Below are positions 1-64,000 of a DNA stretch of 64,000 bases, piece by piece. Position 1 is the stretch's first letter; each line of letters opens with the position of its first letter. The DNA comes from Candidatus Andersenbacteria bacterium RIFCSPHIGHO2_02_FULL_46_16. GTDB taxonomy: Bacteria > Patescibacteriota > Andersenbacteria > UBA10190. The stretch spans positions 4,049-68,048 of the forward strand of contig MHHQ01000029.1 of NCBI GenBank assembly GCA_001817065.1, in the 5' to 3' direction. Both the position numbers and the translations under genes were made by a program. The notes beneath the pieces are model-generated. The model worked only from the letters and a program-made list of their open reading frames with translations, searched no databases and was not told the origin of the DNA.

Positions 1-85
1 TCTTCGTTCTTCCTTGTTTCTTCTTCAATATTAGCTATATATTCTTTCATAAAAAATGTTCATTAATTATCTACTGCCAACCCTA

Positions 86-1183
86 TTAACTAGTTTGCCT
101 CCATTGACGCCATACGCCAGTCGCTCTTTCCACCAACGCTTGCCATTTCGCTCGTGCCACATAGGGCAAAAACAGCAGGTACTGCCAAATATGTCTCAAT
201 ATATATTTCTGCACCAGTGAATGATCTAGCACCGAGCAATATTGCAGACAATCATTGCATGGATAAGGTATCTTTCCCGCCAGCCACTGTTGCCGCAATC
301 CCTTAACTTTTTCTCCTTGCCAAATCTCCTTAAAACTCTTTTCGTTAATATTTCCTACCATTAGATCAAAATTAGTGTCTCTCGCCCAGCACATCCCCAC
401 TTCACCCGACGGACCAACTACCAAACCGTTATAGAACTGCGCGCACGGCCAAGTATTATTCTTTTTCTTTTTAAACTTCTGCCCTTTCGGCAAATCCTCC
501 TGGGTGACCATCCCAGACCAGTTATCATAATCGTCATTCAAAACATTAATCTTGCTCGTATACCTTAGCATCTTTTGATAGTAAGGACTCTTCGCTAAAT
601 CAAATCCCTTGTCATGTCGCAGCCAAATACTAACATTCAAAGGATTATCTAACTTTTGGTTAGCTTCCAGTAACGTTAAAATATTTTTCATCGCTTGGTC
701 GAAACGATCCACCCCGTATATCCGTTTATAATCCTCCCGCCCCTGCAAACAAGTTGATATCATTAACTGGGTTAATCCGCTATTTACTATATCATCTGCT
801 TTCTCATAATTCGCCCCGATCATATTGGAAAACGTATAGATAACCTTGAAATAGTTGAGCGACTTCGCATATTTAACCTTTTCCAAAAATCCCGGATCAA
901 CAAAAGGGTCACCGATGATCGGGGTAAACTTTAACTCCCGGCACCCAATCTCCATAATTTGCGCCAATGTTTTCTTGTACTGCTCAAAATTCATTATCTT
1001 TCTCTCTCGCTTGCAGTCTTTATTGGCACAAAAAGAACATAATGCATTACATGCATTAGTCGGTTCAACACATACTCTCAGCGGCTCCTTCTCCAGCTCT
1101 TCTAATAATTTAGGCAATTTCTTTCTAATTGATTCGTCAAACATAGTCATACCAACATAATCCAAACCAAAAATTCTTACCAC
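86..1183 (-). CDS. radical SAM / SPASM-domain protein
   Basis: N-terminal CxxxCxxC cluster (CNALCSFC) typical of radical SAM. C-terminal Cys-rich SPASM-like region (CWARD...CNDCLQYC). Confidence 0.75.
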   Translation of the reverse strand: MVRIFGLDYVGMTMFDESIRKKLPKLLEELEKEPLRVCVEPTNACNALCSFCANKDCKRERKIMNFEQYKKTLAQIMEIGCRELKFTPIIGDPFVDPGFLEKVKYAKSLNYFKVIYTFSNMIGANYEKADDIVNSGLTQLMISTCLQGREDYKRIYGVDRFDQAMKNILTLLEANQKLDNPLNVSIWLRHDKGFDLAKSPYYQKMLRYTSKINVLNDDYDNWSGMVTQEDLPKGQKFKKKKNNTWPCAQFYNGLVVGPSGEVGMCWARDTNFDLMVGNINEKSFKEIWQGEKVKGLRQQWLAGKIPYPCNDCLQYCSVLDHSLVQKYILRHIWQYLLFLPYVARAKWQALVERATGVWRQWRQTS

Positions 1184-1272
1184 TCTACTTTCTCCTTTTC
1201 TTCGGCTTCACCAATATTGCCTTCACTAACCTAAGACTCCTTAAGGCTTACCGATGTTTTCATCTCATACCC

Positions 1273-1695
1273 TTATCGGATCGTCATCAAAATCGCACCC
1301 ACCGTGATTAAGCCAGCCCCCATCGCCGTCTTCCAAGTCAGCTGTTCCGCTAGAAAAAGCACCGCGAACACCAACACGAACACTACGCTCAGCCGATCTA
1401 CCGCTACTACTCCCGACGCTGGACCTGTCCGCAACGCCACAAAATACATCAGCCACGACAACGCTCCCGCTATCCCTGACAAAGTAATAAATAGCAACGC
1501 TTTATTATCAATGGAGGATAAATACTTCACCTTGCCCAGCATTAATGCTGTGATCAGCAAAAATCCCGCCATAATGACCGATCGCACGGTTGTCGCCAAG
1601 GTTGAATCGATGTCCTTGATCCCCACCTTACCAAAAATGGCCACTAATCCCGCAAAGGCCGCTGACAAAAGCGCATAAATGATCCATCCTGCCAT
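1273..1695 (-). CDS. EamA/DMT-family small membrane transporter
   Basis: 140 aa with four predicted TM helices. EamA-like N-terminus (LSAAFAGLVAIFGK). Only 89 nt upstream of the rSAM gene on the same strand. Confidence 0.55.
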   Translation of the reverse strand: MAGWIIYALLSAAFAGLVAIFGKVGIKDIDSTLATTVRSVIMAGFLLITALMLGKVKYLSSIDNKALLFITLSGIAGALSWLMYFVALRTGPASGVVAVDRLSVVFVLVFAVLFLAEQLTWKTAMGAGLITVGAILMTIR

Positions 1696-1830
1696 ATTTA
1701 CAGTATAAAATAAATCAACTAATTATCTAAATTTCTCATACTCCTTAAAAAGCTCCGGCCTATCGTCCTCCCTCTTCACCCCGCCTAGCTCTACTACTGA
1801 CTTATTAGCAATCACGGTACTATACACACC

Positions 1831-2412
1831 ATGCCATATCTATCATCTTTAAACGCCTCTCTTCTTGTTTCGTTTGGTTATGGTCTGTTCTTTCCAGCCG
1901 TCATCATCGAGGGACCAATCGCTACTCTTATTACTGGCCTATTAGTTGCTAATGGACAGTTAAATTTTTTAGTTAGCTATCTAATAATTATCTCCGCGGA
2001 CACGGCAGCTGACCTAACGTATTATGCCATCGGTGCCTTCGGTGAAGCAGGCATTGCCCAGCATATTAAAACACGGCTCGGCCTTACTCCTGATCGACTC
2101 TCAAGCCTTAAAAATCTATTTTATCGGCACAGCGCTAAGACTTTCCTGACCGGAAAAATATTGCATGGACCCGGAGTGTTTATCCTTATCGCCGCCGGTG
2201 CCGCCCATGTCTCTTTGTTGCGTTTCTTCCTCTACAATTTTTTCATTACACTAATAAAATCCTTGCTTTTATTGCTCGCCGGTTATTATTTCGGTCAAGC
2301 CCTTGGCTTCCTGCAACGCTGGCTGGATCTATCCTCTCTACTTGCTAGCGGAATTGTTATAATAGTCATTGTCACTATATTAATCTGCCGTCACCGACAC
2401 AAAAAAATATGA
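1831..2412 (+). CDS. DedA/TVP38-family membrane protein
   Basis: Polytopic membrane protein with DedA-like core (FPAVIIEGPIATLITGLLV...TYYAIG). Its stop overlaps the start of the next gene. Confidence 0.55.
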   Translation: MPYLSSLNASLLVSFGYGLFFPAVIIEGPIATLITGLLVANGQLNFLVSYLIIISADTAADLTYYAIGAFGEAGIAQHIKTRLGLTPDRLSSLKNLFYRHSAKTFLTGKILHGPGVFILIAAGAAHVSLLRFFLYNFFITLIKSLLLLLAGYYFGQALGFLQRWLDLSSLLASGIVIIVIVTILICRHRHKKI

Positions 2413-3584
2413 GAGTTCTAATCGTAACCGACACGTACCCGCCGCACGTTAATGGCGCCGCTTATTTCACGTATCGTTTAGCCCAACGCCTGACCGAGCA
2501 CTCTCACCAAGTCGAGGTCATTGCCCCTTCCCGATCAGGTCGCCAAGAAAAATACTTACAGGACAAAGTCACCACGCTCGGCATACGTTCAGTTCCTTTG
2601 TATATCAATAATATGCGCATCGCCATGCCACGACTCGATCAAAGGACTATTACCTCAGCCATTCGCCAATTCCAGCCAGACATCATTCACGCCCAAGGCC
2701 ATTTTTGGCTTTCCCGGGCAGTCGTTCGTCAAGCAAAAAAATCCCATATTCCCATCGTGGGAACAAACCATTTCATGCCAGATAACCTCACTCACTACCT
2801 ACACCTTCCCCCGACCGTAGTGGCACGCCTCAACGCCAAATTGTGGCAACAATGCATCGCCTACTTTCTTTCATTAGACGCAGTCACCACGCCTACCCAA
2901 ACAGCTGCTAATCTCCTTACTGAACACGGTTTTACCAAACCCGTCCAAGTTATTTCCAACGGCATTGATTTGGAAAAATTTAATCCTAACTACGATACCC
3001 AAGCCCTTAGAAAAAAATACCGTCTGCCCAAGTTGCCCATTGTCTTAACAGTCGGCCGTCTTGATAAAGAAAAAAATATCGACACAATCCTTCACGCCCA
3101 AGCACAAGTGCTTCCTATCCACCCCCTACATCTAATTGTCGCTGGCTCTAAAAATGGCAGCGCTACTCATCATTTACATCAACTTGCTCAGCAATTAAAA
3201 CTCGACCAGTTCGTCACTTTTACCGGTTTTGTTCCCGCTCAAGATCTGCCCGCCTTATACTGCTCGGCCCAAATATTCGTCATAGCCAGTACCGCTGAAC
3301 TGCAAAGCATCGCCACTATGGAGGCAATGGCCTGCAGTCTTCCCATTGTCGCTGCCAATGCAGTAGCTCTTCCCGAGCTAGTTATTGATAACGAAAACGG
3401 CTTGTTATTTTCACCCCATGACCACGAGCAGTTAGCCCGCCATCTGCTTCGCCTGCTAATTGATAAACCCCTGCTGCAAAACATGGGCCAAGCTAGTCAT
3501 CAACGTATTCAAAACCACGCCATTGATACTGCCATTCAACAATTCATTGATCTATATACAAATCTCAGTAAAAAGCCATCGTAA
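2409..3584 (+). CDS. glycosyltransferase family 4
   Basis: GT4 N-domain (VTDTYPPHVNGAAY) and C-terminal E..EAMACSLPIVA.NAVALPELV motif. Confidence 0.8.
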   Translation: MRVLIVTDTYPPHVNGAAYFTYRLAQRLTEHSHQVEVIAPSRSGRQEKYLQDKVTTLGIRSVPLYINNMRIAMPRLDQRTITSAIRQFQPDIIHAQGHFWLSRAVVRQAKKSHIPIVGTNHFMPDNLTHYLHLPPTVVARLNAKLWQQCIAYFLSLDAVTTPTQTAANLLTEHGFTKPVQVISNGIDLEKFNPNYDTQALRKKYRLPKLPIVLTVGRLDKEKNIDTILHAQAQVLPIHPLHLIVAGSKNGSATHHLHQLAQQLKLDQFVTFTGFVPAQDLPALYCSAQIFVIASTAELQSIATMEAMACSLPIVAANAVALPELVIDNENGLLFSPHDHEQLARHLLRLLIDKPLLQNMGQASHQRIQNHAIDTAIQQFIDLYTNLSKKPS

Positions 3585-3631
3585 TCGCCAAACACCTTGC
3601 CCTCAGACAAACCAGAGGCAACTACTTTTTC

Positions 3632-5848
3632 CTATTTTTTTACCTTATAGACCATCGCTTCCTCTTCGGTGTATCCGCTACTAAACTTTTCCATAAACTC
3701 AAAATCATCCGGGTGCCGTTCTATAATATCAAACACCGGTTGAGCAGTTGTCTCGATGATATAAATAATATTAAATGCCTTCAGCCAGCCGTAAATTTCC
3801 TCATCTGTTAAATCCTCCATATTCTCTGCCCATTCAATCGGGAAAATTCTGGTCCGCTCCAATGTTAAATACACTCGCGCCGGCAAATCACTTTCCTCCA
3901 CAACAGCCACATTTCCCGGCAAATCTAATAAGTATTTACTTGCTTGTATTATAACCGTGTGGTTGCCAGATTTTTCATTAAAGCCGCTTATCGTCCCCGG
4001 CATCGCCCGCGCACTGTCCAAATATATCAACATAGAGAAAACCCCAACCAATAAAACTGTGCCGACTCTGCTGACATAAGAACGCCGCCAATCGCCGATA
4101 ATCCAGAGGCCAAATATAACCCCCGCGCACAAGAAAGGAATAAGTTGCAAATAATATCTCGATTTCGGCAATATCATGGTTATCACCAATACTTGGCCAA
4201 TCAGCATCAGGCCCACAGGTATACTAAATTTCGGTTTAATCACGAGGGTTGCTCCCCAGCCAATCCCCGTCAGTGCTGTCAAAACCATTGTCAGATATTT
4301 GTAGCTCTCCCGCGAACTTTCTATCAATACAACTATTAAAATCAGCAACAAAATATAAGGCATAAATCTCACCAGTCTGCCATAGAACCGGAATTGATTC
4401 CGGTGTAAAAAACCCAAGATTAATCCAATCGAAAGACCCCCCGCCAGCCACCACAACTGTTCCCCCACTGCCTCCACCAAAATCCAATTTCTTCCTAAAA
4501 ACAATTCCAAACCCTTCAAGTTCCCTACAAAATCGCCCCAAGAATAAGCCAATTTCAATCCTCCATCACCCGCAATATCCGACATGGTTCGCATACCAGT
4601 TTCCCCCGTTATCGGCCAGAAGACAAAAGGAATAGCCACTAATGCTAACGCCGGCCAACCGGTATAAATAATTGTTTTAATATTTAATCGATGCCAAATC
4701 CACACGGCCGGCAGCAGCACTGCCGCCACCGCCCCTCCCTCCCAGCGCGTTAAAGTTGTTAGTCCCACCAATACCCCAACTAAATATCTGCCATATTTTT
4801 TGCGTTGTAACATAAAAGCATACACTGCTCCCAAAATTAGCGCGGCATACAACGTATTTGCCAAACCATGTACCGACTCCCACCAAAAATTCCTATTAAC
4901 AGCCAGCAACAATCCCGCCCCAATGGCCAGTTGCCGCGGTACCTGCAAAAACATTAACAATCGAGGTAGCATCACCACTGCTCCCACCCCCGCTATGATA
5001 CTAATAATTCTGCCCCACACGATCGGATCAATCACCCCTAGCCATGCTGGTAATAATAATAAGGGTAAAAACGGCGCCTTTCTTCTAAATTCCTCCGCAA
5101 ATGGATTAGCTCCATCAAGCCAAGCCCGGCTTTGAATTAAATAGTTAAAAGCATCTCCGCCAAAAACACTTTCCACCTGCACTGCTGTCCGCAGTCTCAC
5201 TAGCAATGCAATTATGGCCAATCCGATTATAAGCCAAGTAGTGACGCTCAATCTAAATATATTTCTTTGGCTGCTAGCCAAACTTAAAATAAACGCCACC
5301 AAACTTCCGCCCGCGACAACCAGCATCACCCTAAATGATCTCTCCTGATGATCCTTCGTCCAAATCACTATTCTCTGCGCTACTGTCACCTTCTCCACCA
5401 ATCCCAGCGCTACCCGGCCGCTTTCCTTTTCAAAACGCAGTCCCATCGGATTCTTCACTTGCGCCTGCGGTGCCTTAAATTCAATTACCACCTCGCCGCG
5501 GCGATCCACTCCATCAGACAACGCAGTCCAGACAAAACTATCATCCGCCGCCTGTTCTAAAATAATTTCTCCCCGAGACATCACTTCTCCATCTAACGTC
5601 TTCACTGTCACTGCCACCGGTTTCATGTTTTGGGAGCGACGAAAATCTACTACGATTGCTCCAATACCCACCAACTCATGCTCTATTTGTACTACTTGCT
5701 TTTGTGTCCTATCTCCATACAAAACATAATGCGCCTCATAAACATCCGTTCCTTCGCTCACTATCCGATAATATTTCACCGGCATCAATAATAAAAGAAT
5801 AGCCCCACAGCCTATTCCTAGCCCTATCAACCATTTTATCCATTTCAT
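3632..5848 (-). CDS. large polytopic membrane protein, putative GT-C-like glycosyltransferase
   Basis: 738 aa. N-terminal TM, soluble domain of about 150 aa, then more than ten TM helices. Architecture resembles YfhO/ArnT-type membrane glycosyltransferases. The function is an inference. Confidence 0.4.
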   Translation of the reverse strand: MKWIKWLIGLGIGCGAILLLLMPVKYYRIVSEGTDVYEAHYVLYGDRTQKQVVQIEHELVGIGAIVVDFRRSQNMKPVAVTVKTLDGEVMSRGEIILEQAADDSFVWTALSDGVDRRGEVVIEFKAPQAQVKNPMGLRFEKESGRVALGLVEKVTVAQRIVIWTKDHQERSFRVMLVVAGGSLVAFILSLASSQRNIFRLSVTTWLIIGLAIIALLVRLRTAVQVESVFGGDAFNYLIQSRAWLDGANPFAEEFRRKAPFLPLLLLPAWLGVIDPIVWGRIISIIAGVGAVVMLPRLLMFLQVPRQLAIGAGLLLAVNRNFWWESVHGLANTLYAALILGAVYAFMLQRKKYGRYLVGVLVGLTTLTRWEGGAVAAVLLPAVWIWHRLNIKTIIYTGWPALALVAIPFVFWPITGETGMRTMSDIAGDGGLKLAYSWGDFVGNLKGLELFLGRNWILVEAVGEQLWWLAGGLSIGLILGFLHRNQFRFYGRLVRFMPYILLLILIVVLIESSRESYKYLTMVLTALTGIGWGATLVIKPKFSIPVGLMLIGQVLVITMILPKSRYYLQLIPFLCAGVIFGLWIIGDWRRSYVSRVGTVLLVGVFSMLIYLDSARAMPGTISGFNEKSGNHTVIIQASKYLLDLPGNVAVVEESDLPARVYLTLERTRIFPIEWAENMEDLTDEEIYGWLKAFNIIYIIETTAQPVFDIIERHPDDFEFMEKFSSGYTEEEAMVYKVKK

Positions 5849-6039
5849 GTCTTTACCTTAGCAAAGGTGATAAATTTTCACGACCCCTAATTCGCAGACA
5901 TAAAAACATCCACTCGCCGCTTCCCCCTTTACTTCACCTCACATTATTTGTCACCCTTGAATAATTAACCACCAGACGCCAAACTATCTTCCCACCACGT
6001 AAGTTAACTTCCTGTCCCCTCCCCACGCCCATCCACCAC

Positions 6040-6065
6040 ATTACGATATTACATAATATCGTAAT
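6040..6065. promoter_or_regulatory. perfect 12-bp-arm palindrome ATTACGATATTA-cat-TAATATCGTAAT
   Basis: Seen directly in the intergenic region upstream of the 3632..5848 gene. Candidate operator or hairpin. Confidence 0.35.
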
Positions 6066-6107
6066 AAAATATTTGCACCTCGTCCCAGCATTTTCACGCC
6101 ATTAATT

Positions 6108-6131
6108 AAAAAAGGCAGTCATCCTGACTGC
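6108..6131 (-). terminator. rho-independent terminator (minus strand)
   Basis: Reverse complement reads GCAGTCAGGATGACTGC followed by TTTTTT. Confidence 0.5.
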
Positions 6132-6210
6132 TAAGACCGCCATAAACTACTTCACTCGAAACAGCATCCATTATGCCTTACCTTTCACGCTAGCCTATTT
6201 ATGTTATTAA

Positions 6211-6234
6211 GAAAAAAGGATCAATAACTGATCC
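6211..6234 (-). terminator. rho-independent terminator (minus strand)
   Basis: Reverse complement reads GGATCAGTTATTGATCC followed by TTTTTTCTT. Lies 39 nt after the stop of the 6273..6521 ORF. Confidence 0.55.
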
Positions 6235-6272
6235 CAAGCGATACGTCACTAGACCACCTGCTTGTACTCACA

Positions 6273-6521
6273 CTATTCGTCTTCGTGTCCCATTACCTTG
6301 CCTGCAACCGCACTCCAGTTCTCCAATTCTTGAGCGACAATTGCGTCCGATAATTCCAGTTCATCCTCCCGTGCTATTTCTTCTCGTACCTCTGCAAGCA
6401 TCGTTGACTTCTTTGCCCCCCGCAGCAGTTCATCAACCGTCACATATTTCACAACTTTTTTCTTGTCACTCACGAGAACCCCTCCAACATAATGTGGAAA
6501 CATCACAAAACAACTCGACAC
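6273..6521 (-). CDS. hypothetical small acidic protein
   Basis: ORF with tandem terminators downstream. No recognisable domain. The true start may be an internal Met. Confidence 0.3.
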   Translation of the reverse strand: MSSCFVMFPHYVGGVLVSDKKKVVKYVTVDELLRGAKKSTMLAEVREEIAREDELELSDAIVAQELENWSAVAGKVMGHEDE

Positions 6522-6684
6522 AATTCATATCGTACTCCCGCTCCAAGCGTTCATCAAATATATGTTTCTGATTCTATAATTTAGTATCATGTATTTGTTT
6601 CACCTGCCTGTCGTAGGTAGGCCTGCCCACAGAAGCTTCAGCAAAGAAGGGAATTTCTGCAATTCTAATTTCGTATTAGAATCT

Positions 6685-6740
6685 TTTGGCATTTGGATTT
6701 TGTGATTGATTTGTCATTTGGTTTTTGGCATTTGGATTTT
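6685..6740. repeat. direct repeats TTTTGGCATTTGGATTTT, two copies plus a degenerate middle copy
   Basis: Seen in the AT-rich intergenic region between the bipA 3' end and the 6273..6521 start. Confidence 0.5.
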
Positions 6741-6786
6741 AAAGGTCTATTTTTTATCTTTGGTTATGTTATATGGATTTATAAGT

Positions 6787-8598
6787 TTATGTTCTCTTCT
6801 TCGCTCTCTTTCTCTCGTTTTTAGTCAGATACATTTTTCTCAGCCGTAAGCTCTTTGGTGTCACTTCCAGCAACTCATCGTCCCCGAGATATTCAACAGC
6901 TTCTTCCAAACTCAGGTCCCGTGGTGAATGTAATCCTTCTGCCGCCCCGTCTCCCACTGCCCTCATATTAGAAAGTTTCTTTTCTTTACACACATTCACA
7001 TCGATATCCGTCGCCCGAGAATTTTGTCCCACAATCATACCTTCATACACTTTCACTCCCGGCTTAATAAACATAACCCCACGGCCTTGCGCTGCCACCA
7101 AACCATAGTGCGTGCTCACTCCTGCTTCATGCGCCACTAATGACCCGTGTTGCTGTATTTCAATGTCTCCCAGATAAGCCAAATATCCCTTAAACAATGT
7201 ATTGATGATACCCTCACCACGCGTATCCGTCAGGAACTCAGAGCGGTACCCGATCAAACCTCGTGTCGTTAACAAAAAATGCATCTTCGCTAAACCTTTT
7301 TCTACTTTCATGTCTTTCATCTCGCCCTTCCGTTTACCCATCTTTTCTATTACTGTCCCAGCCATCTTGTCCGGACACTCTATAAATACATCCTCGAACG
7401 GTTCCAGCTTTTTCCCATTCTCTTCCTTGAAAATAACTTGCGGCTTCCCCACTTCAAACTCATAGCCTTCGCGTAACATCTTCTCAATCAAAATTGCCAC
7501 GTGCAGTTCGCCCCGACCAAACACCGTGAATGAGGCATCTGACGCACTGTTTGCTTTCACCTTTAACGCCACATCCGCCAACACCTCACGCATCAATCGT
7601 GCCTTCAAATGCCTGGACGTCGAAAATTCCCCTTCCGTCCCGGATAAAGGAGAAGTGTTGACCGCAAAACTCATCTTCACTGTCGGTTCATCAATCATAA
7701 TGACCGGCAATTGCTGAGGATTTTCTGCATCAGCAATTGTCTCACCAATTTTTACCGACTCGATACCCGCGACCGCCACGATATCACCTGGCAAAGCATT
7801 ATCCGTCTCCACCCTACTCAGTCCATCAAAGGTCATGACACTCGTCAGTTTCGCCGGTTTAATCGTGCCTTCAGCCTCAATCCGCGCTACACTCTGGCCC
7901 TTCTTTAAACTGCCGCTAACCAGTGGGCCAATCGCAATTTGTCCTTTATACGAATCATATGCCACATTCACTACCAGCATCTGCATTGGACCTTCGCCAA
8001 TGTGCGGCGCTGGGATATATTCAATAATTGCATCAAACAGCGGCGCGACGCTTTCCATCTTATCCAAAGCCGGCTCGGTCCCAGCCTTGCCTTGTATGGC
8101 TGAAGCGTAAAGAACCGGAAAATCTGCCTGTTCATCTGTTGCTCCCAGATCCACAAATAATCCAAACGTTTGGTCCAACACCCATTCAACCCTGGCTTGC
8201 GGCACATCAATTTTATTAATAATAACTATCACCTTATGGCTTTTTTCCAGCGCTTTTTTTAACACAAACTTCGTCTGCGGCATCGGACCATCTTTCGCGT
8301 CTACCAATAGCAGCACACCATTGGCCATTGTCATAATTCGCTCGACTTCGCCTCCAAAATCAGCGTGGCCAGGCGTGTCAATGATATTAATTTTGCAGCC
8401 CTTGTACTGCACCGAAGCATTCTTGGAAAAAATTGTTATCCCGCGCTCCCGCTCCAGCTCATTCGAATCCATAATTAAATTTGTTCCATCGTCTTTTATG
8501 CGAAAGGATTCCGATTGACGCAGTAGTGCATCAACTAAAGTTGTTTTGCCATGGTCAACGTGAGCGATAATGGCAACATTCCTAATGTTAGGCTGCAT
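6787..8598 (-). CDS. typA: translational GTPase TypA/BipA
   Basis: N-terminal G domain (NVAIIAHVDHGKTTLVD, DTPGHADF, NKID). Full BipA length of 603 aa. Confidence 0.9.
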   Translation of the reverse strand: MQPNIRNVAIIAHVDHGKTTLVDALLRQSESFRIKDDGTNLIMDSNELERERGITIFSKNASVQYKGCKINIIDTPGHADFGGEVERIMTMANGVLLLVDAKDGPMPQTKFVLKKALEKSHKVIVIINKIDVPQARVEWVLDQTFGLFVDLGATDEQADFPVLYASAIQGKAGTEPALDKMESVAPLFDAIIEYIPAPHIGEGPMQMLVVNVAYDSYKGQIAIGPLVSGSLKKGQSVARIEAEGTIKPAKLTSVMTFDGLSRVETDNALPGDIVAVAGIESVKIGETIADAENPQQLPVIMIDEPTVKMSFAVNTSPLSGTEGEFSTSRHLKARLMREVLADVALKVKANSASDASFTVFGRGELHVAILIEKMLREGYEFEVGKPQVIFKEENGKKLEPFEDVFIECPDKMAGTVIEKMGKRKGEMKDMKVEKGLAKMHFLLTTRGLIGYRSEFLTDTRGEGIINTLFKGYLAYLGDIEIQQHGSLVAHEAGVSTHYGLVAAQGRGVMFIKPGVKVYEGMIVGQNSRATDIDVNVCKEKKLSNMRAVGDGAAEGLHSPRDLSLEEAVEYLGDDELLEVTPKSLRLRKMYLTKNERKRAKKRT

Positions 8599-8608
8599 AG
8601 TTTTGTCT

Positions 8609-10027
8609 TTAGGTATGAATACGCGCCAAATTATTTTGTCTCTTAGCCTGAGGCTTACTCGGTTTTACATAAGATGCATCCACTGACTTAACTGCTTGGC
8701 CTTGCCCCTGCGGTTTGTATCCGTGACCGCTATGCCTAGCTGGACGGTTATTTGACCATTTGCTCCCTTGGCGAGCTGCCCCACCTGACTGTCGCGGTCG
8801 TGCCCAACGTTCCGGTTTTGCCATAGCACCCCGGCTAAATCGGCCAGACTGCAGATTTGCACGCCACGGTTCATGCGGCAAAGTCCGATGCGCCGGCAAT
8901 TCTGGCAGCGGTGAAACTCTCAGCTGTTGACGGACTAAACGTTCTATCATCCGTACCTTCCCTTGCTGATCCGGCATAATAAAGGAAATAGCCCGTCCAA
9001 CTTTACCTGCTCGGCCGGTCCGTCCCACCCGATGCACATAATCATCCGGGCTGTCCGGTAAATCATAGTTCACCACTAACTCAATATTACTAACGTCTAT
9101 GCCGCGCGCGGCGATATCTGTTGCTACTAGCACCCGGTATCTACCTGATTTAAAACCTTCCATTGATTTCCGTCGCTGTCCCAGCGAAAGATTAGAATGA
9201 ATTTCTGCCACGCTATATTTCATATAATCCAAAGCGCGGCATAGCTTTCTTGCCCCGTGCTTAGTTCGAGAAAAGACCAATACTGTTCCCTTATATTCAT
9301 TAAGTAACTTTTCCAATAAACGAATTTTATCGTCTTTGCGAACCACAAAGAGCTCTTGATCAACTTGGGCTGCTACGGTTCCCGACCGCGCAATCTCAAT
9401 CCTGACCGGCAATTTCATGTGCTGAGCAGCAATCTTCACAATCTCCGGTGGCATCGTGGCGGAAAATAGCATCGTTTGTCGCTCCTTAGGAATCCGTTCT
9501 AAAATTTGCTTAATTTGTGGCGCAAAACCCATGTCCAACATTCGATCCGCTTCGTCCAGCACCAATACACCAACCCTGCTCAAACTTAGCCGTTTAGTTT
9601 GCAGATGATCAATCATCCGCCCTGGAGTCGCAATAATCACGTGCGGATTACGTCGGATCTGATCGACCTGTCGTGCCATCGATCCACCGCCAATTAAAAG
9701 TGTGTGCCGCAAACCGAGGCTTCTGCCTACCGCTAAGAACTGTTCCTCCACCTGGATCGCCAGTTCCCTCGTTGGAACAAGAATTAAGCCTTGCTTCTTC
9801 AGCTGGGAAATTTGTTGCAGCATCGGCAAAGCAAATGCCAATGTCTTGCCTGTCCCAGTTTGGGCAATGCCAATTACGTCCTTCCCCATTGTTGCTATCG
9901 GAATAGCCTTCAACTGAATTGGTGTAGGAGTATTAAATTTTAATCCGGCTAAGACTTTTAATAGTTTTGGAGAAACCCCCAAATCTTCAAAGGTAACGCC
10001 CTGCACTGAGAGTTTTGTTTCAGACAT
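8609..10027 (-). CDS. DEAD-box ATP-dependent RNA helicase with basic C-terminal tail
   Basis: Q-motif, AQTGTGKT, VLDEADRMLDMGF, SAT and HRVGRTGRAG motifs. Arg/Gly/Lys-rich C-terminus. Confidence 0.9.
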   Translation of the reverse strand: MSETKLSVQGVTFEDLGVSPKLLKVLAGLKFNTPTPIQLKAIPIATMGKDVIGIAQTGTGKTLAFALPMLQQISQLKKQGLILVPTRELAIQVEEQFLAVGRSLGLRHTLLIGGGSMARQVDQIRRNPHVIIATPGRMIDHLQTKRLSLSRVGVLVLDEADRMLDMGFAPQIKQILERIPKERQTMLFSATMPPEIVKIAAQHMKLPVRIEIARSGTVAAQVDQELFVVRKDDKIRLLEKLLNEYKGTVLVFSRTKHGARKLCRALDYMKYSVAEIHSNLSLGQRRKSMEGFKSGRYRVLVATDIAARGIDVSNIELVVNYDLPDSPDDYVHRVGRTGRAGKVGRAISFIMPDQQGKVRMIERLVRQQLRVSPLPELPAHRTLPHEPWRANLQSGRFSRGAMAKPERWARPRQSGGAARQGSKWSNNRPARHSGHGYKPQGQGQAVKSVDASYVKPSKPQAKRQNNLARIHT

Positions 10028-10246
10028 ATAATATATTTACATGACCCGGTTGCTGTTAGGTCACGTTATATGCCCAATGCTCGAGTCCATTACCTCACGC
10101 TAAATGCGTAAATCAAAGTAATTCCGTTATCCTAATACAAATACAGATTGATGTCAAGACACAATTTTAAAATCGGTATTAATAACCAAGTGACAGCCAG
10201 ATAAACCCCTACCCGTTACCCCCCAATTATTAACTAACGAGTCTAA

Positions 10247-11140
10247 CTATTCTCCCGGAGTTGGAACAGCTAGCGCTACCCAATCCCCTGCTGTATTAGT
10301 GTCAGTTGACGAATCCGCCCGCGCAATCGATAATCCCTCTGCCACGCCTGGTACCGCCGGATCAAATGCCGCTGTGCTGCTTCCCCAACTAACCGCGTCT
10401 ACAACCACCGCACTCGCGTCCTTTAGGTACACCACGTCTCCACCAGTCGCTAATCCATTTCCGATTAGACTTCCCAACGCCACCACCGACGTTCCAGACG
10501 GAATCGTCCAGAAGCTAGTGGTCGAACTATTATTAGTGACTAACAAATATCCGTTAGCTGGTATGACCGTTCCATCTGGAAAAACATCACTCGAATTACC
10601 ATCCGCTACCACAAATCCGCTCACGTTTGCCTCCACATCGTTATTGTTTCGCACCTCTACCCACTCATTTGCCGTCTCTTCGCCATGTAAATCATCCACA
10701 TCATAATAAACTTCACTCAACACTATGTTTACTGCCGGCGTTGGTGAAGGGCTGGGACTTGGCGATGGAATAGGGCTCGGGGAAGGACTTGGACTAGGTG
10801 TTGGTGACGGACTGGGAGATGGACTGGACGAAGGCGAAATGCTTGGTGATGGATTAGGACTAGGCGATGGGCTTTGGCTTGGGGACGGCTCCGGTTCATC
10901 TGGTTCCTCCTCACAAAACGCTGGCACATTTGACCCATATCGTTCTTCGTAGCGTGTGAATTGTTTGCAGTAACGCTCCATCATACGAGCCACCTGCTTC
11001 TCGACTCTCGCTACCCATCGATTAATATAATCCCGCTTGTGTGCCCCTGCGTCATAGGCAGCTAAAGACGTTGCCGGCACCAGAAGGATAAACAACGCTA
11101 ATAATAAAATACTAAAAAACTTAGTGTGATACTTGTTCAT
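10247..11140 (-). CDS. secreted lamin-tail-domain (LTD) protein with Pro/Ser-rich linker
   Basis: Signal peptide, then about 50 aa of (SP)n linker. The C-terminal region matches the LTD pattern (VLSEVYYD...NEWVEVRN...VSGFVV.DG...IPANGYLLV). Confidence 0.6.
10740..10900. repeat. low-complexity coding repeat (GGNGANGG periodicity encoding SPSP linker)
   Basis: Seen directly inside the LTD gene. Confidence 0.6.
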
Positions 11141-11320
11141 ATAAAATTGTTAATGAAAGATCTTATCTTATTAGTATACACCACACCTATTTTACACCCC
11201 AATCGTCGTTTGCTCAATTCTTACCAACCACTACAAAACATTAATGCATTACAGAAGTCGACTGTCTGTCACTCAACTAGACCACACCTCAACCTTGCGT
11301 TAATCGTCCTCGTCTTCACT

Positions 11321-12568
11321 AAGGACTCTTCCACAATTAACTTCCCCAGATATGGTACAATGTTCTCATGACCATCACCGAGCAGTACGCCACTCTTCAC
11401 CCTCGGCTCAACGAGCTCCAGTGGCGAATATACCTCGGCACCGAAGCGGCCAAGATTGGACGGGGCGGCATTAGCATCGTGGCCAGAGCGTCCGGATCAG
11501 ACCGAAAAACAATCCGCAAAGGACTCGCTGAAGTACGGCAACCGCCTCTCAATGATCGGGTGCGACAGGCTGGTGGAGGACGAAAGAGGTTGGCCGAACA
11601 AGACCCAACCCTGATTGCCGATCTGGAATCGCTAGTGGAGCCGAAGGGTGATCCCATGTCGCTGACCCGGTGGACCACCAAATCGTTGGCCAACCTTGTA
11701 TCCGCGCTAGCCGCCCAAAAACACACCATTAAAAAATCAGCCCTGGCCGAGGTGCTCGCCTCGCTTGGCTTCTCGCTCAAAGCAACCAAGAAAAACATTG
11801 AAGGGTCATCACACCCTGATCGCGACCAGCAATTTTTGCATATTAAAAAGACTTGCCAGACATTTGAGACCAAGCGCGCCCCAATTATCTCCGTGGATTG
11901 TAAGAAAAAAGAATTGATTGGCAATTTTAAAAACAATGGCCGGGAATGGCGGCCAACCGGCAAAAACACGGTGGTGAACGTCTATGATTTTAAAAATCTT
12001 GCTAATGGGAAGGCAGCGCCGTACGGGGTGTATGACGCGATCAAAAACATCGGCTTTGTTAATGTAGGCGTTGATCACGATACTGCGTCATTCGCGGTCG
12101 AATCAATCAGACGGTGGTGGCATGCGGTGGGAAAAACACTCTATGCCGGCACTCGAGAGTTGTTGATTACGTCTGACGGTGGTGGTTCAAACGGCGTCCG
12201 TAACCGGCTGTGGAAAAAAGAATTGCAACAATTTTCAAATGAAACGGGATTGGCTGTGACCGTCACGCACCTGCCGCCGGCCACCAGTAAGTGGAACAAG
12301 ATTGAGCACCGGCTGTTTTCCTACATATCCATTAACTGGCGGGCGCGTCCGCTCATCTCCCTAGAAACAATCATTGAACTCCTCTCTAGCACGACGACAC
12401 AGGCGGGACTCACGGTGACGGCCGTCGTCGACCAGAATCTGTACCCGACCGGCGTGAAAGTATCAGATGCAGACATGAGCCGGCTGAATATATCGCGCCA
12501 CGACTGGCATGGTGATTGGAACTACACCATCAATCCGCAGCTTCTGTAAGTGGGGATGTTAATTGCGG
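11321..12568 (+). mobile_element. ISAzo13-family insertion sequence (about 1.25 kb)
   Basis: Transposase ORF flanked by imperfect inverted repeats of about 22 bp: left CCACAATTAACTTCCCCAGATA at 11321-11342, right reverse complement CCGCAATTAACATCCCCACTTA at 12547-12568. No clear target duplication. Confidence 0.6.
11368..12549 (+). CDS. ISAzo13-family (DDE_Tnp_ISAZ013-type) transposase
   Basis: 393 aa. Family-typical N-terminus (EQYATLHPRLNELQWRIYLGTEAAKIGRGGISIVARASGSDRKTIRKG) and length. Recognised from memory of the family; no search was run. Confidence 0.75.
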   Translation: MTITEQYATLHPRLNELQWRIYLGTEAAKIGRGGISIVARASGSDRKTIRKGLAEVRQPPLNDRVRQAGGGRKRLAEQDPTLIADLESLVEPKGDPMSLTRWTTKSLANLVSALAAQKHTIKKSALAEVLASLGFSLKATKKNIEGSSHPDRDQQFLHIKKTCQTFETKRAPIISVDCKKKELIGNFKNNGREWRPTGKNTVVNVYDFKNLANGKAAPYGVYDAIKNIGFVNVGVDHDTASFAVESIRRWWHAVGKTLYAGTRELLITSDGGGSNGVRNRLWKKELQQFSNETGLAVTVTHLPPATSKWNKIEHRLFSYISINWRARPLISLETIIELLSSTTTQAGLTVTAVVDQNLYPTGVKVSDADMSRLNISRHDWHGDWNYTINPQLL

Positions 12569-12853
12569 ATGGGCCCTAAACGCCCCCCAGTCCTGCTCGT
12601 CATTCACTGTTTCCTTACTTATCACCTTTCCAGACCCATCTAAATGCAATTCTAGCAACGCCCCTTTATATACTACCTTCGCTACTATTTCGCTTTTGGT
12701 GCCCGGTTTAATATCAATAATATTCATCGCTGGATACTTCTGCTGTAAAGACGCACGGGCTGTTTCAAAACTCGTTAACACCGTATTCGCTGCTTTCGTC
12801 GCCGCGGTATCTGTGACTGTTGTTAAGGCTCCCACGTCGTATTTCGTCAACAA
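12530..12853 (-). CDS. PepSY-domain protein, 3' end overlapped by the IS
   Basis: PepSY-like pattern (GTKSEIVAKVVYKGALLELHLDGSGKVISKE). No signal or TM at the annotated N-terminus. The last 20 nt overlap the transposase ORF and the stop lies within the IS right IR, so the gene is possibly disrupted. Confidence 0.45.
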   Translation of the reverse strand: MLTKYDVGALTTVTDTAATKAANTVLTSFETARASLQQKYPAMNIIDIKPGTKSEIVAKVVYKGALLELHLDGSGKVISKETVNDEQDWGAFRAHPQLTSPLTEAAD

Positions 12854-13251
12854 ATTCCAAGCCCGATTAGAATGGATTGAAGCAAATATTCCGGTTACTT
12901 CCCGACCGCAGTTATTGATAATAATTCCCCGCCCGCCTGGATGCTGGTCTATATAATTACTAACATCATAAATTCTCCCTTTAATTAAAAGCTAACAATC
13001 ATTGTCTTGGCTATGCTTCGATAACTCAGTCGTCGTGATATTAACCTGACCAAAACTTTGTTGAACTTGTTGCCTTCCTAGCTTCGAACCCCCAGTATTA
13101 TTTTTTGCCAAACCCCTGTTCTCGGCGCCGATAATACCTCAGCCGCTCAAAGCATAAACTGTAAACAAGATGGTCACTATTGCAACAAACAGAATCAAGG
13201 ACACGGCCACTAGTTTCTTGATGATCTTGCCCATATTCATAACAAAAAAGG

Positions 13252-14556
13252 TCAAAGCTCAAATTCTTCTGTATAAATATCCCTTTTAGCTACACCCTCT
13301 TGCAATAACTGCATTTTTAAACTAGCCATCATTGGACCAGGTCCACAAATAAAAAACGAGGTTCCCTTTAAGCTGCCGTTAGTCAGCTCCTTGATCTTTT
13401 GCGCTGTCAGATACCCTCGCTCATCTGAAAACCATACAGTTAGTTTTAACTTTCTCATCGCCTCCTTCTCGATTGCGTATAGATCCTCCAACGCAAACAG
13501 CTCACGCTTGTTACGAACGGCAAAAAAAAGATTAATGTCATAGCCATTATTTGTTTCCGCGCGCAGGTCGCGGCTCATCCCCATAAAAGGCGTCATGCCT
13601 ATTCCCCCTCCTACCCAAACCTGTTTCCTGTGCCTGCTCCAACCGAAATTGAATCTGCCATACGGCCCTTGTACCTCCACCGCCGTCCCCGGCTTTAACC
13701 TCGCCAAAGACTGAGAAAAGACTCCTAAATCCTTCACCGTGATCTCTAAATGATCATCGTTTGATGCGGACGAAAATGAAAACGGATGACTCTCAGCTCG
13801 AACTTCCCCATTAATAAATTTGAACCAGCCAAACTGTGCCGACTGATAGCGCATAGCCTCCTGGCCAGCCACCATGACAATCCGCCAGACCGCATCATTT
13901 AACTTTTCTACCCGCTCCACCAGATACCGATATTTCTTATGCGCATTGAAAATCGAATGCCTGACATACAATACCAAAGCTACTGTCGCTAAACCAAAGA
14001 TATATGATCTTAGCCACCAATTTTGTGCGATATCACTTGGTATCAAAAATGCATGCCAGCCACCCAATAAAAAAGCTGCTGCTAAAAATTTATGTGTCAT
14101 TTTCCAAATTTGATATTCCGGCCGTAAATAAAACGTTAGGACCAACAAACTGATCATTACCAGCAGCGCCGCCCAACCTAAAAACAACACTAAGCTTGCC
14201 AACGGCCAAATTATCGCAGCTGCCGCTACCACGGACACTGGCAACACCGCCATCGCGCTAAACAACGGATGGAATAGTAACAAAATTAATGCCGTCCCGC
14301 CTAACCAATGGTGTAATATATATACTCGATTCAATCCGCCAAAATAATTTTCTAGCCAAGCCACTCTGGCACCCAATATCAGGACGAGTGAAAACAACGT
14401 CATGCCGACTAAACCGGACAACTGTGCTAAAGAAACCATGGTCGCTCCAAAGCCGCCAAATCTTACCAACCATGGTAACATGGTTGCCCAAATCATCACC
14501 GGCCATAACGCTAAAACCAATATCGCCAAGGGTCCGATTTTTTGTTTACTTACCAT
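13252..14556 (-). CDS. ferric-reductase-like transmembrane oxidoreductase with FAD/NAD(P)-binding FNR-like domain
   Basis: N-terminal six-TM region with conserved His residues, followed by an FNR-like FAD/NAD-binding module (HPFSFSS, GPYG, VWVGGGIGMTPF). Confidence 0.75.
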   Translation of the reverse strand: MVSKQKIGPLAILVLALWPVMIWATMLPWLVRFGGFGATMVSLAQLSGLVGMTLFSLVLILGARVAWLENYFGGLNRVYILHHWLGGTALILLLFHPLFSAMAVLPVSVVAAAAIIWPLASLVLFLGWAALLVMISLLVLTFYLRPEYQIWKMTHKFLAAAFLLGGWHAFLIPSDIAQNWWLRSYIFGLATVALVLYVRHSIFNAHKKYRYLVERVEKLNDAVWRIVMVAGQEAMRYQSAQFGWFKFINGEVRAESHPFSFSSASNDDHLEITVKDLGVFSQSLARLKPGTAVEVQGPYGRFNFGWSRHRKQVWVGGGIGMTPFMGMSRDLRAETNNGYDINLFFAVRNKRELFALEDLYAIEKEAMRKLKLTVWFSDERGYLTAQKIKELTNGSLKGTSFFICGPGPMMASLKMQLLQEGVAKRDIYTEEFEL

Positions 14557-14653
14557 ATTTATAAGCTCCCTTCACAATAGTGACTCCCCACCTATAAATC
14601 CAGCTGATGATGATTAAAGACAAAAAAGGCCAACACCATGAAAGCAAATATAT

Positions 14654-14917
14654 GGAGCCCCACCCCGCCGCAGGCGGGGCGGTCCCCGCGATAACGTGGC
14701 ATCCCGCCCCCTGGACGGGGTGGCGGAATCCCGCGTAGCAGCCAACTGTCAATCCCACTTGCTCCGCTATCGGCGGAGCTACCCTCCCCCTTGCTCACGG
14801 AGCTTTGAATGGCAGCGAGGGATTGTCCCATTCGCACCTTGTCGACCAAAGCCTTGGCGACGGCTGATTCATCCACCCCCGCCACCGGCGGGATGGTTTT
14901 CTGCGCAGTGGGATAAA
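14654..14917 (+). repeat. GC-rich structured repeat, family 2 copy A
   Basis: About 75% identical to 27124-27315 and 47046-47311. Conserved blocks GGCGGAATCCCGCG, CCTTGGCGACGGCTGATTCA and CTGCGCAGTGGGAT. Confidence 0.7.
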
Positions 14918-15043
14918 TCTACAACCTTTTTGCTAACGCATTCATTTCTTGTATGTATTAATTAATAACCACAGTGCGGTTGATCATCTCGGCTGTGCTT
15001 ATTTACTAATTGCTTCTGCGTGTATTTAATATAAAATTAACCG

Positions 15044-17380
15044 ATGAATGAGATACTGAGCGGCATACAAAAATACGTGCGCTGTGCTAACTACTTAACT
15101 GTTGCTCAGATTTTTTTGCAGGATAATTTCCTGCTGGAACGACCACTCCAACCTGCTGATATCAAACCTCGCCTCCTCGGCCACTGGGGATCATGTCCTG
15201 GCGTCAATTTCACCTACGCGCATTTAAACCACTTAATCAACTCCACAAAAGCCAATTTGTTGTTTGTCTTAGGACCAGGCCACGCGTTTCCGGCCATGCA
15301 AGCCAATTTATTCTTGGAAAACACACTACAGCGCTACTACCCTAAAGCTACTCACACCTCGGATGGCATTGCATATATCTCCAAGAATTTTTCCTGGCCA
15401 TATGGCTTTCCCAGCCACTGCAACCCCGGTACTCCCGGAGTAATTTTAGAGGGTGGTGAACTAGGTTATTCCCTCTCCACTGCTTACGGCGCTATTTTAG
15501 ACAACCCCGACTTAATCGTGGCCTGTCTAATCGGTGACGGCGAAGCCGAAACCGGCCCCATTAACGCCGCCTGGCATTTAAATAAATTCATCAATCCCGC
15601 CACTAACGGCGCAGTCCTTCCTATCCTCCATTTGAATGGTTATAAAATTTCTGGGCCAACCATTTTTGGCCGAATGGATAATCAAGAACTAACTGCGCTC
15701 TTCACCGGCTATGGTTATGAACCGCATATTGTCGAAGGAGATGATATCGACCAAACCATGCAAGACACCTTACAGCAAAGCTACCAAGCCATTCGTCGTC
15801 TCCAAAAATCCGCCCCAAACAATAAACCTAAGTTTCCCATGATTATCCTGAAAACCCTGAAAGGTTGGACCGGCATTAAGGAAATACACGGCAAAAAAAT
15901 CGAGGGTAATCACTTATCTCACCAAGTTGTTCTCAAAGAACCTAAGACTGACCATGAAGAACTCGCTGCCCTTGAAGAATGGCTTAGATCATACAAGTTC
16001 GAGGAATTATTTGATAAGAAATCCGGCTTTTGCACTGCAGTAACAGAGGTAGTCCCAGAGGAAAGTCTCGCCATGGGCAACAACTATCACGCATTTGGCG
16101 GCAAAAAAGTTTTCACACCACTCCAGCTTCCTCCCATTGAGCATTTTGCCGAAGATGCATCTATCCCAGGCACCATTGGTTCCAGCAGCATGCGACGAGC
16201 CGGCCTCTATCTAAATGAAGTTTTTAAACAAAACGAGCCTAACAAAAACTTTCGTTTTTTCTCCCCTGATGAAACCTACTCCAACAAGCTCGATCAAATT
16301 TTTGCTTCGACTGGTCGAGCGTTTGTCTGGCCTAGCGAAAAATGGGATGAAGACATGAGCCCCACTGGCCGCGTAATAGAAATGCTCAGCGAGCACAGCC
16401 TGCAAGGCTTAGCCCAAGGCTATGTTTTGACAGGACGACATGCCATATTTGCCTCGTACGAAGCATTTATTCAGGTCATCATCAGCATGGCCGACCAATA
16501 CGCTAAATTTATCAATGTTGCCCGGGAAATTAAGTGGCGCGGTGATTTTCCTTCTATGAATTACATCCTGACTTCCTCTGGCTGGCGCCAGGAGCATAAT
16601 GGTTTCTCTCATCAAAACCCCGGTTTTATCGACGACATGTTGCAGCGCCAAGGAAATTTTGTAAACGTATTTTTTCCCCCCGATGGCAACACTACCCTAG
16701 TCGCTCTCGATAGAATGCTGCGCTCGACCAAAGAAATAAATATTCTAGTCGCCGGTAAAACATTAGAGCCACGCTGGCTGACCCCCGCCAAGGCGGAGCA
16801 ACAGTTATCACAAGGTGTTATGACTTGGGACTTTGCCAGCGACCCTGATCCCGATATTGTCCTAGCTGCTGCTGGAGATTATTTGACCAAAGAAGCCATG
16901 GCCGCCATTAAAATTATCAAACAAGAAATCCCAGCCGCTAAAATACGCTTCGTGAACATCACCGCTCTCTCCTGCGTCGGACTTGGTCCCAACGACGCTC
17001 CCGTCACTCAAAGTATGTTTGAGGAAACTTTCACTCCCGATAAACCTGTGATCATTAACTTCCACGGCTACCCCCAGACGATCAAGCAAATACTCTTTGA
17101 CTATAGCGACAATAATTCCCGATTCACTGTCCACGGTTATATCGAAAACGGATCCACCACCACTCCCTTTGACATGCAAGTGCTCAATGAAACCAGCCGC
17201 TACCAATTAGCCATGGATGCTTTTACTGCCCTAGCCACCCAAGACGTCATTAGTCCCGCCCGGGCTGCGCAGCTTACCCGAAAATACCTGGATAAATTAT
17301 CTGACCATCATGCCTACATCAAGCAACATGGCACTGACTTACCAGAAATAAGTGATTGGCAATGGACCCAAAATATTTAA
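15044..17380 (+). CDS. xfp: phosphoketolase (xylulose-5-P/fructose-6-P phosphoketolase)
   Basis: 778 aa. TPP-dependent phosphoketolase signatures (GHWGSCPG, EGGELGYSLSTAYGA). Confidence 0.9.
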   Translation: MNEILSGIQKYVRCANYLTVAQIFLQDNFLLERPLQPADIKPRLLGHWGSCPGVNFTYAHLNHLINSTKANLLFVLGPGHAFPAMQANLFLENTLQRYYPKATHTSDGIAYISKNFSWPYGFPSHCNPGTPGVILEGGELGYSLSTAYGAILDNPDLIVACLIGDGEAETGPINAAWHLNKFINPATNGAVLPILHLNGYKISGPTIFGRMDNQELTALFTGYGYEPHIVEGDDIDQTMQDTLQQSYQAIRRLQKSAPNNKPKFPMIILKTLKGWTGIKEIHGKKIEGNHLSHQVVLKEPKTDHEELAALEEWLRSYKFEELFDKKSGFCTAVTEVVPEESLAMGNNYHAFGGKKVFTPLQLPPIEHFAEDASIPGTIGSSSMRRAGLYLNEVFKQNEPNKNFRFFSPDETYSNKLDQIFASTGRAFVWPSEKWDEDMSPTGRVIEMLSEHSLQGLAQGYVLTGRHAIFASYEAFIQVIISMADQYAKFINVAREIKWRGDFPSMNYILTSSGWRQEHNGFSHQNPGFIDDMLQRQGNFVNVFFPPDGNTTLVALDRMLRSTKEINILVAGKTLEPRWLTPAKAEQQLSQGVMTWDFASDPDPDIVLAAAGDYLTKEAMAAIKIIKQEIPAAKIRFVNITALSCVGLGPNDAPVTQSMFEETFTPDKPVIINFHGYPQTIKQILFDYSDNNSRFTVHGYIENGSTTTPFDMQVLNETSRYQLAMDAFTALATQDVISPARAAQLTRKYLDKLSDHHAYIKQHGTDLPEISDWQWTQNI

Positions 17381-18537
17381 TCGTCAATCCCGGCAGCGCT
17401 TCTAAAAAATACGCCCTCTATCAAGGTGATAAAGAAATCTACTTTGCTCACTTTGAAACGGTGCAAGATCAGCCTATTGTCACCTTCAAATCTGCAGACT
17501 CGTCGGTTAAAGACCAGATTGAACCAGCTATCTTTGCCTCCGCCGTTGACTTCTTTCTACAAAGGCTTATGACGAAAAAAATTATAACCGACCAGGCTGC
17601 CATAGCCGCTATTGGCATTCGTGTCGTCGCTCCCGGCAGCATCTTCACCCAGCATCAAATTATCGATCAGAACTATCTACAACATTTATCCGACGAGCGA
17701 GCCAGTGCCCCGCTTCATCTAAATCCTTTATTAGAGGAGCTTGAGCAATTAACCGCCGTCTTTCCAAAGCTCCCCATTGTTGGTATATCCGACAGCGCTT
17801 TTCATACCACCATCCCTGCAGCCAGCCGCCACTATGCCATCTCTTTTTCCGACACTACCCAGTTAGATCTACATCGTTTTGGTTATCATGGCATTTCCGT
17901 ACAATCCCTCCTGCCTAAAATTCAATCCTTACTCGGCCAAGTGCCGCCCCGCGTTATTGTTTGCCATCTGGGAGGCGGTGCTAGTCTTACCGCCATTCAG
18001 GACGGCAACAGTATCGACAACTCTATGGGTTATACACCGCTGGAAGGTTTAATCATGGCGACGCGCGTCGGCAACATCGATGCGGGTGCCCTTATCAAAC
18101 TGTCTCAAGCCAAAAATTTAAGTTTGACTGAATTAGAAGAATATCTAAATACTCGGTCGGGACTCCTTGGCTTGAGCGAATTAAGTGACGACATCAGAAA
18201 ATTGCTAAAGCTTGAAAATGAAAATCCTCAGGCTAAGCTAGCCCTGCATGCTTATGTTAATACCATAAAAAAGTATATTGGCGCCTACACCGCCATCCTT
18301 AACGGTTTGGATCTGCTGGTCTTCACAGCTACGATTGGCGAGCGATCAAGCATTATCCGTGCCCGCATCTGTGTCAATCTTGACGGGCTAGGCATACATT
18401 TAGATCAATCAGTTAATGACCATATAGACAGCACCAACGCTATCATTAGCACCACGGACTCGCCCGTTACCGTAGCCGTCCTTACCACCAACGAAATGCA
18501 GGCTATCGCGCAGCAAATGCGACCTTTGTTAGACTAA
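17356..18537 (+). CDS. ackA: acetate kinase
   Basis: Acetokinase N-terminus (LIVNPGSASKKYAL) and internal HLGGGAS motif. Start overlaps xfp by 25 nt. Confidence 0.85.
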   Translation: MAMDPKYLIVNPGSASKKYALYQGDKEIYFAHFETVQDQPIVTFKSADSSVKDQIEPAIFASAVDFFLQRLMTKKIITDQAAIAAIGIRVVAPGSIFTQHQIIDQNYLQHLSDERASAPLHLNPLLEELEQLTAVFPKLPIVGISDSAFHTTIPAASRHYAISFSDTTQLDLHRFGYHGISVQSLLPKIQSLLGQVPPRVIVCHLGGGASLTAIQDGNSIDNSMGYTPLEGLIMATRVGNIDAGALIKLSQAKNLSLTELEEYLNTRSGLLGLSELSDDIRKLLKLENENPQAKLALHAYVNTIKKYIGAYTAILNGLDLLVFTATIGERSSIIRARICVNLDGLGIHLDQSVNDHIDSTNAIISTTDSPVTVAVLTTNEMQAIAQQMRPLLD

Positions 18538-18670
18538 ACTAAATTCCGCGGCAACGCTCAACAAGTCTTTCCCTCGATTTAACCAATAGCCTAACTACAA
18601 ATCAAAAAACCGCCAAACCAAGTAGCGATTTTATTATCGTTTCATCAATTGTCACAATAAACAGTAGAGT

Positions 18671-18991
18671 TAGGCACCGTCGAAAAATAACTTGGCCAGA
18701 TCTCGTTCAATCTGCGCCGAGATACGGCTTTTCCAATTGCCTGCCGGCCATAGCTTTCTTGACCACCGTAGCCCTGTCTGCCGTCAGGCAAGGTTTAGCG
18801 AAGGTGGTAGCGACGGCTGGAGCGAACCAGGAGCCGTAGCCAAGCTACGGTGAGTGGTTCGCGATTGCCTGCCCCGCGCCGTGCCCATCCGTAGCCTTGC
18901 GCGAAGGAGGGTAGCCTTGGCGTAGTGGGGAGAAAAAATCGTAGATTGCATAGTGGGCGAGAGACGGTTAAGTTATTTTGAGACGGTGACT
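18671..18991 (+). repeat. MITE-like element, family 1 copy 1 (longest, about 320 bp)
   Basis: Terminal inverted repeats (GCACCGTCGAAAAATAACTTGGCCAGATCTCG / CGAGAGACGGTTAAGTTATTTTGAGACGGTGAC). Internal sequence shared with copies at 22260 and 41945. Confidence 0.7.
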
Positions 18992-18998
18992 AAAGCCG

Positions 18999-21900
18999 TT
19001 AACTGTCACGAGCTACCGCCGGCTCAATGTGTAGCAGCGTTGCCTGGCTCACTATGTGATAATGGTCAAGAATTGTACCCGTCGCTTGCATAATGCCTGT
19101 AACCTTCACCGCCGGCAGCCCAAAAACATCATTGATTACGTCTCCCGTCTGGCTAAAAATTCCCTCTGCCCGCATATTTTGCGCTTCCAAAGCACCAATT
19201 ATCATTTCGCCGTTGTTAACTGGCAATTCTCCTTCCGCTAACTGGATATTTCCCTCATTAAAACTGTTAACACCTAAAAATAATTTGGGCACACCCTTGG
19301 TAAAGTTAACCCTGGTTATGCCTTGCGCAATATATTCGCTGATTAGCGCTCTATTTTTCTCCTGTTCAATCACCATAGCACTCGTCTCTATACTGCCTTG
19401 TGCCTGTTCCGCTACTGTTGGTTCACCAACCACTGGGGTTGTCGCTGCCACTTCATTCTTCTCGCTCTCCGCCCCTACTTGCTCAGGCATCCCTGCTTCC
19501 GCAACCAGTTGTTCTTGTGCCGCTATATCTCCGGCCTTACCGGTTGTTTGTTCTGGTTTTTCCATTTGCGTTTCCTCCACTACCAACTCACCTTCCGGCA
19601 TATTCGCTTCCGTATTCAATCCCGCAAACCCCAAAAACAGTCCGGTAAAGACAATAACCATAACCGCCGGCGCCGCCGCTGACATCCAATTCTTTTTGTT
19701 TGGTTTAAATCCGCGCAGGAGTAGCGAATTACCCACCACAGAAATCGAGCTAAAAGCCATGGCTAATCCAGCCAGTTCCGGCCGCAAAACTAATCCGAGA
19801 CCAGCAAATAGTCGCGCTGCCACCGGAATACCAATCACGTTATAAAACAGAGCAAAAAACATATTTTGCTTGATTTTGCTCATTGTTTCTCTTGATAACT
19901 GGATAGTCGTCAGAACATCATTCAAGTCATTCCTAATAATTATTATTTCACCCGTTTCCAAAGCAACGTCTGTTCCTGAACCCATGGCAATACCTAAATC
20001 AGCCTGCGCCAACGCCGGTGCATCATTTATACCATCGCCCACCATCGCGACCATTTTGCCCTGCTCTTGCAACTTCTTCACTTCATTGGCTTTGTCTTCT
20101 GGCAACACTTCTGCCAACACATTCGTCATGCCAATTTCTGCCGCTATCGCCTGCGCCGTGCGTCGGTTATCACCCGTAATCATATAGACCACAATCCCCA
20201 AATCTTTTAGTTTCTGTACCGCCGCCTGAGCGCTGGGTTTAACCGTATCAGCCACCGCGACCAAGCCGATAATACTCCGCCCAGAGGCCAGGATCATGAC
20301 CGTCTGTCCCCTATTCTCTAGTCGCGTCATGTCTTCTTCTATATCAGCCACATTCAATCCGGCTGCGACAATCAAATGACGGTTACCAAAATAATATTTT
20401 TTTCCAGCCATAGTACCCACAACGCCCTGGCCCGGTACCGGTGCAAAATCTGCTACCTCCAAGAAATCACTTTTCTGGTCCTGGGCATACTGGTAAATTG
20501 CTTCCGCTAAAGGATGCTCGGATGAACGTTCCAATGAGCCAGCTAACTGTAGCAGTGTTGCATCATCTGCTGCTTGGTAGTTAATGAGCGCTGTCACCGT
20601 AGGCTTTCCATTCGTTAGAGTTCCTGTCTTATCGAACACTATCGCATTAATTTTTCTCACCTTTTCCAGCGGTTCACCACCTTTAATCAGAATACCGTGC
20701 TCCGCCCCTTTACCTGTGCTGACCATAATAGCGGTTGGCGTTGCCAAACCAAGCGCGCAAGGACAAGCGATCACGATGACCGCCGTAAAAGCCATCAAAG
20801 AAAAAGCCAAGGTAGCCCCCAGCACGAAATACCACACTACAAATGTGGTGATAGCAATTACGATAACCGCCGGCACAAACCAGGCTGAAATGCGATCCGC
20901 CAACGCCTGCACTGGCGCCCTCGACCCCTGCGCATCTTCAATCAATTTAATAATCTGTGCCAACATTGTTTCCCCGCCCACTTTAGTTGCCTCAAGCTCA
21001 AAACTGCCATTCTTGTTCATAGTAGAACCGATGACTGTATCCCCTGGGTGTTTTTCCACTGGCAGACTTTCGCCAGTTATCATCGCCTCATCCACCGCCG
21101 ATGATCCGCTAGTAATCACACCATCTACTGGAACAATTTCTCCCGGCCGCACAATCACCGTATCTCCTACTACTACTTGCTCAATCGGCAAGTCCACTGT
21201 TTGATCGCCTCGCACCACTCGCGCCGTCTTAGCCTGTAAGCCCATTAGCTTCTTAATGGCTTCCGAAGTTCGCCCTTTCGCCTTGGATTCTAAGTATTTC
21301 CCCAACAATACGAAGGTTATTAAGAAAGCTGCAGTTTCAAAGTATAGGTCAGGTATCATTTTTCCCGCCTCGGCAATAAACGAGCCAGCATTTAGCACAT
21401 ACGCGCCAAAATTGTAGAGGCTGTAAAAGTAAGCCGTTGAAGTGCCAATCGCAATCAAGCTATCCATATTAAATGTTTTCATCCGCAAACTAGACCATGC
21501 GCCCGCATAAAAACCTGCCCCGATTACAAACTGCACTGGTGTCGCCAGAATAAAGGAAACCAATCCCGCATAGGGCAGAATAAAACTCGTTCCCGGCAGC
21601 CACTTAAAGAATGTCTGCAGCATAAAATACAGCATCGGCAGACTCAGCAGCAGTGCATAAAAAAACTTTTTCTTTAACCGTGCGATCTCTTTAGCTTTCT
21701 TTTCCTCGACCTGTTTAGCATCCCCCTGATCAACCGGCATTGCTTCATAACCTGCCTTTTTCACTGCTGTTATTAAATCGTTCACCGAGACCGTGGCCGG
21801 ATTAAAGACTACCGACGCCTTCTCGACAGCAAAATTTACGTTTGCTTCCAACACACCCGGCCGCTTCTTTAATGACCGCTCAATAATCGCCGCGCAGGAC

Positions 21901-22241
21901 GAACAATGCATACCGGATATTAACAAGGACGCACGCGTCTTACTTGCCACTTCTGGTTTAACTAGCTTGGCAGCTTCCTCTTTGGGGAATAAAAGCTTTG
22001 CACTCGTTCCTCTCTCACTCATGTCACCCATTACAGTCGCTTGATATCCCTCTTTGCTTATGACCGTAATAATCTGCTCCGGCGAGATCGAACTGTCATC
22101 ATACTCAATAACGGCATTTTTTTTCTGATAGCTTATCTCCGCCTTACTCACACCTCTTAATTCCTGAACAGCTTCTTTTATTAACAGCTCACACGATCCG
22201 CAGTGCATGCCATTAATGTTTAGCCTTATTTTCTTTGTCAT
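18999..22241 (-). CDS. copA: Cu(I)-translocating P1B-type ATPase with two N-terminal HMA domains and a C-terminal extension of about 250 aa
   Basis: Two GMHCxxC HMA domains. CPC transmembrane motif, [15 protein letters not shown]. An extra TM plus acidic linker plus globular domain follow the normal ATPase end. Confidence 0.9.
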
Positions 22242-22259
22242 TATAATTTTTTGCTAATT

Positions 22260-22441
22260 TAGGCGCCGTAAATAAATAACTTGGCCAGATCTCGTTCAAT
22301 CTGCGCCGAGATACGGCTTTTTCGATTGAGCGAAATACGAAGCGTAATAGAACTACGGTGAGTGTTTCGCGATTGAGAAAAAGTCGCAGATTGGTGCATA
22401 GTGGACGAGAGGTGGTTAAGTTATTTATTTACGGTGCCTTA
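22260..22441 (+). repeat. MITE-like element, family 1 copy 2 (about 182 bp, internal deletion)
   Basis: TIRs TAGGCGCCGTAAATAAATAACTT and AAGTTATTTATTTACGGTGCCTTA. Flanked by GCTAATT on both sides, which looks like a 7-bp target duplication. Fills the whole copZ–copA intergenic region. Confidence 0.7.
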
Positions 22442-22639
22442 GGCTAATTGATAAGGCGTATCAGCCAATGCTTGCTTGATCACATCAGGCTTAAACTCCT
22501 GGTCAGCCACTATTATAGTCTGGCCATCCACCTTAACATCTACATCCTGTACGTTAGGTAAACGTCGTAAACGCTTTTGCACCATTTTAACGCAAGCTTC
22601 ACAGGTCAAACCTGTTAATTGAATGTTTTGTGTAATCAT
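22439..22639 (-). CDS. copZ: copper chaperone CopZ (single HMA domain)
   Basis: 66 aa with GLTCEACV metal-binding loop. Stop codon abuts or overlaps the MITE end. Confidence 0.8.
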   Translation of the reverse strand: MITQNIQLTGLTCEACVKMVQKRLRRLPNVQDVDVKVDGQTIIVADQEFKPDVIKQALADTPYQLA

Positions 22640-22659
22640 AGAATTTATTAGGATTATAT

Positions 22660-22684
22660 ATACCTACACCTATGGTATAGGTAA
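22660..22684. promoter_or_regulatory. candidate CsoR operator (ATACCTAcacctatggtaTAGGTAac)
   Basis: Inverted TACCTA...TAGGTA arms immediately upstream of copZ. Resembles the known CsoR operator pattern (ATACC...GGTAT). Confidence 0.4.
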
Positions 22685-22709
22685 CGAACAGATCAGTCAA
22701 TAAATACTT

Positions 22710-24524
22710 TTATATCTCATTGACGACGATATTGCCGCGAGGTACGCCCATCGCACACGTGATCGGGTATGAACCGGCCTTCTTTGGTGTGAATTCAAAG
22801 GTTATCTTCTGACCGCGCCGAAAATTCTGTACATCTTCAGTCAGTCCAGGAACAGTAATGCTCCCCATACAACCAGAACCATTGTCCTTCGCATCAATCT
22901 CGAAACGAACGGGTTGATTTGCTCTTACCGTAAACTGGTTAGGCGATAAATCCGCTTTCCTCGTATAAGCAGCTTGTATAACCTGCACCTCATCTTGACT
23001 TATAGTCTCGCCTTTGGCCGGCTCAGCTTTATTAGCTCCTCCGCCACAACCGCCACAACCGCCGCCCGCGCCGCCGCAAGAACCTTTGGCCGCAGCCGGT
23101 TGATCAACGGGCTGGTCAAGTGCTATAGCTCTACCACGTGCCTCTGCCCCGTCTTTGTCTATGACATTAAATACACCGGTATACATACCCATAGCACAGG
23201 AAAAACGTATTTGCCCCGTTTCTTTCGGGGTAAATTCAATGACGTTCTCCCCTAACTGCAAATTACGCCGCACTCCTAGTTGCTGCGAATAAAGACTTCC
23301 GGCGCAACTGTTCGGATTAGTTGAATTCACAATCCATTTGACCGGAACACCTGCCTGAATTGTAAATTTGTTAGGACTATAACCACTGCCAGACTGCTCC
23401 ATCCGTACTACCTGGACGTCCTTATTATCACTTCCTTCCTGTTGAACCTCTGCTATCTGTCCTGCTCCCTGGGCCACCGTTGATAGAATTACCGGTAGAC
23501 CAGTTAAGTTTAAGCCATTCGAGATGTTAAACACCGCTAAACCAACCACCGCGAGCCCCGCCAACTTAAAGAAACGCTGCGCCATAATTCCACGTAAGGC
23601 AGAAGTAAGTCCACCCACACCCAACAATCCCGGTGTTGTACCTACCGCAAACGTCGCCATAATCAGTGCCCCCGACCAAAAGTTGCCCGTACTCATCGCG
23701 TACAATTGCATTGCTTGTGTGAAACCGCACGGCAGGAAAAAAGTCAAAACACCAACCATCGCCGCATTACGATGACTATACTCCCTTTCGTGCTTTTGTT
23801 TAATTCCCAATTTCTTACTCAAACCAGCCGGCAAAGAAATAGCCCAGCTGGATAAGCGAGGTGAAAGTTGCGTGAGCTGGATCCCTAACAGCAGCATCAC
23901 TAAGCCCACACCAATAGTTAATGCCCCAAGCAGAGTACCGGATAGTTGGAATGCCTGCCCAATTAAACCAATTAATCCGCCCAGCACAAAATATCCCGCT
24001 ATACGCCCTGCGTTAAAAAATATATGCGGACGGAATTTCTGCACCGTTGTTGCTTCTGGATGTGACTGAGCATGTTTGGCTGACATACCAAGTACCAAAC
24101 CACCCACCAAAGCCATGCAAGTAGACACCCCGGCCAGCAATCCCACCGTCAGCACAACCAATAAACTGGCCGGACTATCGCCTGGATTAAAACTGGCATT
24201 AAGAATGCCCATGCCTTTTAGCACAAAGTACAAGATTAACAGAATTCCGGCCGCTAATGCTATTTCGTCGTACTGTTTCTTGTCTGGTGTAACCCATGGC
24301 AGCGCCCCCGAATGACCCACACTATAACCAGCCTCCTTAACTGCTTCCTCCACCTTTGCCATACTTAGCCCCCCCCGGTAAGTAATTTCCGCTTCTTGCC
24401 GTCGCCGGCTGACTGACACAGTCTGCACGCCTGGCAGCTCTTTCAATTGTTCTTCTATTAATAGTTCGCATGAGGCGCAATGCATGCCTCGAATCGGTAT
24501 AGTTTTTTTATTCATGATCCTCAA
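22710..24524 (-). CDS. HMA domain – polytopic Cys-motif membrane domain – Gly/Cys linker – two cupredoxin-like domains (putative metal transporter/sequestration protein)
   Basis: N-terminal GMHCASC HMA. About eight TM helices with VSTCMA and FLPCGF motifs (DsbD_2/TauE-like). A GSCGGAGGGCGGCGGGA linker. Two C-terminal beta-rich domains with CxGS...CAMG pairs resembling Cupredoxin_1. Confidence 0.55.
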   Translation of the reverse strand: MRIMNKKTIPIRGMHCASCELLIEEQLKELPGVQTVSVSRRRQEAEITYRGGLSMAKVEEAVKEAGYSVGHSGALPWVTPDKKQYDEIALAAGILLILYFVLKGMGILNASFNPGDSPASLLVVLTVGLLAGVSTCMALVGGLVLGMSAKHAQSHPEATTVQKFRPHIFFNAGRIAGYFVLGGLIGLIGQAFQLSGTLLGALTIGVGLVMLLLGIQLTQLSPRLSSWAISLPAGLSKKLGIKQKHEREYSHRNAAMVGVLTFFLPCGFTQAMQLYAMSTGNFWSGALIMATFAVGTTPGLLGVGGLTSALRGIMAQRFFKLAGLAVVGLAVFNISNGLNLTGLPVILSTVAQGAGQIAEVQQEGSDNKDVQVVRMEQSGSGYSPNKFTIQAGVPVKWIVNSTNPNSCAGSLYSQQLGVRRNLQLGENVIEFTPKETGQIRFSCAMGMYTGVFNVIDKDGAEARGRAIALDQPVDQPAAAKGSCGGAGGGCGGCGGGANKAEPAKGETISQDEVQVIQAAYTRKADLSPNQFTVRANQPVRFEIDAKDNGSGCMGSITVPGLTEDVQNFRRGQKITFEFTPKKAGSYPITCAMGVPRGNIVVNEI

Positions 24525-24612
24525 TATTTGTTATTAAATCTTAAACCTGCTGTATTCTGAACGGTTATTCTATCACCTAACCATTCAGGTACCCCCTACA
24601 CCAGAGAAAAAT

Positions 24613-24990
24613 TTAATGAACGCGAGGATGTAATATGCCCTGCTGTAACGCTACTAGGATATAATTTTGGGGCAATAGCCAAGGATTATATGGCCAAAAA
24701 AGAGCAGCAGGCAAACGAGAACGCAACAGGTCTTGTAGATAGCTAGTTTTTGTGAACATAACCGTTAACCACCATGCCATCAGGCCTAAAAACACGGCTA
24801 AGTAATCCGGGGACGTCACCTGCAAACTACTTATTAAACTCTCAATCAAGCAAGGACTGTTACCCAAACTAGCATGCACCCACATATGACCAAAAGTCAC
24901 ACTGCAGGCTATCGGCCCAATCACCAACACACCCAACAAGAGCCAAGCTGTAATTTTTATTGATTTTCCAAAAACCATATTCATGAACAT
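24613..24990 (-). CDS. hypothetical small membrane protein
   Basis: ORF with three hydrophobic segments, inside the metal operon. Confidence 0.3.
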   Translation of the reverse strand: MFMNMVFGKSIKITAWLLLGVLVIGPIACSVTFGHMWVHASLGNSPCLIESLISSLQVTSPDYLAVFLGLMAWWLTVMFTKTSYLQDLLRSRLPAALFWPYNPWLLPQNYILVALQQGILHPRVH

Positions 24991-25027
24991 TGTGTTATTA
25001 TACCCTACCTGCCCCTACAGATAAACA

Positions 25028-25300
25028 TTACGACTTCACCCAGCGTCTATATAAAGCAACCACTGCGTACGTCCATATCCAAACTACAGCCATACTGGAA
25101 ATAAGTCCTATTAACAATGTACTGGAAGAAAATTCCTCGACGACTCCCGGTGAAACGTTAAACGTATGAAACCAACTTTGCACAATCGTGAAAAGCCAGC
25201 CTGGAACCAACCAGGAGAGTACACGACACACCACATAACCTACCCCCATCACCACCGCCATAGCATTCGCTGCCACCTTACTGTTAACCATAATTCTCAC
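25028..25300 (-). CDS. hypothetical small membrane protein
   Basis: ORF with 4-nt overlap (ATGA) with the upstream gene. Two TM segments. Confidence 0.3.
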   Translation of the reverse strand: MRIMVNSKVAANAMAVVMGVGYVVCRVLSWLVPGWLFTIVQSWFHTFNVSPGVVEEFSSSTLLIGLISSMAVVWIWTYAVVALYRRWVKS

Positions 25301-26148
25301 CTCCTATCATATACTAACCAGCGAACTAACCGGTAAACAACATAAATAAGTAGAACATAAAATATTCCGTTTATTATTGGCCATCGATCAGTCCATCCAG
25401 TCACCAGCCAAGCTGTATCGTTAACTATTTGAGCCGGTCCAGTCGGCATACTTAAGCGACCCGTAATCGCTAAACCCAACGTTATTAAACCCAAACTAAA
25501 GAACATAATAGCGGAAACCAAATTAGTGATAAACACCGGATAGTATCTGCCATCTAAATTAATAGAAAATATCCGCTTATTAAATATTGGCTTTTCTAAC
25601 AGATGAACGCGTTTGATAACTAAACCAGCTATGTACAATGGTGCTACCATACCAGCTACAAAAGCTAAGCCGACCAAAAATGCGTGCCATAAACTCGGCG
25701 ATAATGAACTTAAGGCCAAAACACCAATTAAAACTGGTGCGCAACACGCAGCCGTTATTCCAGCCGTTAGCCCTAATACATAGGTTGACAACCAGTCCAT
25801 CTCGCCACCTGCTTTTGCTGGTAAGTGAGGCATTGGGAGCTTCACACCAACCAACGACAAGATAGCCGCAGCCATCATAATAGATCCGCCGACAATATAC
25901 GTTTCAGTGTGCCAGCGAAAGAAAAAGCTGGCTAATACTTTGGCGCCCAGCACAATCGGCAGCATGACAGTAAAAATCCCCGTCGAATAAACACCTGTCA
26001 TCAGTAAGATTTTCCTTTTTTCCTTAAAGACATTCCCGAGGTACGCCGGTAAGAGGTATGAGATACAACACGGTGCAAACAAAGCGACTAGACCAGCAAC
26101 AAAAGCCGCGAGCAGTGACACTTGGTAGAAAACGTCTCCACTGCTCAT
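25297..26148 (-). CDS. CcdA/DsbD_2-like membrane protein with two CC motifs
   Basis: FAPCCISYLLP and AACCAPV within TM helices. Six to eight TM segments. Confidence 0.5.
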   Translation of the reverse strand: MSSGDVFYQVSLLAAFVAGLVALFAPCCISYLLPAYLGNVFKEKRKILLMTGVYSTGIFTVMLPIVLGAKVLASFFFRWHTETYIVGGSIMMAAAILSLVGVKLPMPHLPAKAGGEMDWLSTYVLGLTAGITAACCAPVLIGVLALSSLSPSLWHAFLVGLAFVAGMVAPLYIAGLVIKRVHLLEKPIFNKRIFSINLDGRYYPVFITNLVSAIMFFSLGLITLGLAITGRLSMPTGPAQIVNDTAWLVTGWTDRWPIINGIFYVLLIYVVYRLVRWLVYDRR

Positions 26149-26153
26149 ATACT

Positions 26154-26648
26154 CTACTGGACTACGTTAGCTGACATAGTAAGCACGATTTTTGGTTGGC
26201 GTGGATCGTTGGTCCTCATCATCGCCTGCCGTGTCACAGACCCTAGACCATTCGGACCATGAAAAGCTGGATCAAAAATAAGCTTAATAGTGGCAGCTTC
26301 ACCCGGCGGGACATTAGCCACATATGATGATCGTTCACCCATCCTAAACTCAGGCGAGATAACACTGCCCATTTCAACCTGCGCGACTGTACACATGCAC
26401 GAGGTTGTCACGTCGTATAATGCCAACGGGTCAGACCCTGTGTTACTGATTAGAAAATCAGTTATTAATAAGCCTTCATTAATACCAACGTCACCTCTTT
26501 CCTTAGTTGTTTCTGTCACAGACGCACTCACCTTCTGGCTCATCTTGACGCCAGTAGGAGTACTTAGCCTAGCAGCTAAATAAAGTCCGCCCACTATTAG
26601 TGCCACCATTCCAACCAATATACCAACTGTTAATCTGTTATTGCTCAT
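26154..26648 (-). CDS. membrane-anchored DUF1573-domain protein
   Basis: N-terminal TM. C-terminal pattern DFLISNTGSDPL...SCMCT...PGEAATIKLIFDP, typical of DUF1573. Confidence 0.55.
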   Translation of the reverse strand: MSNNRLTVGILVGMVALIVGGLYLAARLSTPTGVKMSQKVSASVTETTKERGDVGINEGLLITDFLISNTGSDPLALYDVTTSCMCTVAQVEMGSVISPEFRMGERSSYVANVPPGEAATIKLIFDPAFHGPNGLGSVTRQAMMRTNDPRQPKIVLTMSANVVQ

Positions 26649-26676
26649 TTAACTCTCCTCCTTAAAGTGACGATGG

Positions 26677-26949
26677 CTATTTATTAACCATCTTCGACAC
26701 TTTCAAGATTTCCTCAATCATCTCCTGTTGTTTTTTTTCCTGGCTAGTCATCATCGCATGGCTAAAACAGCTTTTCAAATGATCCTCCATCAACATTTGA
26801 TGGGCTGATTTTAATAAACCTAACACAGCCAAGTTTTGCTGCATTATATCTATGCAATATTTATCCGCTTCCAACATACCGACAATAGTAGCCAGATGCG
26901 ACTGGGCCTTTTTAAAGTTAGTGGATATTTTCTCGTGATTTGCTTTCAT
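26677..26949 (-). CDS. csoR: CsoR/RcnR-family metal-sensing transcriptional repressor
   Basis: 90 aa, helical, with the conserved C...H...C triad positions (CIDIMQQ...H...C). Confidence 0.7.
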   Translation of the reverse strand: MKANHEKISTNFKKAQSHLATIVGMLEADKYCIDIMQQNLAVLGLLKSAHQMLMEDHLKSCFSHAMMTSQEKKQQEMIEEILKVSKMVNK

Positions 26950-26974
26950 AATAATATAATTTAATATCTAGACC

Positions 26975-26993
26975 TTACCTATAGGTTAGGTAA
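26975..26993. promoter_or_regulatory. candidate CsoR operator (TTACCTATAGGTTAGGTAA)
   Basis: TACCTA-N5-TAGGTA inverted repeat 26 nt upstream of the csoR start. The same half-sites occur upstream of copZ. Confidence 0.4.
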
Positions 26994-27123
26994 AACTATA
27001 TTAGCACATAACCCCTATACAGAACAAGCCGCATAAATTCTCGTTCGATGGTTTCCTGCACTGACCTCCCTCACCAGTAATCTTTTGCCTCCTCAGCACC
27101 TGCTGCTACCGGAACCGCTACAG

Positions 27124-27315
27124 GAAGCCCCATCCCGCCCCCTGGACGGGATGGCAGAATCCCGCGTAACAACCAACTGTCTGCCCCACTTGCTCCGCTA
27201 TCGGCAAAGCTACGCGGGGTTATCCCATTCGCACCTTGTCAGCCAAAGCCTTGGCGACGGCTGATTCAATCACCCCCACCACCGGCGGGGTGGCTTTCTG
27301 CGCAGTGGGATAAAA
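27124..27315 (+). repeat. GC-rich structured repeat, family 2 copy B (shortest)
   Basis: Shares blocks with copies A and C. Lacks one internal hairpin segment of about 45 nt and part of the 5' region. Confidence 0.7.
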
Positions 27316-27430
27316 AGGAGACCACATCGTGATCTCCTGAAGCTCACATTTGATATCGCAAGGTGAGTTATACCTGCGCTCCTATTGCCCATATCCTATC
27401 TGGACTTGGAGAAAGAACCTGGCATTTACT

Positions 27431-28033
27431 TTACTCCTTCTCTATCTGTTGATGTTGATAAAGACAAAAGAAGGAAAACGGTCTTTGTCGGTCACAAAGA
27501 CCCTCACTGTTACCTGTCTGGTAAAGGGGGCACTCACTACCACCGACCGTAATCTCTGAAGCGAACTTCTGTGGATTGCGAATCCGTAGACCCACACCAA
27601 TCTCGGAAAAATTTGAGTGGTGAAGCTCAATATCTCCGAAACCACAACCACCTTCCTCCCAGAAAGAAGTAATGATTGCAGCACAATCATCACCCGAAAG
27701 TTCCTCGTCACCAATCGCATACCAGAGGTATTGAGGAACTTCTCCCCTATATACCTGCCGCACAAACTCCTCCTTGCCCTCCGGGTCACGCCAGTCTTTT
27801 CCGGTCAGTAAGTGCTGCGCGTTTTTGACACGCTGTCGCCACTCCTGTTTTGCCTCTTTGATCCACACCAGCGTACTAGCCATTTTAGCTTCGAACTCCT
27901 TGCGCTCCTCTCTAACCTTTACTCTCCTTGCTGACCATGTCCAAAACGAACCAAATAATGCCAGTGCCCTCATTGTTAATCCTTTCTCTCCTAAAATTCC
28001 CTCGCCCTTCGCAAAAAAACTACACATTCCCAA
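27431..28033 (-). CDS. hypothetical protein
   Basis: 200-aa ORF with no recognisable domain. Confidence 0.3.
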   Translation of the reverse strand: MGMCSFFAKGEGILGEKGLTMRALALFGSFWTWSARRVKVREERKEFEAKMASTLVWIKEAKQEWRQRVKNAQHLLTGKDWRDPEGKEEFVRQVYRGEVPQYLWYAIGDEELSGDDCAAIITSFWEEGGCGFGDIELHHSNFSEIGVGLRIRNPQKFASEITVGGSECPLYQTGNSEGLCDRQRPFSFFCLYQHQQIEKE

Positions 28034-28356
28034 TCATCAGCAAACAACATCCTTTGGATGCCTATTGCTAATGTTCTTTTGTTGTCAAAGTCCGATCCAA
28101 ATCTGAAATTTGAACTCTTCAAGGCTAAGATTAGGACGGAACTCTCAAGAAGATTGATAAATCACTCAATATTCTATTCTTTAATGTGATACATGTCAAG
28201 TACTCCATGTGTATAAAAGCTAAACATAGCTGTTATATTCACATTCAGGTATCCACTACCCTAGATATTAGCTTTTAAAAAAGGCTACTAAAATCCAGCA
28301 ACCCCTGTTTCTACCGGTCAAAACGCCCGGCCACTCCTATCTGACCTGCGCGAAAG

Positions 28357-28824
28357 CTATCGTGTAATTATGGCCATATTTCTTACTGCATTTGGGGCAA
28401 TAAGCATAGTGGAAATAATCTTTTTACCGTCTTTCCTTTTCCCGCCACATACATATCCATATCCTTTAATCCATTTTGGTACCGCGCTATATGGCCCATC
28501 ATACACTTTGCTTAAAAATTCCCCCGTAATCTTAGCCATTTTCTCCCCCGGCACATCTTTGCTAATAGTCATATATATTTCTGACCGCCATGGCGACGAA
28601 TTATAGCTAAGCATCAAAAAATCTTTCCCTTCCGGCATAGCCTTAGCATGCTCAATCTTTTTGAACATACGTTTTACTACCTTCCCCATGTTTACGGGTA
28701 TATGAAAGATTTGCCGCACATCATCCCGTAAAAATAACTTATCCCGCCAAAGATACCGCTGCTTCTCGAACCTCGTCGGATCAAATTCCGGGCAACAGAC
28801 ATCTGACTCTGTCATACATTTCAT
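28357..28824 (-). CDS. hypothetical protein (Cys-containing, 155 aa)
   Basis: ORF with no recognisable domain. Confidence 0.3.
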   Translation of the reverse strand: MKCMTESDVCCPEFDPTRFEKQRYLWRDKLFLRDDVRQIFHIPVNMGKVVKRMFKKIEHAKAMPEGKDFLMLSYNSSPWRSEIYMTISKDVPGEKMAKITGEFLSKVYDGPYSAVPKWIKGYGYVCGGKRKDGKKIISTMLIAPNAVRNMAIITR

Positions 28825-28886
28825 TATATCTCAAAACTAAGGAGCATTCTAAACAAGTCCCCATTAATATTCCCTGGCCGCTAATC

Positions 28887-30380
28887 TTACTTTATTCTTT
28901 CCAGATCAATCGTTTCATCGATACGAATCTGCTCAACAAAAGATGGTATGTGCGAAACGATAATTATCGCACCTTCATATTCATCCAGTGCCTTAGCAAT
29001 AACCGGTAAATGACGGAAATTAATGTGATTCGTTGGCTCATCCAGTATCAGCAACCCAGGCTGCATCAAGACTAATCTACAAAAAGAAAGTAGACCTTTC
29101 TGTCCCTCTGACAATGTCCGGATAGGACTTTCTAATAGTTTGCTGCTCAGCAAAAAACCCGCTGCCGTTGATCGCAATATACGCTCCTCTTTAACAACCA
29201 TCACCTCCAAGAGGACATCAATAGCTACATGGTCTTGCTCAAGGTTGCTGAAATCCTGTTTATAATAACCAACTATTACTTCTTCCGGAATTATTGCTCC
29301 CTTCGCGCTACGTATCGCGAGCTGTTCCATCAGCGTGCTTTTCCCAATTCCGTTAGGGCCGACAATCAATAGATGTGTATGTTTGCGTAACGTCAGGTCT
29401 ATATTCTTTGTCACCGCTTTATTATTCTGGAACGAAGAGACCTCAGTGAATTGGACCACGGCTCCGTTGAATGATGTCTCGAACTCCTGGGCAGGTATAT
29501 GGAAAGGACGAATCACTTTATCATCCATGCGCACACTCACGATACTTTCCTCGGCCTCGGCCGCCGATTCCCTCATCCGTTTAGCCACTCCGCGCATCTT
29601 GCCTCCTTTATGCGCAAACACTTCCGCTTGCTCGCGCTTTTCTTTGATCTGCCGCTGCATCCGGGCATTCAAATAGTTCTCTCGCTCCCGCCGTTTCGCA
29701 ATCTCCTCCACCACATCATTGTAATTACCCGTGTACTGTTCAATCTTGCGGGTCGCCATATCCAGATATAACACGCCGTCAGCAAAAGCATTTAAAAAGT
29801 CTGCATCATGCGAAATCACCAAACAAGTCTTCTCGTACATAATCAAAAAAGCTGTCAGATGATCAATGCCATATTGATCAAGGTTATTTGTCGGCTCATC
29901 CAATAATAAAATATCCGGTTTTTGGATTAACGCATACGCCAGCAATAAACGCGCCTGCTGTCCGCCCGAACATTCCTTTATTTTCTTATCCAGCGACAAG
30001 TTAAGATGCACTACATCAAAAATCTCCGCGATAAGTTTATCCAGTGCATATTCCACTTTCGGAAAAGCCGTCGCAAAATATTCCCGAATCGAAAAATCCA
30101 TCGCCTCTCGAGGCATCACCTGCTGGGAGATAGCGATTGTAGCATCCTGGGGAGTGCGGCTTATCCGGCCGCTAGTGGGATGAAGCTCGCCCGTAATGAG
30201 TTTAAAAAGGGAACTTTTACCGGCTCCATTTTGTCCCATCAGCGTAATGCGGCTGCCCGTGCGCACAGAAAAACCCACCTCATCTAACAATGGATGGTGA
30301 TGGTCATACTCAAAGCTAACGTCAGAAAATCTTAATATCACCGAGTCACTAGGCATTCGGGTACCATACACCAAATTCAC
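28887..30380 (-). CDS. ABC-F family ATPase (two ABC domains, no TMD)
   Basis: Two Walker A motifs (GQNGAGKSS, GPNGIGKST) and two ABC signature motifs (LSGGQQ, LSEGQK). Confidence 0.8.
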   Translation of the reverse strand: MNLVYGTRMPSDSVILRFSDVSFEYDHHHPLLDEVGFSVRTGSRITLMGQNGAGKSSLFKLITGELHPTSGRISRTPQDATIAISQQVMPREAMDFSIREYFATAFPKVEYALDKLIAEIFDVVHLNLSLDKKIKECSGGQQARLLLAYALIQKPDILLLDEPTNNLDQYGIDHLTAFLIMYEKTCLVISHDADFLNAFADGVLYLDMATRKIEQYTGNYNDVVEEIAKRRERENYLNARMQRQIKEKREQAEVFAHKGGKMRGVAKRMRESAAEAEESIVSVRMDDKVIRPFHIPAQEFETSFNGAVVQFTEVSSFQNNKAVTKNIDLTLRKHTHLLIVGPNGIGKSTLMEQLAIRSAKGAIIPEEVIVGYYKQDFSNLEQDHVAIDVLLEVMVVKEERILRSTAAGFLLSSKLLESPIRTLSEGQKGLLSFCRLVLMQPGLLILDEPTNHINFRHLPVIAKALDEYEGAIIIVSHIPSFVEQIRIDETIDLERIK

Positions 30381-30503
30381 GGTTTTGTCACGGGGCCCCG
30401 TACTAGTTCAATGCCTTCTAAACACCCTGCCGCTGGCAACCGCTCACCGATTAAGTCAAACCGCGTCTTTCCCTTCGCTTCCCGCCGCCAATAATTACCT
30501 GGC

Positions 30504-30827
30504 CTACTCCAAGGATGCTGGTACTTCCCTTAAACTTGATTTCTCACAAGGCTCTTCCCAGGGTCTCAGGCATTTATTTTTTTCTGCACACCAAGAGTAC
30601 CCCGCCCCAATCATGCATCCATATTCATCCTTGTTACCGCCAATCAGTTCTTGCGTCGGTTTCGGATCAGCCTGCACACTCACTGACTTGCCATATTTAA
30701 CCCCAAAGTAAAACCCGATAAACGATAAGGCTACCGCTAACACCATCGCGACTATCTTTGAGAAAAGCGTCACCGTCGTCAACTCTTTCTTAATATCCAT
30801 TAATCCCATTAAAGCACGCCCGCTCAA
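30504..30827 (-). CDS. hypothetical membrane-anchored Cys-rich small protein
   Basis: One TM. C-terminal region CMIGAGYSWCAEKNKCLRPWEEPC. Confidence 0.3.
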   Translation of the reverse strand: MSGRALMGLMDIKKELTTVTLFSKIVAMVLAVALSFIGFYFGVKYGKSVSVQADPKPTQELIGGNKDEYGCMIGAGYSWCAEKNKCLRPWEEPCEKSSLREVPASLE

Positions 30828-30939
30828 TTTCGTCAGCTGTGACTGTCAGCATTCTCAAGATTGACAAATTTTATAGATTTTGTACATTACCCTTTCAGTA
30901 CTTTACCCAACACTAACGTCGCTATAAAAGATTGGAGGA

Positions 30940-31290
30940 TTGCCCATGGCCAATTCGCATCAAGTAACCGATGTACCGAATGGGATTAAGCAAGTTTTTG
31001 GTGCCAGAACCGGCCACTACCTAACCGACGAACCTGGCCGACTGGAGTTTGTGCCTGTTTGGGCTGTAAATGAAGGAAAGATAATTTGCGACGCAGCTTT
31101 CACTTGGAAGCAACCTGTCAGAGGATTTGCCTCAAAGGATTCATATTTCGGACTGACCGTGTCACCCGATGCCACCTTCTTTGTCTACTTCAACGATGCG
31201 ACTTACTTCGTCCTCTGCTCTAAAACTGCGAATACCGATCATTTAATCATGAGGATCAAGACCGAACTTCGCGCGGCCAACGAACATTAA
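30940..31290 (+). CDS. hypothetical protein
   Basis: ORF followed by a strong terminator. Confidence 0.35.
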   Translation: MPMANSHQVTDVPNGIKQVFGARTGHYLTDEPGRLEFVPVWAVNEGKIICDAAFTWKQPVRGFASKDSYFGLTVSPDATFFVYFNDATYFVLCSKTANTDHLIMRIKTELRAANEH

Positions 31291-31316
31291 ATCCTGCCCA
31301 CCTAGTAGCATCACCT

Positions 31317-31346
31317 CACCACCGCTTTTACCAACGGTGGTTTTTT
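31317..31346 (+). terminator. rho-independent terminator
   Basis: CACCACCGCTTTTACCAACGGTGG followed by TTTTTT. Confidence 0.6.
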
Positions 31347-31458
31347 CTAACCATACTTATTTACCGCCGACCTGCTCGCCTTCTCTTGACTTCCCTGTCC
31401 GCCTGTTCTACATATTAATTTCTCGTTTGCCTGAACAGTTTTTACCAGGAGCACCCTC

Positions 31459-31977
31459 ATGTCTGCCAAAAAAGTTCTTTGCCAAATCTTGTGTTTAGTA
31501 GGTAACACCCTTTTCTGTCTGGGACTAATCTTGCTCTACACTCTGTCTTACCTTACTCTGGTCTTTGCTGCCTCGCTGATCGTAACTATTGCCCTAACTT
31601 TTTTTGACTCACCGGTCACAGACTTCGCCCGCGCCTATTCATTTTACGGTCTCATTGTTTATGTCCTGCTTGGTCTGCTGACAATTTTTGCCATGACCAC
31701 CGAGGATTTCATGGACCGCTGGGCAGGAACAAGAACCTATGTCGAATATCTCTTTAACGAATTGTTGTGCGTTCGCTTCAACTGCCTTCTCATCCCTCTT
31801 TGTTCACTATCCTGGCCTTATAGCTGGTTCCAAATTCAGCGAGATATGGATGCAGCCGGCTGTGGTGAGAATATCGCCGACGCATTTATTAGACCGCTGG
31901 ACTACTGGTACCACCACAAATATTGGGCCAAGTTTTATAAGTACGTCAGGGCCAACGAAAAGGATTCAACCTATTAA
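31459..31977 (+). CDS. hypothetical membrane protein
   Basis: Three TM segments. No recognisable domain. Confidence 0.3.
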   Translation: MSAKKVLCQILCLVGNTLFCLGLILLYTLSYLTLVFAASLIVTIALTFFDSPVTDFARAYSFYGLIVYVLLGLLTIFAMTTEDFMDRWAGTRTYVEYLFNELLCVRFNCLLIPLCSLSWPYSWFQIQRDMDAAGCGENIADAFIRPLDYWYHHKYWAKFYKYVRANEKDSTY

Positions 31978-32120
31978 TATCAACCCACAGAGTTACCCCT
32001 CGGTTTTTTTATCGCAGCAAAAATCCCTAGCCATGGCGGTACAAAAAGCGCGGTCAAGCCCAACCACATCGCCCACCACGCCAACTTTGTCTTAGGTTTT
32101 TCTTGAATATAAACCCAAGT

Positions 32121-34349
32121 TTACACTTTCTCGCTAGTCAAAGATTGTCGGCGTAGCAGCACAGCATTAACCGCTACAATAACAGTTGAAAGAGACATGA
32201 ATACTGCTGACACGGCCGGATTAAGCACAATCCCCCAAGAGACAGCCACTCCCGCCGCTAGCGGCAGCGCCACTATGTTATAACCAGTCGCCCACCAAAG
32301 ATTTTGGATCATCTTTGTATATGTCAGTCGCGATAGCTGAATTATCTTGGGAATATCCCTCGGATCATTCCTCACCAAAACAATCCCCGCTGCTTCGATA
32401 GCTACATTTGTGCCCGCCCCTACTGCTATGCCAACATCAGCCTGTGTCAATGCCGGCGCATCATTAATCCCATCTCCTACCATAGCCACTTTATTGCCTT
32501 TGTTTTGCAGCTCCTTCACTTTATCCGCCTTATGTTCCGGCAAGACTTCCGCAAAATATTCCTCAATACCCAGTTCATCAGACACCCATTTCGCCACTGC
32601 TTCTGCATCACCGGTTATCATGGCAATCTGCACCCCCAACTTTTTTAGTTGCGCGATTGCCTCCCGTGATTCTTCACGGATAATATCGCCCAGCGCAATA
32701 ATGCCCGCCAGCGATTCATTAGCTATAACATAAATGATTGTTTTACCCGCCTGGCCTTCCTTGACAACGGTTTGCTTAAGTTCATCCGGCACTATCACTC
32801 CAGCACTTTCATACAAAGCCCGACCGCCCACCATGACTACCTTCCCCTTAACCACACCACTTACCCCTTTACCAGGTAATCGCTTAAAATCACTGATCGC
32901 TGCCAGACTATTCTTTTTCTCCTGCGCTTTCGTGACAATAGCTCTGGACACAGGATGTTCTGACTTTGTATCAACCGATGCCGCTAGCTTCAGCACATCT
33001 TCTTCACTTACGCCAGACGCGGCATATACTCCCGTGACGCCGAACACTCCTTTGGTAAGGGTGCCTGTCTTGTCGAACAAAACTACATTGATATTACGCG
33101 CTGCCTCCAGTGCCAAACGCTGACGCACCAAAAAACCATTTCTCGCCGCCATAGTAGTGGAGATAGATGCCACTAAAGGAATCGCCAAACCCAACGCATG
33201 TGGACAGGCAATAACCAGCACAGCCACCATTCGGGTAAAACCAAAGTCCGCGCCACGCAGCGGCAGCCAAACGAATAAAGTCAACAACCCCACAGCGATA
33301 GCAATAATAGTCAGATAAAAAGCCGCCTTATCCGACAGCAGCTGCAATTTTGATTTGCTCATCTGCGCTTCTTGTATCAAACGCATTACGCCAGCCAAAA
33401 ATGTATCATCGCCAATCTTGGTCACCTTGACCCGCAAAGACCCTTCGCTGTTTATGGTGCCGGCCACCACTGCATCCCCTGGCTTTTTAGACACCGGCTT
33501 AGACTCACCCGTAGCTAGGGCTTCATCGATATCAGACTCACCCTCAATAATTTCACCGTCCGCAGCGACCTTGCCACCCGGACGAATGACGACAATATCA
33601 CCAACCCTTAACTGATCAAGCGGAATATTTTCCGTTTTTCTTTGCGCACTATCGCCGCCCCGCTCAATTTCCGCCGTATCCGGCAACAATTTGGAAAGCT
33701 CTCGCAAGGCGCCCTGCGCCCCTTGCACCGCCCGCATTTCTATCCAGTGGCCAAGCAACATTATAACAATCAAAGTAGTCAGCTCCCAAAACAAAGTTTC
33801 CTCCATTCCCCGGGCCACCTGAACAACGCTATAGGAATAAGCAGTCACGATAGCCAAAGATATTAGCGTCATCATACCAGGCGCCCTTCCGCGCAGTTCC
33901 CGCCAGGCACTGGTTAAAAATATCCATCCCCCGTAGAAGAAAACAATTGAACCTAAAATAGCTGGCAAAAAAGATGAACCCGGAAACATTGGCGGCGACC
34001 ACCCCAAAAACGCTTGCGGTAATGGCGAATACAGAACGATCGGTACCGTCAACGCCAAACTGACCCAAAATTTTCTTGCAAAAACATTAATTTTATGTCC
34101 CGCGTGCTTATCGTGTCCGCCGTGCTCGCTGCTTTTTGCCGATAGCTTATCGGAGGATAGTTCAGATTTTTTCCGCTTTTCTTTCACCAACGTCATCCCG
34201 CACTCCGGACATATTCCCGGCCTATCCTGCTGGACATTCGGATGCATGGGGCAGGTATAAGCTGCTTGCTTACTCCCCTGATCAATGTGGTTATTGTGTT
34301 GCATATGTTGTTTAGTCAAATAGCATCCCACTAGCAACGAACTAGTCAC
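32121..34349 (-). CDS. CopB-type (CPH motif) heavy-metal P1B-ATPase with N-terminal YTCPMHP...CPECGM metal-binding domain and His-rich stretch
   Basis: [24 protein letters not shown]. The N-terminal HMBD-like CPxCG motif and HGGHDKHAGHK. Confidence 0.85.
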   Translation of the reverse strand: MTSSLLVGCYLTKQHMQHNNHIDQGSKQAAYTCPMHPNVQQDRPGICPECGMTLVKEKRKKSELSSDKLSAKSSEHGGHDKHAGHKINVFARKFWVSLALTVPIVLYSPLPQAFLGWSPPMFPGSSFLPAILGSIVFFYGGWIFLTSAWRELRGRAPGMMTLISLAIVTAYSYSVVQVARGMEETLFWELTTLIVIMLLGHWIEMRAVQGAQGALRELSKLLPDTAEIERGGDSAQRKTENIPLDQLRVGDIVVIRPGGKVAADGEIIEGESDIDEALATGESKPVSKKPGDAVVAGTINSEGSLRVKVTKIGDDTFLAGVMRLIQEAQMSKSKLQLLSDKAAFYLTIIAIAVGLLTLFVWLPLRGADFGFTRMVAVLVIACPHALGLAIPLVASISTTMAARNGFLVRQRLALEAARNINVVLFDKTGTLTKGVFGVTGVYAASGVSEEDVLKLAASVDTKSEHPVSRAIVTKAQEKKNSLAAISDFKRLPGKGVSGVVKGKVVMVGGRALYESAGVIVPDELKQTVVKEGQAGKTIIYVIANESLAGIIALGDIIREESREAIAQLKKLGVQIAMITGDAEAVAKWVSDELGIEEYFAEVLPEHKADKVKELQNKGNKVAMVGDGINDAPALTQADVGIAVGAGTNVAIEAAGIVLVRNDPRDIPKIIQLSRLTYTKMIQNLWWATGYNIVALPLAAGVAVSWGIVLNPAVSAVFMSLSTVIVAVNAVLLRRQSLTSEKV

Positions 34350-34668
34350 TAACTTTTACTGCCGTTCCGTATGCCATCATTTCCGAAGCTCCAGACATGA
34401 CGGTTGATGTGGCAAACCGGAAACCAATAATCGCATCGGCTTCCAGTTTAATCGCTTCATTGACCATCCTATTATAAGCCTCATCTCGCGCGGTCGTGGT
34501 CATCTCTGTATAAATCTTTACTTCACCTCCGATTATATTCTTGATCAAAGCTCCAATATCCCGACCAATATTCCTGGCCCTAACAGTATTTCCCCTAACC
34601 ACTCCAACCACCTTAGTGATTTTTTTATTCGGAACCTCATTTCCCGTTGTAACAATTATTTCTGACAT
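34342..34668 (-). CDS. YbjQ/DUF74 (UPF0145) family protein
   Basis: 108 aa with the typical GEVKIYTEMTTTARDEAYNRMVNEA...DAIIGFRF pattern. Overlaps the ATPase start by 8 nt. Confidence 0.7.
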   Translation of the reverse strand: MSEIIVTTGNEVPNKKITKVVGVVRGNTVRARNIGRDIGALIKNIIGGEVKIYTEMTTTARDEAYNRMVNEAIKLEADAIIGFRFATSTVMSGASEMMAYGTAVKVSD

Positions 34669-34689
34669 CTTGTTATTTTTATTGATAAA

Positions 34690-34878
34690 TTAATCCTTAC
34701 GATATTTAATCTCTTCTATCTCATCTTCCTTCTTATTAAACAATATAAAAAGGGCTAAAAGAATAACCGGTACCGCATAAATAAACACCCCGGGCGTTTT
34801 TATAATCCCCACCCCTGTTAACACCACACCAATTATTATCCCGATAACCCCCGTTACTATCCTGCTCACGGTGTTCAT
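34690..34878 (-). CDS. small membrane protein
   Basis: 62 aa with two hydrophobic helices, upstream of YbjQ. Confidence 0.25.
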   Translation of the reverse strand: MNTVSRIVTGVIGIIIGVVLTGVGIIKTPGVFIYAVPVILLALFILFNKKEDEIEEIKYRKD

Positions 34879-35010
34879 ACCGGTATTATACAGTACAAAT
34901 TTAATAATCCCTTTATTCGATTTTTAAAAAAGCCCCAGCACTCACGAAGTTTAAGGGGCAATTCATCTACTCTTAAGCTATTCAACTGACGGCTAACACC
35001 GTTTCAGAAA

Positions 35011-35400
35011 TTATCTCATTCCCATCATTTTCAGAAATGCATTCGGAATATCCTCTTTAAAATCACGGCCAGATCCATCTTGATATATGCGGCAAAAGAA
35101 AGTGATGGTGACTTCCCCCTCAGACTCTTCTAGCACAAACTTCTTTTTGTATGCACTGTCGTCCAAGAAGGCCGTTCTTTTCTCAACGACATCATTAATG
35201 GCATCGGCTAGTTCCGTTTCTGGTATTTCAAACTTCCTCCTTACCCACAAAGACGAGTATTCTTCTGCACTCAGAACAGCAGAATAATCAAAGCTAATCA
35301 GACCATCCTCATACTTGATAATCCAGTGGCAATTCCAATCCGTTCCCGCAAATTGTTTAGTCCACTCTCTTTTGAACTGAACCATGCTCGGCCTAGTCAT
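35011..35400 (-). CDS. hypothetical protein
   Basis: ORF only. Confidence 0.3.
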   Translation of the reverse strand: MTRPSMVQFKREWTKQFAGTDWNCHWIIKYEDGLISFDYSAVLSAEEYSSLWVRRKFEIPETELADAINDVVEKRTAFLDDSAYKKKFVLEESEGEVTITFFCRIYQDGSGRDFKEDIPNAFLKMMGMR

Positions 35401-35616
35401 CTCAACCCTCCCCGCAAAAAAAGAACACTGCTGAATCTAAAATGAGCTAACTGATACTGCAACCCAAAACTCTAGGGCAATAATTAGACTACGTCAACTA
35501 CACCACCAGACCCGCATACAACATAGATCGCTAATCATCGGCAGCATCATCCTACCCTACGCATAAAAAATCTCTATCACGATAAAAGTGACAGAGATAA
35601 ATCCAAGCAACGACGA

Positions 35617-36024
35617 TCATAAGTCATCTTCTCCAATAGCCCTACCCAGAACCACCGTCGCCATATACGACAACTGGATTCCAAGCTCCCCTCGAAGACG
35701 ATCAAGGGTCACTTCACACAAAGGATCTACCGACCCCCTGAGTTCTATCAGTTCCTCAAGTATCGTAGCAGCATTCCGTTGCGCCCAATGATCTGCTTTC
35801 GCCTCAAACGCCTCCACAAACCAACCTTCAGGGATTGAACCAAGCACCTCGTCTCCAAATTCAATAATTGGCTCCGGGCACGCAGCTCCAATCAACAGGC
35901 GACACAGCACCGCCAGTGCGTCACTATCCGGTTCTCGACCCCGAAAAGGCTCTAACAAAGACCTCATTACATCAGTCATTTTTCTTTCTCCTGGCCGTCT
36001 AAACAATAAAGACAAAGAACGCAA
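35617..36024 (-). CDS. hypothetical protein
   Basis: ORF only. Confidence 0.3.
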   Translation of the reverse strand: MRSLSLLFRRPGERKMTDVMRSLLEPFRGREPDSDALAVLCRLLIGAACPEPIIEFGDEVLGSIPEGWFVEAFEAKADHWAQRNAATILEELIELRGSVDPLCEVTLDRLRGELGIQLSYMATVVLGRAIGEDDL

Positions 36025-36132
36025 TATAAGGTAACTAGTTTTTCCTTTTTGTCAAACTTTTCTTACCTAACGTAAACACAATCATCACCAGCCATCTAAC
36101 CAAATCCATCTAAATACTTATACGTTGCAAAT

Positions 36133-36513
36133 CTATTTCTTCGAGAAACTTGCTTGTTTATTCTTCCACCCGCTAACCAATGACCACACTATATATATTA
36201 GCATCGAGTACGTTATTGCCACCACGAAACTGCCAAGCAGCAAAGGCCCGTCAGGACCAACAAAAATACTATTACTGGACCACCAACCAAGTGCTCGGAG
36301 GATTGGTGCGAAAGGTTGAGAAATAAATATATCAATATATCCAATAAACATTATGGGTTCATCTACATAAATAATTAAATCGACAGGTATATAATCGTAA
36401 ACTCCAGCAATCCCTAAAAACATCCGTAATATTGGAAACACAAACGGTACTAACGAAAAAACCACCTTCCATCTAGTCGGTTTTAACAAAATAGTCCAGA
36501 CCATAATTTTCAT
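36133..36513 (-). CDS. hypothetical membrane protein
   Basis: ORF with three or four TM segments. Confidence 0.3.
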   Translation of the reverse strand: MKIMVWTILLKPTRWKVVFSLVPFVFPILRMFLGIAGVYDYIPVDLIIYVDEPIMFIGYIDIFISQPFAPILRALGWWSSNSIFVGPDGPLLLGSFVVAITYSMLIYIVWSLVSGWKNKQASFSKK

Positions 36514-36520
36514 TGTACCC

Positions 36521-38383
36521 GTGTTTTACTACAATCATAATATGCTTCATAGATTATTATTCCTCATCGGAATAGTGGCACTGCTGACACCACTAGAAAT
36601 CAATGCCCAGATCATTCAGCCTCCCGACTGCAACATTAATCCCCAAAGCTTGTTCTGCCAAGGTCAGTGCAGATTTAATCCAATCCTACCTTGGTGCGCG
36701 CATCCCACCCCCTCTCCATCTCCCTCCCCCTCACCAACAAAAGACCCGATAATAATAGTTCCCGGTATTACCGTCTCCCAAAACAAAAAATTGCTATACA
36801 AGGATCAAGCAGGCGGTACATGGAAATTTGCCTTAGGCTTTAATGTCTACAAGGGCCTTATAAAAAAATTGGAGTCGGTGGGCTATGAAGAAGGCCAAGA
36901 TTTATTTATTGCTCACTATGACTGGAGAAAGCCAGCTGCTCACAATGCCATCACTTATCTAAAGCCCATTATCGACCAAGCGAAACAAAGTACTGGCGCC
37001 AATAAAGTAGATGTCCTCGCTCACAGCTTTGGCGGTATAGTCACACGCTCATATGTCCAAAGCGACGCATATGGCAACGACGTCGATCAACTTATAACAC
37101 TAGGTTCACCCCACGAAGGAGCCGCTGACGCCTATGTAGCATGGGAAGGTGGCACGTACCCTGAAGGCTGGGAATTTTGGATGACAAACAGAATTAACAG
37201 AATAGAGAGTGCCTTAAAGAGAACTCGTGGCCTATCCACCATGCGCCGCCCCGACTCCTTCCGCACCTTCTTCCCTTCTCTCCATGACATGCTCCCCCTC
37301 AATGATTTCGTCATGAAAGACGGCTCGCTATTATCGGTTGCTAACCTAACGGAACAAAACCAATTCCTTAAAACCCTTCATGATACGCTCTTAAATATTT
37401 CGGCTAAGGGTGTCGAACTATTCACGATTGCCGGCACCAACGTAAATACTTTAAGTCAGATCAGCGTCAACAATACAAGAACTCGCGAGGACGAAGCCTT
37501 AAACCGTTGGCGTGACGGCCATCCCAACCCGGAGAATCCCCCGCTCGACTCTACTGTCGGTGACGCGCGCGTTCTCACCGCCAGCGCAAATGTTGGCGAT
37601 AATAATTACACCCTCAACGGCACTGCTCATCACAAGCTGCCCGATGCATCCCAAGACAAAGTACTGGAAATACTCGGCCTAGACCCAGTGGCTGAACAAT
37701 TTACTGCGACAGAGCCAAGAAGCATTTTTGGCATAATCATCCTCTCTCCTCTAAAAGCTTCTATTGTTGGACCAAACAGACAAACATTATCCCAGGACCG
37801 CAACGACTATGGTCTGGAAAACGCCGAATACGACGATGACCGAAGCGACCCAGATGATCCCATCGATATTACGATCCTGAATCCCCCCGACGGCTGGTAC
37901 GATATCACCTACACCGGCACTGGTGAAGGAGAATATACCATCATCACCTCCTACGCTGATGAAGACGAAACGGTCTCCTCAGCTCATGACGGTAATACCA
38001 CACAAGGCGCAGTAACCACCCAGCGCATCTACGTCGGTAACAGCACAATCACTCTTGTTGATGACAGCGACTACCTTGCCCTGCTAAAAGAAATTGAACG
38101 TATAGCCAAACAGACGAAAAAAGACCGCCTTATCAAAGGACACGAACAAGCCAATATCACTCGTCCGATCACGCATGCCCAAAACGACTTGCGGCTTTAT
38201 GACCAGCGAACAAAGCAAAATAGACAAAGTGCGGCACTGGACCGCTTACGGGATTATTATCAGCACTTAGATGAAATTCAAAGTGAAGCCACACATTGGT
38301 TAGATACGCCAAGTCGCGCCACCATTGCCAATCAGATTCTTGAGCTGTTAGAAAAAATTCGTCTTTCCTCACCACCGCTCTAA
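36521..38383 (+). CDS. secreted alpha/beta-hydrolase (lipase/PGAP1-like) with Pro/Ser linker and large C-terminal region
   Basis: Signal peptide, [10 protein letters not shown] linker, then a GxSxG nucleophile elbow (LAHSFGG). Confidence 0.6.
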   Translation: MFYYNHNMLHRLLFLIGIVALLTPLEINAQIIQPPDCNINPQSLFCQGQCRFNPILPWCAHPTPSPSPSPSPTKDPIIIVPGITVSQNKKLLYKDQAGGTWKFALGFNVYKGLIKKLESVGYEEGQDLFIAHYDWRKPAAHNAITYLKPIIDQAKQSTGANKVDVLAHSFGGIVTRSYVQSDAYGNDVDQLITLGSPHEGAADAYVAWEGGTYPEGWEFWMTNRINRIESALKRTRGLSTMRRPDSFRTFFPSLHDMLPLNDFVMKDGSLLSVANLTEQNQFLKTLHDTLLNISAKGVELFTIAGTNVNTLSQISVNNTRTREDEALNRWRDGHPNPENPPLDSTVGDARVLTASANVGDNNYTLNGTAHHKLPDASQDKVLEILGLDPVAEQFTATEPRSIFGIIILSPLKASIVGPNRQTLSQDRNDYGLENAEYDDDRSDPDDPIDITILNPPDGWYDITYTGTGEGEYTIITSYADEDETVSSAHDGNTTQGAVTTQRIYVGNSTITLVDDSDYLALLKEIERIAKQTKKDRLIKGHEQANITRPITHAQNDLRLYDQRTKQNRQSAALDRLRDYYQHLDEIQSEATHWLDTPSRATIANQILELLEKIRLSSPPL

Positions 38384-38396
38384 TCAAACAAAATAC

Positions 38397-38428
38397 AAAA
38401 CCACCCCGCCATAGACGGGGTGGTTTTC
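38397..38428. terminator. bidirectional rho-independent terminator
   Basis: AAAA-CCACCCCG-ccatagac-GGGGTGG-TTTTC, between the convergent lipase and csp genes. Confidence 0.6.
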
Positions 38429-38441
38429 AACAGTCAGCTAA

Positions 38442-38639
38442 TTACGCGCGTGACACGTTGGTGGCTGCTGGGCCCTTTTCAGTGCTCACCACTTCAAAGT
38501 TCACCTTGTCGCCGACTCTCAATTCATCAAAGGTGACGCCTTGCAGCTCCTTTGAGTGGAAAAAGAGGTCTTTATCCTCACCTTCACGGGAAATGAATCC
38601 AAATCCCTTCTGTGTGAGTGTCTTGATTGTTCCTTCCAT
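38442..38639 (-). CDS. cold-shock protein (CspA family)
   Basis: 65 aa. KGFGFI and VFFH-like RNP motifs. Confidence 0.85.
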   Translation of the reverse strand: MEGTIKTLTQKGFGFISREGEDKDLFFHSKELQGVTFDELRVGDKVNFEVVSTEKGPAATNVSRA

Positions 38640-38795
38640 AGAATGGTTCTCCTTAAATTTACAGAAAATCGACTACCGTCTCTGCGTCAAAATGACAATT
38701 AACACTGTAATATGAATATAAAGTTTTGTCTATCCAAAATTCATGAATCGCTCATTTATGAAATAAAATGGGGATATTTCCCGAAATTGGAATTC

Positions 38796-39449
38796 TCAGT
38801 TAAACCGTTTCCAAGTTCCCTCTGTCACTACCTTAATGTCCTCATCAACAACCTTAACAGCTGTTTGATCATCAATCGCAAACAGAGGAATATCAATATC
38901 TTTGGCTACCTCATCGATCAACTCTGCCGCTCGGGGAAAATACGGCGAGTTCATGTGCGGTACCACCAGAAAGTCCACCAATCCTAGGCCATCATTTGTT
39001 TCGTCATCAACAATCGGTTCCTCATAAAGTCTCTGCATTTCTTTCTCTTTCAGCTTAGGAGCCACAACCATGCTGCCAGCACTAATGCCTACATATACTC
39101 GCGTTCTCAGCAATTCAGAAAGACTAGCCCCCAGACCCGACTTTTTAATCTGTCCCATCAAGTATGACGTATTACCCCCGCCAACTATAATCACATCCGC
39201 ATTCTCTAAACGCTTCTGCCATATCTTCTGTGGTATAGCCGCCACGTCCACAATATCCACCTCCTTAAAATTCAGCTCCTGGCATTTCGTTAAGTCTTTA
39301 ATCAGCCACCCCTTGTCTCCCTCTTCAACATTGGCAGCCGTCGGAATAAAGACGAGCTTTGCTTCCTTAAAATCCTTGCCAACCAGCTCACGCAAAGCAT
39401 TGATTATCATTTGGTTTTCAAGCCCTCCGGAGGTTAGCAACAACTTCAT
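38796..39449 (-). CDS. peptidase S51 (dipeptidase E-like) family protein
   Basis: N-terminal LLLTSGG... and Ser-nucleophile region GISAGSMV. Confidence 0.65.
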   Translation of the reverse strand: MKLLLTSGGLENQMIINALRELVGKDFKEAKLVFIPTAANVEEGDKGWLIKDLTKCQELNFKEVDIVDVAAIPQKIWQKRLENADVIIVGGGNTSYLMGQIKKSGLGASLSELLRTRVYVGISAGSMVVAPKLKEKEMQRLYEEPIVDDETNDGLGLVDFLVVPHMNSPYFPRAAELIDEVAKDIDIPLFAIDDQTAVKVVDEDIKVVTEGTWKRFN

Positions 39450-39742
39450 AGTTGTTTATTGCGCATAACTTTCTTTTGCCAGCCCAGCCACCACTGCTTG
39501 AAGTACGGTAAGGTCAGAGTTGAGAGTAAAAAACCAAATGATGGCACAATGGCATTTAGCCATGGGCGCGCTACATCAATTACCCACATGTAAAGGCCAA
39601 TGGCGAGATACGTAAACGCAATCAACAAGGCTCTGCGTAAACTACTTGTTTCCCAGGCCTTGTCTTCCTGGACACACCGATTGCGATTTTCTATTCTATC
39701 CAGTCTCTTTTTTATTAATTCTATTTCATTCATACCATTCAT
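39446..39742 (-). CDS. hypothetical two-TM membrane protein
   Basis: ORF with 4-nt overlap with the downstream gene. Confidence 0.3.
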   Translation of the reverse strand: MNGMNEIELIKKRLDRIENRNRCVQEDKAWETSSLRRALLIAFTYLAIGLYMWVIDVARPWLNAIVPSFGFLLSTLTLPYFKQWWLGWQKKVMRNKQL

Positions 39743-40492
39743 TTAACTTTCGTAATCTGCACGCGCCGTCCAGTACGCGCAGTAATCGCAGCTCTTGCCG
39801 GTACCGGGTATCACATCGCCTTCCAGACACTCCTTAATTTTCAACAATGTACCCTCGACCCAGTCGTCATTTCCCTCATAGGCGATCAGATTAACATCAA
39901 AATCAATCCGCTTATCAAACGATTTGCCGTCCAATCTGCCTGTGCAGTAAACAAAATAGCCGGTATCAGAAACTTTCAGTCCATTATGGCGCAGCAGCCA
40001 CTGGTACACTTCCATCTGCCGTTTGTAGCCATCCTGCCATTCCTTATCCAGCTCCTTCACGGCCTCTTCCTTCGCCGTCGCTTTATAATCCACCACGATA
40101 TATTCCTCTTTACTATTAATCCATAAATCATCAATCGCCCCGGTTACCAGTATCCCTGTTTCCTCATGCAAATACTTCACCCCGCCAAAATTCCGCCGCC
40201 ATTCATCCAGCTCATCATGCGCCACCGGCCGGGCATCAACTTTGTATTCTTTTTGCAGCGGGTGCTGCTCCCCATTAGCCCGATGAATATCAAATTCCAA
40301 TTTGAGCAAATGATCTACCGCGCTGTTCAAAGCAAATGGAAACCCAGGCACTCGCTTAACCCCCAGCTTATTGTCGATATAAAAGCAGCGCGGACATTCC
40401 AAAAACAAATCAATCTTTGAGCGGGACAGTTTCCACTGGTCACCACCGTAATTCCAAGCTGCTCCACGCTTCGGGTTATAGTACTCAGACAT
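39743..40492 (-). CDS. PD-(D/E)XK nuclease superfamily protein (Cas4/DUF83-like, CxxC...CxxC)
   Basis: Motifs IDDL and VVDYK. N-terminal CPRC and C-terminal CDYC suggest an Fe-S or Zn site as in Cas4-like nucleases. No CRISPR context. Confidence 0.5.
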   Translation of the reverse strand: MSEYYNPKRGAAWNYGGDQWKLSRSKIDLFLECPRCFYIDNKLGVKRVPGFPFALNSAVDHLLKLEFDIHRANGEQHPLQKEYKVDARPVAHDELDEWRRNFGGVKYLHEETGILVTGAIDDLWINSKEEYIVVDYKATAKEEAVKELDKEWQDGYKRQMEVYQWLLRHNGLKVSDTGYFVYCTGRLDGKSFDKRIDFDVNLIAYEGNDDWVEGTLLKIKECLEGDVIPGTGKSCDYCAYWTARADYES

Positions 40493-40719
40493 ATATTAAG
40501 ATTATAACTTTAATAATTTACAACAATGCTAATAGGCTAGCATTATCGCCCGCGTCACTTTTCAATACGTTAGTCTCTTATAGTGAGCCTCCGCGGACTA
40601 AAGTCCGCGGCTTCTAGCGGAGGCGAAACCCCGTACCGAAGGCCCGACGACCATTCATCCCCAGAATAAATTCCGGGGCCTTCTGGTGCTGGGGTAACTG
40701 TTTACCCATGCTTTTCCCA

Positions 40720-41283
40720 CTAGTGCCCAATACCGTTAATCTTATGGAAAAGCATCACGTCTTTTAAAGCTGCTTCCGTCGTCTTATCTTTTATTCTAGT
40801 CAGCCAGTAATGATTTTCTGCCACTATGGGACTACGCCCGTCATAAACCATGCGGAACATACTATTAATATTTTTTACTATGTTAGATTCTGCCGCCGCC
40901 TTAGGCGGACCGAATGAACCATTTACCTGGTGCCAGGCCATCGTTCTCCGTATCTTGTATATACTATCTTTCTCCGCCCTGAATCTTTTCTTCCAATATG
41001 CGCTTTCTGCCACTGTCGGCGTTCTGCCAAACGTTTGCACAAAAAGACTTTCTACCAAAAGAGGCACATTAACCATGCTTGGTTTTATTGCCTCCAGACT
41101 AGTCGAACCGTCGCACGGATATCCCAAGTCCCCACATATATAACTATTCGTATCCGACAGACAAGTATGCAAATTATGGCATCCCGACCGATGCGCCAAT
41201 GCTACCTGCGGCATCGCAGCCAGACCAACACTAAAGCAACCAGCAAGTAACAAGAAACTAATTGTAATATTACCCACCTTCAT
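40720..41283 (-). CDS. secreted hypothetical protein with two internal repeats
   Basis: Signal peptide. Cys-rich N-terminus. Two copies of a module with the pattern VAE..YW..R. Confidence 0.35.
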   Translation of the reverse strand: MKVGNITISFLLLAGCFSVGLAAMPQVALAHRSGCHNLHTCLSDTNSYICGDLGYPCDGSTSLEAIKPSMVNVPLLVESLFVQTFGRTPTVAESAYWKKRFRAEKDSIYKIRRTMAWHQVNGSFGPPKAAAESNIVKNINSMFRMVYDGRSPIVAENHYWLTRIKDKTTEAALKDVMLFHKINGIGH

Positions 41284-41374
41284 CCCTTATATTATATACC
41301 CCTCACCCGAAACTGTATTAATAATCCAAATACCTGACAGTCTTTCCCCCTCTTTTACCATTCAATTAAACCTT

Positions 41375-41536
41375 CTAACATCGGCAATCCGCTTCTGCCT
41401 CCTTACACTCCTGACACCGCGGCATACAGTGGTCACTGCCATGTTCATGGTTCGGATCGTGCGACGCCGATTCCTCTCCGCATACATCACATTTATAACC
41501 TTTGGTCGGCCCATCACATTTCATACACTTGTGCAT
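41375..41536 (-). CDS. 53-aa Cys/His-rich metal-binding peptide (zinc-ribbon/metallothionein-like), not in the ORF track
   Basis: ORF MHKCMKCDGPTKGYKCDVCGEESASHDPNHEHGSDHCMPRCQECKEAEADCRC. GGAGGTG Shine-Dalgarno 6 nt upstream. Starts 11 nt after the SHOCT gene stop. Confidence 0.5.
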   Translation of the reverse strand: MHKCMKCDGPTKGYKCDVCGEESASHDPNHEHGSDHCMPRCQECKEAEADCRC

Positions 41537-41547
41537 ATCATCACCTC

Positions 41548-41793
41548 CTATAAAATATCTTTTTTCTTATCCTCAAACTCCTGCTTACTTATCTCGCCTT
41601 TGGCGTAGCGCTCTTTGAGAATATCCAACGCAGCACTGCCTCCACGCTGTGAATTTCCTTGCTGCCCCAGCATCCACCGAGTCAATCCCACAACCACAGC
41701 GATAATCAGCCCCCACCATAAGATCATTAGCAAGCCTCCTCCCCAGCCGCCAAAAGGCACACCCATCATATTATAATATCCCCAATTCATCAT
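41548..41793 (-). CDS. SHOCT-domain membrane protein
   Basis: Gly-rich TM N-terminus and C-terminal LKERYAKGEISKQEFEDKKKDIL, the SHOCT signature. Confidence 0.6.
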   Translation of the reverse strand: MMNWGYYNMMGVPFGGWGGGLLMILWWGLIIAVVVGLTRWMLGQQGNSQRGGSAALDILKERYAKGEISKQEFEDKKKDIL

Positions 41794-41944
41794 AATCTAT
41801 GACAAAGTATACCTGTTAAAAACTTTACCGCTATGGTTTTGATCACTGGCTCTGGTCATTCGCCCTATAGTGGACTTTCTTCTTCCCACGTTCTTTTGTT
41901 TGTTTGCCCGAAAATAAATGAAAGAAACGAAAGTACCTGACACA

Positions 41945-42186
41945 CTTAAGCACCGTAAATAAATAACTTGGTCAGATCTCGTTCAATCCGTGCCAAGATA
42001 CGGCTTTTCCAATTGCCTGCCGGCCATAGCTTTCTTGACCACCGTAGCTTTAGCGAAGGTGGCAGCGACGGCTGGAGCGAAATACGAAGCGCAGTACTAC
42101 GGTAAGTGTTTCGCGATTGAGAAAAAGTCGTAGATTGATGCATAGTGGGCGAGAGATGGTTAAGTTATTTATTTACGGTGACTTAC
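41945..42186 (+). repeat. MITE-like element, family 1 copy 3 (about 240 bp)
   Basis: TIRs (C)TTAAGCACCGTAAATAAATAACTTGG / CCATCTCTCG..AAGTTATTTATTTACGGTGACTTAC. Internal sequence about 90% identical to copy 1. Confidence 0.7.
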
Positions 42187-42223
42187 CTCTACCCCCCTCC
42201 ATTATTAAGAAGGTTGATTAGTT

Positions 42224-44314
42224 CTATCTTACAGAAAAACGCAGTAGCCGTTCCGAAAACTTGACTTCTCCCACCCAAAGAAAAGTGCCGTCAAATGCCA
42301 GCGCGTTTGGCATAAACATTGTGCTTTGCCCAATCCGTCGCCATGTTTCTTGCAAATTATTTTGTCCCAGAACAACCTCCGGTTTAGCTCCCGCTAATGC
42401 CTTCGCAACATCACGCCATACCAGCACCCTGTTTCCTCCAGAATCCGCGATAAACAAAGCGCCATCTTTTGCCACAACTGCTCCCGGTAAATTCAAACGC
42501 AAGCTGGCAAATTTAAGATATTGCGGCTTCGCTTCGGACCCTTGCTCGGCAATATCCGCCACTCGCCAAATAACTACACCGCCTCCCGGTTGATCTTGAC
42601 AACAAGCTGCTGTCAGATACTCCCCGTCACTACTAATTTTTAACGGTCGGTTTACGCTCAATTTGGCAATCGGCTTATTATCGCCGTCAGGAACACCTTC
42701 CCAGACATAAATAACATTAGCCTCCTGGTCGGCCAAATAAAAGTACCGTTCGTCTATCGCCACCCCCCGTAAATCCTGAAAGCGCACGTCCCCTACCGCG
42801 CCACTAAACACTTTGTCTGGTTTTTCTCCATCTTTAGGCAAACTATTCCACAACGTTACTTTTTGCTGTCCAGCAATCACCAGCTTATTTCCAAACAACG
42901 CAATGTCATCACCGCTCATCCCATGATAAACATAATCTGGATGGGCCCCAGACTCATTCGGCAAATTACGCCATACATACAACCTTCCATCGAAGTCAGA
43001 TAACACGAACAGGCTATCCCCGTCCGTCGCTGGTACTGGATTTGAAATAATGAATTCTGTATCTAGTGTATTTATCTCAACCTTCGGCGACCCTATCACA
43101 AAATCTGGCTCATCTAAACTCTTCGCCGGTATTTTGTTAAAACCAACCACTTTATTTCCGTTAGCCAGAGATAAATATAACCGGTTGTCCACCACTGCCG
43201 ACCCCGATCCGTCACCCCCTTGAAACTTATATCCACCATCACCAAAACTGCTTGCCCCGATCGCCCAAGCCGCCTGGTCACTGCTACTTTTCGGCCAATC
43301 ATCCCATACAAACAACCGACTTCCCAAGCCAATAAATCTCCCATCCGACAAAAAGTTCATGCCCCATAAAACTTCGCCTTGAGACAAATTCTTATTTGCC
43401 AAAGGCGCACCACCAGACGGCATCGCCATGAAAAAATCATACGGCTCGTTTTCGCGCTGCGGCCACTCACTCCAGAAAAAAGTGCCTTGCGTATTGCCAC
43501 CGTCTACCTTGGCATTATGGTCAGAAATCACCAGCCGGCGGCCATCACTGCCAATCGAACGCGGCGTACCTAATTGCGGCAACCTGATCACGATCTCCGC
43601 CGGCGCTTGGCTAGCCACCGGAAAACTGTTCCATATCAGCACCTGCGAACCCATTGTACTGGTGATCACCATCTTTTCTCCATTCGTCCATGCTGCCCAC
43701 GGCCAGACAATCCGGCCCCGCCTATCTGCCGCATCATCACCATAACCTCCAAATACCATATCCGCCGGCTGACCATTTTGCGCCGGGAACTGACGCCACA
43801 CCAATACACGATGATTTTGTGTATCGCATACTATTAAGCGCGTCCCATCAGTAGCAACGCATACCGGCCAGTTAAGCTCATCCATTCCCACGCCCGGTGC
43901 GATTGAATTAAAATCTTTCTGTCCCAGCACTAAATCCGGTAGCTCATTACCTCGCGGAGCCTTATTCCAGATCAACACCCGATTGTTATTTCTATCCGCT
44001 AAAATCAATCGCTGTCCGTCCGACGTAATTCCACCGGGATGATTAAACAACAAAGGTCCACCAGCATCATTGAAGCCCATAGCCGACAAAACAATATCTG
44101 CCTTCTGCCCTATACTGAACCATCCGGTTGGCTTTTCCTCTACCACCGCGTACTTCGCACCTGTGCCAATTACAGTTTGCCCGCTGCCGGAAAACCGGAG
44201 AAAACCATCACCACCCGCGCGCCACACTGGATAAAGCCGCCATGCACCCAACACTAAAGCCAACACTATTGCTACTAGCACTACCCCAACATTTCTTTTA
44301 CTGTCCTCTGTCAC
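42224..44314 (-). CDS. membrane-anchored NHL-repeat beta-propeller protein
   Basis: N-terminal TM. More than ten NHL-type repeats (ILADRNNNRVLIW, VCDTQNHRVLVW, IADSGGNRVLVW). Confidence 0.65.
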   Translation of the reverse strand: MTEDSKRNVGVVLVAIVLALVLGAWRLYPVWRAGGDGFLRFSGSGQTVIGTGAKYAVVEEKPTGWFSIGQKADIVLSAMGFNDAGGPLLFNHPGGITSDGQRLILADRNNNRVLIWNKAPRGNELPDLVLGQKDFNSIAPGVGMDELNWPVCVATDGTRLIVCDTQNHRVLVWRQFPAQNGQPADMVFGGYGDDAADRRGRIVWPWAAWTNGEKMVITSTMGSQVLIWNSFPVASQAPAEIVIRLPQLGTPRSIGSDGRRLVISDHNAKVDGGNTQGTFFWSEWPQRENEPYDFFMAMPSGGAPLANKNLSQGEVLWGMNFLSDGRFIGLGSRLFVWDDWPKSSSDQAAWAIGASSFGDGGYKFQGGDGSGSAVVDNRLYLSLANGNKVVGFNKIPAKSLDEPDFVIGSPKVEINTLDTEFIISNPVPATDGDSLFVLSDFDGRLYVWRNLPNESGAHPDYVYHGMSGDDIALFGNKLVIAGQQKVTLWNSLPKDGEKPDKVFSGAVGDVRFQDLRGVAIDERYFYLADQEANVIYVWEGVPDGDNKPIAKLSVNRPLKISSDGEYLTAACCQDQPGGGVVIWRVADIAEQGSEAKPQYLKFASLRLNLPGAVVAKDGALFIADSGGNRVLVWRDVAKALAGAKPEVVLGQNNLQETWRRIGQSTMFMPNALAFDGTFLWVGEVKFSERLLRFSVR

Positions 44315-44425
44315 CCTACAAGTTTATCACATAAAAAACATTTATTCGCGGTGACTGACCCATTAGCCATTAGTTCAGGCATACCAAAAGATACCCAAGC
44401 AAGTAACCAGTGATATACTGTCATT

Positions 44426-45250
44426 ATGTCTTCTTCTCCTTATCTATCAGTCATCATCCCAGCCTATCGACAGGCCGGCACGATTGCCGCCGACTTGCAG
44501 CGCTTAAATGACCTGATAAAAACCTTAGTTCCTTCCTACGAGCTGGTTTTGGTCATTGACGGCAATGAGGACAACACCCTAAATAACGTCCGCCGATCAC
44601 TGTCCCTCCCTAATCTCACCATCGAATGTTTCGACCACAATCAGGGCAAAGGCGCTGCCTTGCGTCATGGCCTGCAACGCTCCCACGGTGAAGTTGTTGC
44701 CTTTATCGATGCCGGCAATGATATTGACCCAAGCTTTTTGCAGATCATGTTAGCGGAATTCAAACTCCACCACGCTGATATCGTTATTGGTTCTAAACGG
44801 CATTCTTTATCCGAAGTTGATTACCCTTGGCTACGCCGTGTTTATAGCACGACTTACCAAATTTTAAATCGTTTACTTTTTTGTCTAAAAGTGCGCGATA
44901 CGCAAGTCGGATTAAAAATTTGCCGGCGCGAGGTTCTCACTGCGGTACTGCCGCGCATTGTCGTAAAAAAGTTTGCTTTTGATCTCGAACTATTGGTCGT
45001 GGCCAACCACCTGGGATATCAACGTATTGTCGAGGCCCCCGTAAAGATAAAATATAATTTCTCGAGCACTATCAGATTAATTGATATCTGGCGCACCTTT
45101 ATAGACACGTTGGCCATTTTCTACCGACTTCGTTTTTTACATTGGTACGATCGTCCTTTACCTGCCGCCTCTGCCCCAGTCTTAGTTTCTGGCATCGATG
45201 TATCTATTCACCATGAAGCTACTCGAGTTCGAGAAAAAATCCATCGATAA
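44426..45250 (+). CDS. glycosyltransferase family 2 (Dpm1/GtrB-like)
   Basis: LSVIIPAYRQAGTI...VLVIDGNEDNT, then DxD. Confidence 0.8.
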   Translation: MSSSPYLSVIIPAYRQAGTIAADLQRLNDLIKTLVPSYELVLVIDGNEDNTLNNVRRSLSLPNLTIECFDHNQGKGAALRHGLQRSHGEVVAFIDAGNDIDPSFLQIMLAEFKLHHADIVIGSKRHSLSEVDYPWLRRVYSTTYQILNRLLFCLKVRDTQVGLKICRREVLTAVLPRIVVKKFAFDLELLVVANHLGYQRIVEAPVKIKYNFSSTIRLIDIWRTFIDTLAIFYRLRFLHWYDRPLPAASAPVLVSGIDVSIHHEATRVREKIHR

Positions 45251-46997
45251 CACCAAGAAGCCTCGCCCCAGTATTAATCTGACTGGAATCTTGCGTCGCA
45301 TTCTAACAAAATACTGGCCATACCTTATTCTCCTGGTATTTTGGTTGTCTGTTATCCTGCCTTGGTTTTTAGATTCCGGTTTTATTCTCTTGCTAGATTT
45401 TATTCCCGTCCCTCATATTTCACGCCCACCACTTTCCTGGCAATACGCTTATCTCGACGGTCTCCTGTATCGCTGGCCCGCATGGTTAATAAGCCAATTT
45501 TTTCCCGCTGCTTTGACGCATAAAATGTTGTTTTCTTTACCGATCGCCTTGGCCGGAATTTCCATGTATCAACTTTGCTCCTTGGTATTGTCAGACAAGA
45601 ATAGAAAGATCGTCGCTGCCTCTTCTCTCTTAGCTGGCTTGTACTATGCGTATAATCCATTTATTACCACTCGCGTATTCATGGGCCATGTTTTCTTTAT
45701 CTACGGCTATGCTTTATTACCGTGGGTGGTCTTGTCGTGGCTTAAATTTCAACAGAAACCAACCCTTCGACCAGCCTTCTATCTAGCCCTTTTTTTTGTC
45801 GCGTCGGTTCTTTTCAGCCAGCATCATTTCATTCTTGTTCCGCTTCTTCTGTTGTTCCTATATCAACCTGTACGTCCCCGCACGTCACCAGAAAAACGAT
45901 CATGGCTATTGTTATTTTTCTTCGTAGCAACAGTTGTTACCTTAGCAATAACAGTCTATTTCTCATCTGACGCTCGTCCCAATACACTGCATCCTCTTGG
46001 CCCCTGGTCACGCGCATTATTGGCACCTTATTCCGGTTCTTATGCCTTTGATGTCCTAAACTTATCTGCCACGTGGAAAATTGACCTGCCTTTCCTCTTT
46101 CCCTGGGAACTCAGGCTGGCTTTCGGTTATATTTCGTTTTTATTGCTGCTTATTATGGCCAGTGGTCTTTGGTGGCTCAAGCACCAGCACCATTCAAAAA
46201 ACTTAGCCATTCCCCTCCTTCTAGTTATTTTGTTTAGCTCCTTTCTGGCTGTCGGCATTGCTCATCCCCTAATCTCCCCATTAGCCGGTTGGCTTTATCA
46301 TCACGTTCCTTTTTGGATTGGACTTCGCGATTCGGCAAAATTCCTTTCAATACTAGCTTTAGTGGAATCAATCTTACTAGCCGTTGGTGTTTACTCCTTA
46401 ACTCAATTATGGACTCGTCATTTCCGCCGCGTGTCTCCAATCATTGTACCTGCAACAGCCCTTATCTTAGTGGTCTACATCTCCTCCACCGCCGTATACG
46501 GCTATAACAACCAAATCTATCCCACTTCCTATCCAGACAGTTGGCAGGAAGCCCAAACTTGGTTGGCCGATAACCACTCAACCCCACCTTCTCTTCTATT
46601 TCTTCCTTGGCATATGTATTTACCTTTTTCCTTCACCCAAGACCGAACTATTGCTAATCCCGCTTCGACGTATTTCACCTCTGCACACGTTATCGTTGGT
46701 AACAATAATGAAGTCGGCGGCACGTTCGGCCGACCATTCATTTCTGCGGAATATACCGATCCGACCCACCAATATATCCAGCAACTGTTGCCGGATACGT
46801 CGTCATTCCATGATTTCGGTTCACGCCTATCACCGCTTTGTATGCAATACATTATGCTCGCCACCGATACTCGCGACGTGTCTAATTATGATTTTCTTTA
46901 TAATCAAAATGACCTTGAGATTGTCTTCTCAAGGCAGGATTTAATCATCTGGCAAAATATAGCAGTTCAAGACAACTGCAAAACCACTATCCTTTAA
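45198..46997 (+). CDS. large polytopic membrane protein, putative GT-C-like glycosyltransferase
   Basis: More than ten TM helices plus a C-terminal soluble domain. Overlaps the GT2 gene. Similar architecture to 3632..5848 and 62348..64000. Confidence 0.4.
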   Translation: MYLFTMKLLEFEKKSIDNTKKPRPSINLTGILRRILTKYWPYLILLVFWLSVILPWFLDSGFILLLDFIPVPHISRPPLSWQYAYLDGLLYRWPAWLISQFFPAALTHKMLFSLPIALAGISMYQLCSLVLSDKNRKIVAASSLLAGLYYAYNPFITTRVFMGHVFFIYGYALLPWVVLSWLKFQQKPTLRPAFYLALFFVASVLFSQHHFILVPLLLLFLYQPVRPRTSPEKRSWLLLFFFVATVVTLAITVYFSSDARPNTLHPLGPWSRALLAPYSGSYAFDVLNLSATWKIDLPFLFPWELRLAFGYISFLLLLIMASGLWWLKHQHHSKNLAIPLLLVILFSSFLAVGIAHPLISPLAGWLYHHVPFWIGLRDSAKFLSILALVESILLAVGVYSLTQLWTRHFRRVSPIIVPATALILVVYISSTAVYGYNNQIYPTSYPDSWQEAQTWLADNHSTPPSLLFLPWHMYLPFSFTQDRTIANPASTYFTSAHVIVGNNNEVGGTFGRPFISAEYTDPTHQYIQQLLPDTSSFHDFGSRLSPLCMQYIMLATDTRDVSNYDFLYNQNDLEIVFSRQDLIIWQNIAVQDNCKTTIL

Positions 46998-47045
46998 TGT
47001 TCCTGATACCTTCGATTTTAGGTGGATCTCTATGAGTGCGTATGA

Positions 47046-47311
47046 AGAGCCCCACGGACTGTCCGCCAGTGGTCCCCGCGATAGCTACGCATGACGCCCC
47101 TGGGCAGAATGGCGGAATCCCTCGTAGCAGAAAACATTCTACCCCATTTTGCTCCGCAATATCCGGAGCTACGCTCCTTCGTTCACGGAGCTTCGCATGG
47201 ACGCAACGCGGGGTTATCCTATTTACTACACTTTGCCAGCCAAGGCCTTGGCGACGGCTGATTCAAACACCCCGCTACCGATGTGGCGGTTTGCTGCGCA
47301 GTGGGATGAAA
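47046..47311 (+). repeat. GC-rich structured repeat, family 2 copy C
   Basis: Shares the conserved blocks. Internal hairpin GCTCCttcgttcacGGAGC covaries with copy A (GCTCacgGAGC). Confidence 0.7.
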
Positions 47312-47385
47312 AATTTTTTCTTGTGTATGCACAAAAAAACACGGACCACCAGGCCCATGTTTTTCTCATTATCTCTTGTCTTCGA

Positions 47386-48003
47386 TTATGTTCCTCCGCC
47401 TCCGCTATCAACTGCTCCTCCACCACCACTGTCATTACCTCCGCCACCGCCTCCATCGGAAGAGTTAGCTAATCCTGCGATGCCAGTCATGTTACCGGCC
47501 AGAGTTTTGAAGTTATCCCGGGAACATACTTTAACCGTTGCGTCCCGCTGAATGGAACGCCCGATCGCTGTGTTATATTGCGCGGTAGTCAGTTTAACGC
47601 TGCGGAATTTACCTTTAGCGTACTCAACCGAAATCGCTTTTTTAGATAAGCTGTTAACACGCACACTATTCATGCATTTAACCTTACCGGTTGCGGCATC
47701 AATCGTTGTCGCCACACCTAACTTCGTAGAACTTACCGCTTGCGTAAATTTACTGGTATCAGGAAATAGCCGTCCTTGCTGCTTGTGCCATTTCATAGCA
47801 TCAACTAGCTGCTGATAAGTTTTATAATGTCCTGTTACGACACCCTCACCCCAGCCGGTCCAATTAGTCGGATTCACCGTAATACCAGCTTCACGCATTC
47901 CACTGTTAACACGCGATAATAATGGCGCCGCGCTCACCACTGGTATTGATACTACCAACACTCCGGTTATCACTAATCCTGCTATTAATTTAAATTTTTT
48001 CAT
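47386..48003 (-). CDS. secreted hypothetical protein with Gly-rich C-terminal tail
   Basis: Signal peptide. C-terminal GGGGGGNDSGGGGAVDSGGGGT. Confidence 0.35.
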   Translation of the reverse strand: MKKFKLIAGLVITGVLVVSIPVVSAAPLLSRVNSGMREAGITVNPTNWTGWGEGVVTGHYKTYQQLVDAMKWHKQQGRLFPDTSKFTQAVSSTKLGVATTIDAATGKVKCMNSVRVNSLSKKAISVEYAKGKFRSVKLTTAQYNTAIGRSIQRDATVKVCSRDNFKTLAGNMTGIAGLANSSDGGGGGGNDSGGGGAVDSGGGGT

Positions 48004-48136
48004 TCTGCACCTCCTTTTTTATGTTACAAATTACCTTTTATGCTCATATTATAACACACTCAAAAAATGAAACTGTCATATTCAATACGATTTTTCCACA
48101 GTAACAAAAACAGGTCTTTTCGGTTACCCTAAAACC

Positions 48137-49420
48137 ATGCCCATAAAACCCATCACCGCTTCTTTTCTGCTCAAATCAAGCGCCATTGTAACTGTCGGTT
48201 CGATCGCCGCCAGTATTCTGCAATATTTGTTTACCGTTGTGATGGCTCGCCTATTGTCTCCTGACTCATTCGGCAGTCTAGCATCTCTTCTTTCCTGGAT
48301 CACAATATTGATATTTCCGGCCGGGGTAATTTCCGTGCATGTCACCCGCCAAACAGCCATCTATCTGGCGCACGACGAAAAAACTAGACTACTCAAACTA
48401 TATCGCCGCCACAGCCTACTCTCTTTGGCCGGTATTGCTTTTTTTATAATCATCCTCTTGACCGCTGACCTCCTAAATCTCTTCCCGGCTGCCTGGCCGT
48501 TCTCTTATTTTCTCCTGACGGTAATCATTATCGGCTTCTCCCTCTTGTCCGCCGTTAACCAAGGGTTATTGCACGGTTCGCAATATTTCGCGCGCTTATC
48601 TTTACTGGCCTTCATCAGTGCATTTTTTAAGTTTTTTCTATCCGGGATTTTAGTCGCCAACGGTTATGATGTCTTCGGTGTCGCTGTTGCCTTGTCGGCT
48701 AGCGGCACCATCACCTATCTGATCAGTCTATGGCTGGTTCGCCGCGTATTACGTTCTGCCTCGTCGATGCCATCATCCCCAATTACCACAATACCGCCTA
48801 GTAATACTCGCTATATGCCGTACATATTCTCTGCTCTTTTTTTACTCATGCTCCTTAGCAACATCGATATAATCCTAGCCAAACACTGGCTTGAGGCGGA
48901 CGCAGCCGGTTATTACGCCATTTTAGCCACCGCTGGAAAAGTGATTTTCTTTGGCACCGTCGCCATCAGCGGTGTTGCGTTTCCCTCCGCCACCCAAGCC
49001 TCCGCCACCGGCAGCGGCCAAGAAAAACATATATTGGCAATTTCCTTATCAACGGTTTTAGCTTTAGCCGCCTGTGCCGTCAGTCTTTACCTGTTTTTCC
49101 CTCAACAAATCATCACTATAGTTTTTGGTACAGATTACCTCCCCGCCGCTCCCCATCTCGGCCATATCGGCATCATCGCCGGCCTTTGGGCTATTATCCA
49201 ACTTTATGTTCGTCTGCTCCTGGCTAAAGGAGATCGCCTATTCCTCATTCCTTTGGCCATCTTTATAGCCGCTGAAGTTGCCGGCATTTCTATCTGGCAT
49301 CAAAGCATATCCGCCATCTTATTGGTCTTATTTATTACCGGCTCGCTCCTTGCCCTAAGCCTGGCTCTAATCTATCAATACTCGATCGCTAAAAATGACA
49401 TCGCCAAAAATTACCATTGA
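48137..49420 (+). CDS. polysaccharide biosynthesis protein / Wzx-like flippase (MOP superfamily)
   Basis: 427 aa, about 12 TM helices. Adjacent to the glycan cluster. Confidence 0.6.
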   Translation: MPIKPITASFLLKSSAIVTVGSIAASILQYLFTVVMARLLSPDSFGSLASLLSWITILIFPAGVISVHVTRQTAIYLAHDEKTRLLKLYRRHSLLSLAGIAFFIIILLTADLLNLFPAAWPFSYFLLTVIIIGFSLLSAVNQGLLHGSQYFARLSLLAFISAFFKFFLSGILVANGYDVFGVAVALSASGTITYLISLWLVRRVLRSASSMPSSPITTIPPSNTRYMPYIFSALFLLMLLSNIDIILAKHWLEADAAGYYAILATAGKVIFFGTVAISGVAFPSATQASATGSGQEKHILAISLSTVLALAACAVSLYLFFPQQIITIVFGTDYLPAAPHLGHIGIIAGLWAIIQLYVRLLLAKGDRLFLIPLAIFIAAEVAGISIWHQSISAILLVLFITGSLLALSLALIYQYSIAKNDIAKNYH

Positions 49421-49469
49421 CATGACTTATTAGACCAATATAACTGCAGTACAACTAAAAAAAAGCTGA

Positions 49470-49784
49470 AAACCTACCTTTATGGAGGGTCTCCCGTAAG
49501 GGGATAGGCATTTCCGCCCCGCGAGAGGTGGTTTTTAGTCTAAAGTAACTGCTCACAGGTTAAGGGTGGATTACTAGGTTAAGCCATATTTAGAGCCAGA
49601 AAAAGAAGGTTTTCTTAAAAGTGAAAAATTATAACGTCTTATCTTAGCCAATAGTCTTCCTCGACCAGTGAGCAGTTACAGTCTAAACTATTGACAATTC
49701 ACCTTTGCTACTTATACTACGCAGTATAAGTAGCCGAATACTTCCTGTTCTGAGGTTGGTGGCCGTAAGGCCTAGGCTGCTTTT
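49470..49784 (+). other. structured intergenic region, candidate ncRNA or IS remnant
   Basis: Two GTAA-tetraloop hairpins (TCCCgtaaGGGA, GGCCgtaaGGCC). An 11-bp perfect hairpin CTACTTATACTacgcAGTATAAGTAG. A long-range 12-bp inverted repeat GTAACTGCTCAC / GTGAGCAGTTAC about 110 nt apart. A terminal T-run. Confidence 0.3.
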
Positions 49785-50360
49785 TTAGTTCCTTGAAACA
49801 ATAATTTTTTCGCGCATTGCTTTTCTATATAACGGCTTCATTAGGTCATCCCCTTCAATGCCATCGCGCACAAAGCCCGCCACCGCATCGGCCAATCTAA
49901 TAAATTCATCAGCTTCATCTGTAAGTCCACGAGCCCTTTGTGCCTTAACATGGAGACTTCGTAATCCTCTGGTAAAGTGATCACGTTGGCTTTGGTTGAG
50001 CCCATCCACATATACCGTCGCTTGATAAGACTGGCTGGCATGGCCAAGAATTGCCCAGGCAGTGGTTAGCACTGTCAGATCCATATAATATCGGGAATGT
50101 AGATAATGCGCAGCGTGCAGCAAGCCGATGAATTTTTTAGATTCCAGAATACGGCGGATATAGGCCTCGCGCCTTGACCTCGCAGTTCGCGTCCACTTTC
50201 TATTTGCCTTACCAGACTCTTTCTCGATTTGCCGCAACAATTTCCTCAACTTATCGCGCTGGTTTCCCACCACAATCACCGACACTAAAAATATCTCGCC
50301 TCGGGTATCCTGCCCCGACTCATCCACATAGGCATACAATTTTTGTTTCTTTACGCCCAT
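49785..50360 (-). CDS. DUF3800-domain protein
   Basis: N-terminal YAYVDESG and C-terminal FIRLADAVAGFV, characteristic of DUF3800. Confidence 0.55.
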   Translation of the reverse strand: MGVKKQKLYAYVDESGQDTRGEIFLVSVIVVGNQRDKLRKLLRQIEKESGKANRKWTRTARSRREAYIRRILESKKFIGLLHAAHYLHSRYYMDLTVLTTAWAILGHASQSYQATVYVDGLNQSQRDHFTRGLRSLHVKAQRARGLTDEADEFIRLADAVAGFVRDGIEGDDLMKPLYRKAMREKIIVSRN

Positions 50361-50426
50361 AAATTTATGATATACCTATAACGGTTCATCTAAAATAATT
50401 GCATCATCAAATATGAAAAATTAACA

Positions 50427-51521
50427 ATGAAATTATTATTCCTAAATTGGCGCGACACCAGCCACCCCAAAGCCGGCGGTGCCGAGCAACTCACGGAAAA
50501 CATCGCGGCTGAACTGGTCAAGCACGGTCATCAGATTACGCTTCTTTGTCCCCTATTTCCCGGCTGCCAACAGCAGGAAACCAAACGCGGCTATCACATA
50601 ATCCGCCGCGGCAACCAGCTTACTGTCCGCTTCCACGCCTGGCGCCTCTGGCAAAATAAATTTAGACAGGACAAAAAAGCCATTTGTGTTGATCAATTCC
50701 ACGGATTGCCGTTCTTTGCACCACTATATGCTCATCACCACACGCTAGCATTCATACACGAGGTGGCTGGTGAGTGTTGGCAATATAATTTTTTATTTCC
50801 ATTTAACATCTTCGGGCAACTATTAGAAAAATTTTCCTTTCTTTTATACAGTGGCACTACATTTATAACGGTTTCTGAATCTACCAAAAACGATCTCATC
50901 AGGGTCGGTATTTTTTCCGACACCATTTCAATCATTCCCGTAACCATTTCCGTCACTCCCATTTCCTCGCCTGTTTTTATTAAAAACAATCCTATAATAA
51001 TTAGTCTTAACCGCATCGCACCTATAAAAAACATCACTGATACAATTTCTGCCTGCCTGCATTTAAAAAAACGTATTCCTGATTTACAGCTGTGGCTGGT
51101 CGGCTCCGGTCAAGGACGGTATTTTGAACAAATAAAACTTCTGGCTGCTAAACATCAAGATTTAATTACTATGCACGGCTTCGTCAGTGAACAAAAAAAA
51201 CAGGAACTATTATCTCAAGCTAAAGTTTTAGTCACGACTTCCCACAAAGAAGGTTACGGCTTGAACATCCTCGAGGCAGCTGCATACGGCACTCCCTCCA
51301 TCGCCTACAATGTAAACGGTTTACGCGAAGCAATCATTAACAACCAAACCGGCCTGTTGACCAAACACAACACACCAGAAGATTTAGCTCGCCAACTAGA
51401 AAAGATTCTAACCAATACCAAGCTTCACCAAAAAATGGCCCATGCCGCATGGCAACGCAGTTATAAATTTTCTTTGAAAAATACAGTCGACTCTTTCGAG
51501 TCTATACTAAAGCAACTATAA
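50427..51521 (+). CDS. glycosyltransferase family 4
   Basis: EGYGLNILEAAAYGTPSIA...NGLREAI motif. Confidence 0.8.
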   Translation: MKLLFLNWRDTSHPKAGGAEQLTENIAAELVKHGHQITLLCPLFPGCQQQETKRGYHIIRRGNQLTVRFHAWRLWQNKFRQDKKAICVDQFHGLPFFAPLYAHHHTLAFIHEVAGECWQYNFLFPFNIFGQLLEKFSFLLYSGTTFITVSESTKNDLIRVGIFSDTISIIPVTISVTPISSPVFIKNNPIIISLNRIAPIKNITDTISACLHLKKRIPDLQLWLVGSGQGRYFEQIKLLAAKHQDLITMHGFVSEQKKQELLSQAKVLVTTSHKEGYGLNILEAAAYGTPSIAYNVNGLREAIINNQTGLLTKHNTPEDLARQLEKILTNTKLHQKMAHAAWQRSYKFSLKNTVDSFESILKQL

Positions 51522-51579
51522 TTCAATGCACTAGCTAACCACGTTGCTCATACATAATCTGATATAGTATATTAATTGT

Positions 51580-52569
51580 ATGATAAAAAAAGCTGTCGTT
51601 TGCGGCGGAGGCGGATTCATAGGAAGTCATTTAGTCCGCGACCTCAAACAAAAAGGCGGGTGGGTACGAGCTGTTGACTTGAAGAAACCAGAATTTTCTG
51701 ATAGTGCCGCGGATGAATTCATTGTTGGTGATTTGCGCAATGTAGGCATAGCCCAGCAGGCCGTCGCTGATATGGAAGACGTCTACCAATTAGCCGCTGA
51801 TATGGGCGGTATGGGTTTTATTTGCGGTGATCATGACGCTGCCATCATGCACAACTCAGCCCTCATTAATTTGCATGTATTAAATGAGGCCTATCAAGCC
51901 AAGTGCCGGAAGATCTTCTATTCTTCCTCTGCCTGCGTCTACGCCAAACATAACCAGGCTGATCCCAGCAATCCCAAGTGCAGCGAAGAGTCCGCCTACC
52001 CAGCTGCCCCGGATAGCGAGTATGGTTGGGAGAAGCTATTTAGCGAGAGGTTATACCTGACCTATGGTCGCAACTATGGCATGGACGTTAGAATTGCCCG
52101 CTTCCATAATGTATTTGGTCCCGAAGGAACGTGGACCGGTGGTCGCGAAAAAGCGCCCGCGGCTTTATGCCGCAAGGTAGCCGAAGCCAAAAACGGAGGC
52201 TCCATTGAAATTTGGGGACCGGGCGATCAAACAAGGTCTTTTCTCTTTATTGATGAGTGCTTGGAAGGAATCAGCCGCCTCATGGCTTCAGATTTCTCCG
52301 GCCCAGTTAATATAGGCTCTGAAGAAATGATTTCTATTAATAATCTGGCAATATTGGTGTCTGATATCGCCGGCAAGCAAATTAATATTAAAAATATCGA
52401 TGGTCCGGAAGGTGTTCGGGGACGCAATTCAGACAACCGTTTAATCAAAAATACACTAGGCTGGGCGCCATCTGCTCCCCTGCGAGTCGGCTTGGAAAAA
52501 ACTTATGCCTGGATAAATAAACAGGTCCGAATAAAAAAACTAGCACAAAATGTAGTTCATCATGCCTAA
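51580..52569 (+). CDS. NAD-dependent epimerase/dehydratase (SDR family)
   Basis: GGGGFIGSH Rossmann motif and YxxxK catalytic region. Confidence 0.8.
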   Translation: MIKKAVVCGGGGFIGSHLVRDLKQKGGWVRAVDLKKPEFSDSAADEFIVGDLRNVGIAQQAVADMEDVYQLAADMGGMGFICGDHDAAIMHNSALINLHVLNEAYQAKCRKIFYSSSACVYAKHNQADPSNPKCSEESAYPAAPDSEYGWEKLFSERLYLTYGRNYGMDVRIARFHNVFGPEGTWTGGREKAPAALCRKVAEAKNGGSIEIWGPGDQTRSFLFIDECLEGISRLMASDFSGPVNIGSEEMISINNLAILVSDIAGKQINIKNIDGPEGVRGRNSDNRLIKNTLGWAPSAPLRVGLEKTYAWINKQVRIKKLAQNVVHHA

Positions 52570-53191
52570 CCCAGACCTCTCGCGATACCTACCATACAAA
52601 CAAACTATCTTCCGTCGACTTGGCTTTAATTTTGTGCCCGGAAAAACACTGCTTGACGTCGGGTGCGGCGATGGCTCTGATGCTGATATCTTTATTAATG
52701 CGTATGGACTGCAAGTATATGGGACGGATGTTTTTACGCACCCAGATATATTCCAAATACACGGTCTGCATTTTCAAGAAGCAAGTATTTACCACCAACC
52801 TTTCCCAGACGCATCTTTCGATTATGTTTTTTTACATGACGTTTTGCACCATATTGATGAAGAAGAACAATCACCTATTAAACACCAGCAAGCCTTGCAG
52901 GAATTAAAACGAATCCTTAAGCCCAATGGCTATTGCTTAATTGTAGAAGGGAATCGTTACAATCCAATGTTTTACCCGCACATGGTCCTGATGCGAGGCC
53001 ATAATCATTGGAGACAATCATATTTCAAAAGCATGGTGAGCCAAGTTTTCCCGCACGCTAAATTTAAATTTTACGAAGCCCATCATTACCCGTGGGGTGG
53101 AAAAATTTGGAAACCATTTGAATGGCTGATGAATAATGTTATTCCACCGCAGTTTGCTGCTTACAACACTTCTGTTGCGCGTAATGATTGA
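52562..53191 (+). CDS. class I SAM-dependent methyltransferase
   Basis: LLDVGCGDGSDA motif I. Confidence 0.7.
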   Translation: MPNPDLSRYLPYKQTIFRRLGFNFVPGKTLLDVGCGDGSDADIFINAYGLQVYGTDVFTHPDIFQIHGLHFQEASIYHQPFPDASFDYVFLHDVLHHIDEEEQSPIKHQQALQELKRILKPNGYCLIVEGNRYNPMFYPHMVLMRGHNHWRQSYFKSMVSQVFPHAKFKFYEAHHYPWGGKIWKPFEWLMNNVIPPQFAAYNTSVARND

Positions 53192-54363
53192 CCATGAAGG
53201 TTCAAGAGGGAAAATTTATTATCGCTGCCCATGTACTATGGTATGCCACTGCTCATGCCCTTAAAGATTATTTACTAACAAAAAAACCCAATGTTGTTGT
53301 CTTCTTACAATTGCCATTTGTAACCCGAAACCGTCTGAACGTTGATGTCTATCACCAGCAAAAGCATGTCCTAGCTAAAGAATTCAAACGCCACTCTTAC
53401 CCTGAGATAATTAACTACGTACTCGATTTTTTACAGGTTTTGCGTTGGTCACTAGTTCAACCCGGCCGACACTATATTTTTATCGGTGAAGACCCATTGA
53501 ATTGCATGGCCGGAATTTTCCTTAAAATTATTACCAAAATTGATAAAGTCATTTTCTACTCTATCGATTTTTCACCAACGCGCTTTGCTAATCCGCTGCT
53601 GAACTATATCTATCACTCCTTAGAAAAAATATGCGTAATCTTCGCCGACGAAACCTGGAACGTCTCTCCTAAAATCGCCGAGGGAAGACAACAATTCCTC
53701 AACTTATCTCCCACAAAGCATCCTCAAAAAGTTGTGCCCGTTGGCATTTGGCCAAACGAAATCGTCTTAAATCCCATTGGTGAAAATACAATTAGAAAAT
53801 ATCATCTGATATTCATGGGCCATCTACTCGAAAAACAAGGTGTCCAAATGGTGCTTGAAGCTGTTCCATTAATAATTAAAATAATTCCTAATTTTATATT
53901 CGCCATTATTGGTGAGGGCCCATACGCGAAGCAGCTTCACCAACAAACCAAGCACCTCAAAGTCTCACAGCATGTTATATTCACTGGTAGCATTCCTGGA
54001 CACGACGAGCTAAATAGAATGATGGACCATGGCCTCTGTGCCGTTGCCCTGTACAAACCAGAACCGGACAAAAAACTAAATTTCACCTATTACGCCGACC
54101 CGGGTAAAATCAAGGAATATTTAGCCAGGGGGCTACCGGTTATTACTACTAACGTGCCTTATAACGCACATGAGATTACCAGACGTCAATGCGGCTTAGT
54201 TGTTAACTATAATAAAGAAGAAGTCAGCCATGCAATTATTAGTCTTCTAAGAAACAAACAGACACTAGCAGAATATAGCAAGAATGCTCTATCCTTCGCC
54301 CGCGAATTCACGTGGGATAACGTTTACACTAATGCCTTTGCAGAAAGTTATGGACAACACTGA
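53188..54363 (+). CDS. glycosyltransferase (GT4-like C-terminal domain)
   Basis: C-terminal GT1/GT4 fold pattern (GHLLEKQGV...FTGSIP...GLPVITT). Confidence 0.6.
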   Translation: MTMKVQEGKFIIAAHVLWYATAHALKDYLLTKKPNVVVFLQLPFVTRNRLNVDVYHQQKHVLAKEFKRHSYPEIINYVLDFLQVLRWSLVQPGRHYIFIGEDPLNCMAGIFLKIITKIDKVIFYSIDFSPTRFANPLLNYIYHSLEKICVIFADETWNVSPKIAEGRQQFLNLSPTKHPQKVVPVGIWPNEIVLNPIGENTIRKYHLIFMGHLLEKQGVQMVLEAVPLIIKIIPNFIFAIIGEGPYAKQLHQQTKHLKVSQHVIFTGSIPGHDELNRMMDHGLCAVALYKPEPDKKLNFTYYADPGKIKEYLARGLPVITTNVPYNAHEITRRQCGLVVNYNKEEVSHAIISLLRNKQTLAEYSKNALSFAREFTWDNVYTNAFAESYGQH

Positions 54364-55096
54364 AAAACAGCACCGACATCAAAACCATTATTTCAATCGG
54401 GAATTTGCCGCGGTTCGGTCTTACCACCTCGCCCCCTGGCAGCAAAGCTATATCAACAAGATCACTAGCCATCTTCTCGCCAAAGATTCAGTTGGAAAAA
54501 ACATACTTGACATCGCCACTGGTAGCGGCTACGTCGCAATTGAAATGGCTAAACGTGGACTGAATGTCACTGCCAGTGACCTTAGTATTGTCGCCATTAA
54601 AAACCTTAAAAAATATCGTCAACAATTCTCTCTCAAGAACCTCAACATCATTAAATGCCCAGCCGAAAAGATACCCCTCGCAGACAACAGCTTCGACTAC
54701 ATCATTGCCAATGCTATCTTGGAACACATTTTTGATGAAAACAAGGCTATCAACGAATGGCTACGGCTATTAAAGCCCAACGGTCAAATATTAGTTACCA
54801 TTCCTCTTATGTACCGCTATATTTGGCCGTTTTTATGGCCCATAAATTATATTCACGACAAACGTATTGGCCACTTGCGTCGATATAATAGTACCAGTTT
54901 ACAAAGCAAATTCCATCTTGATCTTATGCATGTCTTTTACACCGGTCATTTAGTTAAAGTAATAGGTGCGGCAATCAACGCAATTTTTCCACTTCCCAAA
55001 CTAGTAGAATACTGTGAAATAAAAGACGATTACAAACAAAAAATCGCTTATGGCGCTAATAATATCGTGGTTATTATGAAAAAAACTAAACAATAA
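54350..55096 (+). CDS. SAM-dependent methyltransferase
   Basis: ILDIATGSGYVAIEMAKRG motif I. The track ORF starts at 54284, overlapping the upstream gene by 80 nt. The start at Met 54350 (MDNTEKQ) seems more likely. Confidence 0.65.
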   Translation: MDNTEKQHRHQNHYFNREFAAVRSYHLAPWQQSYINKITSHLLAKDSVGKNILDIATGSGYVAIEMAKRGLNVTASDLSIVAIKNLKKYRQQFSLKNLNIIKCPAEKIPLADNSFDYIIANAILEHIFDENKAINEWLRLLKPNGQILVTIPLMYRYIWPFLWPINYIHDKRIGHLRRYNSTSLQSKFHLDLMHVFYTGHLVKVIGAAINAIFPLPKLVEYCEIKDDYKQKIAYGANNIVVIMKKTKQ

Positions 55097-55099
55097 TCC

Positions 55100-55789
55100 A
55101 TGAAAAAACATTTAGCTAAAATCTTCGACCATGCTTATGCCCGTAATACCAAAAACATCCTCTTACTGCTCGATAAACAAAGAGCCGCACAGTTCCTGGA
55201 CTTAGGTTGTGACGATGGCACTCTATCCCTAGCACTAGCCAAGCGCATCAATACCAAAGATATCAGCGGTGTTGAAATTGACGGCACAGCAGCCATACAC
55301 GCTGTTAAGCGAGGCATCAAAGTTAAGCAATTTGATTTGAACAAACAGTTTGATTTTACAAATGATTCATTTGATGTAGTTCATGCCAATCAGATAATAG
55401 AACATCTTTACGATGCTGATAATTTTCTTTCGGAAATTCACCGTATACTAAAACCTAGTGGCTATGCCATCATCAGTACCGAAAACGCCAGCAGTTGGTG
55501 TAATATATTTGCCAGTGTGATGGGCTGGCAAATATTTTCATTAACCAATATGTCTACTATAGGAAGTTTAGGAAATCCGTGGTCCCTGTATCGTAATACA
55601 ATTAAAAAACCTGCTTCCTGGATCCATATTCGTATCTATAATTTTCGCGGACTCAAAGAATTAATCCAAGCACATGGATTTGTGATTGAAGAGATCCGCG
55701 GTGCTGGCTATTTTCCCTTCCCTGCGGGTATGGGCAATATTGATAAAACACACGCTCACTTTATGGCTTTTAAGGTACGCAAAAAATGA
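55100..55789 (+). CDS. SAM-dependent methyltransferase
   Basis: FLDLGCDDGTLS motif I. Acidic motif II (VVHANQIIEH). Confidence 0.7.
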   Translation: MKKHLAKIFDHAYARNTKNILLLLDKQRAAQFLDLGCDDGTLSLALAKRINTKDISGVEIDGTAAIHAVKRGIKVKQFDLNKQFDFTNDSFDVVHANQIIEHLYDADNFLSEIHRILKPSGYAIISTENASSWCNIFASVMGWQIFSLTNMSTIGSLGNPWSLYRNTIKKPASWIHIRIYNFRGLKELIQAHGFVIEEIRGAGYFPFPAGMGNIDKTHAHFMAFKVRKK

Positions 55790-56619
55790 CTCCTCTCGTA
55801 TCAATTATTGTCCCTACCAGAAATTCAGCTGTCGTTCTGCAAGCCTGTCTTAATAGCATCAAGCAGCAAACATATAAAAATATTGAGTTAGTTATTGTTG
55901 ATAATAATTCCACTGACAACACATTAGTAATTGCCAAATCTTTTACAAATCAGGTATTCAGCAAAGGCCCGGAACGCTCCGCCCAGCGCAATTTGGGAGC
56001 CCGGCAAGCTCACGGGGATTATCTATTATTTATTGATAGTGATATGAAATTGTCGCCGCAAGTAGTCGCAAGCTGCGTTGAGAAAATTCAAAATAACCCC
56101 CAAACAAAAGCCATAATTATTCCCGAAGAATCCTTTGGTGAGGGCTTTTGGGCACAGTGCAAAAAATTAGAGCGAAGTTTTTATATTGGCGTGGATTGGA
56201 TGGAAGCGGCCAGGTTTTTCACCCGCGACGCGTTCGAAGAAGCCAGTGGTTTCGACGAAAATATGATCAGCGGCGAAGACTGGGATCTATCGCAACGTGT
56301 CGGTAAAAAATACCCCATTGACAGCATTGACCAATTTATCTACCACAATGAGGGCAAGGTTAGCCTACGGCAAATAATCAAAAAGAAATTTTATTATGCT
56401 CGCAACCTAACGCAATATCAATCTGTGCCTGCCAACAAGATCAAATTGAAATACCAGGCAAGTATAAAAAAAAGATATTTATTATTTTTATCTGATCGCA
56501 AGAAACTTTTCTCCACTCCGCTTACCAGTGCTGGTATGCTGTTTATGAAATCTTGTGAATTTGGATTTGGCGGAGTGGGATATTTATTCGGAAAGATAAA
56601 AGCAAAACGAAGACAGTAA
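55786..56619 (+). CDS. glycosyltransferase family 2
   Basis: VSIIVPTRNSAVVLQACLNSI...ELVIVDNNSTDNT, then DSD. Confidence 0.8.
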   Translation: MTPLVSIIVPTRNSAVVLQACLNSIKQQTYKNIELVIVDNNSTDNTLVIAKSFTNQVFSKGPERSAQRNLGARQAHGDYLLFIDSDMKLSPQVVASCVEKIQNNPQTKAIIIPEESFGEGFWAQCKKLERSFYIGVDWMEAARFFTRDAFEEASGFDENMISGEDWDLSQRVGKKYPIDSIDQFIYHNEGKVSLRQIIKKKFYYARNLTQYQSVPANKIKLKYQASIKKRYLLFLSDRKKLFSTPLTSAGMLFMKSCEFGFGGVGYLFGKIKAKRRQ

Positions 56620-56637
56620 CATAAAAAACTTAGCAAG

Positions 56638-57837
56638 ATGACTAGTCAAACCAATAATATTAACAAATTAATCTTGAATCTTTTTTTTATCCCATTCTTT
56701 TGGATATTTTCTTATATTATTCCTAAAAAGAAGAAATTAATAATATTTGGTTCATATTATGGCTATAAATTTATAGGAAATCCCAAGTATTTCTATCTTT
56801 ATTTATTGAATAAAAAAGATAGTGTATATCATCCTTACTGGATCACTAGAAATGTTAAGCTATATCGCTCCTTTAAAAAAGACTTGAAACCGGTGTTTTA
56901 TTTGTATTCTTTTTCCGGGATCTGGAAAATCTTAAGGGCAGAATATCTATTTATTGGAGAAGCTGCCCAAGATATTACAGGTAGAACTTTTCTTTTAGGT
57001 AATTTTAATATTATTGAATCTTGGCACGCCACACCCCTAAAAGATATTTCAATACCTGACAAATTTAACCAAACATTTTATCAAAAATTATTTAATTTTA
57101 TGCTGCATCAGGAGCTAAAATTATATAAAGTCGTTATTAGTTGTTCAACCAGCGCGTCTCAAAATCTGCGATCATTTTTTAAAAATAATAATATCCAAAT
57201 ATCAGGATATCCTCGCAATGATATCTTTTATAATTACAAGCTAAGCTACAGAAATTACAGGAAAGATTTAGACTTACATCAATATAAAAAAATATTATTA
57301 TATGCCCCTACTTTTAGAGATCATAAAAAGGATGTTGTACCATTTTCACCAGTCTTCTTAACTCGATTAAATAGTTATTTAAAACTAAATAATTATATTT
57401 TACTGGTCAAAGATCATCCTATTTCCATATTTGGCAGAAGGGTAAAAAGTATTAATCTTAGTAACATACAAGATGTAACGAATGTATGTGACGACATCCA
57501 GGAATTATTAATTTACGTTGATATTTTGATAACAGATTACTCGGGTATGATCTTTGAATTTTGTCTAACAAACAGACCAATAATTTTTTATTGTTATGAT
57601 TATAACGATTACCTGAAAAATTGCAGAAGTATGTGTTATGACTACTTCAGTGAAATGCCTGGACCTTTTGCTAAGAACGAGGCAACCCTTTTATTTCTGA
57701 TAAAAAATGTATCGCATTGGTTCAATGACGCAGCGTATAAGGAAAAATACAATAATTTAAGAGATAAATTTAATAAGTTTCAAGACGGAAGATCGTGTGA
57801 ACGACTATATAAATATATTAGAAAGAGCAATTTTTAA
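56638..57837 (+). CDS. CDP-glycerol glycerophosphotransferase (TagB/TagF family)-like
   Basis: GYPRND motif and C-terminal TDYSG region. The gene is markedly AT-rich relative to its neighbours. Confidence 0.65.
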   Translation: MTSQTNNINKLILNLFFIPFFWIFSYIIPKKKKLIIFGSYYGYKFIGNPKYFYLYLLNKKDSVYHPYWITRNVKLYRSFKKDLKPVFYLYSFSGIWKILRAEYLFIGEAAQDITGRTFLLGNFNIIESWHATPLKDISIPDKFNQTFYQKLFNFMLHQELKLYKVVISCSTSASQNLRSFFKNNNIQISGYPRNDIFYNYKLSYRNYRKDLDLHQYKKILLYAPTFRDHKKDVVPFSPVFLTRLNSYLKLNNYILLVKDHPISIFGRRVKSINLSNIQDVTNVCDDIQELLIYVDILITDYSGMIFEFCLTNRPIIFYCYDYNDYLKNCRSMCYDYFSEMPGPFAKNEATLLFLIKNVSHWFNDAAYKEKYNNLRDKFNKFQDGRSCERLYKYIRKSNF

Positions 57838-57881
57838 AAGTAGAAATAAAAAAATCTATTAACGCTCCGTTTATTTTACAA

Positions 57882-58970
57882 ATGCCCCCCATAAAGATAA
57901 CCTTGGTTGTTGGAACCCGTCCTGAAATCATAAAGATGTCTCCGGTCATTAAAGAATGCCAGGCCAGAAACCTTAGTTTTTTTCTTATACATTCCAACCA
58001 ACACTATACACCTGCCCTGGATGCAATTATTTTTGAAGATTTAGATATCCCTCATCCAAGACATAACCTGAGAGTTGGCTCTGGGACACACGGTACACAA
58101 ACAGGTAAAATATTAATGCGGATTGAAAAAATTTTGATGCGGGAGAAGCCAGATATTGTTCTTGTACAAGGTGATACCAACACTGTGTTAGCAGGTGCTT
58201 TGGCTGCCAAAAAATTGCACATCAAAATCGGACACATTGAAGCAGGCTTGCGCTCTTATTCCGCCGAGATGCCGGAAGAAATTAACCGGGTGCTAGCTGA
58301 CCACTGCTCCGATTTAATGTTCGCGCCAACGGCTAAAGCTAAAATGGCACTCGTCCGTGAAGGCCTTTCGCCAAAAAAGATAATCCTGACTGGTAATACT
58401 ATCGTTGATGCTATTCGTCAAAATTTACCTATGGCTGAATCAAGATCAAAGATTTTACATAAATTTAAATTAGATAGGCAAAAGTATTTTTTATCAACTT
58501 TTCATCGTCCAGAAAACGTGGATAACAAACCAAAGCTAAAAAACATTCTTTCCGCTCTTGGTGAAATTTCTAAAATTTTTTCTTGGCCAATTGTTTGTCC
58601 AATCCACCCCAGAACCCTTAAAAAGATTAAGGAGTTTAGCCAAGCGTTTCCTGCAGGAATTCAAGTTGTCCCTCCTATGGGTTATCTGGATTTTCTAATG
58701 CTGGAGTCCAATGCAAAACTTGTCTTAACAGATTCCGGTGGCATTCAAGAAGAAACGTGCATCCTTAATATTCCTTGCGTAACTCTAAGGGATAATACCG
58801 AGCGACCGGAAACCATCCTGGCCGGCAGCAATATTTTGGCTGGAACTAACTCCGAGGCAATAAGACGCTGCGTCGATACCATGCTGCAAAGAAATACTAA
58901 CTGGCAAAATCCTTTCGGCTCTGGTAAAGCGGCCGCGGTAATTATAGATGCCATCCTGTCCAAATCTTGA
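57882..58970 (+). CDS. wecB: UDP-N-acetylglucosamine 2-epimerase (non-hydrolysing)
   Basis: LVVGTRPEIIKMSPV, HIEAGLRSY, full length. Confidence 0.85.
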   Translation: MPPIKITLVVGTRPEIIKMSPVIKECQARNLSFFLIHSNQHYTPALDAIIFEDLDIPHPRHNLRVGSGTHGTQTGKILMRIEKILMREKPDIVLVQGDTNTVLAGALAAKKLHIKIGHIEAGLRSYSAEMPEEINRVLADHCSDLMFAPTAKAKMALVREGLSPKKIILTGNTIVDAIRQNLPMAESRSKILHKFKLDRQKYFLSTFHRPENVDNKPKLKNILSALGEISKIFSWPIVCPIHPRTLKKIKEFSQAFPAGIQVVPPMGYLDFLMLESNAKLVLTDSGGIQEETCILNIPCVTLRDNTERPETILAGSNILAGTNSEAIRRCVDTMLQRNTNWQNPFGSGKAAAVIIDAILSKS

Positions 58971-60192
58971 ATTCATGACAAATATTTCCATCAATAGCCT
59001 ATTAAGGAATAAGTTTGATATAGTTTTTATCGCCTCCTTCTTTCTCGATGAAAAAGAAAACTATTTTGCTGGAGGAGGCGAAATCCATTTAAAAAACATT
59101 TGTGATGCCTGTAAAGAAAATAAAAAAATACTGATTATCCAAATGACTAATGCCAATAGCCGAATTGTCAGAAAAGATGGTTTATTAATTTATTTGGTAA
59201 AAAGTTGGGGCTACTTGCACTTTAAAATAAAAGTTCGCTCACTGTTGCAACAAATCAGAACTAAACATGTCCATTTTAACTATATCGGCCTTGAGACGCT
59301 TGTCCGCAAAAGAAAAAATGTTACTTATTCTGCAACATTCCACGGCACTGGCTGGGACTTCCCGATAAGCAATTTCCCAGAACCATATGTCAAGAATGAT
59401 CTAAAGACTGTTTTAGGGGCAAAAATCAGAAAGCGTTGGATGATTTATGAACAAAATTGCGCTGTAAAAAAACTAGATAAAATTATCTCGGTTGACTCTT
59501 CACTTTTGCGGTATTGCCAACAATTCTTACCCCCGCTTAGCCATAAGATTTTTACTTTGCCAAATTCCGTTGACTTTGAGCGTTTTACACCAGCAAATAA
59601 TCATCAAGTAAGGTCAGTTTCGGACAAGTTTATAATTCTTTTCCCCAGAAATATTTCTTTCGCTCGGGGTATGCACCTCTTGGTCCCGATTGCCTTAAAA
59701 TTGAGAGCGGACGGGTTGCCTTTTATCATCCAAGTGACTGGAGGAGGAATTGGTTATCGCGGTGGAAGACCATATAAAGACATGCTCTATCGCGAAATAA
59801 GCCGTCTCGACTTGAAGAACTATTTTAAATTTGTTGGCAGAGTGCCCCATCAAGATATGCCGGTATATTACCGCGAATGTGACCTTGTAATTATACCGTC
59901 CGCTTTCTCTGAGGGCACATCCCTATCTTGCCTTGAAGCCATGTCCTCCCGTAAAGTGGTTTTAGCGGCCAATGTGGGCGGACTGAACGACTTGATCATC
60001 GACGGCTATAATGGCTTTCTCGCGAATCCCAATGCTGATGATTTCTCCAATCGCATTAAATTCATTTATGACAATTTTGACCAACTTCGTAAAACTATTG
60101 TCCCCAACGCCTTCGGAATTGTTAGTACATGCTATACCCGCGCGGTGTGGGAATCAAGGATACGTGCTTTTTTTAACCATGACGCGCCATGA
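58948..60192 (+). CDS. glycosyltransferase family 4-like
   Basis: C-terminal pattern SAFSEGTSLSCLEAMSS...GGLNDLI. Confidence 0.6.
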   Translation: MPSCPNLEFMTNISINSLLRNKFDIVFIASFFLDEKENYFAGGGEIHLKNICDACKENKKILIIQMTNANSRIVRKDGLLIYLVKSWGYLHFKIKVRSLLQQIRTKHVHFNYIGLETLVRKRKNVTYSATFHGTGWDFPISNFPEPYVKNDLKTVLGAKIRKRWMIYEQNCAVKKLDKIISVDSSLLRYCQQFLPPLSHKIFTLPNSVDFERFTPANNHQVRSVSDKFIILFPRNISFARGMHLLVPIALKLRADGLPFIIQVTGGGIGYRGGRPYKDMLYREISRLDLKNYFKFVGRVPHQDMPVYYRECDLVIIPSAFSEGTSLSCLEAMSSRKVVLAANVGGLNDLIIDGYNGFLANPNADDFSNRIKFIYDNFDQLRKTIVPNAFGIVSTCYTRAVWESRIRAFFNHDAP

Positions 60193-61421
60193 AAATTTTG
60201 TTTAGTCCCTGCCACTATATCTTCGACTCGAGGTTTGAAGGAGGCGAAGTTTCCTGGGCTTACAATATTGCTCATAGATTAGCGCTGGTATTTCCTGGCT
60301 CGTTGGTTGTTACCGGATATAATAATGACCGCGGTAATCCAACAAGCTACCAAGTCATTGAATTACAACTAAAACAGCGCTATATAGATATGTCTCTCCG
60401 CAACGCAATAAAATTTAATTTTAGCTATTTTCTGGAAACTCGGCGACAGATTGCCAGGGGCGATTTTGATATCCTACACCATGTCTTGCCCTTTGGCTTT
60501 AACAGTACTTTTAATCTTTTCGTCCTGAGCAATATAAAGTCAAAAGCCTTTCCAACCGTGATTGGTCCCCTACAAAGTCCCTTGGGTTATGCCGATAATG
60601 AAATTGATACAAGGAACGTCAGAAACACCCAACCCCAAAAGAAAAGATTGGATGTCGCGCGCATCATGCAAACTGTTTTTGCCCTGCCATTGCGTTTCTT
60701 GTCAAATTTAACTCTCAAGAAAGCAGCAAGGATAGTCGTTGTCAATCAATACACTAAAAATTTGTTAATGGAAAATAATATTTCTGGGCATAAAATAGTC
60801 GTCATCCCGCCCGGTATTGACACTGAGCATTTTCAGCAAACTATACCTATGCAAAAACCACTGCAGGATATTGAAATTATAACTGTCAACCATCTAGTCA
60901 AAAGAAAAGGCATAGATCTTATAATTAAAGCATTCAATATATTGGCCCAGCGCTATGCCCATATCACGTTAAAAATCATCGGGGATGGACGGGCGAAAAA
61001 AGACTTAGAACGGCTAGTCGCGCAACTGAACCTAAAGAATAGAATAGTTTTTTATGGTCATATTCCTAACCATAATGTAAAAAATGTCTACCAAAAAGCT
61101 GATGTTTTTGTCAGTATGAGCCGGTCAGAAAGTTGGGGACAGGTTTATCTTGAAGCCATGGCTTGCGGCCTGCCCATCATTTCAACTAAGAGTGTCGGGT
61201 CGCAATCAATCATTAGAGACGGCGTATTTGGCTACTTAATTGAGCAAGAGGATATTGACGGCTTAGCGGCAAAGCTAGCCCACTTGATAGAAAATGAACA
61301 GTTACGCTGGCAATTCGGCCAAGCTGCCAGAAAGGAAGTCGAGGAAAATTATGACTGGAATAATGTTATCATTCCTAAATACATAGAGGTTTATCAGGAG
61401 CTACTGCGCAAGTGTTGTTAA
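60189..61421 (+). CDS. glycosyltransferase family 4
   Basis: SRSESWGQVYLEAMACGLPIISTKSVG. Confidence 0.8.
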   Translation: MKILFSPCHYIFDSRFEGGEVSWAYNIAHRLALVFPGSLVVTGYNNDRGNPTSYQVIELQLKQRYIDMSLRNAIKFNFSYFLETRRQIARGDFDILHHVLPFGFNSTFNLFVLSNIKSKAFPTVIGPLQSPLGYADNEIDTRNVRNTQPQKKRLDVARIMQTVFALPLRFLSNLTLKKAARIVVVNQYTKNLLMENNISGHKIVVIPPGIDTEHFQQTIPMQKPLQDIEIITVNHLVKRKGIDLIIKAFNILAQRYAHITLKIIGDGRAKKDLERLVAQLNLKNRIVFYGHIPNHNVKNVYQKADVFVSMSRSESWGQVYLEAMACGLPIISTKSVGSQSIIRDGVFGYLIEQEDIDGLAAKLAHLIENEQLRWQFGQAARKEVEENYDWNNVIIPKYIEVYQELLRKCC

Positions 61422-61440
61422 TTAGTTTAGGAATTCCGCT

Positions 61441-62325
61441 ATGTTAACTAAAACTACTATGCTTCAATTTTTTAACAACCAATTTTTTGGAATTTCATAT
61501 AGCGGATTACAAAATTTTATATATTTAGCTGCTAGCCACCACCCGGTTGAAAAAAAAATAATGATATTCTTAACGTGGTTAAGGATCAATCTTAAATTCC
61601 TCTTAATTGCCAACTTCTTAAGCCTGAAAAGTGAAAAAATATTCGGGTACAAAATAAATGCTTTTAGCTACAGTAGCCTAAGGTTTCTATACGAAGAAAT
61701 ATTCTACCGCAACGAGTATTTTTTCAAATCATTTAATAACCGACCAATGATTTTTGATTGTGGCGCCAACATCGGCTTAGCAACTGTCTTCTTTAAATGG
61801 CTATATCCCGAAAGCATAATCTATGCTTTTGAACCTGATCCAGAGACATTTATATTATTAAAAAAGAACGTGCGGCAAAACAAATTAAAAAATGTGCATT
61901 TATTTAATACTGCTATCTCCAATGTAAATGGAAAAATTGACTTTTTTATTGATTCAAAAAACCCCGGCTCCCTGATAATGAGTTCCCGGCGAGAAAGAAT
62001 GCCAAAGGATTTGATTACGGTTGACAGTATTACATTATCCTCTTTCATCCAAGATAAGAAGATTCAACGGATTGATTTTCTTAAAATGGATATTGAGGGG
62101 GCGGAAGAAGAAGCGATTCAAGATCTAAGCAATAAGGATCAATTGAAGAAGCTAAACAAGATGGTCATTGAATACCATCATAAAATAAGTGGCTATAAGT
62201 CAAATTTGAGTAGGTTTGTCCGATATTTCGAAAAAAACGGTTTTGAATACCAAATTAACGCAAAATGTGTTCCGGTTAATTCAGAAAATAAATTTCAGGA
62301 CATCTTGTTATATTTGTATAAATAA
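61441..62325 (+). CDS. FkbM-family methyltransferase
   Basis: IFDCGANIGLATVFF...FEPDPETF pattern. Confidence 0.75.
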   Translation: MLTKTTMLQFFNNQFFGISYSGLQNFIYLAASHHPVEKKIMIFLTWLRINLKFLLIANFLSLKSEKIFGYKINAFSYSSLRFLYEEIFYRNEYFFKSFNNRPMIFDCGANIGLATVFFKWLYPESIIYAFEPDPETFILLKKNVRQNKLKNVHLFNTAISNVNGKIDFFIDSKNPGSLIMSSRRERMPKDLITVDSITLSSFIQDKKIQRIDFLKMDIEGAEEEAIQDLSNKDQLKKLNKMVIEYHHKISGYKSNLSRFVRYFEKNGFEYQINAKCVPVNSENKFQDILLYLYK

Positions 62326-62347
62326 CGAATCGGTCTTTCAAGATAAC

Positions 62348-64000
62348 TATGCGTTTGCCAAAAATAATAATTGTAAGTTCACTATTAACCATAGTTTTGT
62401 TACTGGTCTATCACCGCTGGTTCCTTAACTTTGAGATACTCACATCGGGTGATTGGTATCCGCTATATCAAGAGACAATAAAGCACAATTTTCTAACTGA
62501 GAATATCTGGTCCAGCTCCGGTTTTGGCGAATTTAATGTTGTTTTATCGTTCTTCTTTGTTTACAAAGTGCTCATATATATCCTAGGTTTTCTGGAGTTC
62601 AAATTTATTCTGCGGTTGTTGTTTATAGCTCCAACTGTTTTTGTCGGCTTCTTTTCCTTTTTATTGTTAGCGAAAAAGATGCTTGGCAGTAACTTGGCCT
62701 CATCCTTAATTGCTGCCACAATTTTTAGCTTCAATACATATTATCTCATTCTGCAAACCGGACACCTAACATTGGCTACCGCCTTTGCCTGGTCGCCATT
62801 GGCCATATATCTTTTTATAAATAACCTGACAAACAAAAAACTGATCACTGCCGTCATCGCGGGCTTAGTATGCTTCATAGTCAGTGCTTACGAAGCTCGG
62901 GCTTTTTATATCGTAGCCTGGGTGCTGTTTTTATATTATTTGTATCACACCTTTTTAATTGAGAAGATTTCAAAAAAAAATATAATTAGCAACTCTATAT
63001 ATGCAGTTATTCCAATATTAGTCACTTTGATATTAAGTACATACTGGATTATTCCCTTAATCGCCACCAGGTCTCTGCAAAGTAACGCAGTTTTGGGTCG
63101 TGGATTATTTGGAAGCAATTTTATGTACTTAACTAACTCACTTACCTTGTTCCATCCGTTTTGGGCGGGAGCCGCACCAACTACTTTTATAAACCAGCCA
63201 ATCCCCGTATATTTTTGGTTCGTTCCCATGCTAGCTTTCCTGGGGTTAATCTTTGGCCGCAAAAATAAGTATGTTGTCTTTTTCGGTATCATTGCCGCAT
63301 TAGGAATACTTCTGTCTAAACAATCCGCTACTCCATTCCCTCACGTTTATTTATGGCTATACGAGCATCTTCCCGGCTTCAATGCTTATCGCGAAGCTAG
63401 TAAATTTTATTACTTGCTCGGCCTTAGTTATTCTATTTTAATTGGCGCCCTAGTAGCTTCATTGTGGCAAAACCCGCGCTTTAAAAAATGGCCTACCTAC
63501 AGCCGGTTTTTTGTGGTTTTATTCGTGATGATCCTTTTTGTAAATAATGCTCTCCCAGTCATTACCGGCGCGATTGGAACAATATTCACCCCTCGCCACG
63601 TACCAGCAGATTATCTGACTTTTAAGGATTTCCTTCTTAAGCAACCTGGCTTTTTTCGGACATCATGGATACCGGCTACATCCCGATGGAGTATTTATGC
63701 CAGTCAAAAACCAATGATAAGTAATATTACTATTATCAATAGCACATGGAAAAAATATTTCTGGGAGAGGCCGGGATATCAGTCATTGCCATTCAATGAA
63801 AGGTTAATAGAACTATTTAAGATCAATGGCGCCAATGGTCTTCTTGATATATCTTCCATAAAATACGTTGTTGTTCCGATACAGGATTTTAAAAACGATG
63901 ATGATTTTTTTGTTCACTTCGGCGGCCGGGAGAATCCCCATATCCGACGATGGTACCTAGAGCAATTAGCCCGTATACCATTTCTAAGAAAGATTGATAT
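62348..64000 (+). CDS. large polytopic membrane protein (partial, runs off window). Putative GT-C-like glycosyltransferase
   Basis: Manually translated open frame from the ATG at 62348 with no stop to the window end. It is not in the ORF track because the stop is absent. Multiple TM helices. Confidence 0.45.

Follow-up and report, generated by a model that had tools for sequence, protein, structure and literature searches.

Nine distinct copies of a GC-rich repeat, referred to here as family 2, were found in one organism of the Rifle aquifer, three of them in the window, i.e. the whole stretch of 64,000 nucleotides that was analysed. Each copy is made up of four to six GC-rich palindromes and a few conserved unpaired blocks, the family does not code for protein, its copies are dispersed over unrelated intergenic sites, and it is absent from the relatives examined. 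We hold, with moderate confidence, that family 2 is a lineage-restricted, non-autonomous interspersed repeat resembling REP, BOX and PATE elements, possibly moved as hairpinned single-stranded DNA, and now old and decaying. Thus, it looks like a new repeat family of a familiar kind, and like decaying selfish DNA rather than a conserved RNA gene. The first-pass annotation had left the choice between a non-coding RNA and a non-autonomous element. The second option fits, while the first has so far gained no support, as there was no Rfam match and no promoter-like site, the predicted folds were equal on both strands and the covariation was weak.

Family 2 copies in the window

To begin with, a profile built from the three copies matched the window only at 14650-14919, 27122-27316 and 47041-47313, always on the plus strand (E = 1e-62 to 1e-87), in agreement with the three repeats of one orientation described in the first-pass annotation. 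Moreover, the 21-mer GCCTTGGCGACGGCTGATTCA had three exact occurrences in the window compared to 0.00 expected, and CTGCGCAGTGGGAT was also found three times. The mean column identity across the three copies (A, B and C) was 75%, inside the claimed range of 70-80%, and copies A and B were 87-90% identical over the blocks common to both. Their G+C content, which had been given as about 60% in a genome of about 45%, was 65.5%, 60.9% and 57.9%, respectively, vs. 44.6% for the window. The three copies were indeed intergenic, since the open reading frames overlapping them were spurious and inconsistent in frame, while those flanking them had clear Pfam identities. The quoted conserved blocks and hairpins were found as described, except that the hairpin CCCCGCCgcagGCGGGG was restricted to copy A among the window copies. 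Furthermore, the boundaries of the copies were amended to TATGGAG at the 5′ end (14651 in A and 47041 in C) and GGGATAAA at the 3′ end (14917, 27314 and 47310).

Copy A (14651-14917, plus strand) is a full-length element of 267 nt with both of the optional modules described below, and is located between two divergent genes, a ferric-reductase-like gene (13252-14556, minus strand) and an XFP phosphoketolase gene (15044-17380, plus strand). Copy B (27121-27314, plus strand) is the shortest form (~194 nt), with neither optional module and with a degenerate 5′ end, ACAGGAAG instead of TATGGAG. On one side it is bordered by the stop of a 200-aa open reading frame and on the other by the start of a csoR-like gene (26677-26949), both on the minus strand, and its end is abutted by the T-run (…TCTCCT TTTTATCCCA) of an intrinsic-terminator-like hairpin belonging to the upstream minus-strand gene (27316-27338, minus strand). 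Copy C (47041-47310, plus strand), full-length with 270 nt and the most diverged of the three, is placed within a convergent gene pair, between the stop codon (46995-46997) of the gene of a 599-aa membrane protein and a common terminator, a bidirectional terminator-like hairpin serving both convergent genes (47333-47364).

Census and distribution of the copies

The six remaining copies appeared on other contigs of the same organism. Four of them (L006a, L006b, L005 and L004) came from a metagenome scan with a conserved 20-mer, and a profile of the plus-strand open reading frames of the element led to one additional protein, P0016. The contig of this protein belongs to the assembly that includes the window and contains copies D and E, which point in opposite directions and are separated by 5.6 kb. 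Identity among the copies ranged from 72 to 90%, and none of them was recent. The number of nine is a lower bound, as the metagenome scan passed over contig Ga0209343_10010014, a known carrier of copy A; likewise, the scan of the genome collection returned none of the four assemblies with exact matches. The genome visible to the analysis amounted to ~200 kb, and ~12 kb of extra sequence beyond the window ends contained no further copy. Regarding other organisms, the 20-mer, which was exact in seven of the nine copies, gave no true copy in ~185,000 readable GTDB species genomes (one chance match), only chance matches in viral contigs, and no match in phages and plasmids.

Candidatus Andersenbacteria, a lineage of the CPR/Parcubacteria, was first named in PMC5079060. 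Exact matches to the window proteins were present in Rifle aquifer metagenomes and in the assemblies GCA_001817145.1 (MHHU01000002.1), GCA_001817135.1, GCA_001817175.1 and GCA_003501005.1, and these proteins are labelled 'Candidatus Andersenbacteria bacterium RIFCSP...' in the source entries. More than 40 strain contigs from many samples were essentially identical, which indicates a clonal population, and all of them had the copies, with no insertion polymorphism and no empty site; the copies are therefore fixed in this population. A 286-nt insertion seen in the strain contig L030 was a scaffold gap of Ns and held no element.

The gene order around copy C (GT2, membrane protein of 579-599 aa, protein of ~205 aa and polysaccharide-synthesis protein) was kept in relatives. 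In one of them, with 56% amino-acid identity, the spacer orthologous to that of copy C presented a bare 72-nt terminator hairpin and no element, and in another, with 62% identity, no similarity to the element was found in the 179 nt examined after the stop codon of the gene. No family 2 copy occurred in ~45 kb of sequence from relatives. In yet another relative (L028, 4218-4987), the same spacer harboured an unrelated insert of ~770 nt with a 92-aa open reading frame, which suggests that this site was struck independently by different insertions.

Anatomy of the element

Family 2 elements extend from 5′-TATGGAG to GTGGGATAAA-3′ over 194-275 nt in the nine copies, some of which begin with TATGAAG or TATAGAG. 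Beyond these ends, the flanks were unrelated among copies. No terminal inverted repeats (TIRs) were found, as the ends TATGGAGCC... and ...GTGGGATAAA are not complementary and the palindromes are subterminal only; those of the CCATCCCG...CGGGATGG type lie 9-21 nt from each end. Target-site duplications (TSDs) were also missing, with no direct repeat in the flanks of all nine copies compared.

The palindromes appear as a string that includes CATCCCG...CGGGATG, GCTCCGC-TATCG-GCGGAGC, a hairpin inside CCTTGTCGRCCAAAGCCTTGGCGACGGCTG and CCCGCC-ACC-GGCGGG followed by TTTT. In the coordinates of copy A, an optional 5′ module (14663-14701) with the palindrome CCCCGCC-GCAG-GCGGGG represents a tandem copy, now diverged, of the hairpin that follows, CATCCCG-(loop)-CGGGGTG (14700-14722), whose 3′ arm can alternatively pair with a downstream ATCCCG (14728-14733). 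The hairpin GCTCCGC-TATCG-GCGGAGC (14761-14779) is the best-kept local stem, with 95.8% of cells paired over the nine copies, and is followed by an optional internal module (14782-14815, 34 nt in A) that bears a hairpin of the GCTCC...GGAGC type with the same stem sequence. The most conserved block, CCTTGTCGACCAAAGCCTTGGCGACGGCTGATTCA (14837-14871), offers two mutually exclusive short helices, and its core 10-mers recur inside an unrelated MITE family (family 1). The 3′ GC-rich hairpin (14873-14900), with the CCCGCC-ACC-GGCGGG core and then TTTT, is terminator-like on the plus strand and shows a compensatory C-G to T-A change in one copy, L006a. Finally, the terminal block CTGCGCAGTGGGATAAA occupies 14901-14917, and the 3′ GTGGGATAA has two alternative upstream partners, AATCCCGC or TTATCCCAT. 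The motif ATCCC/GGGAT is repeated 6-8 times per element, so that several mutually exclusive pairings are possible. Overall, conservation was best in the internal block and poorest at the plus-strand 5′ end.

The 5′ module was present in A, C, L006a and L004 and absent from B, L006b, L005, D and E, the internal module was absent from B, L004 and E, and all four combinations of presence and absence were observed among the nine copies. In particular, the internal hairpin reported as lost from copy B corresponds to the 34-nt module at 14782-14815 of A, and copy B additionally lacks the 39-nt 5′ module (14663-14701 in A). Modular stem loss is thus a correct description, and the duplication and deletion of palindromes in DNA explains it equally well. 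In fact, the hairpin of each optional module has the same stem sequence as the adjacent hairpin, so the modules resemble diverged tandem duplications that were gained or lost.

Folding, covariation and substitution bias

Compared to dinucleotide shuffles, single copies gave mean fold z-scores of −2.6 (plus strand) and −2.4 (minus strand), and in copy C the excess stability was almost gone (−0.2 and −1.2, respectively). The equality of both strands and the loss in copy C are evidence, as far as predicted folds can tell, for palindromic DNA rather than a strand-specific RNA. The consensus folds had 91-92% of their cells paired on either strand.

Regarding covariation, 3 double-change pairs were counted in the plus-strand structure vs. 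1.0 in shuffles (32 of 500 shuffles reached 3, with nine sequences), and 8 in the minus-strand structure vs. 3.0 expected (1 of 500 shuffles), where the covariation score was 0.137 vs. 0.108. It should be noted that these figures come from nine sequences, with structures taken from the same alignment, and that the double changes arise mostly in one diverged copy. The minus-strand double changes may hint at some structural constraint, and they count against a purely selfish-DNA reading of the family. Two indicators of the strand were discarded, namely the fold z-scores, for being equal on both strands, and the ratio of G-U to A-C pairs, because mutation bias itself turns C-G into U-G on the G-rich strand.

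As for the substitutions relative to the consensus, G>A changes exceeded C>T changes by 37 to 24 (~0.6 vs. 0.3 per site) in the eight copies that agree with the GC skew, and the proportion was reversed (2 vs. 4) in the inverted copy D. Since the substitutions follow the local strand bias, the copies have aged in place under replication-linked mutation bias.

Orientation and gene context

The GC skew of the window was very strong (−0.2 to −0.35 per kb, plus strand), and similarly strong on most contigs of the relatives. Eight of the nine copies agreed in orientation with the skew (p ~0.04, confounded with gene orientation), and copy D broke the rule. All copies were confined to intergenic spacers (three divergent, three convergent and three tandem), often just 3′ of a gene end or a terminator. 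In the three tandem contexts (B, D and L005), the G-rich strand of the element, i.e. the minus strand in the window, was always sense to the flanking genes; as this includes copy D, discordant with the skew, orientation may follow transcription and not replication. Along the G-rich strand, the T-run of an intrinsic terminator immediately precedes B and L005, C starts 25 nt after a terminator, and the minus-sense 5′ end is found 31-115 nt downstream of the stop codon of a co-directional gene in six of the nine copies. Furthermore, the first five bases of that strand, preceding CCCAC, were TTTAT in seven copies, TTGAT in one and TTCAT in one. This pentanucleotide could be a conserved end of the element or a T-rich target like those of IS200/IS605.

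A probable non-autonomous repeat and its alternatives

Nine dispersed copies with sharp common ends, in unrelated contexts, with no open reading frame, absent from the orthologous site in relatives and with no true copy in the other species genomes readable by the scan, fit a non-autonomous element. Family 2 would have been spread by an enzyme acting in trans and would now be in decay. Transposition of single-stranded DNA guided by hairpins, as in the IS200/IS605-PATE or REP systems, would be the most likely route, as suggested by the lack of TIRs and TSDs together with similar palindromes near both ends, by the orientation of eight of the nine copies along the skew, and by the IS200-family enzyme encoded in the genome. 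Insertion would take place 3′ of a T-rich site (TTTAT in the reading of the G-rich strand). Any influence on the host would be secondary and exerted by the hairpins, whether in the DNA or in RNA made by read-through, for instance through termination or transcript stabilisation. The genome hosts comparable elements (a MITE family with TIRs, an ISAzo13 element and a genuine IS200 tnpA), and neither a mobilising enzyme nor a parent element of family 2 was found in ~200 kb of it. A transposon is expected to keep its ends, and thus the internal position of the best-conserved block and the poor conservation of the plus-strand 5′ end count against this reading. Moreover, none of the more than 40 strain contigs offered an empty site that would prove the insertion.

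A functional structured RNA transcribed from the G-rich strand (minus in the window) is possible, albeit doubtful on balance. Such an RNA would be a 3′-UTR or intergenic operon element, or a family of sRNAs, whose copies arose by duplication or mobility and were retained for a role in RNA stability, termination or regulation. It would account for a GC-rich element in an AT-richer genome, for the ATCCC/GGGAT segments with their mutually exclusive pairings, for the minus-sense 5′ ends downstream of co-directional stop codons, and for the sense orientation in the tandem contexts. However, three out of three in the latter amounts to a one-sided p of only 0.125, and in B, C and L005 the upstream gene is separated from the element by a terminator. 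In the same way, the excess of minus-strand double changes speaks for an RNA, but it is owed mostly to one diverged copy, the fold excess of the minus strand is no better than that of the plus strand and is gone in copy C, and the minus-strand G-U pairs are expected from the C>T mutation bias. A known RNA family was looked for with Rfam 15, as the first-pass annotation had proposed, and nothing in the whole window matched at the gathering thresholds. Permissive scans of each copy (E up to 10) gave unrelated weak matches only, with nothing consistent; the best was to the ilvB-OMG RNA (RF02919), with 19.6 bits vs. a gathering threshold of 95.9, in copy A only. Consensus scans for promoters found no sigma-70-like site, and one terminator-like hairpin was located inside the element on the plus strand. 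Likewise, ARAGORN detected no tRNA or tmRNA gene in the 64-kb window. Finally, the family was not found outside one lineage. The RNA and the selfish-repeat readings do not exclude each other, given that REP, BOX and ERIC repeats are also transcribed.

A combination of both, in which family 2 would be the protein-less end of a hairpin-guided single-stranded DNA transposon from which a structured RNA is still produced (a guide like omega or reRNA, or else a regulatory 3′-UTR RNA of the G-rich strand), is considered unlikely. If true, it would represent an RNA-producing mobile element in a reduced CPR genome, alongside an uncharacterised Y1/HUH partner.

A site acting at the DNA level and oriented with replication, such as an array on which a nucleoid or replication protein binds ATCCC/GGGAT, is decidedly unlikely. 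The 6-8 motifs per element, the strand-symmetric structure potential and the single orientation of eight of the nine copies relative to the skew would suit it; nevertheless, the latter proportion reaches only p ~0.04 and cannot be separated from the effect of gene orientation, the inverted copy shows no decay, and the element is absent from the examined relatives despite a similarly strong skew on most of their contigs. To our knowledge, there is no class of oriented sites of 200-270 bp of this kind.

It is very unlikely that family 2 is an orphan guide-RNA gene (an omega RNA or reRNA of IscB/TnpB, or a bridge RNA of the IS110 type) on a protein-less transposon end, with the flank acting as the guide. 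The length of 200-270 nt, the high structure, the sharp boundary to unique flanks and the lack of TIRs and TSDs reproduce the layout of an IS200/IS605 end, and there is an IS200-family transposase in the genome. However, HEARO and the other Rfam models gave no match even at E up to 10, no TnpB, IscB or IS110 gene was annotated by Pfam in ~200 kb of genome, and the end that would adjoin the guide in the TnpB type is the least conserved part of the element. Likewise, a bridge RNA whose target loop is fixed would be at odds with flanks that have no target in common.

Four further candidates were set aside from the anatomy alone, i.e. the repeat of a diversity-generating retroelement (the copies being intergenic), an integron attC site (copies kilobases apart and with no core sites), a group II intron remnant (no Rfam match and none of the characteristic intron termini) and a retron RNA (no reverse transcriptase seen nearby).

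Lastly, the fragments of a degraded protein-coding gene, which the first-pass annotation had also considered, are hardly credible: GC-rich sequence leaves long open frames, such that open reading frames of 77-169 aa are annotated on some copies and one frame of L004 spans by chance from the 5′ ATG to the 3′ TAA, but different copies are open in different frames, every frame is disrupted by indels of 1, 4 and 34 nt, and a single-sequence search with the minus-strand open reading frame plus a profile search against 5.8 billion protein clusters retrieved the element's own open reading frames only, with no protein homologues. Copies of family 2 carry annotated 'hypothetical proteins' of 77-169 aa (L009 and L013, 2549-2842; L036, 10001-10234; L048, 3453-3962; and others). 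These calls, on various strands and in various frames, are almost certainly false genes.

Comparison with known repeat systems

Among known systems, family 2 is similar to PATEs, which derive from IS200/IS605, in being small and protein-less, in having no TIR or TSD, and in palindromes of similar sequence close to each end. The presence of an IS200 transposase in the same genome, likewise just after a terminator T-run, is a further point of likeness. The apparent strand bias with respect to replication, confounded as it is with gene orientation, and the T-rich pentanucleotide (TTTAT, TTGAT or TTCAT) before one end, which may be target or element sequence, could be others. In contrast, no autonomous element with family 2 ends was found in ~200 kb, where the hairpins of the single IS200 encountered were unrelated, the ends of family 2 are not its best-conserved parts, the copies are old and diverged, and the pairing rule between guide tetranucleotide and cleavage site was not recognised. 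Thus, family 2 corresponds only to the structural half of the definition of a PATE.

Family 2 shares with the REP and BIME sequences of enterobacteria and Pseudomonas the GC-rich extragenic palindromes, the mosaic of modules and the location downstream of genes or between operons, with GTAG/CTAC beside the stems in some cases. However, REP units are 20-40 nt long, whereas family 2 is a fixed composite of 195-275 nt that includes long conserved stretches without palindromes. A RAYT was likewise not found, as the Y1 protein scored 20.8 bits vs. a cut-off of 80 for the REP_Tyr_transpos model. BOX elements of Streptococcus pneumoniae (boxA-boxB(n)-boxC), ERIC/IRU and Correia/NEMIS are also intergenic, of 100-300 nt, with optional or repeated internal modules, stable predicted folds, restriction to a lineage and no clearly established mobiliser; their sequences are unrelated to family 2, and they bear TIRs, or ends that are inversely complementary, in most cases together with a TA duplication, while family 2 has neither.

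As classical MITEs, family 2 is short, non-coding, multi-copy and dispersed, but it differs from them in lacking both TIRs and TSDs. The family 1 MITE of the same genome coincides with it in size range, intergenic location and modular internal deletions; unlike family 2, it has TIRs of ~21-35 bp (GGCACCGTAAATAAATAACTT...), and no longer stretch of one family resembles the other. Finally, the GC-rich intergenic structured non-coding RNAs in Rfam are comparable for being GC-rich in an AT-richer genome and for their multiple stems, some of them optional. Family 2 departs from these in being multi-copy within one lineage, with strand-symmetric folds and with its structure lost in the most diverged copy.

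Repeats and mobile elements in a reduced genome

The genomes of CPR bacteria are very small and gene-dense. The literature searched contained no account of interspersed repeats in the Candidatus Andersenbacteria lineage. In the window, two unrelated repeat families with three copies each were found in 64 kb, which suggests that selfish repeats persist even in CPR genomes. At present, family 2 is an ordinary type of element, and it is the host that is unusual: alongside an ISAzo13 element and an IS200, this reduced CPR genome has two or more repeat families. In practice, the family gives rise to spurious 'hypothetical proteins' in annotation, and assemblies are likely to break at it. Should an enzyme that mobilises it, or a transcript, come to light, the family would offer access to DNA mobility or to regulation at the RNA level in an uncultured lineage.

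Family 1 was located at 18670-18991, 22259-22441 and 41946-42185 in the window and at 4975-5246 in L006, with modular internal deletions, and its TIR (GGCACCGTAAATAAATAACTT...) had five matches vs. 0 expected. In L006, the family 1 copy is 178 nt away from a family 2 copy. Two 10-mers were restricted to both families, on the same strand, namely GCGACGGCTG (five occurrences vs. 0.08 expected) and AGCCTTGGCG (three vs. 0.11), at window positions 14857-14866, 18810-18819, 27254-27263, 42065-42074 and 47251-47260, and also at 14850, 18913 and 27247. Beyond these two 10-mers, the families had no similarity. The shared 10-mers may be a common hairpin module or a protein-binding site. In a relative, a related motif, AGCCTTTGGCGAAGGCTGG, recurs within an intergenic element of high G+C content (L025, 8190-8345).

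The ISAzo13-family insertion sequence (window 11322-12577) encodes a DDE transposase of 393 aa (11368-12549), which is single-copy, and has imperfect inverted repeats of 27 nt. These inverted repeats were tried as relatives of family 2 and matched neither repeat family. The IS200 (L036, 19090-19700; GCA_003501005.1, DNQH01000019.1) contains a gene (19153-19605) for a TnpA of 150 aa, placed 9 kb from copy D and identified by the NCBIfam IS200 equivalog model with 117 bits; in two other assemblies (L035 and L037), the gene was called with only 86 aa. The hairpin CTACGGGC-TTAC-GCCCGTAG is present at both ends of the IS200, the right one overlapping the stop codon, and the insertion lies directly after a terminator T-run, as in copies B and L005. 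A link between family 2 and the neighbouring IS200 was rejected, given the different end hairpins of the latter and the lack of sequence similarity.

Regarding the remaining gene content of the window, a copper/heavy-metal cluster (18999-34349) has both repeat families in its spacers. It comprises a P-type ATPase of 1080 aa with HMA, an HMA-DsbD-cupredoxin fusion (22710-24524), a csoR-like repressor (26677-26949) and another P-type ATPase (32121-34349). The GC skew was strong over positions 1-51000, with genes on both strands, and close to zero in a glycosyltransferase/methyltransferase cluster at 52-64 kb, where the G+C content was 30-42%. This cluster may be a recently acquired island.

Follow-up and report, generated by a model that had tools for sequence, protein, structure and literature searches.

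A copper sensor, chaperone and pump are encoded in an uncultivated groundwater bacterium of the CPR, a Candidatus Andersenbacteria, in one row with a set of membrane and surface proteins, and the question raised by this locus is what these neighbors do and whether they belong to the copper system at all. The 64,000-nucleotide stretch of DNA that was analyzed (the window) carries eight consecutive minus-strand ORFs at 18999-26949, as a preliminary description of the sequence had recognized, and the identical eight-gene set appears in the public gene calls for this species, made on six independent assemblies. The Pfam searches proposed in that description matched CsoR, DUF1573, HMA, DsbD_2 and Cupredoxin_1 domains, and its reading of the locus as a copper-homeostasis system is supported. 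The locus is probably a CsoR-controlled Cu(I) detoxification regulon, in which CopZ/CopA efflux is combined with a conserved, uncharacterized, thiol-based envelope module. The packing is looser than first thought: instead of several 4-nt overlaps there is at most one, between the DUF5676 gene and the gene of a double-CC membrane protein (the CC-protein), and it requires a GTG start absent from the public gene calls. The other gaps between genes measure 5, 28, 37, 88, 70 and 197 nt.

The sensor gene, csoR (26677-26949, minus strand), encodes a 90-aa CsoR-family repressor (Pfam PF02583, 1.9e-16, 60.7 bits) with a RicR-like NCBIfam match (1.3e-11). Its translation contains the Cu(I) ligand set C32, H57 and C61 (x-C-H-C), spaced 25/4 like the ligands of M. 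tuberculosis CsoR, which are numbered C36, H61 and C65. copZ (22439-22639, minus strand) encodes a 66-aa HMA-type Cu(I) chaperone with the motif GLTCEAC (Pfam HMA, 33.4 bits against a cutoff of 24.8), whose best NCBIfam matches are CopZ-family models below threshold. copA (18999-22241, minus strand) encodes a P1B-1 Cu(I) ATPase with two HMA domains and an E1-E2 ATPase domain in Pfam, a TIGR01511 match in NCBIfam (624.8 bits against a cutoff of 397) and, in its translation, the motifs CPC, N-x6-YN-x4-P and M-x2-SS-x5-N. Two features of this pump had been overlooked, namely an extra hydrophobic helix at residues 851-879, predicted to be transmembrane, and an acidic C-terminal extension of about 200 aa that ends in a rare domain of about 110 aa. 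The extension has no match in Pfam or the PDB; the terminal domain is found in only 115 representative clusters among 1.84 billion proteins, several of them at ATPase C-termini.

The eight genes had been described as one apparent operon, but the 70-nt gap in front of copZ holds another promoter-like site, together with a palindrome of the CsoR type. Upstream of csoR, a promoter and a candidate CsoR operator can be read from the sequence at 26971-27027 on the minus strand: a predicted -35 element TTGTTC (27022-27027), an 18-nt spacer and a -10 element TAATAT (26998-27003) are followed by the palindrome TACCTAACCTATAGGTAAGGTC (26971-26992), which occurs once in the window against a chance expectation of 0. 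Upstream of copZ (22661-22700, minus strand), a predicted -35 element TTGACT (22695-22700), a 17-nt spacer and a -10 element TACCAT are overlapped by a second palindrome, TACCTATACCATAGGTGTAGGTA (22661-22683). Both promoters are sigma-70-like and the two palindromes are related to each other. Equivalents of the first keep their position upstream of csoR in the related loci L087, L088, L089 and L007, and in the same four the TTGAC(T/C)-17-TACC(A/C)T geometry and palindrome recur upstream of copZ; in many other CPR loci a classical ATATCCCCTATAGGGGGATAT box precedes csoR. By similarity and conservation, both palindromes are candidate CsoR operators. Since such palindromes stand upstream of both csoR and copZ, the genes are better described as two putative transcription units, which would be co-regulated: the first from csoR through the DUF1573, CC-protein, DUF5676 and p125 genes to an HMA/DsbD_2/cupredoxin fusion, and the second copZ and copA with a MITE between them.

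The remaining proteins of the first unit carry conserved cysteines. The DUF1573 protein (26154-26648, minus strand; Pfam PF07610, 38.1 bits against a cutoff of 26.1) consists of an N-terminal membrane anchor and an Ig-like (ASH/PapD-like) domain with the invariant residues TSC84xC86T, M103 and FDPxxH130GP, and may bind copper. The CC-protein (25297-26148, minus strand; 283 aa) had been called DsbD_2-like; there is no Pfam match, and hence none to DsbD_2, while kinship with the DsbD superfamily holds, as a profile of its family hits Thermus CcdA (5VKV, E=2.7e-9) and aligns the two catalytic cysteines. It has invariant motifs in helix 1 (FAPC27C28) and helix 4 (SAC135C136APVL), and hydropathy and the positive-inside rule predict about seven helices with the N terminus outside and the C terminus inside. 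Structural comparison of an AF2 model of moderate confidence (pLDDT 68.6) yielded no significant hit. In some members of the family the C terminus bears a heavy-metal-binding domain, HMBD (PF19335). Two small membrane proteins follow. One is a two-helix DUF5676 protein (25028-25300, minus strand; PF18926, 5.3e-12) with a conserved cysteine in helix 1 and an SWxH motif. The other, p125 (24613-24990, minus strand; 125 aa), matches neither Pfam nor NCBIfam and no protein among 80 wider loci, and is lineage-specific; its orthologues from L087, L088 and L089 (35-63% identity) share with it the invariant C29, H35, H39 and P46-C47 and a C-terminal NYxLxAL..GxLHxRV motif.

The unit ends with the 604-aa fusion (22710-24524, minus strand; Pfam HMA, DsbD_2 and two Cupredoxin_1), which runs from an HMA domain (CxxC) through one extra helix and a six-helix DsbD_2 domain, with cysteines in STCMA and LPCG, to two CupA-like cupredoxin domains bearing C...CxMxM and, in the second, CxMxV. 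The first cupredoxin domain matches S. pneumoniae CupA (2MRY/4F2E, 4.8e-11) and the CopA metal-binding domain 4F2F (5.6e-10), and its ligand Cys and Met are aligned in these matches. Hydropathy and the positive-inside rule suggest that the HMA domain is inside and the cupredoxins outside. For gut Firmicutes, an earlier prediction already placed HMA-DsbD_2 proteins (COG2836) in the CsoR meta-regulon (PMC4938975).

Are these proteins part of a copper system or simply its neighbors? Database names such as 'cytochrome c biogenesis protein CcdA' and 'sulfite exporter TauE/SafE family protein' would fit chance neighbors with housekeeping roles in cytochrome c biogenesis, sulfite export or cell-surface Ig functions. 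The co-occurrence test suggested in the preliminary description can be used to address this, and the association proved very strong. The survey covered 50 CPR loci in which a CC-protein homologue is flanked by 5 kb or more on either side; genes found on the same strand within 5 kb of it include DUF1573 (49/50), copA (41/50, or 45/50 within 10 kb), csoR (30/50), cupredoxin (24/50) and DsbD_2 (21/50); DUF5676 adjoins the CC-protein in 21 of the 50. The gene of a third Cys-rich protein, p309, occurs in 44 of these loci but not in the window, so the module here may be incomplete. Same-strand adjacency in 41 to 49 of 50 loci, across many CPR lineages, is hard to reconcile with chance, as are the HMA, HMBD and CupA-like domains fused to the accessory proteins; no cytochrome c maturation genes were seen across these contexts. 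Unrelated phyla give the same picture, and the claim that the accessory genes belong with cop genes extends to plasmid copper islands of Actinomycetota and Pseudomonadota, where double-CC CcdA, TSCxCT-type DUF1573 and DsbD_2-cupredoxin plus HMA stand beside redoxins in cultured bacteria. For instance, on plasmids of Streptomyces mirabilis, Burkholderia contaminans and Rubrobacter the double-CC subfamily is part of copper islands that also encode P-type ATPases and CueR or CopC/D; the genes directly after it code for a redoxin with a membrane anchor (CQPC) and a glutaredoxin/thioredoxin-like protein. DUF1573 with the same TSCMCT motif as here lies on Sinorhizobium and Jiella plasmids between DsbE/TlpA and SCO/DsbA/CcdA, in a context that also has a P-type ATPase and PCuAC, and the DsbD_2-cupredoxin and HMA gene pair recurs on Streptomyces and Deinococcus plasmids and in CPR. 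Chance association is extremely improbable.

A different question is whether copper is the main target, as HMA, HMBD and Cys-rich sites are not exclusive to it. In one relative, L041, genes for a regulator of the ArsR type and for a MerA-like reductase with a CC pair at its C terminus are inserted in the cluster, and mer genes are near in Jiella and Deinococcus plasmid contexts, which might point to Ag, Hg, Cd or Au. However, the MerA-like gene is found in only 1 of 80 loci, and on the plasmids the surrounding genes are predominantly those of CueR, CopC/D, multicopper oxidase, PCuAC and SCO. Together with the Cu(I) ligand set of CsoR, the complete P1B-1 signature for Cu(I)/Ag(I) in CopA and the cupredoxin matches to the Cu(I) chaperone CupA, this makes another principal metal unlikely.

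Care must also be taken with the repeats around copA. As described earlier, two repeat families are present. Each has three copies in the window, at 75-92% identity across 100-240 nt, far above chance. Family 1 is genuinely MITE-like. Copy 1 (18670-18991; body 18673-18990) lies 8 nt downstream of the copA stop codon; copy 2 (22259-22441; body 22262-22438) sits exactly between copZ and copA, as had been stated, and has terminal inverted repeats GGCRCCGTAAATAAATAACTT; the third is at 41946-42185. Copy 2 lies between TTA direct repeats, the right one being the complement of the copZ TAA stop, and in its entirety forms a single hairpin (RNA fold -71.5 kcal/mol, z = -10.5). The GC-rich family-2 repeat has copy B at 27131-27316 and others at 14681-14919 and 47071-47312. 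Copy B shows only a modest folding gain over shuffles (z = -2.96); over 100 nt separate it from the predicted csoR promoter downstream, which puts it outside the transcription unit.

With direct MITE copies on both sides, copA had been said to resemble a composite cassette; on such a reading copA, or the whole block, was imported and is mobilized by the flanking copies. copA does lie between two same-orientation family-1 copies, and a 14.7-27.3 kb block between two family-2 copies; family-1 elements end in inverted repeats, are flanked by TA/TTA duplications and are dispersed at unrelated loci over other metagenome contigs, and an ISAzo13 transposase is encoded at 11368-12549. Yet the repeats encode no transposase, and none with matching ends was found. 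Each MITE copy has its own TA/TTA duplication, which points to independent single insertions, and all six repeat copies fill the largest intergenic gaps. The relatives decide the matter: L087 and L089 (70-71% identity) keep the order fusion-copZ-copA with a copZ-copA gap of 11-16 nt and no repeat at any point (the L088 contig breaks within the element), so the MITE was inserted into a pre-existing copZA unit. In more distant CPR loci, too, copZ lies directly upstream of the same CopA type. The composite cassette is rejected, with scarcely any probability left to it, and the small repeats around copA are later insertions.

How might the module work? Cu(I) bound at C32/H57/C61 would take CsoR off both operators, and Cu(I) in the cytoplasm would reach the P1B-1 pump CopA by way of CopZ and be exported. 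On the outer side of the membrane, DUF1573 with its CxC, Met and His and the fusion with its pair of CupA-like cupredoxin domains may handle exported or incoming copper by binding Cu(I), by repairing copper-damaged thiols, or both. 'Thiol-based handling' at the membrane or outside, as first suggested, is still the best reading; 'periplasmic' does not apply as such and 'extracytoplasmic face' is the better term, since CPR cells are generally regarded as lacking an outer membrane. The CC-protein, and probably also the DsbD_2 domain, would link the exofacial thiol sites with the cytoplasm, most likely by sending reducing equivalents outward so that exofacial cysteines stay reduced and copper-binding, much as CcdA serves ResA/Etrx and ScsB serves ScsC/CueP. 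Whether electrons or metal are transferred, and in which direction, we can only infer. The window's own cluster encodes no thioredoxin-fold partner, which makes the proposed electron acceptor, the DUF1573 CxC, non-canonical; L087 has a membrane-anchored DsbA-like protein (CPFC) within its cluster.

Alternatively, it could be Cu(I) itself that the CC-protein and/or the fusion carries through the membrane, exchanging thiolate ligands much as Hg(II) does in the MerP/MerT hand-over; DUF1573 and the cupredoxins would then supply the donor or acceptor sites on the exofacial side, and HMA/HMBD those in the cytoplasm. Disulfide relays rarely use vicinal Cys-Cys, which is characteristic of thiophilic-metal sites, and the CC-protein has two such invariant pairs in membrane helices, each followed by Pro and resembling the MerT motif SACCLGP. 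These pairs favor direct metal handling, as does the HMBD at the predicted cytoplasmic end of some family members; the DsbD_2 protein is always accompanied by an HMA domain, within the same protein or encoded by the following gene, and by a cupredoxin of the Cu(I) type across the membrane, and the conserved Cys/Cys/Met/His set of DUF1573 is typical of Cu(I) sites. Against such a conduit, neither Pfam nor NCBIfam detects homology of the CC-protein with MerT, MerF or MerC; its family is homologous to CcdA, an electron transporter, and its closest cultured relatives precede CxxC redoxins, which are classical reductant acceptors. Under a promoter derepressed by copper, import would be self-defeating, and the need for a second exporter beside CopA is not obvious. 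Metal transfer would be a possible but distinctly less probable role than electron transfer.

The cysteine-rich membrane and surface proteins of this locus are uncharacterized, yet they adjoin copper pumps in dozens of related lineages. To the textbook sensor, chaperone and pump, the cluster adds what is probably a thiol-based envelope module.

We conclude that the copper locus of the window is probably a CsoR regulon in which CopZ/CopA efflux is united with an envelope thiol module. The eight minus-strand genes that had been proposed for it are present at 18999-26949 and were called identically in six independent assemblies; the 283-aa double Cys-Cys membrane protein encoded among them (CC-protein) also has an exact match in the Rifle groundwater assemblies GCA_001817175.1 and GCA_003501005.1 and in several metagenome contigs. 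Most of the domains assigned in the preliminary description are borne out by Pfam and NCBIfam, which recognize CsoR, DUF1573, DUF5676 (one of the tiny membrane proteins), the HMA protein CopZ and, as the copA product, a copper-type P1B ATPase with two HMA domains. The exception is the CC-protein, for which no Pfam family, DsbD (PF02683) included, gave a match at E<=0.01, as was also the case for its Streptomyces mirabilis homologue. CsoR matches PF02583 (Trns_repr_metal) at 60.7 bits (cutoff 22.8), and its translation places the ligands C32, H57 and C61 at a spacing of 25/4. This x-C-H-C arrangement is the fingerprint of Cu(I)-sensing CsoR and argues against a CstR-, RcnR- or FrmR-type paralogue. 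CopA is matched by TIGR01511 at 624.8 bits (cutoff 397), begins with two GMHCxSC HMA domains, as read from the translation, and bears the P1B-1 Cu(I)/Ag(I) signature (CPC in TM4, N-x6-YN-x4-P in TM5 and M-x2-SS-x5-N in TM6). The remaining small protein, of 125 aa, is lineage-specific but real, with orthologues in three close relatives (L087-L089) that are 35-63% identical and invariant at the Cys/His positions.

The arrangement of these genes differs from that first described. Instead of tight packing with 4-nt overlaps there is at most one such overlap, dependent on a GTG start, and the remaining gaps measure 5-88 nt, with 197 nt before copA. Upstream of csoR, TTGTTC-18-TAATAT is followed by the palindrome TACCTAACCTATAGGTAAGGTC (26971-26992), its sole occurrence in the window. 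A canonical CsoR box (ATATCCCCTATAGGGGGATAT and variants) is found at the equivalent place in many other loci of the Candidate Phyla Radiation (CPR), while an ACCT..CCTA.AGG..AGGT variant holds that position in the closer relatives L087, L088, L089 and L007; the half-sites of the window operators are an ACCTA..ACC variant, unlike the ATCCCC/TACCC box of most other CPR loci. A palindrome closely related to the first, TACCTATACCATAGGTGTAGGTA (22661-22683), lies in the 70-nt gap before copZ and overlaps there with a promoter-like TTGACT-17-TACCAT site, a geometry kept in the same four relatives. Candidate CsoR operators can thus be recognized at both csoR's own promoter and the pump promoter, each conserved in relatives, and they point to two adjacent CsoR-box units, csoR-to-fusion and copZ-copA, rather than to the single operon originally proposed.

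The core of the locus can be compared with Gram-positive CsoR-CopZ-CopA regulons such as B. subtilis copZA, L. monocytogenes csoR-copA-copZ and the M. tuberculosis cso operon. Shared features include an x-C-H-C CsoR, an HMA chaperone and a P1B-1 ATPase with CPC/YN/MxxSS motifs, as well as palindromes that overlap promoters as candidate operators, with apparent autoregulation of csoR. Unlike those regulons, the window has five additional genes between csoR and copZ, a MITE within the copZ-copA spacer, and a CopA extended at its C terminus. The extension (18999-19691, residues ~851-1080) consists of a ninth hydrophobic helix past the canonical last one, an acidic linker and a ~110-aa domain with the motif PKLF...NEMIxGxxEA...GDxIxxxFGxPxxKVxGIxxxTGTxLDxYHIV. 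This domain is kept in the related loci L087, L052, L055, L064, L068, L075 and L080, in some as a tandem duplicate, and the extension has no sequence match in Pfam or PDB. It is also rare: an exhaustive search of 1.84 billion proteins found only 115 representative clusters, in which the domain lies at the C termini of P1B ATPases or in stand-alone tandem proteins of ~250 aa. Several stretches of a protein with multiple GAF domains match it, a hint of a GAF-like fold. The domain would be extracytoplasmic if the extra helix is real, an unusual location in P1B ATPases.

Other genes in the window touch on metals. A CopB-type P1B ATPase (CPH motif) with an N-terminal heavy-metal-binding domain (HMBD) and a His-rich stretch is encoded at 32121-34668 as a second copper pump, and its gene is translationally coupled to one for a YbjQ_1 'putative heavy-metal-binding' protein. 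At 13252-14556, beside copy A of the GC-rich repeat family 2 (F2), lies a gene for a NOX-like membrane flavoprotein that resembles ferric reductases (Ferric_reduct, FAD and NAD domains) and could be a metal (Fe/Cu) reductase tied to the metal theme of the region.

Conservation of the gene neighbourhood bears directly on whether the accessory genes belong with the copper pump. A scan of one genome per species identified at least 586 loci encoding relatives of the CC-protein, and the best 80 were analysed. Nearly all of these are labelled CPR (Microgenomates lineages, WWE3, Saccharibacteria and Parcubacteria); those from the 'binchicken' MAG set are labelled Gammaproteobacteria or Pseudomonadales, labels that we suspect are wrong. 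Window proteins were searched against the 80 loci by tblastn, and co-occurrence was counted over the 50 with at least 5 kb on either side of the CC-protein homologue. Within 5 kb of it, DUF1573 is encoded on the same strand in 49/50 loci, a Cys-rich protein of ~309 aa (p309) in 44 and copA in 41 (45 within 10 kb), followed by csoR (30/50), a cupredoxin (24/50), DsbD_2 (21/50) and DUF5676 (21/50). This count is the refuting check set in the preliminary description, and the expectation that DUF1573, the CC-protein and the cop genes would occur together in related genomes holds in these 50 loci. The usual CPR order is csoR - DUF1573 - p309 - CC-protein - DUF5676 - CupA-like cupredoxin - copA - DsbD_2/cupredoxin - HMA. 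The p309 protein, found in 67/80 loci (e.g. L041 9065-9994, L039, L060 and L063), is membrane-anchored with an invariant RPCCGNSTxFPDCNHGMA and a C-terminal GGxCG motif; it belongs to no Pfam family, its gene lies between those for DUF1573 and the CC-protein in most CPR loci, and no homologue was found anywhere in the 64-kb window. Individual clusters also carry insertions. That of L087 includes a SHOCT protein, a membrane-anchored DsbA-like protein (CPFC) and the equivalent of the window's CopB-type ATPase, here placed within the cop cluster. In L041 (Daviesbacteria), copA and the DsbD_2-cupredoxin gene are separated by an insertion (13894-15749) that encodes a regulator of ArsR type and a MerA-like flavoprotein disulfide reductase with a Cys-Cys pair at its C terminus, amounting to a mercury module set within a copper cluster.

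The CC-protein is the most distinctive member of this conserved set. More than 2,000 homologues were found, some named 'CcdA' in their source records, and the motifs FAPCC and SACCAPVL are invariant in family alignments. The heavy-metal-binding domain PF19335 occurs in 5 of the top 120 homologues and is C-terminal in all three of these that were aligned. CcdA of Thermus thermophilus (5VKV) is matched by the family profile at E=2.7e-9, and in each pair one Cys falls on a CcdA catalytic Cys, that of helix 1 or that of helix 4. Against NCBIfam, only a weak TsoB match was obtained and no CcdA model recognized the protein. Judged by hydropathy and the positive-inside rule, the protein would cross the membrane about seven times, with the N terminus outside and the C terminus inside. 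The AF2 model is of moderate confidence (pLDDT 68.6), and a Foldseek search with it against the PDB returned no significant match. The CC-protein is not a member of DsbD_2 (PF13386). An hhalign comparison of its family with the DsbD_2 domain of the fusion protein was not significant, which indicates that the two proteins are not close paralogues.

The 604-aa fusion combines, by Pfam, one HMA, one DsbD_2 (PF13386, 112.6 bits, cutoff 24.9) and two Cupredoxin_1 domains. Its hydropathy profile shows one helix after HMA and then the six DsbD_2 helices, and ~13 Lys/Arg lie on alternate loops with zero on the rest, so that the positive-inside rule predicts HMA inside and the cupredoxins outside. Cupredoxin domain 1 matches S. 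pneumoniae CupA (2MRY/4F2E) at E=4.8e-11, as well as the cupredoxin metal-binding domain of S. pneumoniae CopA (4F2F), and its Cys...Cys-x-Met-x-Met ligands align with those of CupA; domain 2 has CxMxV. Like CupA, the fusion displays a Cupredoxin_1 fold with aligned C...CxMxM ligands, is membrane-tethered and is encoded with CopA. CupA differs in being a single, cytoplasm-facing domain on an N-terminal anchor, whereas the fusion has two domains, predicted to face outward, after a 7-helix HMA-DsbD_2 module. Many relatives also have a separate CupA-like gene (encoding 119 aa in L041), and the window is without one. The HMA plus DsbD_2 architecture is that of COG2836 proteins, which RefSeq calls 'sulfite exporter TauE/SafE family' and for which regulation by CsoR has been predicted in gut Firmicutes (PMC4938975), and cupredoxin/DUF2933 genes with small membrane proteins adjoining copA have been catalogued in Alteromonas (PMC8478169). 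Both the COG2836 proteins and the CopA-cupredoxin-DUF2933-ICMT clusters are themselves uncharacterised. Unlike COG2836 proteins, the window protein fuses HMA, DsbD_2 and cupredoxin in one chain and duplicates the cupredoxin.

The DUF1573 protein matches PF07610 at 38.1 bits (cutoff 26.1) and the NCBIfam OS_HP2 (seleno)protein model at 45.2, below the cutoff of 100. A single word-indexed query for homologues gave only 6 matches, and an alignment query was used instead. The TSCMCT of the protein is invariant and corresponds to a C/U-x-C motif. In the searchable literature DUF1573 occurs in just four papers: two count it among selenoprotein families, the motif being UGC (PMC9312934), and the other two deal with T. 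forsythia vesicles and with iron deficiency in Bacteroidetes. No functional study of it was found.

Homologues of these proteins are encoded on plasmids of cultured bacteria. A tblastn search of PLSDB found the double-CC subfamily (APCC + SSCCAPVL) in Streptomyces mirabilis P16B-1, Burkholderia contaminans, Rubrobacter tropicus and others, in metal-resistance regions with CueR or CopC/D and P-type ATPases (S. mirabilis and B. contaminans) or with a CDF transporter and DUF305 (R. tropicus). Directly after the double-CC gene on these three plasmids come two others, the first encoding a membrane-anchored redoxin (CQPC in S. mirabilis and B. contaminans, where the motif was read) and the second a glutaredoxin/thioredoxin-like protein; DUF2933 often precedes the double-CC gene. 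On Sinorhizobium sp. M14 pSinB and on a Jiella plasmid, a TSCMCT DUF1573 lies between DsbE/TlpA and SCO/DsbA/CcdA, the group adjoining a P-type ATPase and PCuAC on pSinB and a mer gene cluster on the Jiella plasmid. A 300-aa protein upstream of DUF1573 on pSinB was considered as a counterpart of p309 and rejected as not homologous. Streptomyces and Deinococcus plasmids carry a DsbD_2-cupredoxin gene, annotated 'sulfite exporter TauE/SafE', followed by a small HMA gene. The RefSeq name for the double-CC proteins of the plasmid loci L090, L091 and L092 is cytochrome c biogenesis protein, in copper/metal-resistance contexts. The names 'cytochrome c biogenesis protein CcdA' and 'sulfite exporter TauE/SafE' are probably misleading for these proteins. 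Together, CPR synteny and the plasmid copper islands support the proposal that the accessory genes form a functional copper- or thiol-handling system, and extend it.

Insight into how such a system might work can be obtained from thiol reductant transporters, namely CcdA/DsbD, the copper-linked ScsB-ScsC-CueP system of Salmonella and CcdA-Etrx/ResA/TlpA. The CC-protein is homologous to CcdA and keeps both membrane Cys; like copper-linked ScsB/CcdA systems it is encoded in copper-stress loci and partnered with exofacial Cys proteins; and, as in CcdA-redoxin systems, CxxC redoxins come after the double-CC gene in cultured relatives. Unlike CcdA, it has each catalytic Cys doubled into a vicinal pair, gains additional C-terminal helices and sometimes the heavy-metal-binding domain, and falls below Pfam DsbD thresholds. 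The CPR partners also differ from those of CcdA systems, being the Ig-like CxC DUF1573 and p309 rather than thioredoxin folds. The window cluster has no thioredoxin-fold gene; a CQPC redoxin adjoins the plasmid homologues and a DsbA-like protein is encoded in the L087 cluster. In the mechanism that we propose, exofacial Cys/Met/His sites of DUF1573 and the cupredoxins would bind Cu(I) and/or protect surface thiols, and the CcdA-like protein, probably together with DsbD_2, would connect these sites with the cytoplasm. By analogy with CcdA-ResA/Etrx or ScsB-ScsC-CueP, the connection would most likely be an outward export of reducing equivalents.

The main rival is direct transfer of Cu(I) through thiolate exchange in the style of MerT/MerP. 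The two systems are alike in this logic of ligand exchange; in both, a membrane helix with a vicinal Cys-Cys-x-x-Pro goes together with HMA-type domains in the cytoplasm and a small Cys protein on the outer face. The vicinal pairs of the CC-protein and the HMBD/HMA fusions favour such a transfer; the homology of the family to CcdA and the redoxin partners of double-CC proteins in cultured relatives argue against it. Unlike MerT/MerP, the window locus has a copper-specific regulator and pump, and sequence homology is not detectable: the CC-protein has no MerT-family match in Pfam or NCBIfam. A role in mercury resistance was rejected, a MerA-like gene being present in just 1/80 loci, and merA and merR are absent from the window. 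We consider it unlikely that the double-CC CcdA-like protein, the CxC Ig-like DUF1573 and, in most CPR, p309 form a hitherto unrecognized transmembrane Cu(I)-thiolate relay with HMA-DsbD_2-cupredoxin as a second conduit. Were this relay real, it would be a copper counterpart of MerP/MerT evolved from an electron transporter, in which double-CC/DUF1573/p309 would move or sequester Cu(I) at the cell surface and HMA-DsbD_2-cupredoxin would pass Cu(I) from the cytoplasmic HMA to exofacial CupA-like sites without ATP. It would also represent a new copper transporter class, widespread in CPR and on metal-resistance plasmids of cultured bacteria.

Two repeat families are interspersed with these genes. 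Family 1 (F1) has terminal inverted repeats (TIRs) of at least 21 nt (GGCRCCGTAAATAAATAACTT), TA/TTA flanking duplications on all three copies and an internally variable length of 183 to 322 nt, and the whole element can fold into a hairpin (-71.5 kcal/mol, z = -10.5). Copy 2 lies exactly at the copZ stop codon, with the copZ TAA serving as the right-hand duplication. Neither F1 nor F2 is present in the 70-71% identical relatives L087 and L089, where the copZ-copA gap is 11-16 nt; the contig of L088, a relative at 88%, ends within an F1 element. A scan of metagenomes with a 17-mer of the TIR gave mostly chance matches, with true F1 copies in 8/112 fetched stretches, and these eight further copies have unrelated neighbours. 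The empty site and the dispersed copies indicate that F1 is a real MITE-like element and that it was inserted late into an existing copZA unit. It resembles IS630/Tc1-mariner-like MITEs with TA target duplication in size, TIRs, flanking TA/TTA, hairpin and presence/absence in relatives; unlike typical MITEs, it has no recognized cognate transposase and, in the loci searched, occurs in this lineage only. Setting aside the ISAzo13-family DDE transposase encoded at 11368-12549 (PF07592, 5e-127), no autonomous element with F1-like ends was found in the window or fetched loci. A MITE can evidently occupy the chaperone-pump spacer and leave the unit intact.

The composite cassette suggested for copA is contradicted by L087 and L089, in which copA occupies the same site without repeats. 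F2 is GC-rich and partly palindromic, and its copy B lies >100 nt upstream of the csoR promoter. The repeats do not belong to known RNA families, since neither Rfam at gathering threshold nor a search for tRNAs with ARAGORN gave any match across the window. The F1 and F2 copies form three pairs at 4-5 kb spacing, which were also considered as cassette limits; this was rejected because the copies fill the largest intergenic gaps and are absent in relatives with the same gene order. Phosphoketolase and acetate kinase genes (15044-18537) sit between F2 repeat A and F1 copy 1 (14681-18991), and this too looks like repeats filling the largest intergenic gaps, not a cassette. In other metagenome contigs (L126 1413-2097; L203 3096-5659), F1 and F2 lie ~180 nt apart beside sequence resembling window 6273-6521; F1, F2 and perhaps this third segment may together make up a larger element, or may have hot spots of insertion in common. 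Relative to L088, in which just 184 nt (1571-1755) separate the ABC-F gene from csoR, the window has an insertion: the ~1.9 kb at this place (27431-28824) holds a Bact_hydrolase gene, a 200-aa ORF without known family and F2 repeat B. On a larger scale, GC skew is strongly negative (about -0.1 to -0.4) over ~51 kb irrespective of gene strand and falls to about zero near 51-52 kb, where G+C is 0.30-0.42 and many plus-strand ORFs start; the change may reflect an effect of the replication strand together with a foreign island.

In bacteria that lack an outer membrane, little is understood of how copper is handled outside the cytoplasm, and for the Candidate Phyla Radiation, a major part of bacterial diversity, the subject is virtually unstudied. 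The accessory module is conserved and uncharacterised. The locus offers a hypothesis of what several domains of unknown function do and flags probable misannotations; because cultivable hosts carry homologues, this hypothesis is open to bench experiments. The module (double-CC CcdA-like protein, DUF1573 CxC, often p309, DUF5676 and DsbD_2-cupredoxin-HMA) accompanies copper pumps in at least 12 CPR lineages, and its parts recur in plasmid copper islands of Streptomyces, Burkholderia, Rubrobacter, Sinorhizobium and Deinococcus.

Follow-up and report, generated by a model that had tools for sequence, protein, structure and literature searches.

An open reading frame (ORF) on the minus strand (22710..24524; 604 aa as listed) of the window, the whole 64,000-nucleotide stretch of DNA analyzed here, encodes a protein that combines a CopZ-like HMA domain, a 6-TM DsbD_2 core, and two CupA-type cupredoxin domains, and the gene lies in a putative CsoR-regulated cop operon. 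Our leading, though tentative, reading assigns the protein an accessory part in copper resistance within this operon of a Patescibacteria (CPR) bacterium, as a thiolate/thioether Cu(I) ligand-exchange relay across the cytoplasmic membrane. The reading is based on domain identities, ligand conservation, predicted topology, operon context, and gene fusion or fission with HMA; Cu(I) specificity, passage of metal through the membrane domain, and direction of flow are what we infer from these.

The ORF is the one given in the original prediction, whose domains and motifs were recovered, whereas its domain order, TM count, and start codon needed revision and the methionines beside the cysteines had been overlooked. 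The annotated TTG start is overlapped by a GAGGA ribosome-binding site, and the N-termini of homologues match an ATG at residue 4 (nt 24515); hence, this ATG is probably the true start, and the product is likely to be 601 aa, which is also the length of a 95% identical relative (P0001). A database search returned 5544 protein matches at E<=1e-5, the top ones with E=0 and the identical three Pfam domains, so the resemblance is far above chance. The domains are arranged in the order HMA, TM region, cupredoxin 1 (359-455), Gly/Cys linker (456-506), and cupredoxin 2 (507-602); the linker therefore separates the two cupredoxins and does not precede both, as had been thought. Seven TM helices, TM0 (82-104) plus the 6-TM core, were predicted instead of about eight. 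All quoted motifs were located, namely GMHCASC, VSTCMA (C136), FLPCGF (C266), SCAGS (C407), SCAMG (C443), CGGAGGGCGGCGG (483-495), GCMGS (C552), and TCAMG (C590). Matches in a PDB profile search with alignment A1 were restricted to the HMA and CupA-type domains. A Filamin Pfam match (E 2e-4, below threshold) was dismissed as a generic beta-sandwich resemblance.

As originally described, a single N-terminal HMA domain carries GMHC16ASC19; it spans residues 8-67 (24324..24503, minus strand; Pfam HMA, E 1.3e-12), and its secondary structure in the AF2 model is E5-12, H17-28, E33-39, E44-49, and H55-64. Both C16 and C19 occur in 115/116 members of the diverse set of representatives (29-54% identity) from which the ligand conservation counts were taken. 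No signal peptide was detected ahead of the domain, which is predicted to be cytoplasmic. TM0, an extra helix (residues 82-104; 24213..24281, minus strand; TM prediction and AF2), is predicted to link the cytoplasmic HMA to the 6-TM core, whose start lies outside. TM0 is missing from the HMA-less homologues of Deinococcus and the actinobacterium Tsukamurella, whose chains open at TM1 without an N-terminal extension. In non-CPR phyla, the HMA-less DsbD_2-cupredoxin genes were directly followed by a small separate HMA gene in five of five cases, a Rosetta-stone link of fusion or fission with HMA. Such a dedicated cytoplasmic metal-binding partner suits metal hand-off better than electron supply.

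The membrane region is a 6-TM DsbD_2 core of the DsbD/CcdA/UreH superfamily (residues 124-331; 23532..24155, minus strand). It matched DsbD_2 (PF13386) at E 2.9e-32, with a score of 112.6 bits (gathering threshold, 24.9) and profile positions 2-198 of 199 covered; PF13386 presumably corresponds to the UreH-like TM domain in InterPro. DsbD_2 had been named as the better candidate for this region and TauE as the weaker one, and the ranking held, as PF01925 gave no match even at E<=5. The core has the 3+3 arrangement with one conserved Cys each in TM1 and TM4 that is typical of DsbD/CcdA: C136 in TM1 (codon 24117-24119) and C266, within P265-C266, in TM4 (C266 codon 23727-23729). Each cysteine occurs in 116/116 relatives and coincides with a helix break in the AF2 model (134 and 264-266, respectively). 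Conservation of M210, Q270, and Q273 is at least 90%; the TM residues M137, M272, and H167 are invariant among close relatives and variable in the wider family.

The two C-terminal cupredoxin-like domains of the original prediction were matched by Pfam Cupredoxin_1 in two stretches (E 3.3e-20) and have the eight-stranded cupredoxin beta-sandwich, with CupA as the nearest fold. In domain 1 (residues 359-455; 23160..23450, minus strand), C407...C443-A-M445-G-M447 aligns to the CupA ligands, which makes the domain CupA-type with ligands C407, C443, M445, and M447. The paired Cys are well conserved across the diverse relatives (C407 in 116/116 and C443 in 114/116), as are M445 (113/116) and M447 (96/116). 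Domain 2 (residues 507-602; 22719..23006, minus strand; Pfam Cupredoxin_1 523-601; translation checked) is CupA-like (phmmer to CupA, E 1.8e-5). Its ligand set is C552-M553 and C590-A-M592-G-V, with Val in place of the second Met of CxMxM; C552-M553 and C590-x-M592 are invariant in 63 close relatives, and a second cupredoxin domain is present in approximately 28 of the 116 diverse relatives. Because conserved Met residues stand beside the Cys (C443-x-M445-x-M447; C552-M553; C590-x-M592), the site is better described as thiolate plus thioether than as thiolate-only, the form first suggested. Nor does the Cys-for-His replacement represent a new kind of site, as the CupA-type Cu(I) site has already been described. 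Judged by their ligands, both domains are of the CupA type and are candidates for binding Cu(I) tightly and passing it on. The linker between them (residues 456-506; 23007..23159, minus strand; translation checked) is disordered, with pLDDT <50 over 462-498, and contains a Cys3 motif, C483-GGAGGG-C490-GG-C493 (23046-23078, minus strand), that is found in 45/63 close relatives and absent from 18/63.

Topology was predicted with the positive-inside rule. Over 63 sequences, the K+R means were 2.9, 3.6, 5.9, and 3.3 for the inside loops versus 0.4, 0.4, 0.1, and 1.2 for the outside loops. With 7 TM helices, the HMA domain is predicted to lie inside and the cupredoxins to be extracytoplasmic, which agrees with the placement outside the cell that the original prediction had proposed to check.

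The gene context is that of copper resistance. A gene for a csoR-family Cu(I)-sensing repressor (26677..26949, minus strand; Pfam Trns_repr_metal, E 1.9e-16; NCBIfam RicR-like match) opens an 8-gene same-strand cluster. Directly downstream of the ORF is copZ, encoding a 66-aa HMA metallochaperone (22439..22639, minus strand; Pfam HMA and NCBIfam CopZ-type), and copA, encoding a P1B-type Cu(I) ATPase (NCBIfam CopA, E 2e-200, two HMA stretches), is at 18999..22241 on the minus strand. This CopA begins with two HMA domains and has, in addition, a 9th hydrophobic helix and a C-terminal tail of approximately 200 aa; no cupredoxin domain was detected in it by Pfam. The 9th TM helix is shared by CopA orthologues, many of which have an external tail. 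A near-perfect palindrome, TACCTAACCTATAGGTAAGGTC (26971..26992; no strand assigned), located 22-43 bp upstream of the csoR ATG, is a putative CsoR operator. It occurs once in the window, where 0.01 matches are expected by chance, and is kept in a related locus (L001) whose flanks have diverged; other related loci have TACC...GGTA palindromes at comparable positions. Across 80 related (CPR) loci, copZ is in the same position in 61, copA is downstream of the target gene in 77, and csoR is within approximately 900 bp upstream in about 27. Taken together, the same-strand csoR, copZ, and copA and the putative upstream operator suggest a cop operon with predicted regulation by CsoR. The Rfam scan of the window gave nothing, no tRNAs were detected in it, and a defense role was rejected since PADLOC gave no match.

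In the proposed relay, the HMA domain in the cytoplasm (C16xxC19) would receive Cu(I) directly or via CopZ and give it to a membrane site at the broken TM1 and TM4 helices of the DsbD_2/UreH-type domain, formed by C136 and C266 near Met210, Gln270, and Gln273. The metal would then move on to the outward-facing CupA-type cupredoxins, each of which would offer a bis-thiolate site (S1) and a second site that contains Met (S2), and the flexible Cys3 Gly-rich tether, present in most close relatives, could provide extra binding capacity. The external domains would serve as an extracellular store or buffer of Cu(I), with the net flow probably outward, in parallel to or in support of CopA. Three published findings are in line with such a role. 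UreH is a family of putative secondary metal-cation (Ni) transporters (PMC2667541), the LysE/DsbD superfamily consists chiefly of metal and amino-acid exporters (PMC4608589), and proteins with HMA and DsbD_2 (COG2836) have been independently inferred to be CsoR regulon members in gut Firmicutes (PMC4938975).

Several observations argue against a Cu(I) relay. A Cys pair at TM1/TM4 helix breaks equally characterizes the electron carriers CcdA and DsbD, and an Acetoanaerobium homologue matches Pfam DsbD_TM (PF02683; E 3.4e-9). M137, M272, and H167 vary across the wider family, an ATP-independent Cu(I) exporter beside CopA seems redundant, and the relay has no evident driving force. Furthermore, two actinobacterial or Deinococcus relatives are encoded near merA or merB, so metal specificity may vary by lineage. 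The main rival is a redox conduit, which we consider a serious possibility but a less probable one. In this alternative, C136 and C266 would supply the external CupA-type domains with reducing equivalents drawn from the cytoplasm, as in CcdA/DsbD/ScsB, and copper itself would not cross the membrane; the S1 Cys pairs, kept or reset in the reduced state, would capture CopA-expelled Cu(I) or would reduce and bind Cu(II). The thiol-disulfide relay coupled to metal delivery that was first envisaged stays one of two live hypotheses. Membership in the DsbD superfamily and the invariant Cys at both helix breaks fit a conduit, and so does the consideration that an external Cys pair would be oxidized by copper and oxygen outside the cell. 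Copper-resistance roles are already known for DsbD-family proteins (PMC4608589), CcdA and TlpA genes occur near actinobacterial relatives, and the 9th TM helix and external tail of CopA orthologues could dock an external acceptor. However, an HMA metal-binding domain or gene, not thioredoxin, is conserved as the partner in the cytoplasm; the protein has no thioredoxin-fold domain by Pfam, and no thioredoxin-fold, tlpA, or ccdA gene was present within ±8 kb in the 80 CPR loci. The conserved core in Clostridia is HMA plus DsbD_2, with a recognized cupredoxin in just 6 of the 120 best matches, so the membrane domain and HMA apparently function there without a fused external thiol domain to reduce. 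The hhalign comparisons of the family alignment with annotated CcdA and with a neighboring CC-motif membrane protein gave uninformative probabilities of 1-3%, and the fold search likewise did not connect the membrane domain to CcdA. In CcdA, the TM1 Cys has a proline-flanked context, which TM1 of this protein seems to lack. In addition, the Cys3 Gly-rich tether is better suited to metal binding than to two-electron exchange.

A relay of the MerP/MerT/NmerA type that runs inward is unlikely. The external cupredoxins would catch Cu(I), Ag(I), or Hg(II) and pass it via the membrane Cys pair to HMA and CopZ, after which CopA would re-export the metal or, in some lineages, MerA would reduce it. The architectural logic is that of MerP, the MerT Cys pairs, and the MerA HMA domain; the related UreH proteins act as uptake permeases (PMC2667541), in Tsukamurella the homologue and the small HMA gene behind it are found immediately upstream of merA, and a Deinococcus homologue is near merB and a MerR-family regulator. 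The HMA domain also matched the MerP, MerTP, and MerA N-domain models, but with generic scores far under the family cut-offs. With the CsoR operon derepressed by Cu, taking copper in merely to export it again would be futile, and merA is absent within ±8 kb of the 80 CPR loci, for which reason a mercury role was rejected for the CPR proteins. Finally, a TauE/SafE sulfite or organosulfonate exporter that bears metal-binding domains incidentally, supported solely by the NCBI and JGI names of relatives, is highly improbable and effectively refuted by the family scan, in which DsbD_2 and not PF01925 matched, and it fits neither the exclusively metal-related gene context nor the presence of two fused types of Cu(I)-binding domain.

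The architecture is not the novel fusion it was taken for, as it is already abundant: proteins matching DsbD_2 plus cupredoxin (E<=1e-30) form at least 811 clusters at 50% identity, and relatives are encoded in at least 590 GTDB species genomes. The same ligand residues are retained at approximately 29% identity in Deinococcus, Chloroflexota, Actinomycetota, and Clostridia. Of the original interpretation, the DsbD_2 core, the outside cupredoxins, and the Cys conservation thus stood, and the novelty of the fusion and of the site type did not. Neither outcome named beforehand as refuting it, absence of a cupredoxin fold or lack of conservation of the paired Cys, was observed. Most database relatives are named "TauE/SafE", the JGI label being 'TauE/SafE / plastocyanin domain / CopZ', and one Clostridial HMA plus DsbD_TM/DsbD_2 relative is called 'urease accessory protein UreH domain-containing protein' by NCBI; thousands of entries carry the label "sulfite exporter TauE/SafE", a systematic misannotation that the present assignment corrects. 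A literature search that included DsbD_2, COG2836, CupA-like, and Patescibacteria copper themes found no study of the fusion or its function. The protein could constitute an unrecognized ATP-independent Cu(I) route, from HMA through an intramembrane Cys2 site to external CupA-type sites, and/or its DsbD_2 domain could be the long-sought loader or re-reducer of CupA-type bis-thiolates; we regard this as conceivable, although the odds are against it. If it is true, many phyla use CupA-type copper sites on the outer side of the cell, and copper resistance in Patescibacteria includes the family as a core component throughout the lineage. Unlike CPR bacteria, Acetoanaerobium, Deinococcus, Streptomyces, Tsukamurella, and Mycolicibacterium are cultivable, genetically testable carriers of the module.

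Close known counterparts are found in Streptococcus pneumoniae: CupA (PDB 4F2E/2MRY) and the N-terminal cupredoxin domain with which its CopA binds metal (4F2F). CupA has been described as working on the cytoplasmic side and passing Cu(I) to the CopA cupredoxin domain (PMC7558416). CupA is a protein of approximately 120 aa with one N-terminal anchor helix, whereas the target has two such domains after 7 TM helices, predicted to be outside, and the second lacks the last Met; in the local operon, CopA bears two HMA domains but lacks a cupredoxin, and there is a separate CopZ. Given the 7 TM helices ahead of the outside cupredoxins and the CopA without a cupredoxin, the target is CupA-like in its domains but not a CupA orthologue. 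Reviews depict CupA as limited to a few streptococci; here, the CupA-type Cu(I) site is found in hundreds of lineages, predicted to face outward and fused to a two-Cys membrane domain and a CopZ-like domain. With DsbD/CcdA/ScsB (PF02683, TC 5.A.1), the protein shares the Pfam clan, the 6-TM 3+3 core with Cys at the TM1/TM4 breaks, the position of both core termini outside, and the fusion to Cys-containing extracytoplasmic domains. It differs from them in that its top model is DsbD_2 (PF13386) rather than DsbD_TM and its cytoplasmic partner is HMA, a thioredoxin-fold partner being neither fused nor adjacent. UreH-type Ni/Co permeases, to which the likeness comes via the NCBI name of a relative, lack HMA and cupredoxin and are tied to Ni enzymes, not to cop operons. 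The COG2836 proteins of the Firmicutes CsoR meta-regulon (HMA, DsbD_2, and DUF2318) share the N-terminal HMA and the DsbD_2 core, but their C-terminal module is DUF2318 or absent, whereas the target has CupA-type cupredoxins (one or two in the family). COG2836 genes are CsoR-regulated by inference, from regulon prediction only, and sometimes operonic with copA, and some HMA-containing members have been suggested as possible copper chaperones (PMC4938975). The likeness to MerP-MerT-MerA(N-domain) is an analogy of working principle, in which a thiophilic metal is passed among Cys pairs from an external to a membrane to a cytoplasmic HMA site. Unlike in the Mer system, however, the membrane domain has no MerT homology, the external module is a cupredoxin and not an HMA fold, MerA is absent in the CPR loci, and the direction is likely opposite. 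Should Cu(I), or electrons destined for Cu(I) sites, pass across the membrane through the protein, the standard CsoR/CopZ/CopA model of copper resistance in single-membrane bacteria would gain a component, and the protein would be a concrete candidate for servicing CupA-type cysteine sites.

The open reading frame at 22710..24524 (minus strand; the target) is listed as a 604-aa protein with a TTG start, and residues are numbered accordingly. The sequence 5' of this start reads ...TATTGAGGATCATGAAT, and the TTG falls within a GAGGA Shine-Dalgarno-like element; hence, translation likely starts at the ATG of residue 4 (nt 24515), in agreement with the N-termini of homologues and with the 601-aa P0001, a 95%-identical homologue. 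Pfam assigned an HMA domain to residues 8-67 (E 1.3e-12), DsbD_2 to residues 124-331 with the entire profile covered (E 2.9e-32), and two stretches of Cupredoxin_1 to the C-terminal part (E 3.3e-20). All motifs quoted in the original prediction were found in the target, but the Gly/Cys linker (C483-GGAGGG-C490-GG-C493), which had been placed before both beta-rich domains, separates them, and seven transmembrane (TM) helices, rather than about eight, are indicated by both hydropathy and the AF2 model.

The helices are TM0 (residues 82-104), TM1 (121-154, with a break at residue 134), TM2 (160-191), TM3 (196-218), TM4 (251-279, with a break at 264-266), TM5 (282-309), and TM6 (313-341). In the AF2 model, the two breaks are occupied exactly by C136 and P265-C266, and a Cys at both breaks is the arrangement expected of the 3+3 inverted repeat of the DsbD/LysE superfamily (PMC4608589). 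Mean Lys+Arg counts over 63 family members were 2.9, 3.6, 5.9, and 3.3 in the predicted cytoplasmic loops and 0.4, 0.4, 0.1, and 1.2 in the predicted outside loops. Because of this bias, and because the HMA domain carries no signal peptide, HMA is predicted inside and both cupredoxins outside. The two HMA-less homologues compared, from Deinococcus and Tsukamurella, have no N-terminal extension and begin at TM1, without TM0, and the HMA-fused Acetoanaerobium protein contains TM0; these relatives lend the topology independent support.

A sequence search of the PDB matched residues ~350-460 to Streptococcus pneumoniae CupA (2MRY/4F2E, E 8.7e-12) and to the cupredoxin metal-binding domain of pneumococcal CopA (4F2F, E 1.1e-10). 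C407 aligned with the first CupA cysteine and C443-A-M445-G-M447 with the CupA C-G-M-N-M; the second domain matched CupA with E 1.8e-5, with C552 and C590-A-M592 aligned. The cupredoxin fold proposed for the C-terminal domains is therefore borne out. CupA is a characterised Cu(I) chaperone with a high-affinity bis-thiolate site (S1), a Met-rich site (S2), and one cysteine bridging both (PMC7558416). The Cys-for-His site, originally suggested as a possible thiolate-only centre, is instead a Cu(I) site type already known from CupA.

The residues invariant in 63 close relatives (50-95% identity) were C16 and C19 of HMA; S134, C136, P166, H167, R174, M210, P265, C266, T269, Q270, and M272 of the membrane part; and C407, C443, M445, M447, C552, M553, C590, and M592 of the cupredoxins. 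The methionines beside the paired cysteines, missed in the first reading, are thus conserved. Among 116 diverse cluster representatives (29-54% identity), C16/C19 were kept in 115, C136, C266, and C407 in all 116, C443 and Q273 in 114, M445 in 113, Q270 in 108, M210 in 106, and M447 in 96. The paired cysteines on which the proposal turned are clearly conserved (C407 and C443), and the ligand residues persist at ~29% identity in proteins of Deinococcus, Chlorohelix, Tsukamurella, Streptomyces, Mycolicibacterium, and Acetoanaerobium. Although common, the Cys3 motif of the linker is not obligatory: 45/63 close relatives have it, and 18/63 carry a Ser/Thr/Pro/Asn-rich linker instead.

Of the candidates scored against the full target, 5544 matched at E<=1e-5. 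Nearly all of the best 120, which belong to Microgenomates, Roizmanbacteria, Peregrinibacteria, and other Patescibacteria (CPR), combine HMA, DsbD_2, and Cupredoxin_1; those named carried labels such as "sulfite exporter TauE/SafE family protein", "heavy metal transport/detoxification protein", or the JGI label "TauE/SafE / plastocyanin domain / CopZ". At least 590 GTDB species genomes encode relatives, and CPR names (Roizman-, Gottesman-, Levy-, Davies-, Moran-, or Peregrinibacteria or "Patescibacteria group") are attached to many of the 80 best, the remainder bearing generic or automatic labels, e.g., "uncultured Gammaproteobacteria". A DsbD_2 plus cupredoxin 1 query against 1.84 billion 50%-identity representatives recovered at least 811 proteins at E<=1e-30, 2137 at E<=1e-10, and 5583 at E<=1e-3. 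The top representatives were mostly 430-480 aa, corresponding to HMA-TM-one cupredoxin; a second cupredoxin occurred in ~28/116 representatives. In Clostridia, the commonest form is HMA+DsbD_TM/DsbD_2, and a cupredoxin was recognised in only six of the 120 best matches. With its two cupredoxins, the target is therefore one variant within a large modular family, the constant core of which is the two-Cys membrane domain with its cytoplasmic HMA partner. The fusion, predicted to be novel, is already abundant and automatically annotated in databases; no paper describing it, or experiment on it, was found in the literature searched.

Eight minus-strand genes in the window, csoR through copA, form the cluster: a CsoR-family repressor (26677-26949); an N-terminally anchored DUF1573/OS_HP2-like protein containing TSCMC (26154-26648); a 283-aa polytopic membrane protein carrying APCCISY and AACCAPV as vicinal Cys-Cys (CC) motifs, with a weak match of the TsoB/DsbD type (25297-26148); a 2-TM DUF5676 protein (25028-25300); a 125-aa membrane protein without a family match (24613-24990); the target; CopZ (22439-22639); and a CopA-type P1B ATPase with two HMA domains (18999-22241). 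A near-perfect palindrome, TACCTAACCTATAGGTAAGGTC, lies 22-43 bp upstream of csoR (26971-26992). It occurs once in the window (0.01 matches expected by chance), is kept in L001, an 88%-identical locus, where its flanks are not, and resembles TACC...GGTA palindromes that precede csoR by 25-60 bp elsewhere among the related loci. Across 80 related loci, the one-strand order target, copZ, copA is nearly universal, with CopA in 77 and CopZ in 61; csoR lies at most ~900 bp upstream of the target in ~27, the DUF1573 and CC-membrane genes lie close by as a pair in 24-28, and three have a multicopper oxidase within ±8 kb. merA, tlpA, and canonical ccdA were absent within ±8 kb.

Several further features were observed. 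The DUF1573 and CC-motif pair (25297-26648) resembles a second, split version of the target theme, an external Cys beta-domain with a Cys membrane protein; the DUF5676 protein recurs in 15/80 loci, and the 125-aa ORF was found elsewhere only in L001. The C-terminal ~230 residues of CopA (18999-19700, minus) comprise a ninth hydrophobic helix beyond the canonical P1B ATPase end, an acidic low-complexity stretch, and a ~130-aa domain without a Pfam match. The topology would place this tail outside the cytoplasm, where the external cupredoxins could dock onto it; among CopA orthologues adjoining target homologues, the extra helix occurs in 65/65 and a tail of >100 aa in 24/65. Between the csoR promoter region and a strong terminator-like hairpin (27338-27316) lies a GC-rich 276-nt non-coding stretch (27040-27315, minus), which folds better than 200/200 shuffles (z = -3.1), matches no Rfam family, and is not conserved in L001. 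Over 1-50000, the plus strand shows a strong, persistently negative GC skew (-0.15 to -0.39 per 2 kb), which weakens beyond ~52 kb, as GC content also falls there to 0.33-0.40; the 64-kb window holds no tRNA genes or Rfam matches.

The HMA domain is missing from the DsbD_2-cupredoxin genes of five relatives, cultivated or plasmid-borne and belonging to three other phyla; in 5/5, a 72-85-aa HMA gene follows directly, usually with a P1B ATPase and metal-responsive regulators alongside. Fused in the target and adjacent in these relatives, HMA is thereby marked as a genuine functional partner of the membrane domain. An independent published regulon reconstruction assigned HMA+DsbD_2 proteins (COG2836) of gut Firmicutes to the CsoR regulon (PMC4938975).

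One polypeptide spanning the membrane would present three layers of soft-ligand sites: the CxxC of the CopZ-like domain inside the cell, a Cys pair at the membrane centre with conserved Met and Gln nearby, and two outer CupA-type Cys2/Met sites with the optional Cys3 tether. A Cu(I) ligand-exchange relay is tentatively the best explanation, because it is a metal-binding domain, not a thioredoxin, that is conserved as the partner inside the cell, because the HMA and membrane core appears to occur without a recognised external thiol domain, and because the membrane family includes proteins labelled UreH-like by NCBI, UreH being a family of secondary Ni permeases (PMC2667541), and the wider LysE/DsbD superfamily comprises, for the most part, exporters of metals and amino acids (PMC4608589). 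The outward direction is suggested solely by co-regulation with export genes. The main rival, rated less likely, is a CcdA/DsbD-like reductant conduit, which would keep the external bis-thiolate sites reduced. It is attractive in that Cys in TM1 and TM4 is the geometry of electron carriers, and the CupA literature explicitly leaves open which reductant serves its oxidised cysteines (PMC5646241). Relay and conduit are compatible with each other. An inward Mer-like relay is improbable: it is suggested by the mer neighbours of two non-CPR relatives, but would be hard to reconcile with a Cu-induced export operon, and merA is missing near the CPR genes (±8 kb, 80 loci). The HMA-less genes of these two relatives lie next to merA on a Tsukamurella plasmid (L083) and near merB and a MerR regulator on a Deinococcus plasmid (L082); hence, the module may handle Hg(II) rather than Cu(I) in some lineages. 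The sulfite-exporter label found no support for the target.

CupA-type domains were also observed in other contexts. 'Cupredoxin domain-containing proteins' of a Gloeocapsa plasmid (L087, 5737-6708) and other cyanobacterial plasmids have an N-terminal anchor and two such domains, both with Cys...CxMxM; the Gloeocapsa gene directly adjoins genes for a P1B ATPase, an HMA protein, and a MerR-type regulator. Plasmids of Candidatus Manganitrophus encode P1B ATPases bearing a CupA-like domain.

All target domains are of known kinds (HMA, DsbD_2, CupA-type cupredoxin). The target is neither a novel metal site nor a novel fusion; it is a widespread, mislabelled, uncharacterised, probably copper-handling module, directly testable in cultivable hosts. 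CupA-type sites are far more widespread than the literature states, and the predicted topology contradicts the accepted picture that they are cytoplasmic and streptococcal. By its domains, the target is a member of both the HMA and DsbD_2 families; although it falls within the DsbD superfamily, a role as a CcdA-type electron carrier is not demonstrable. It matches CupA in cupredoxin fold and metal ligands, yet it is not a CupA orthologue, since the single-anchor cytoplasmic arrangement of CupA is absent from the target and its cupredoxin-bearing CopA partner is absent beside it.
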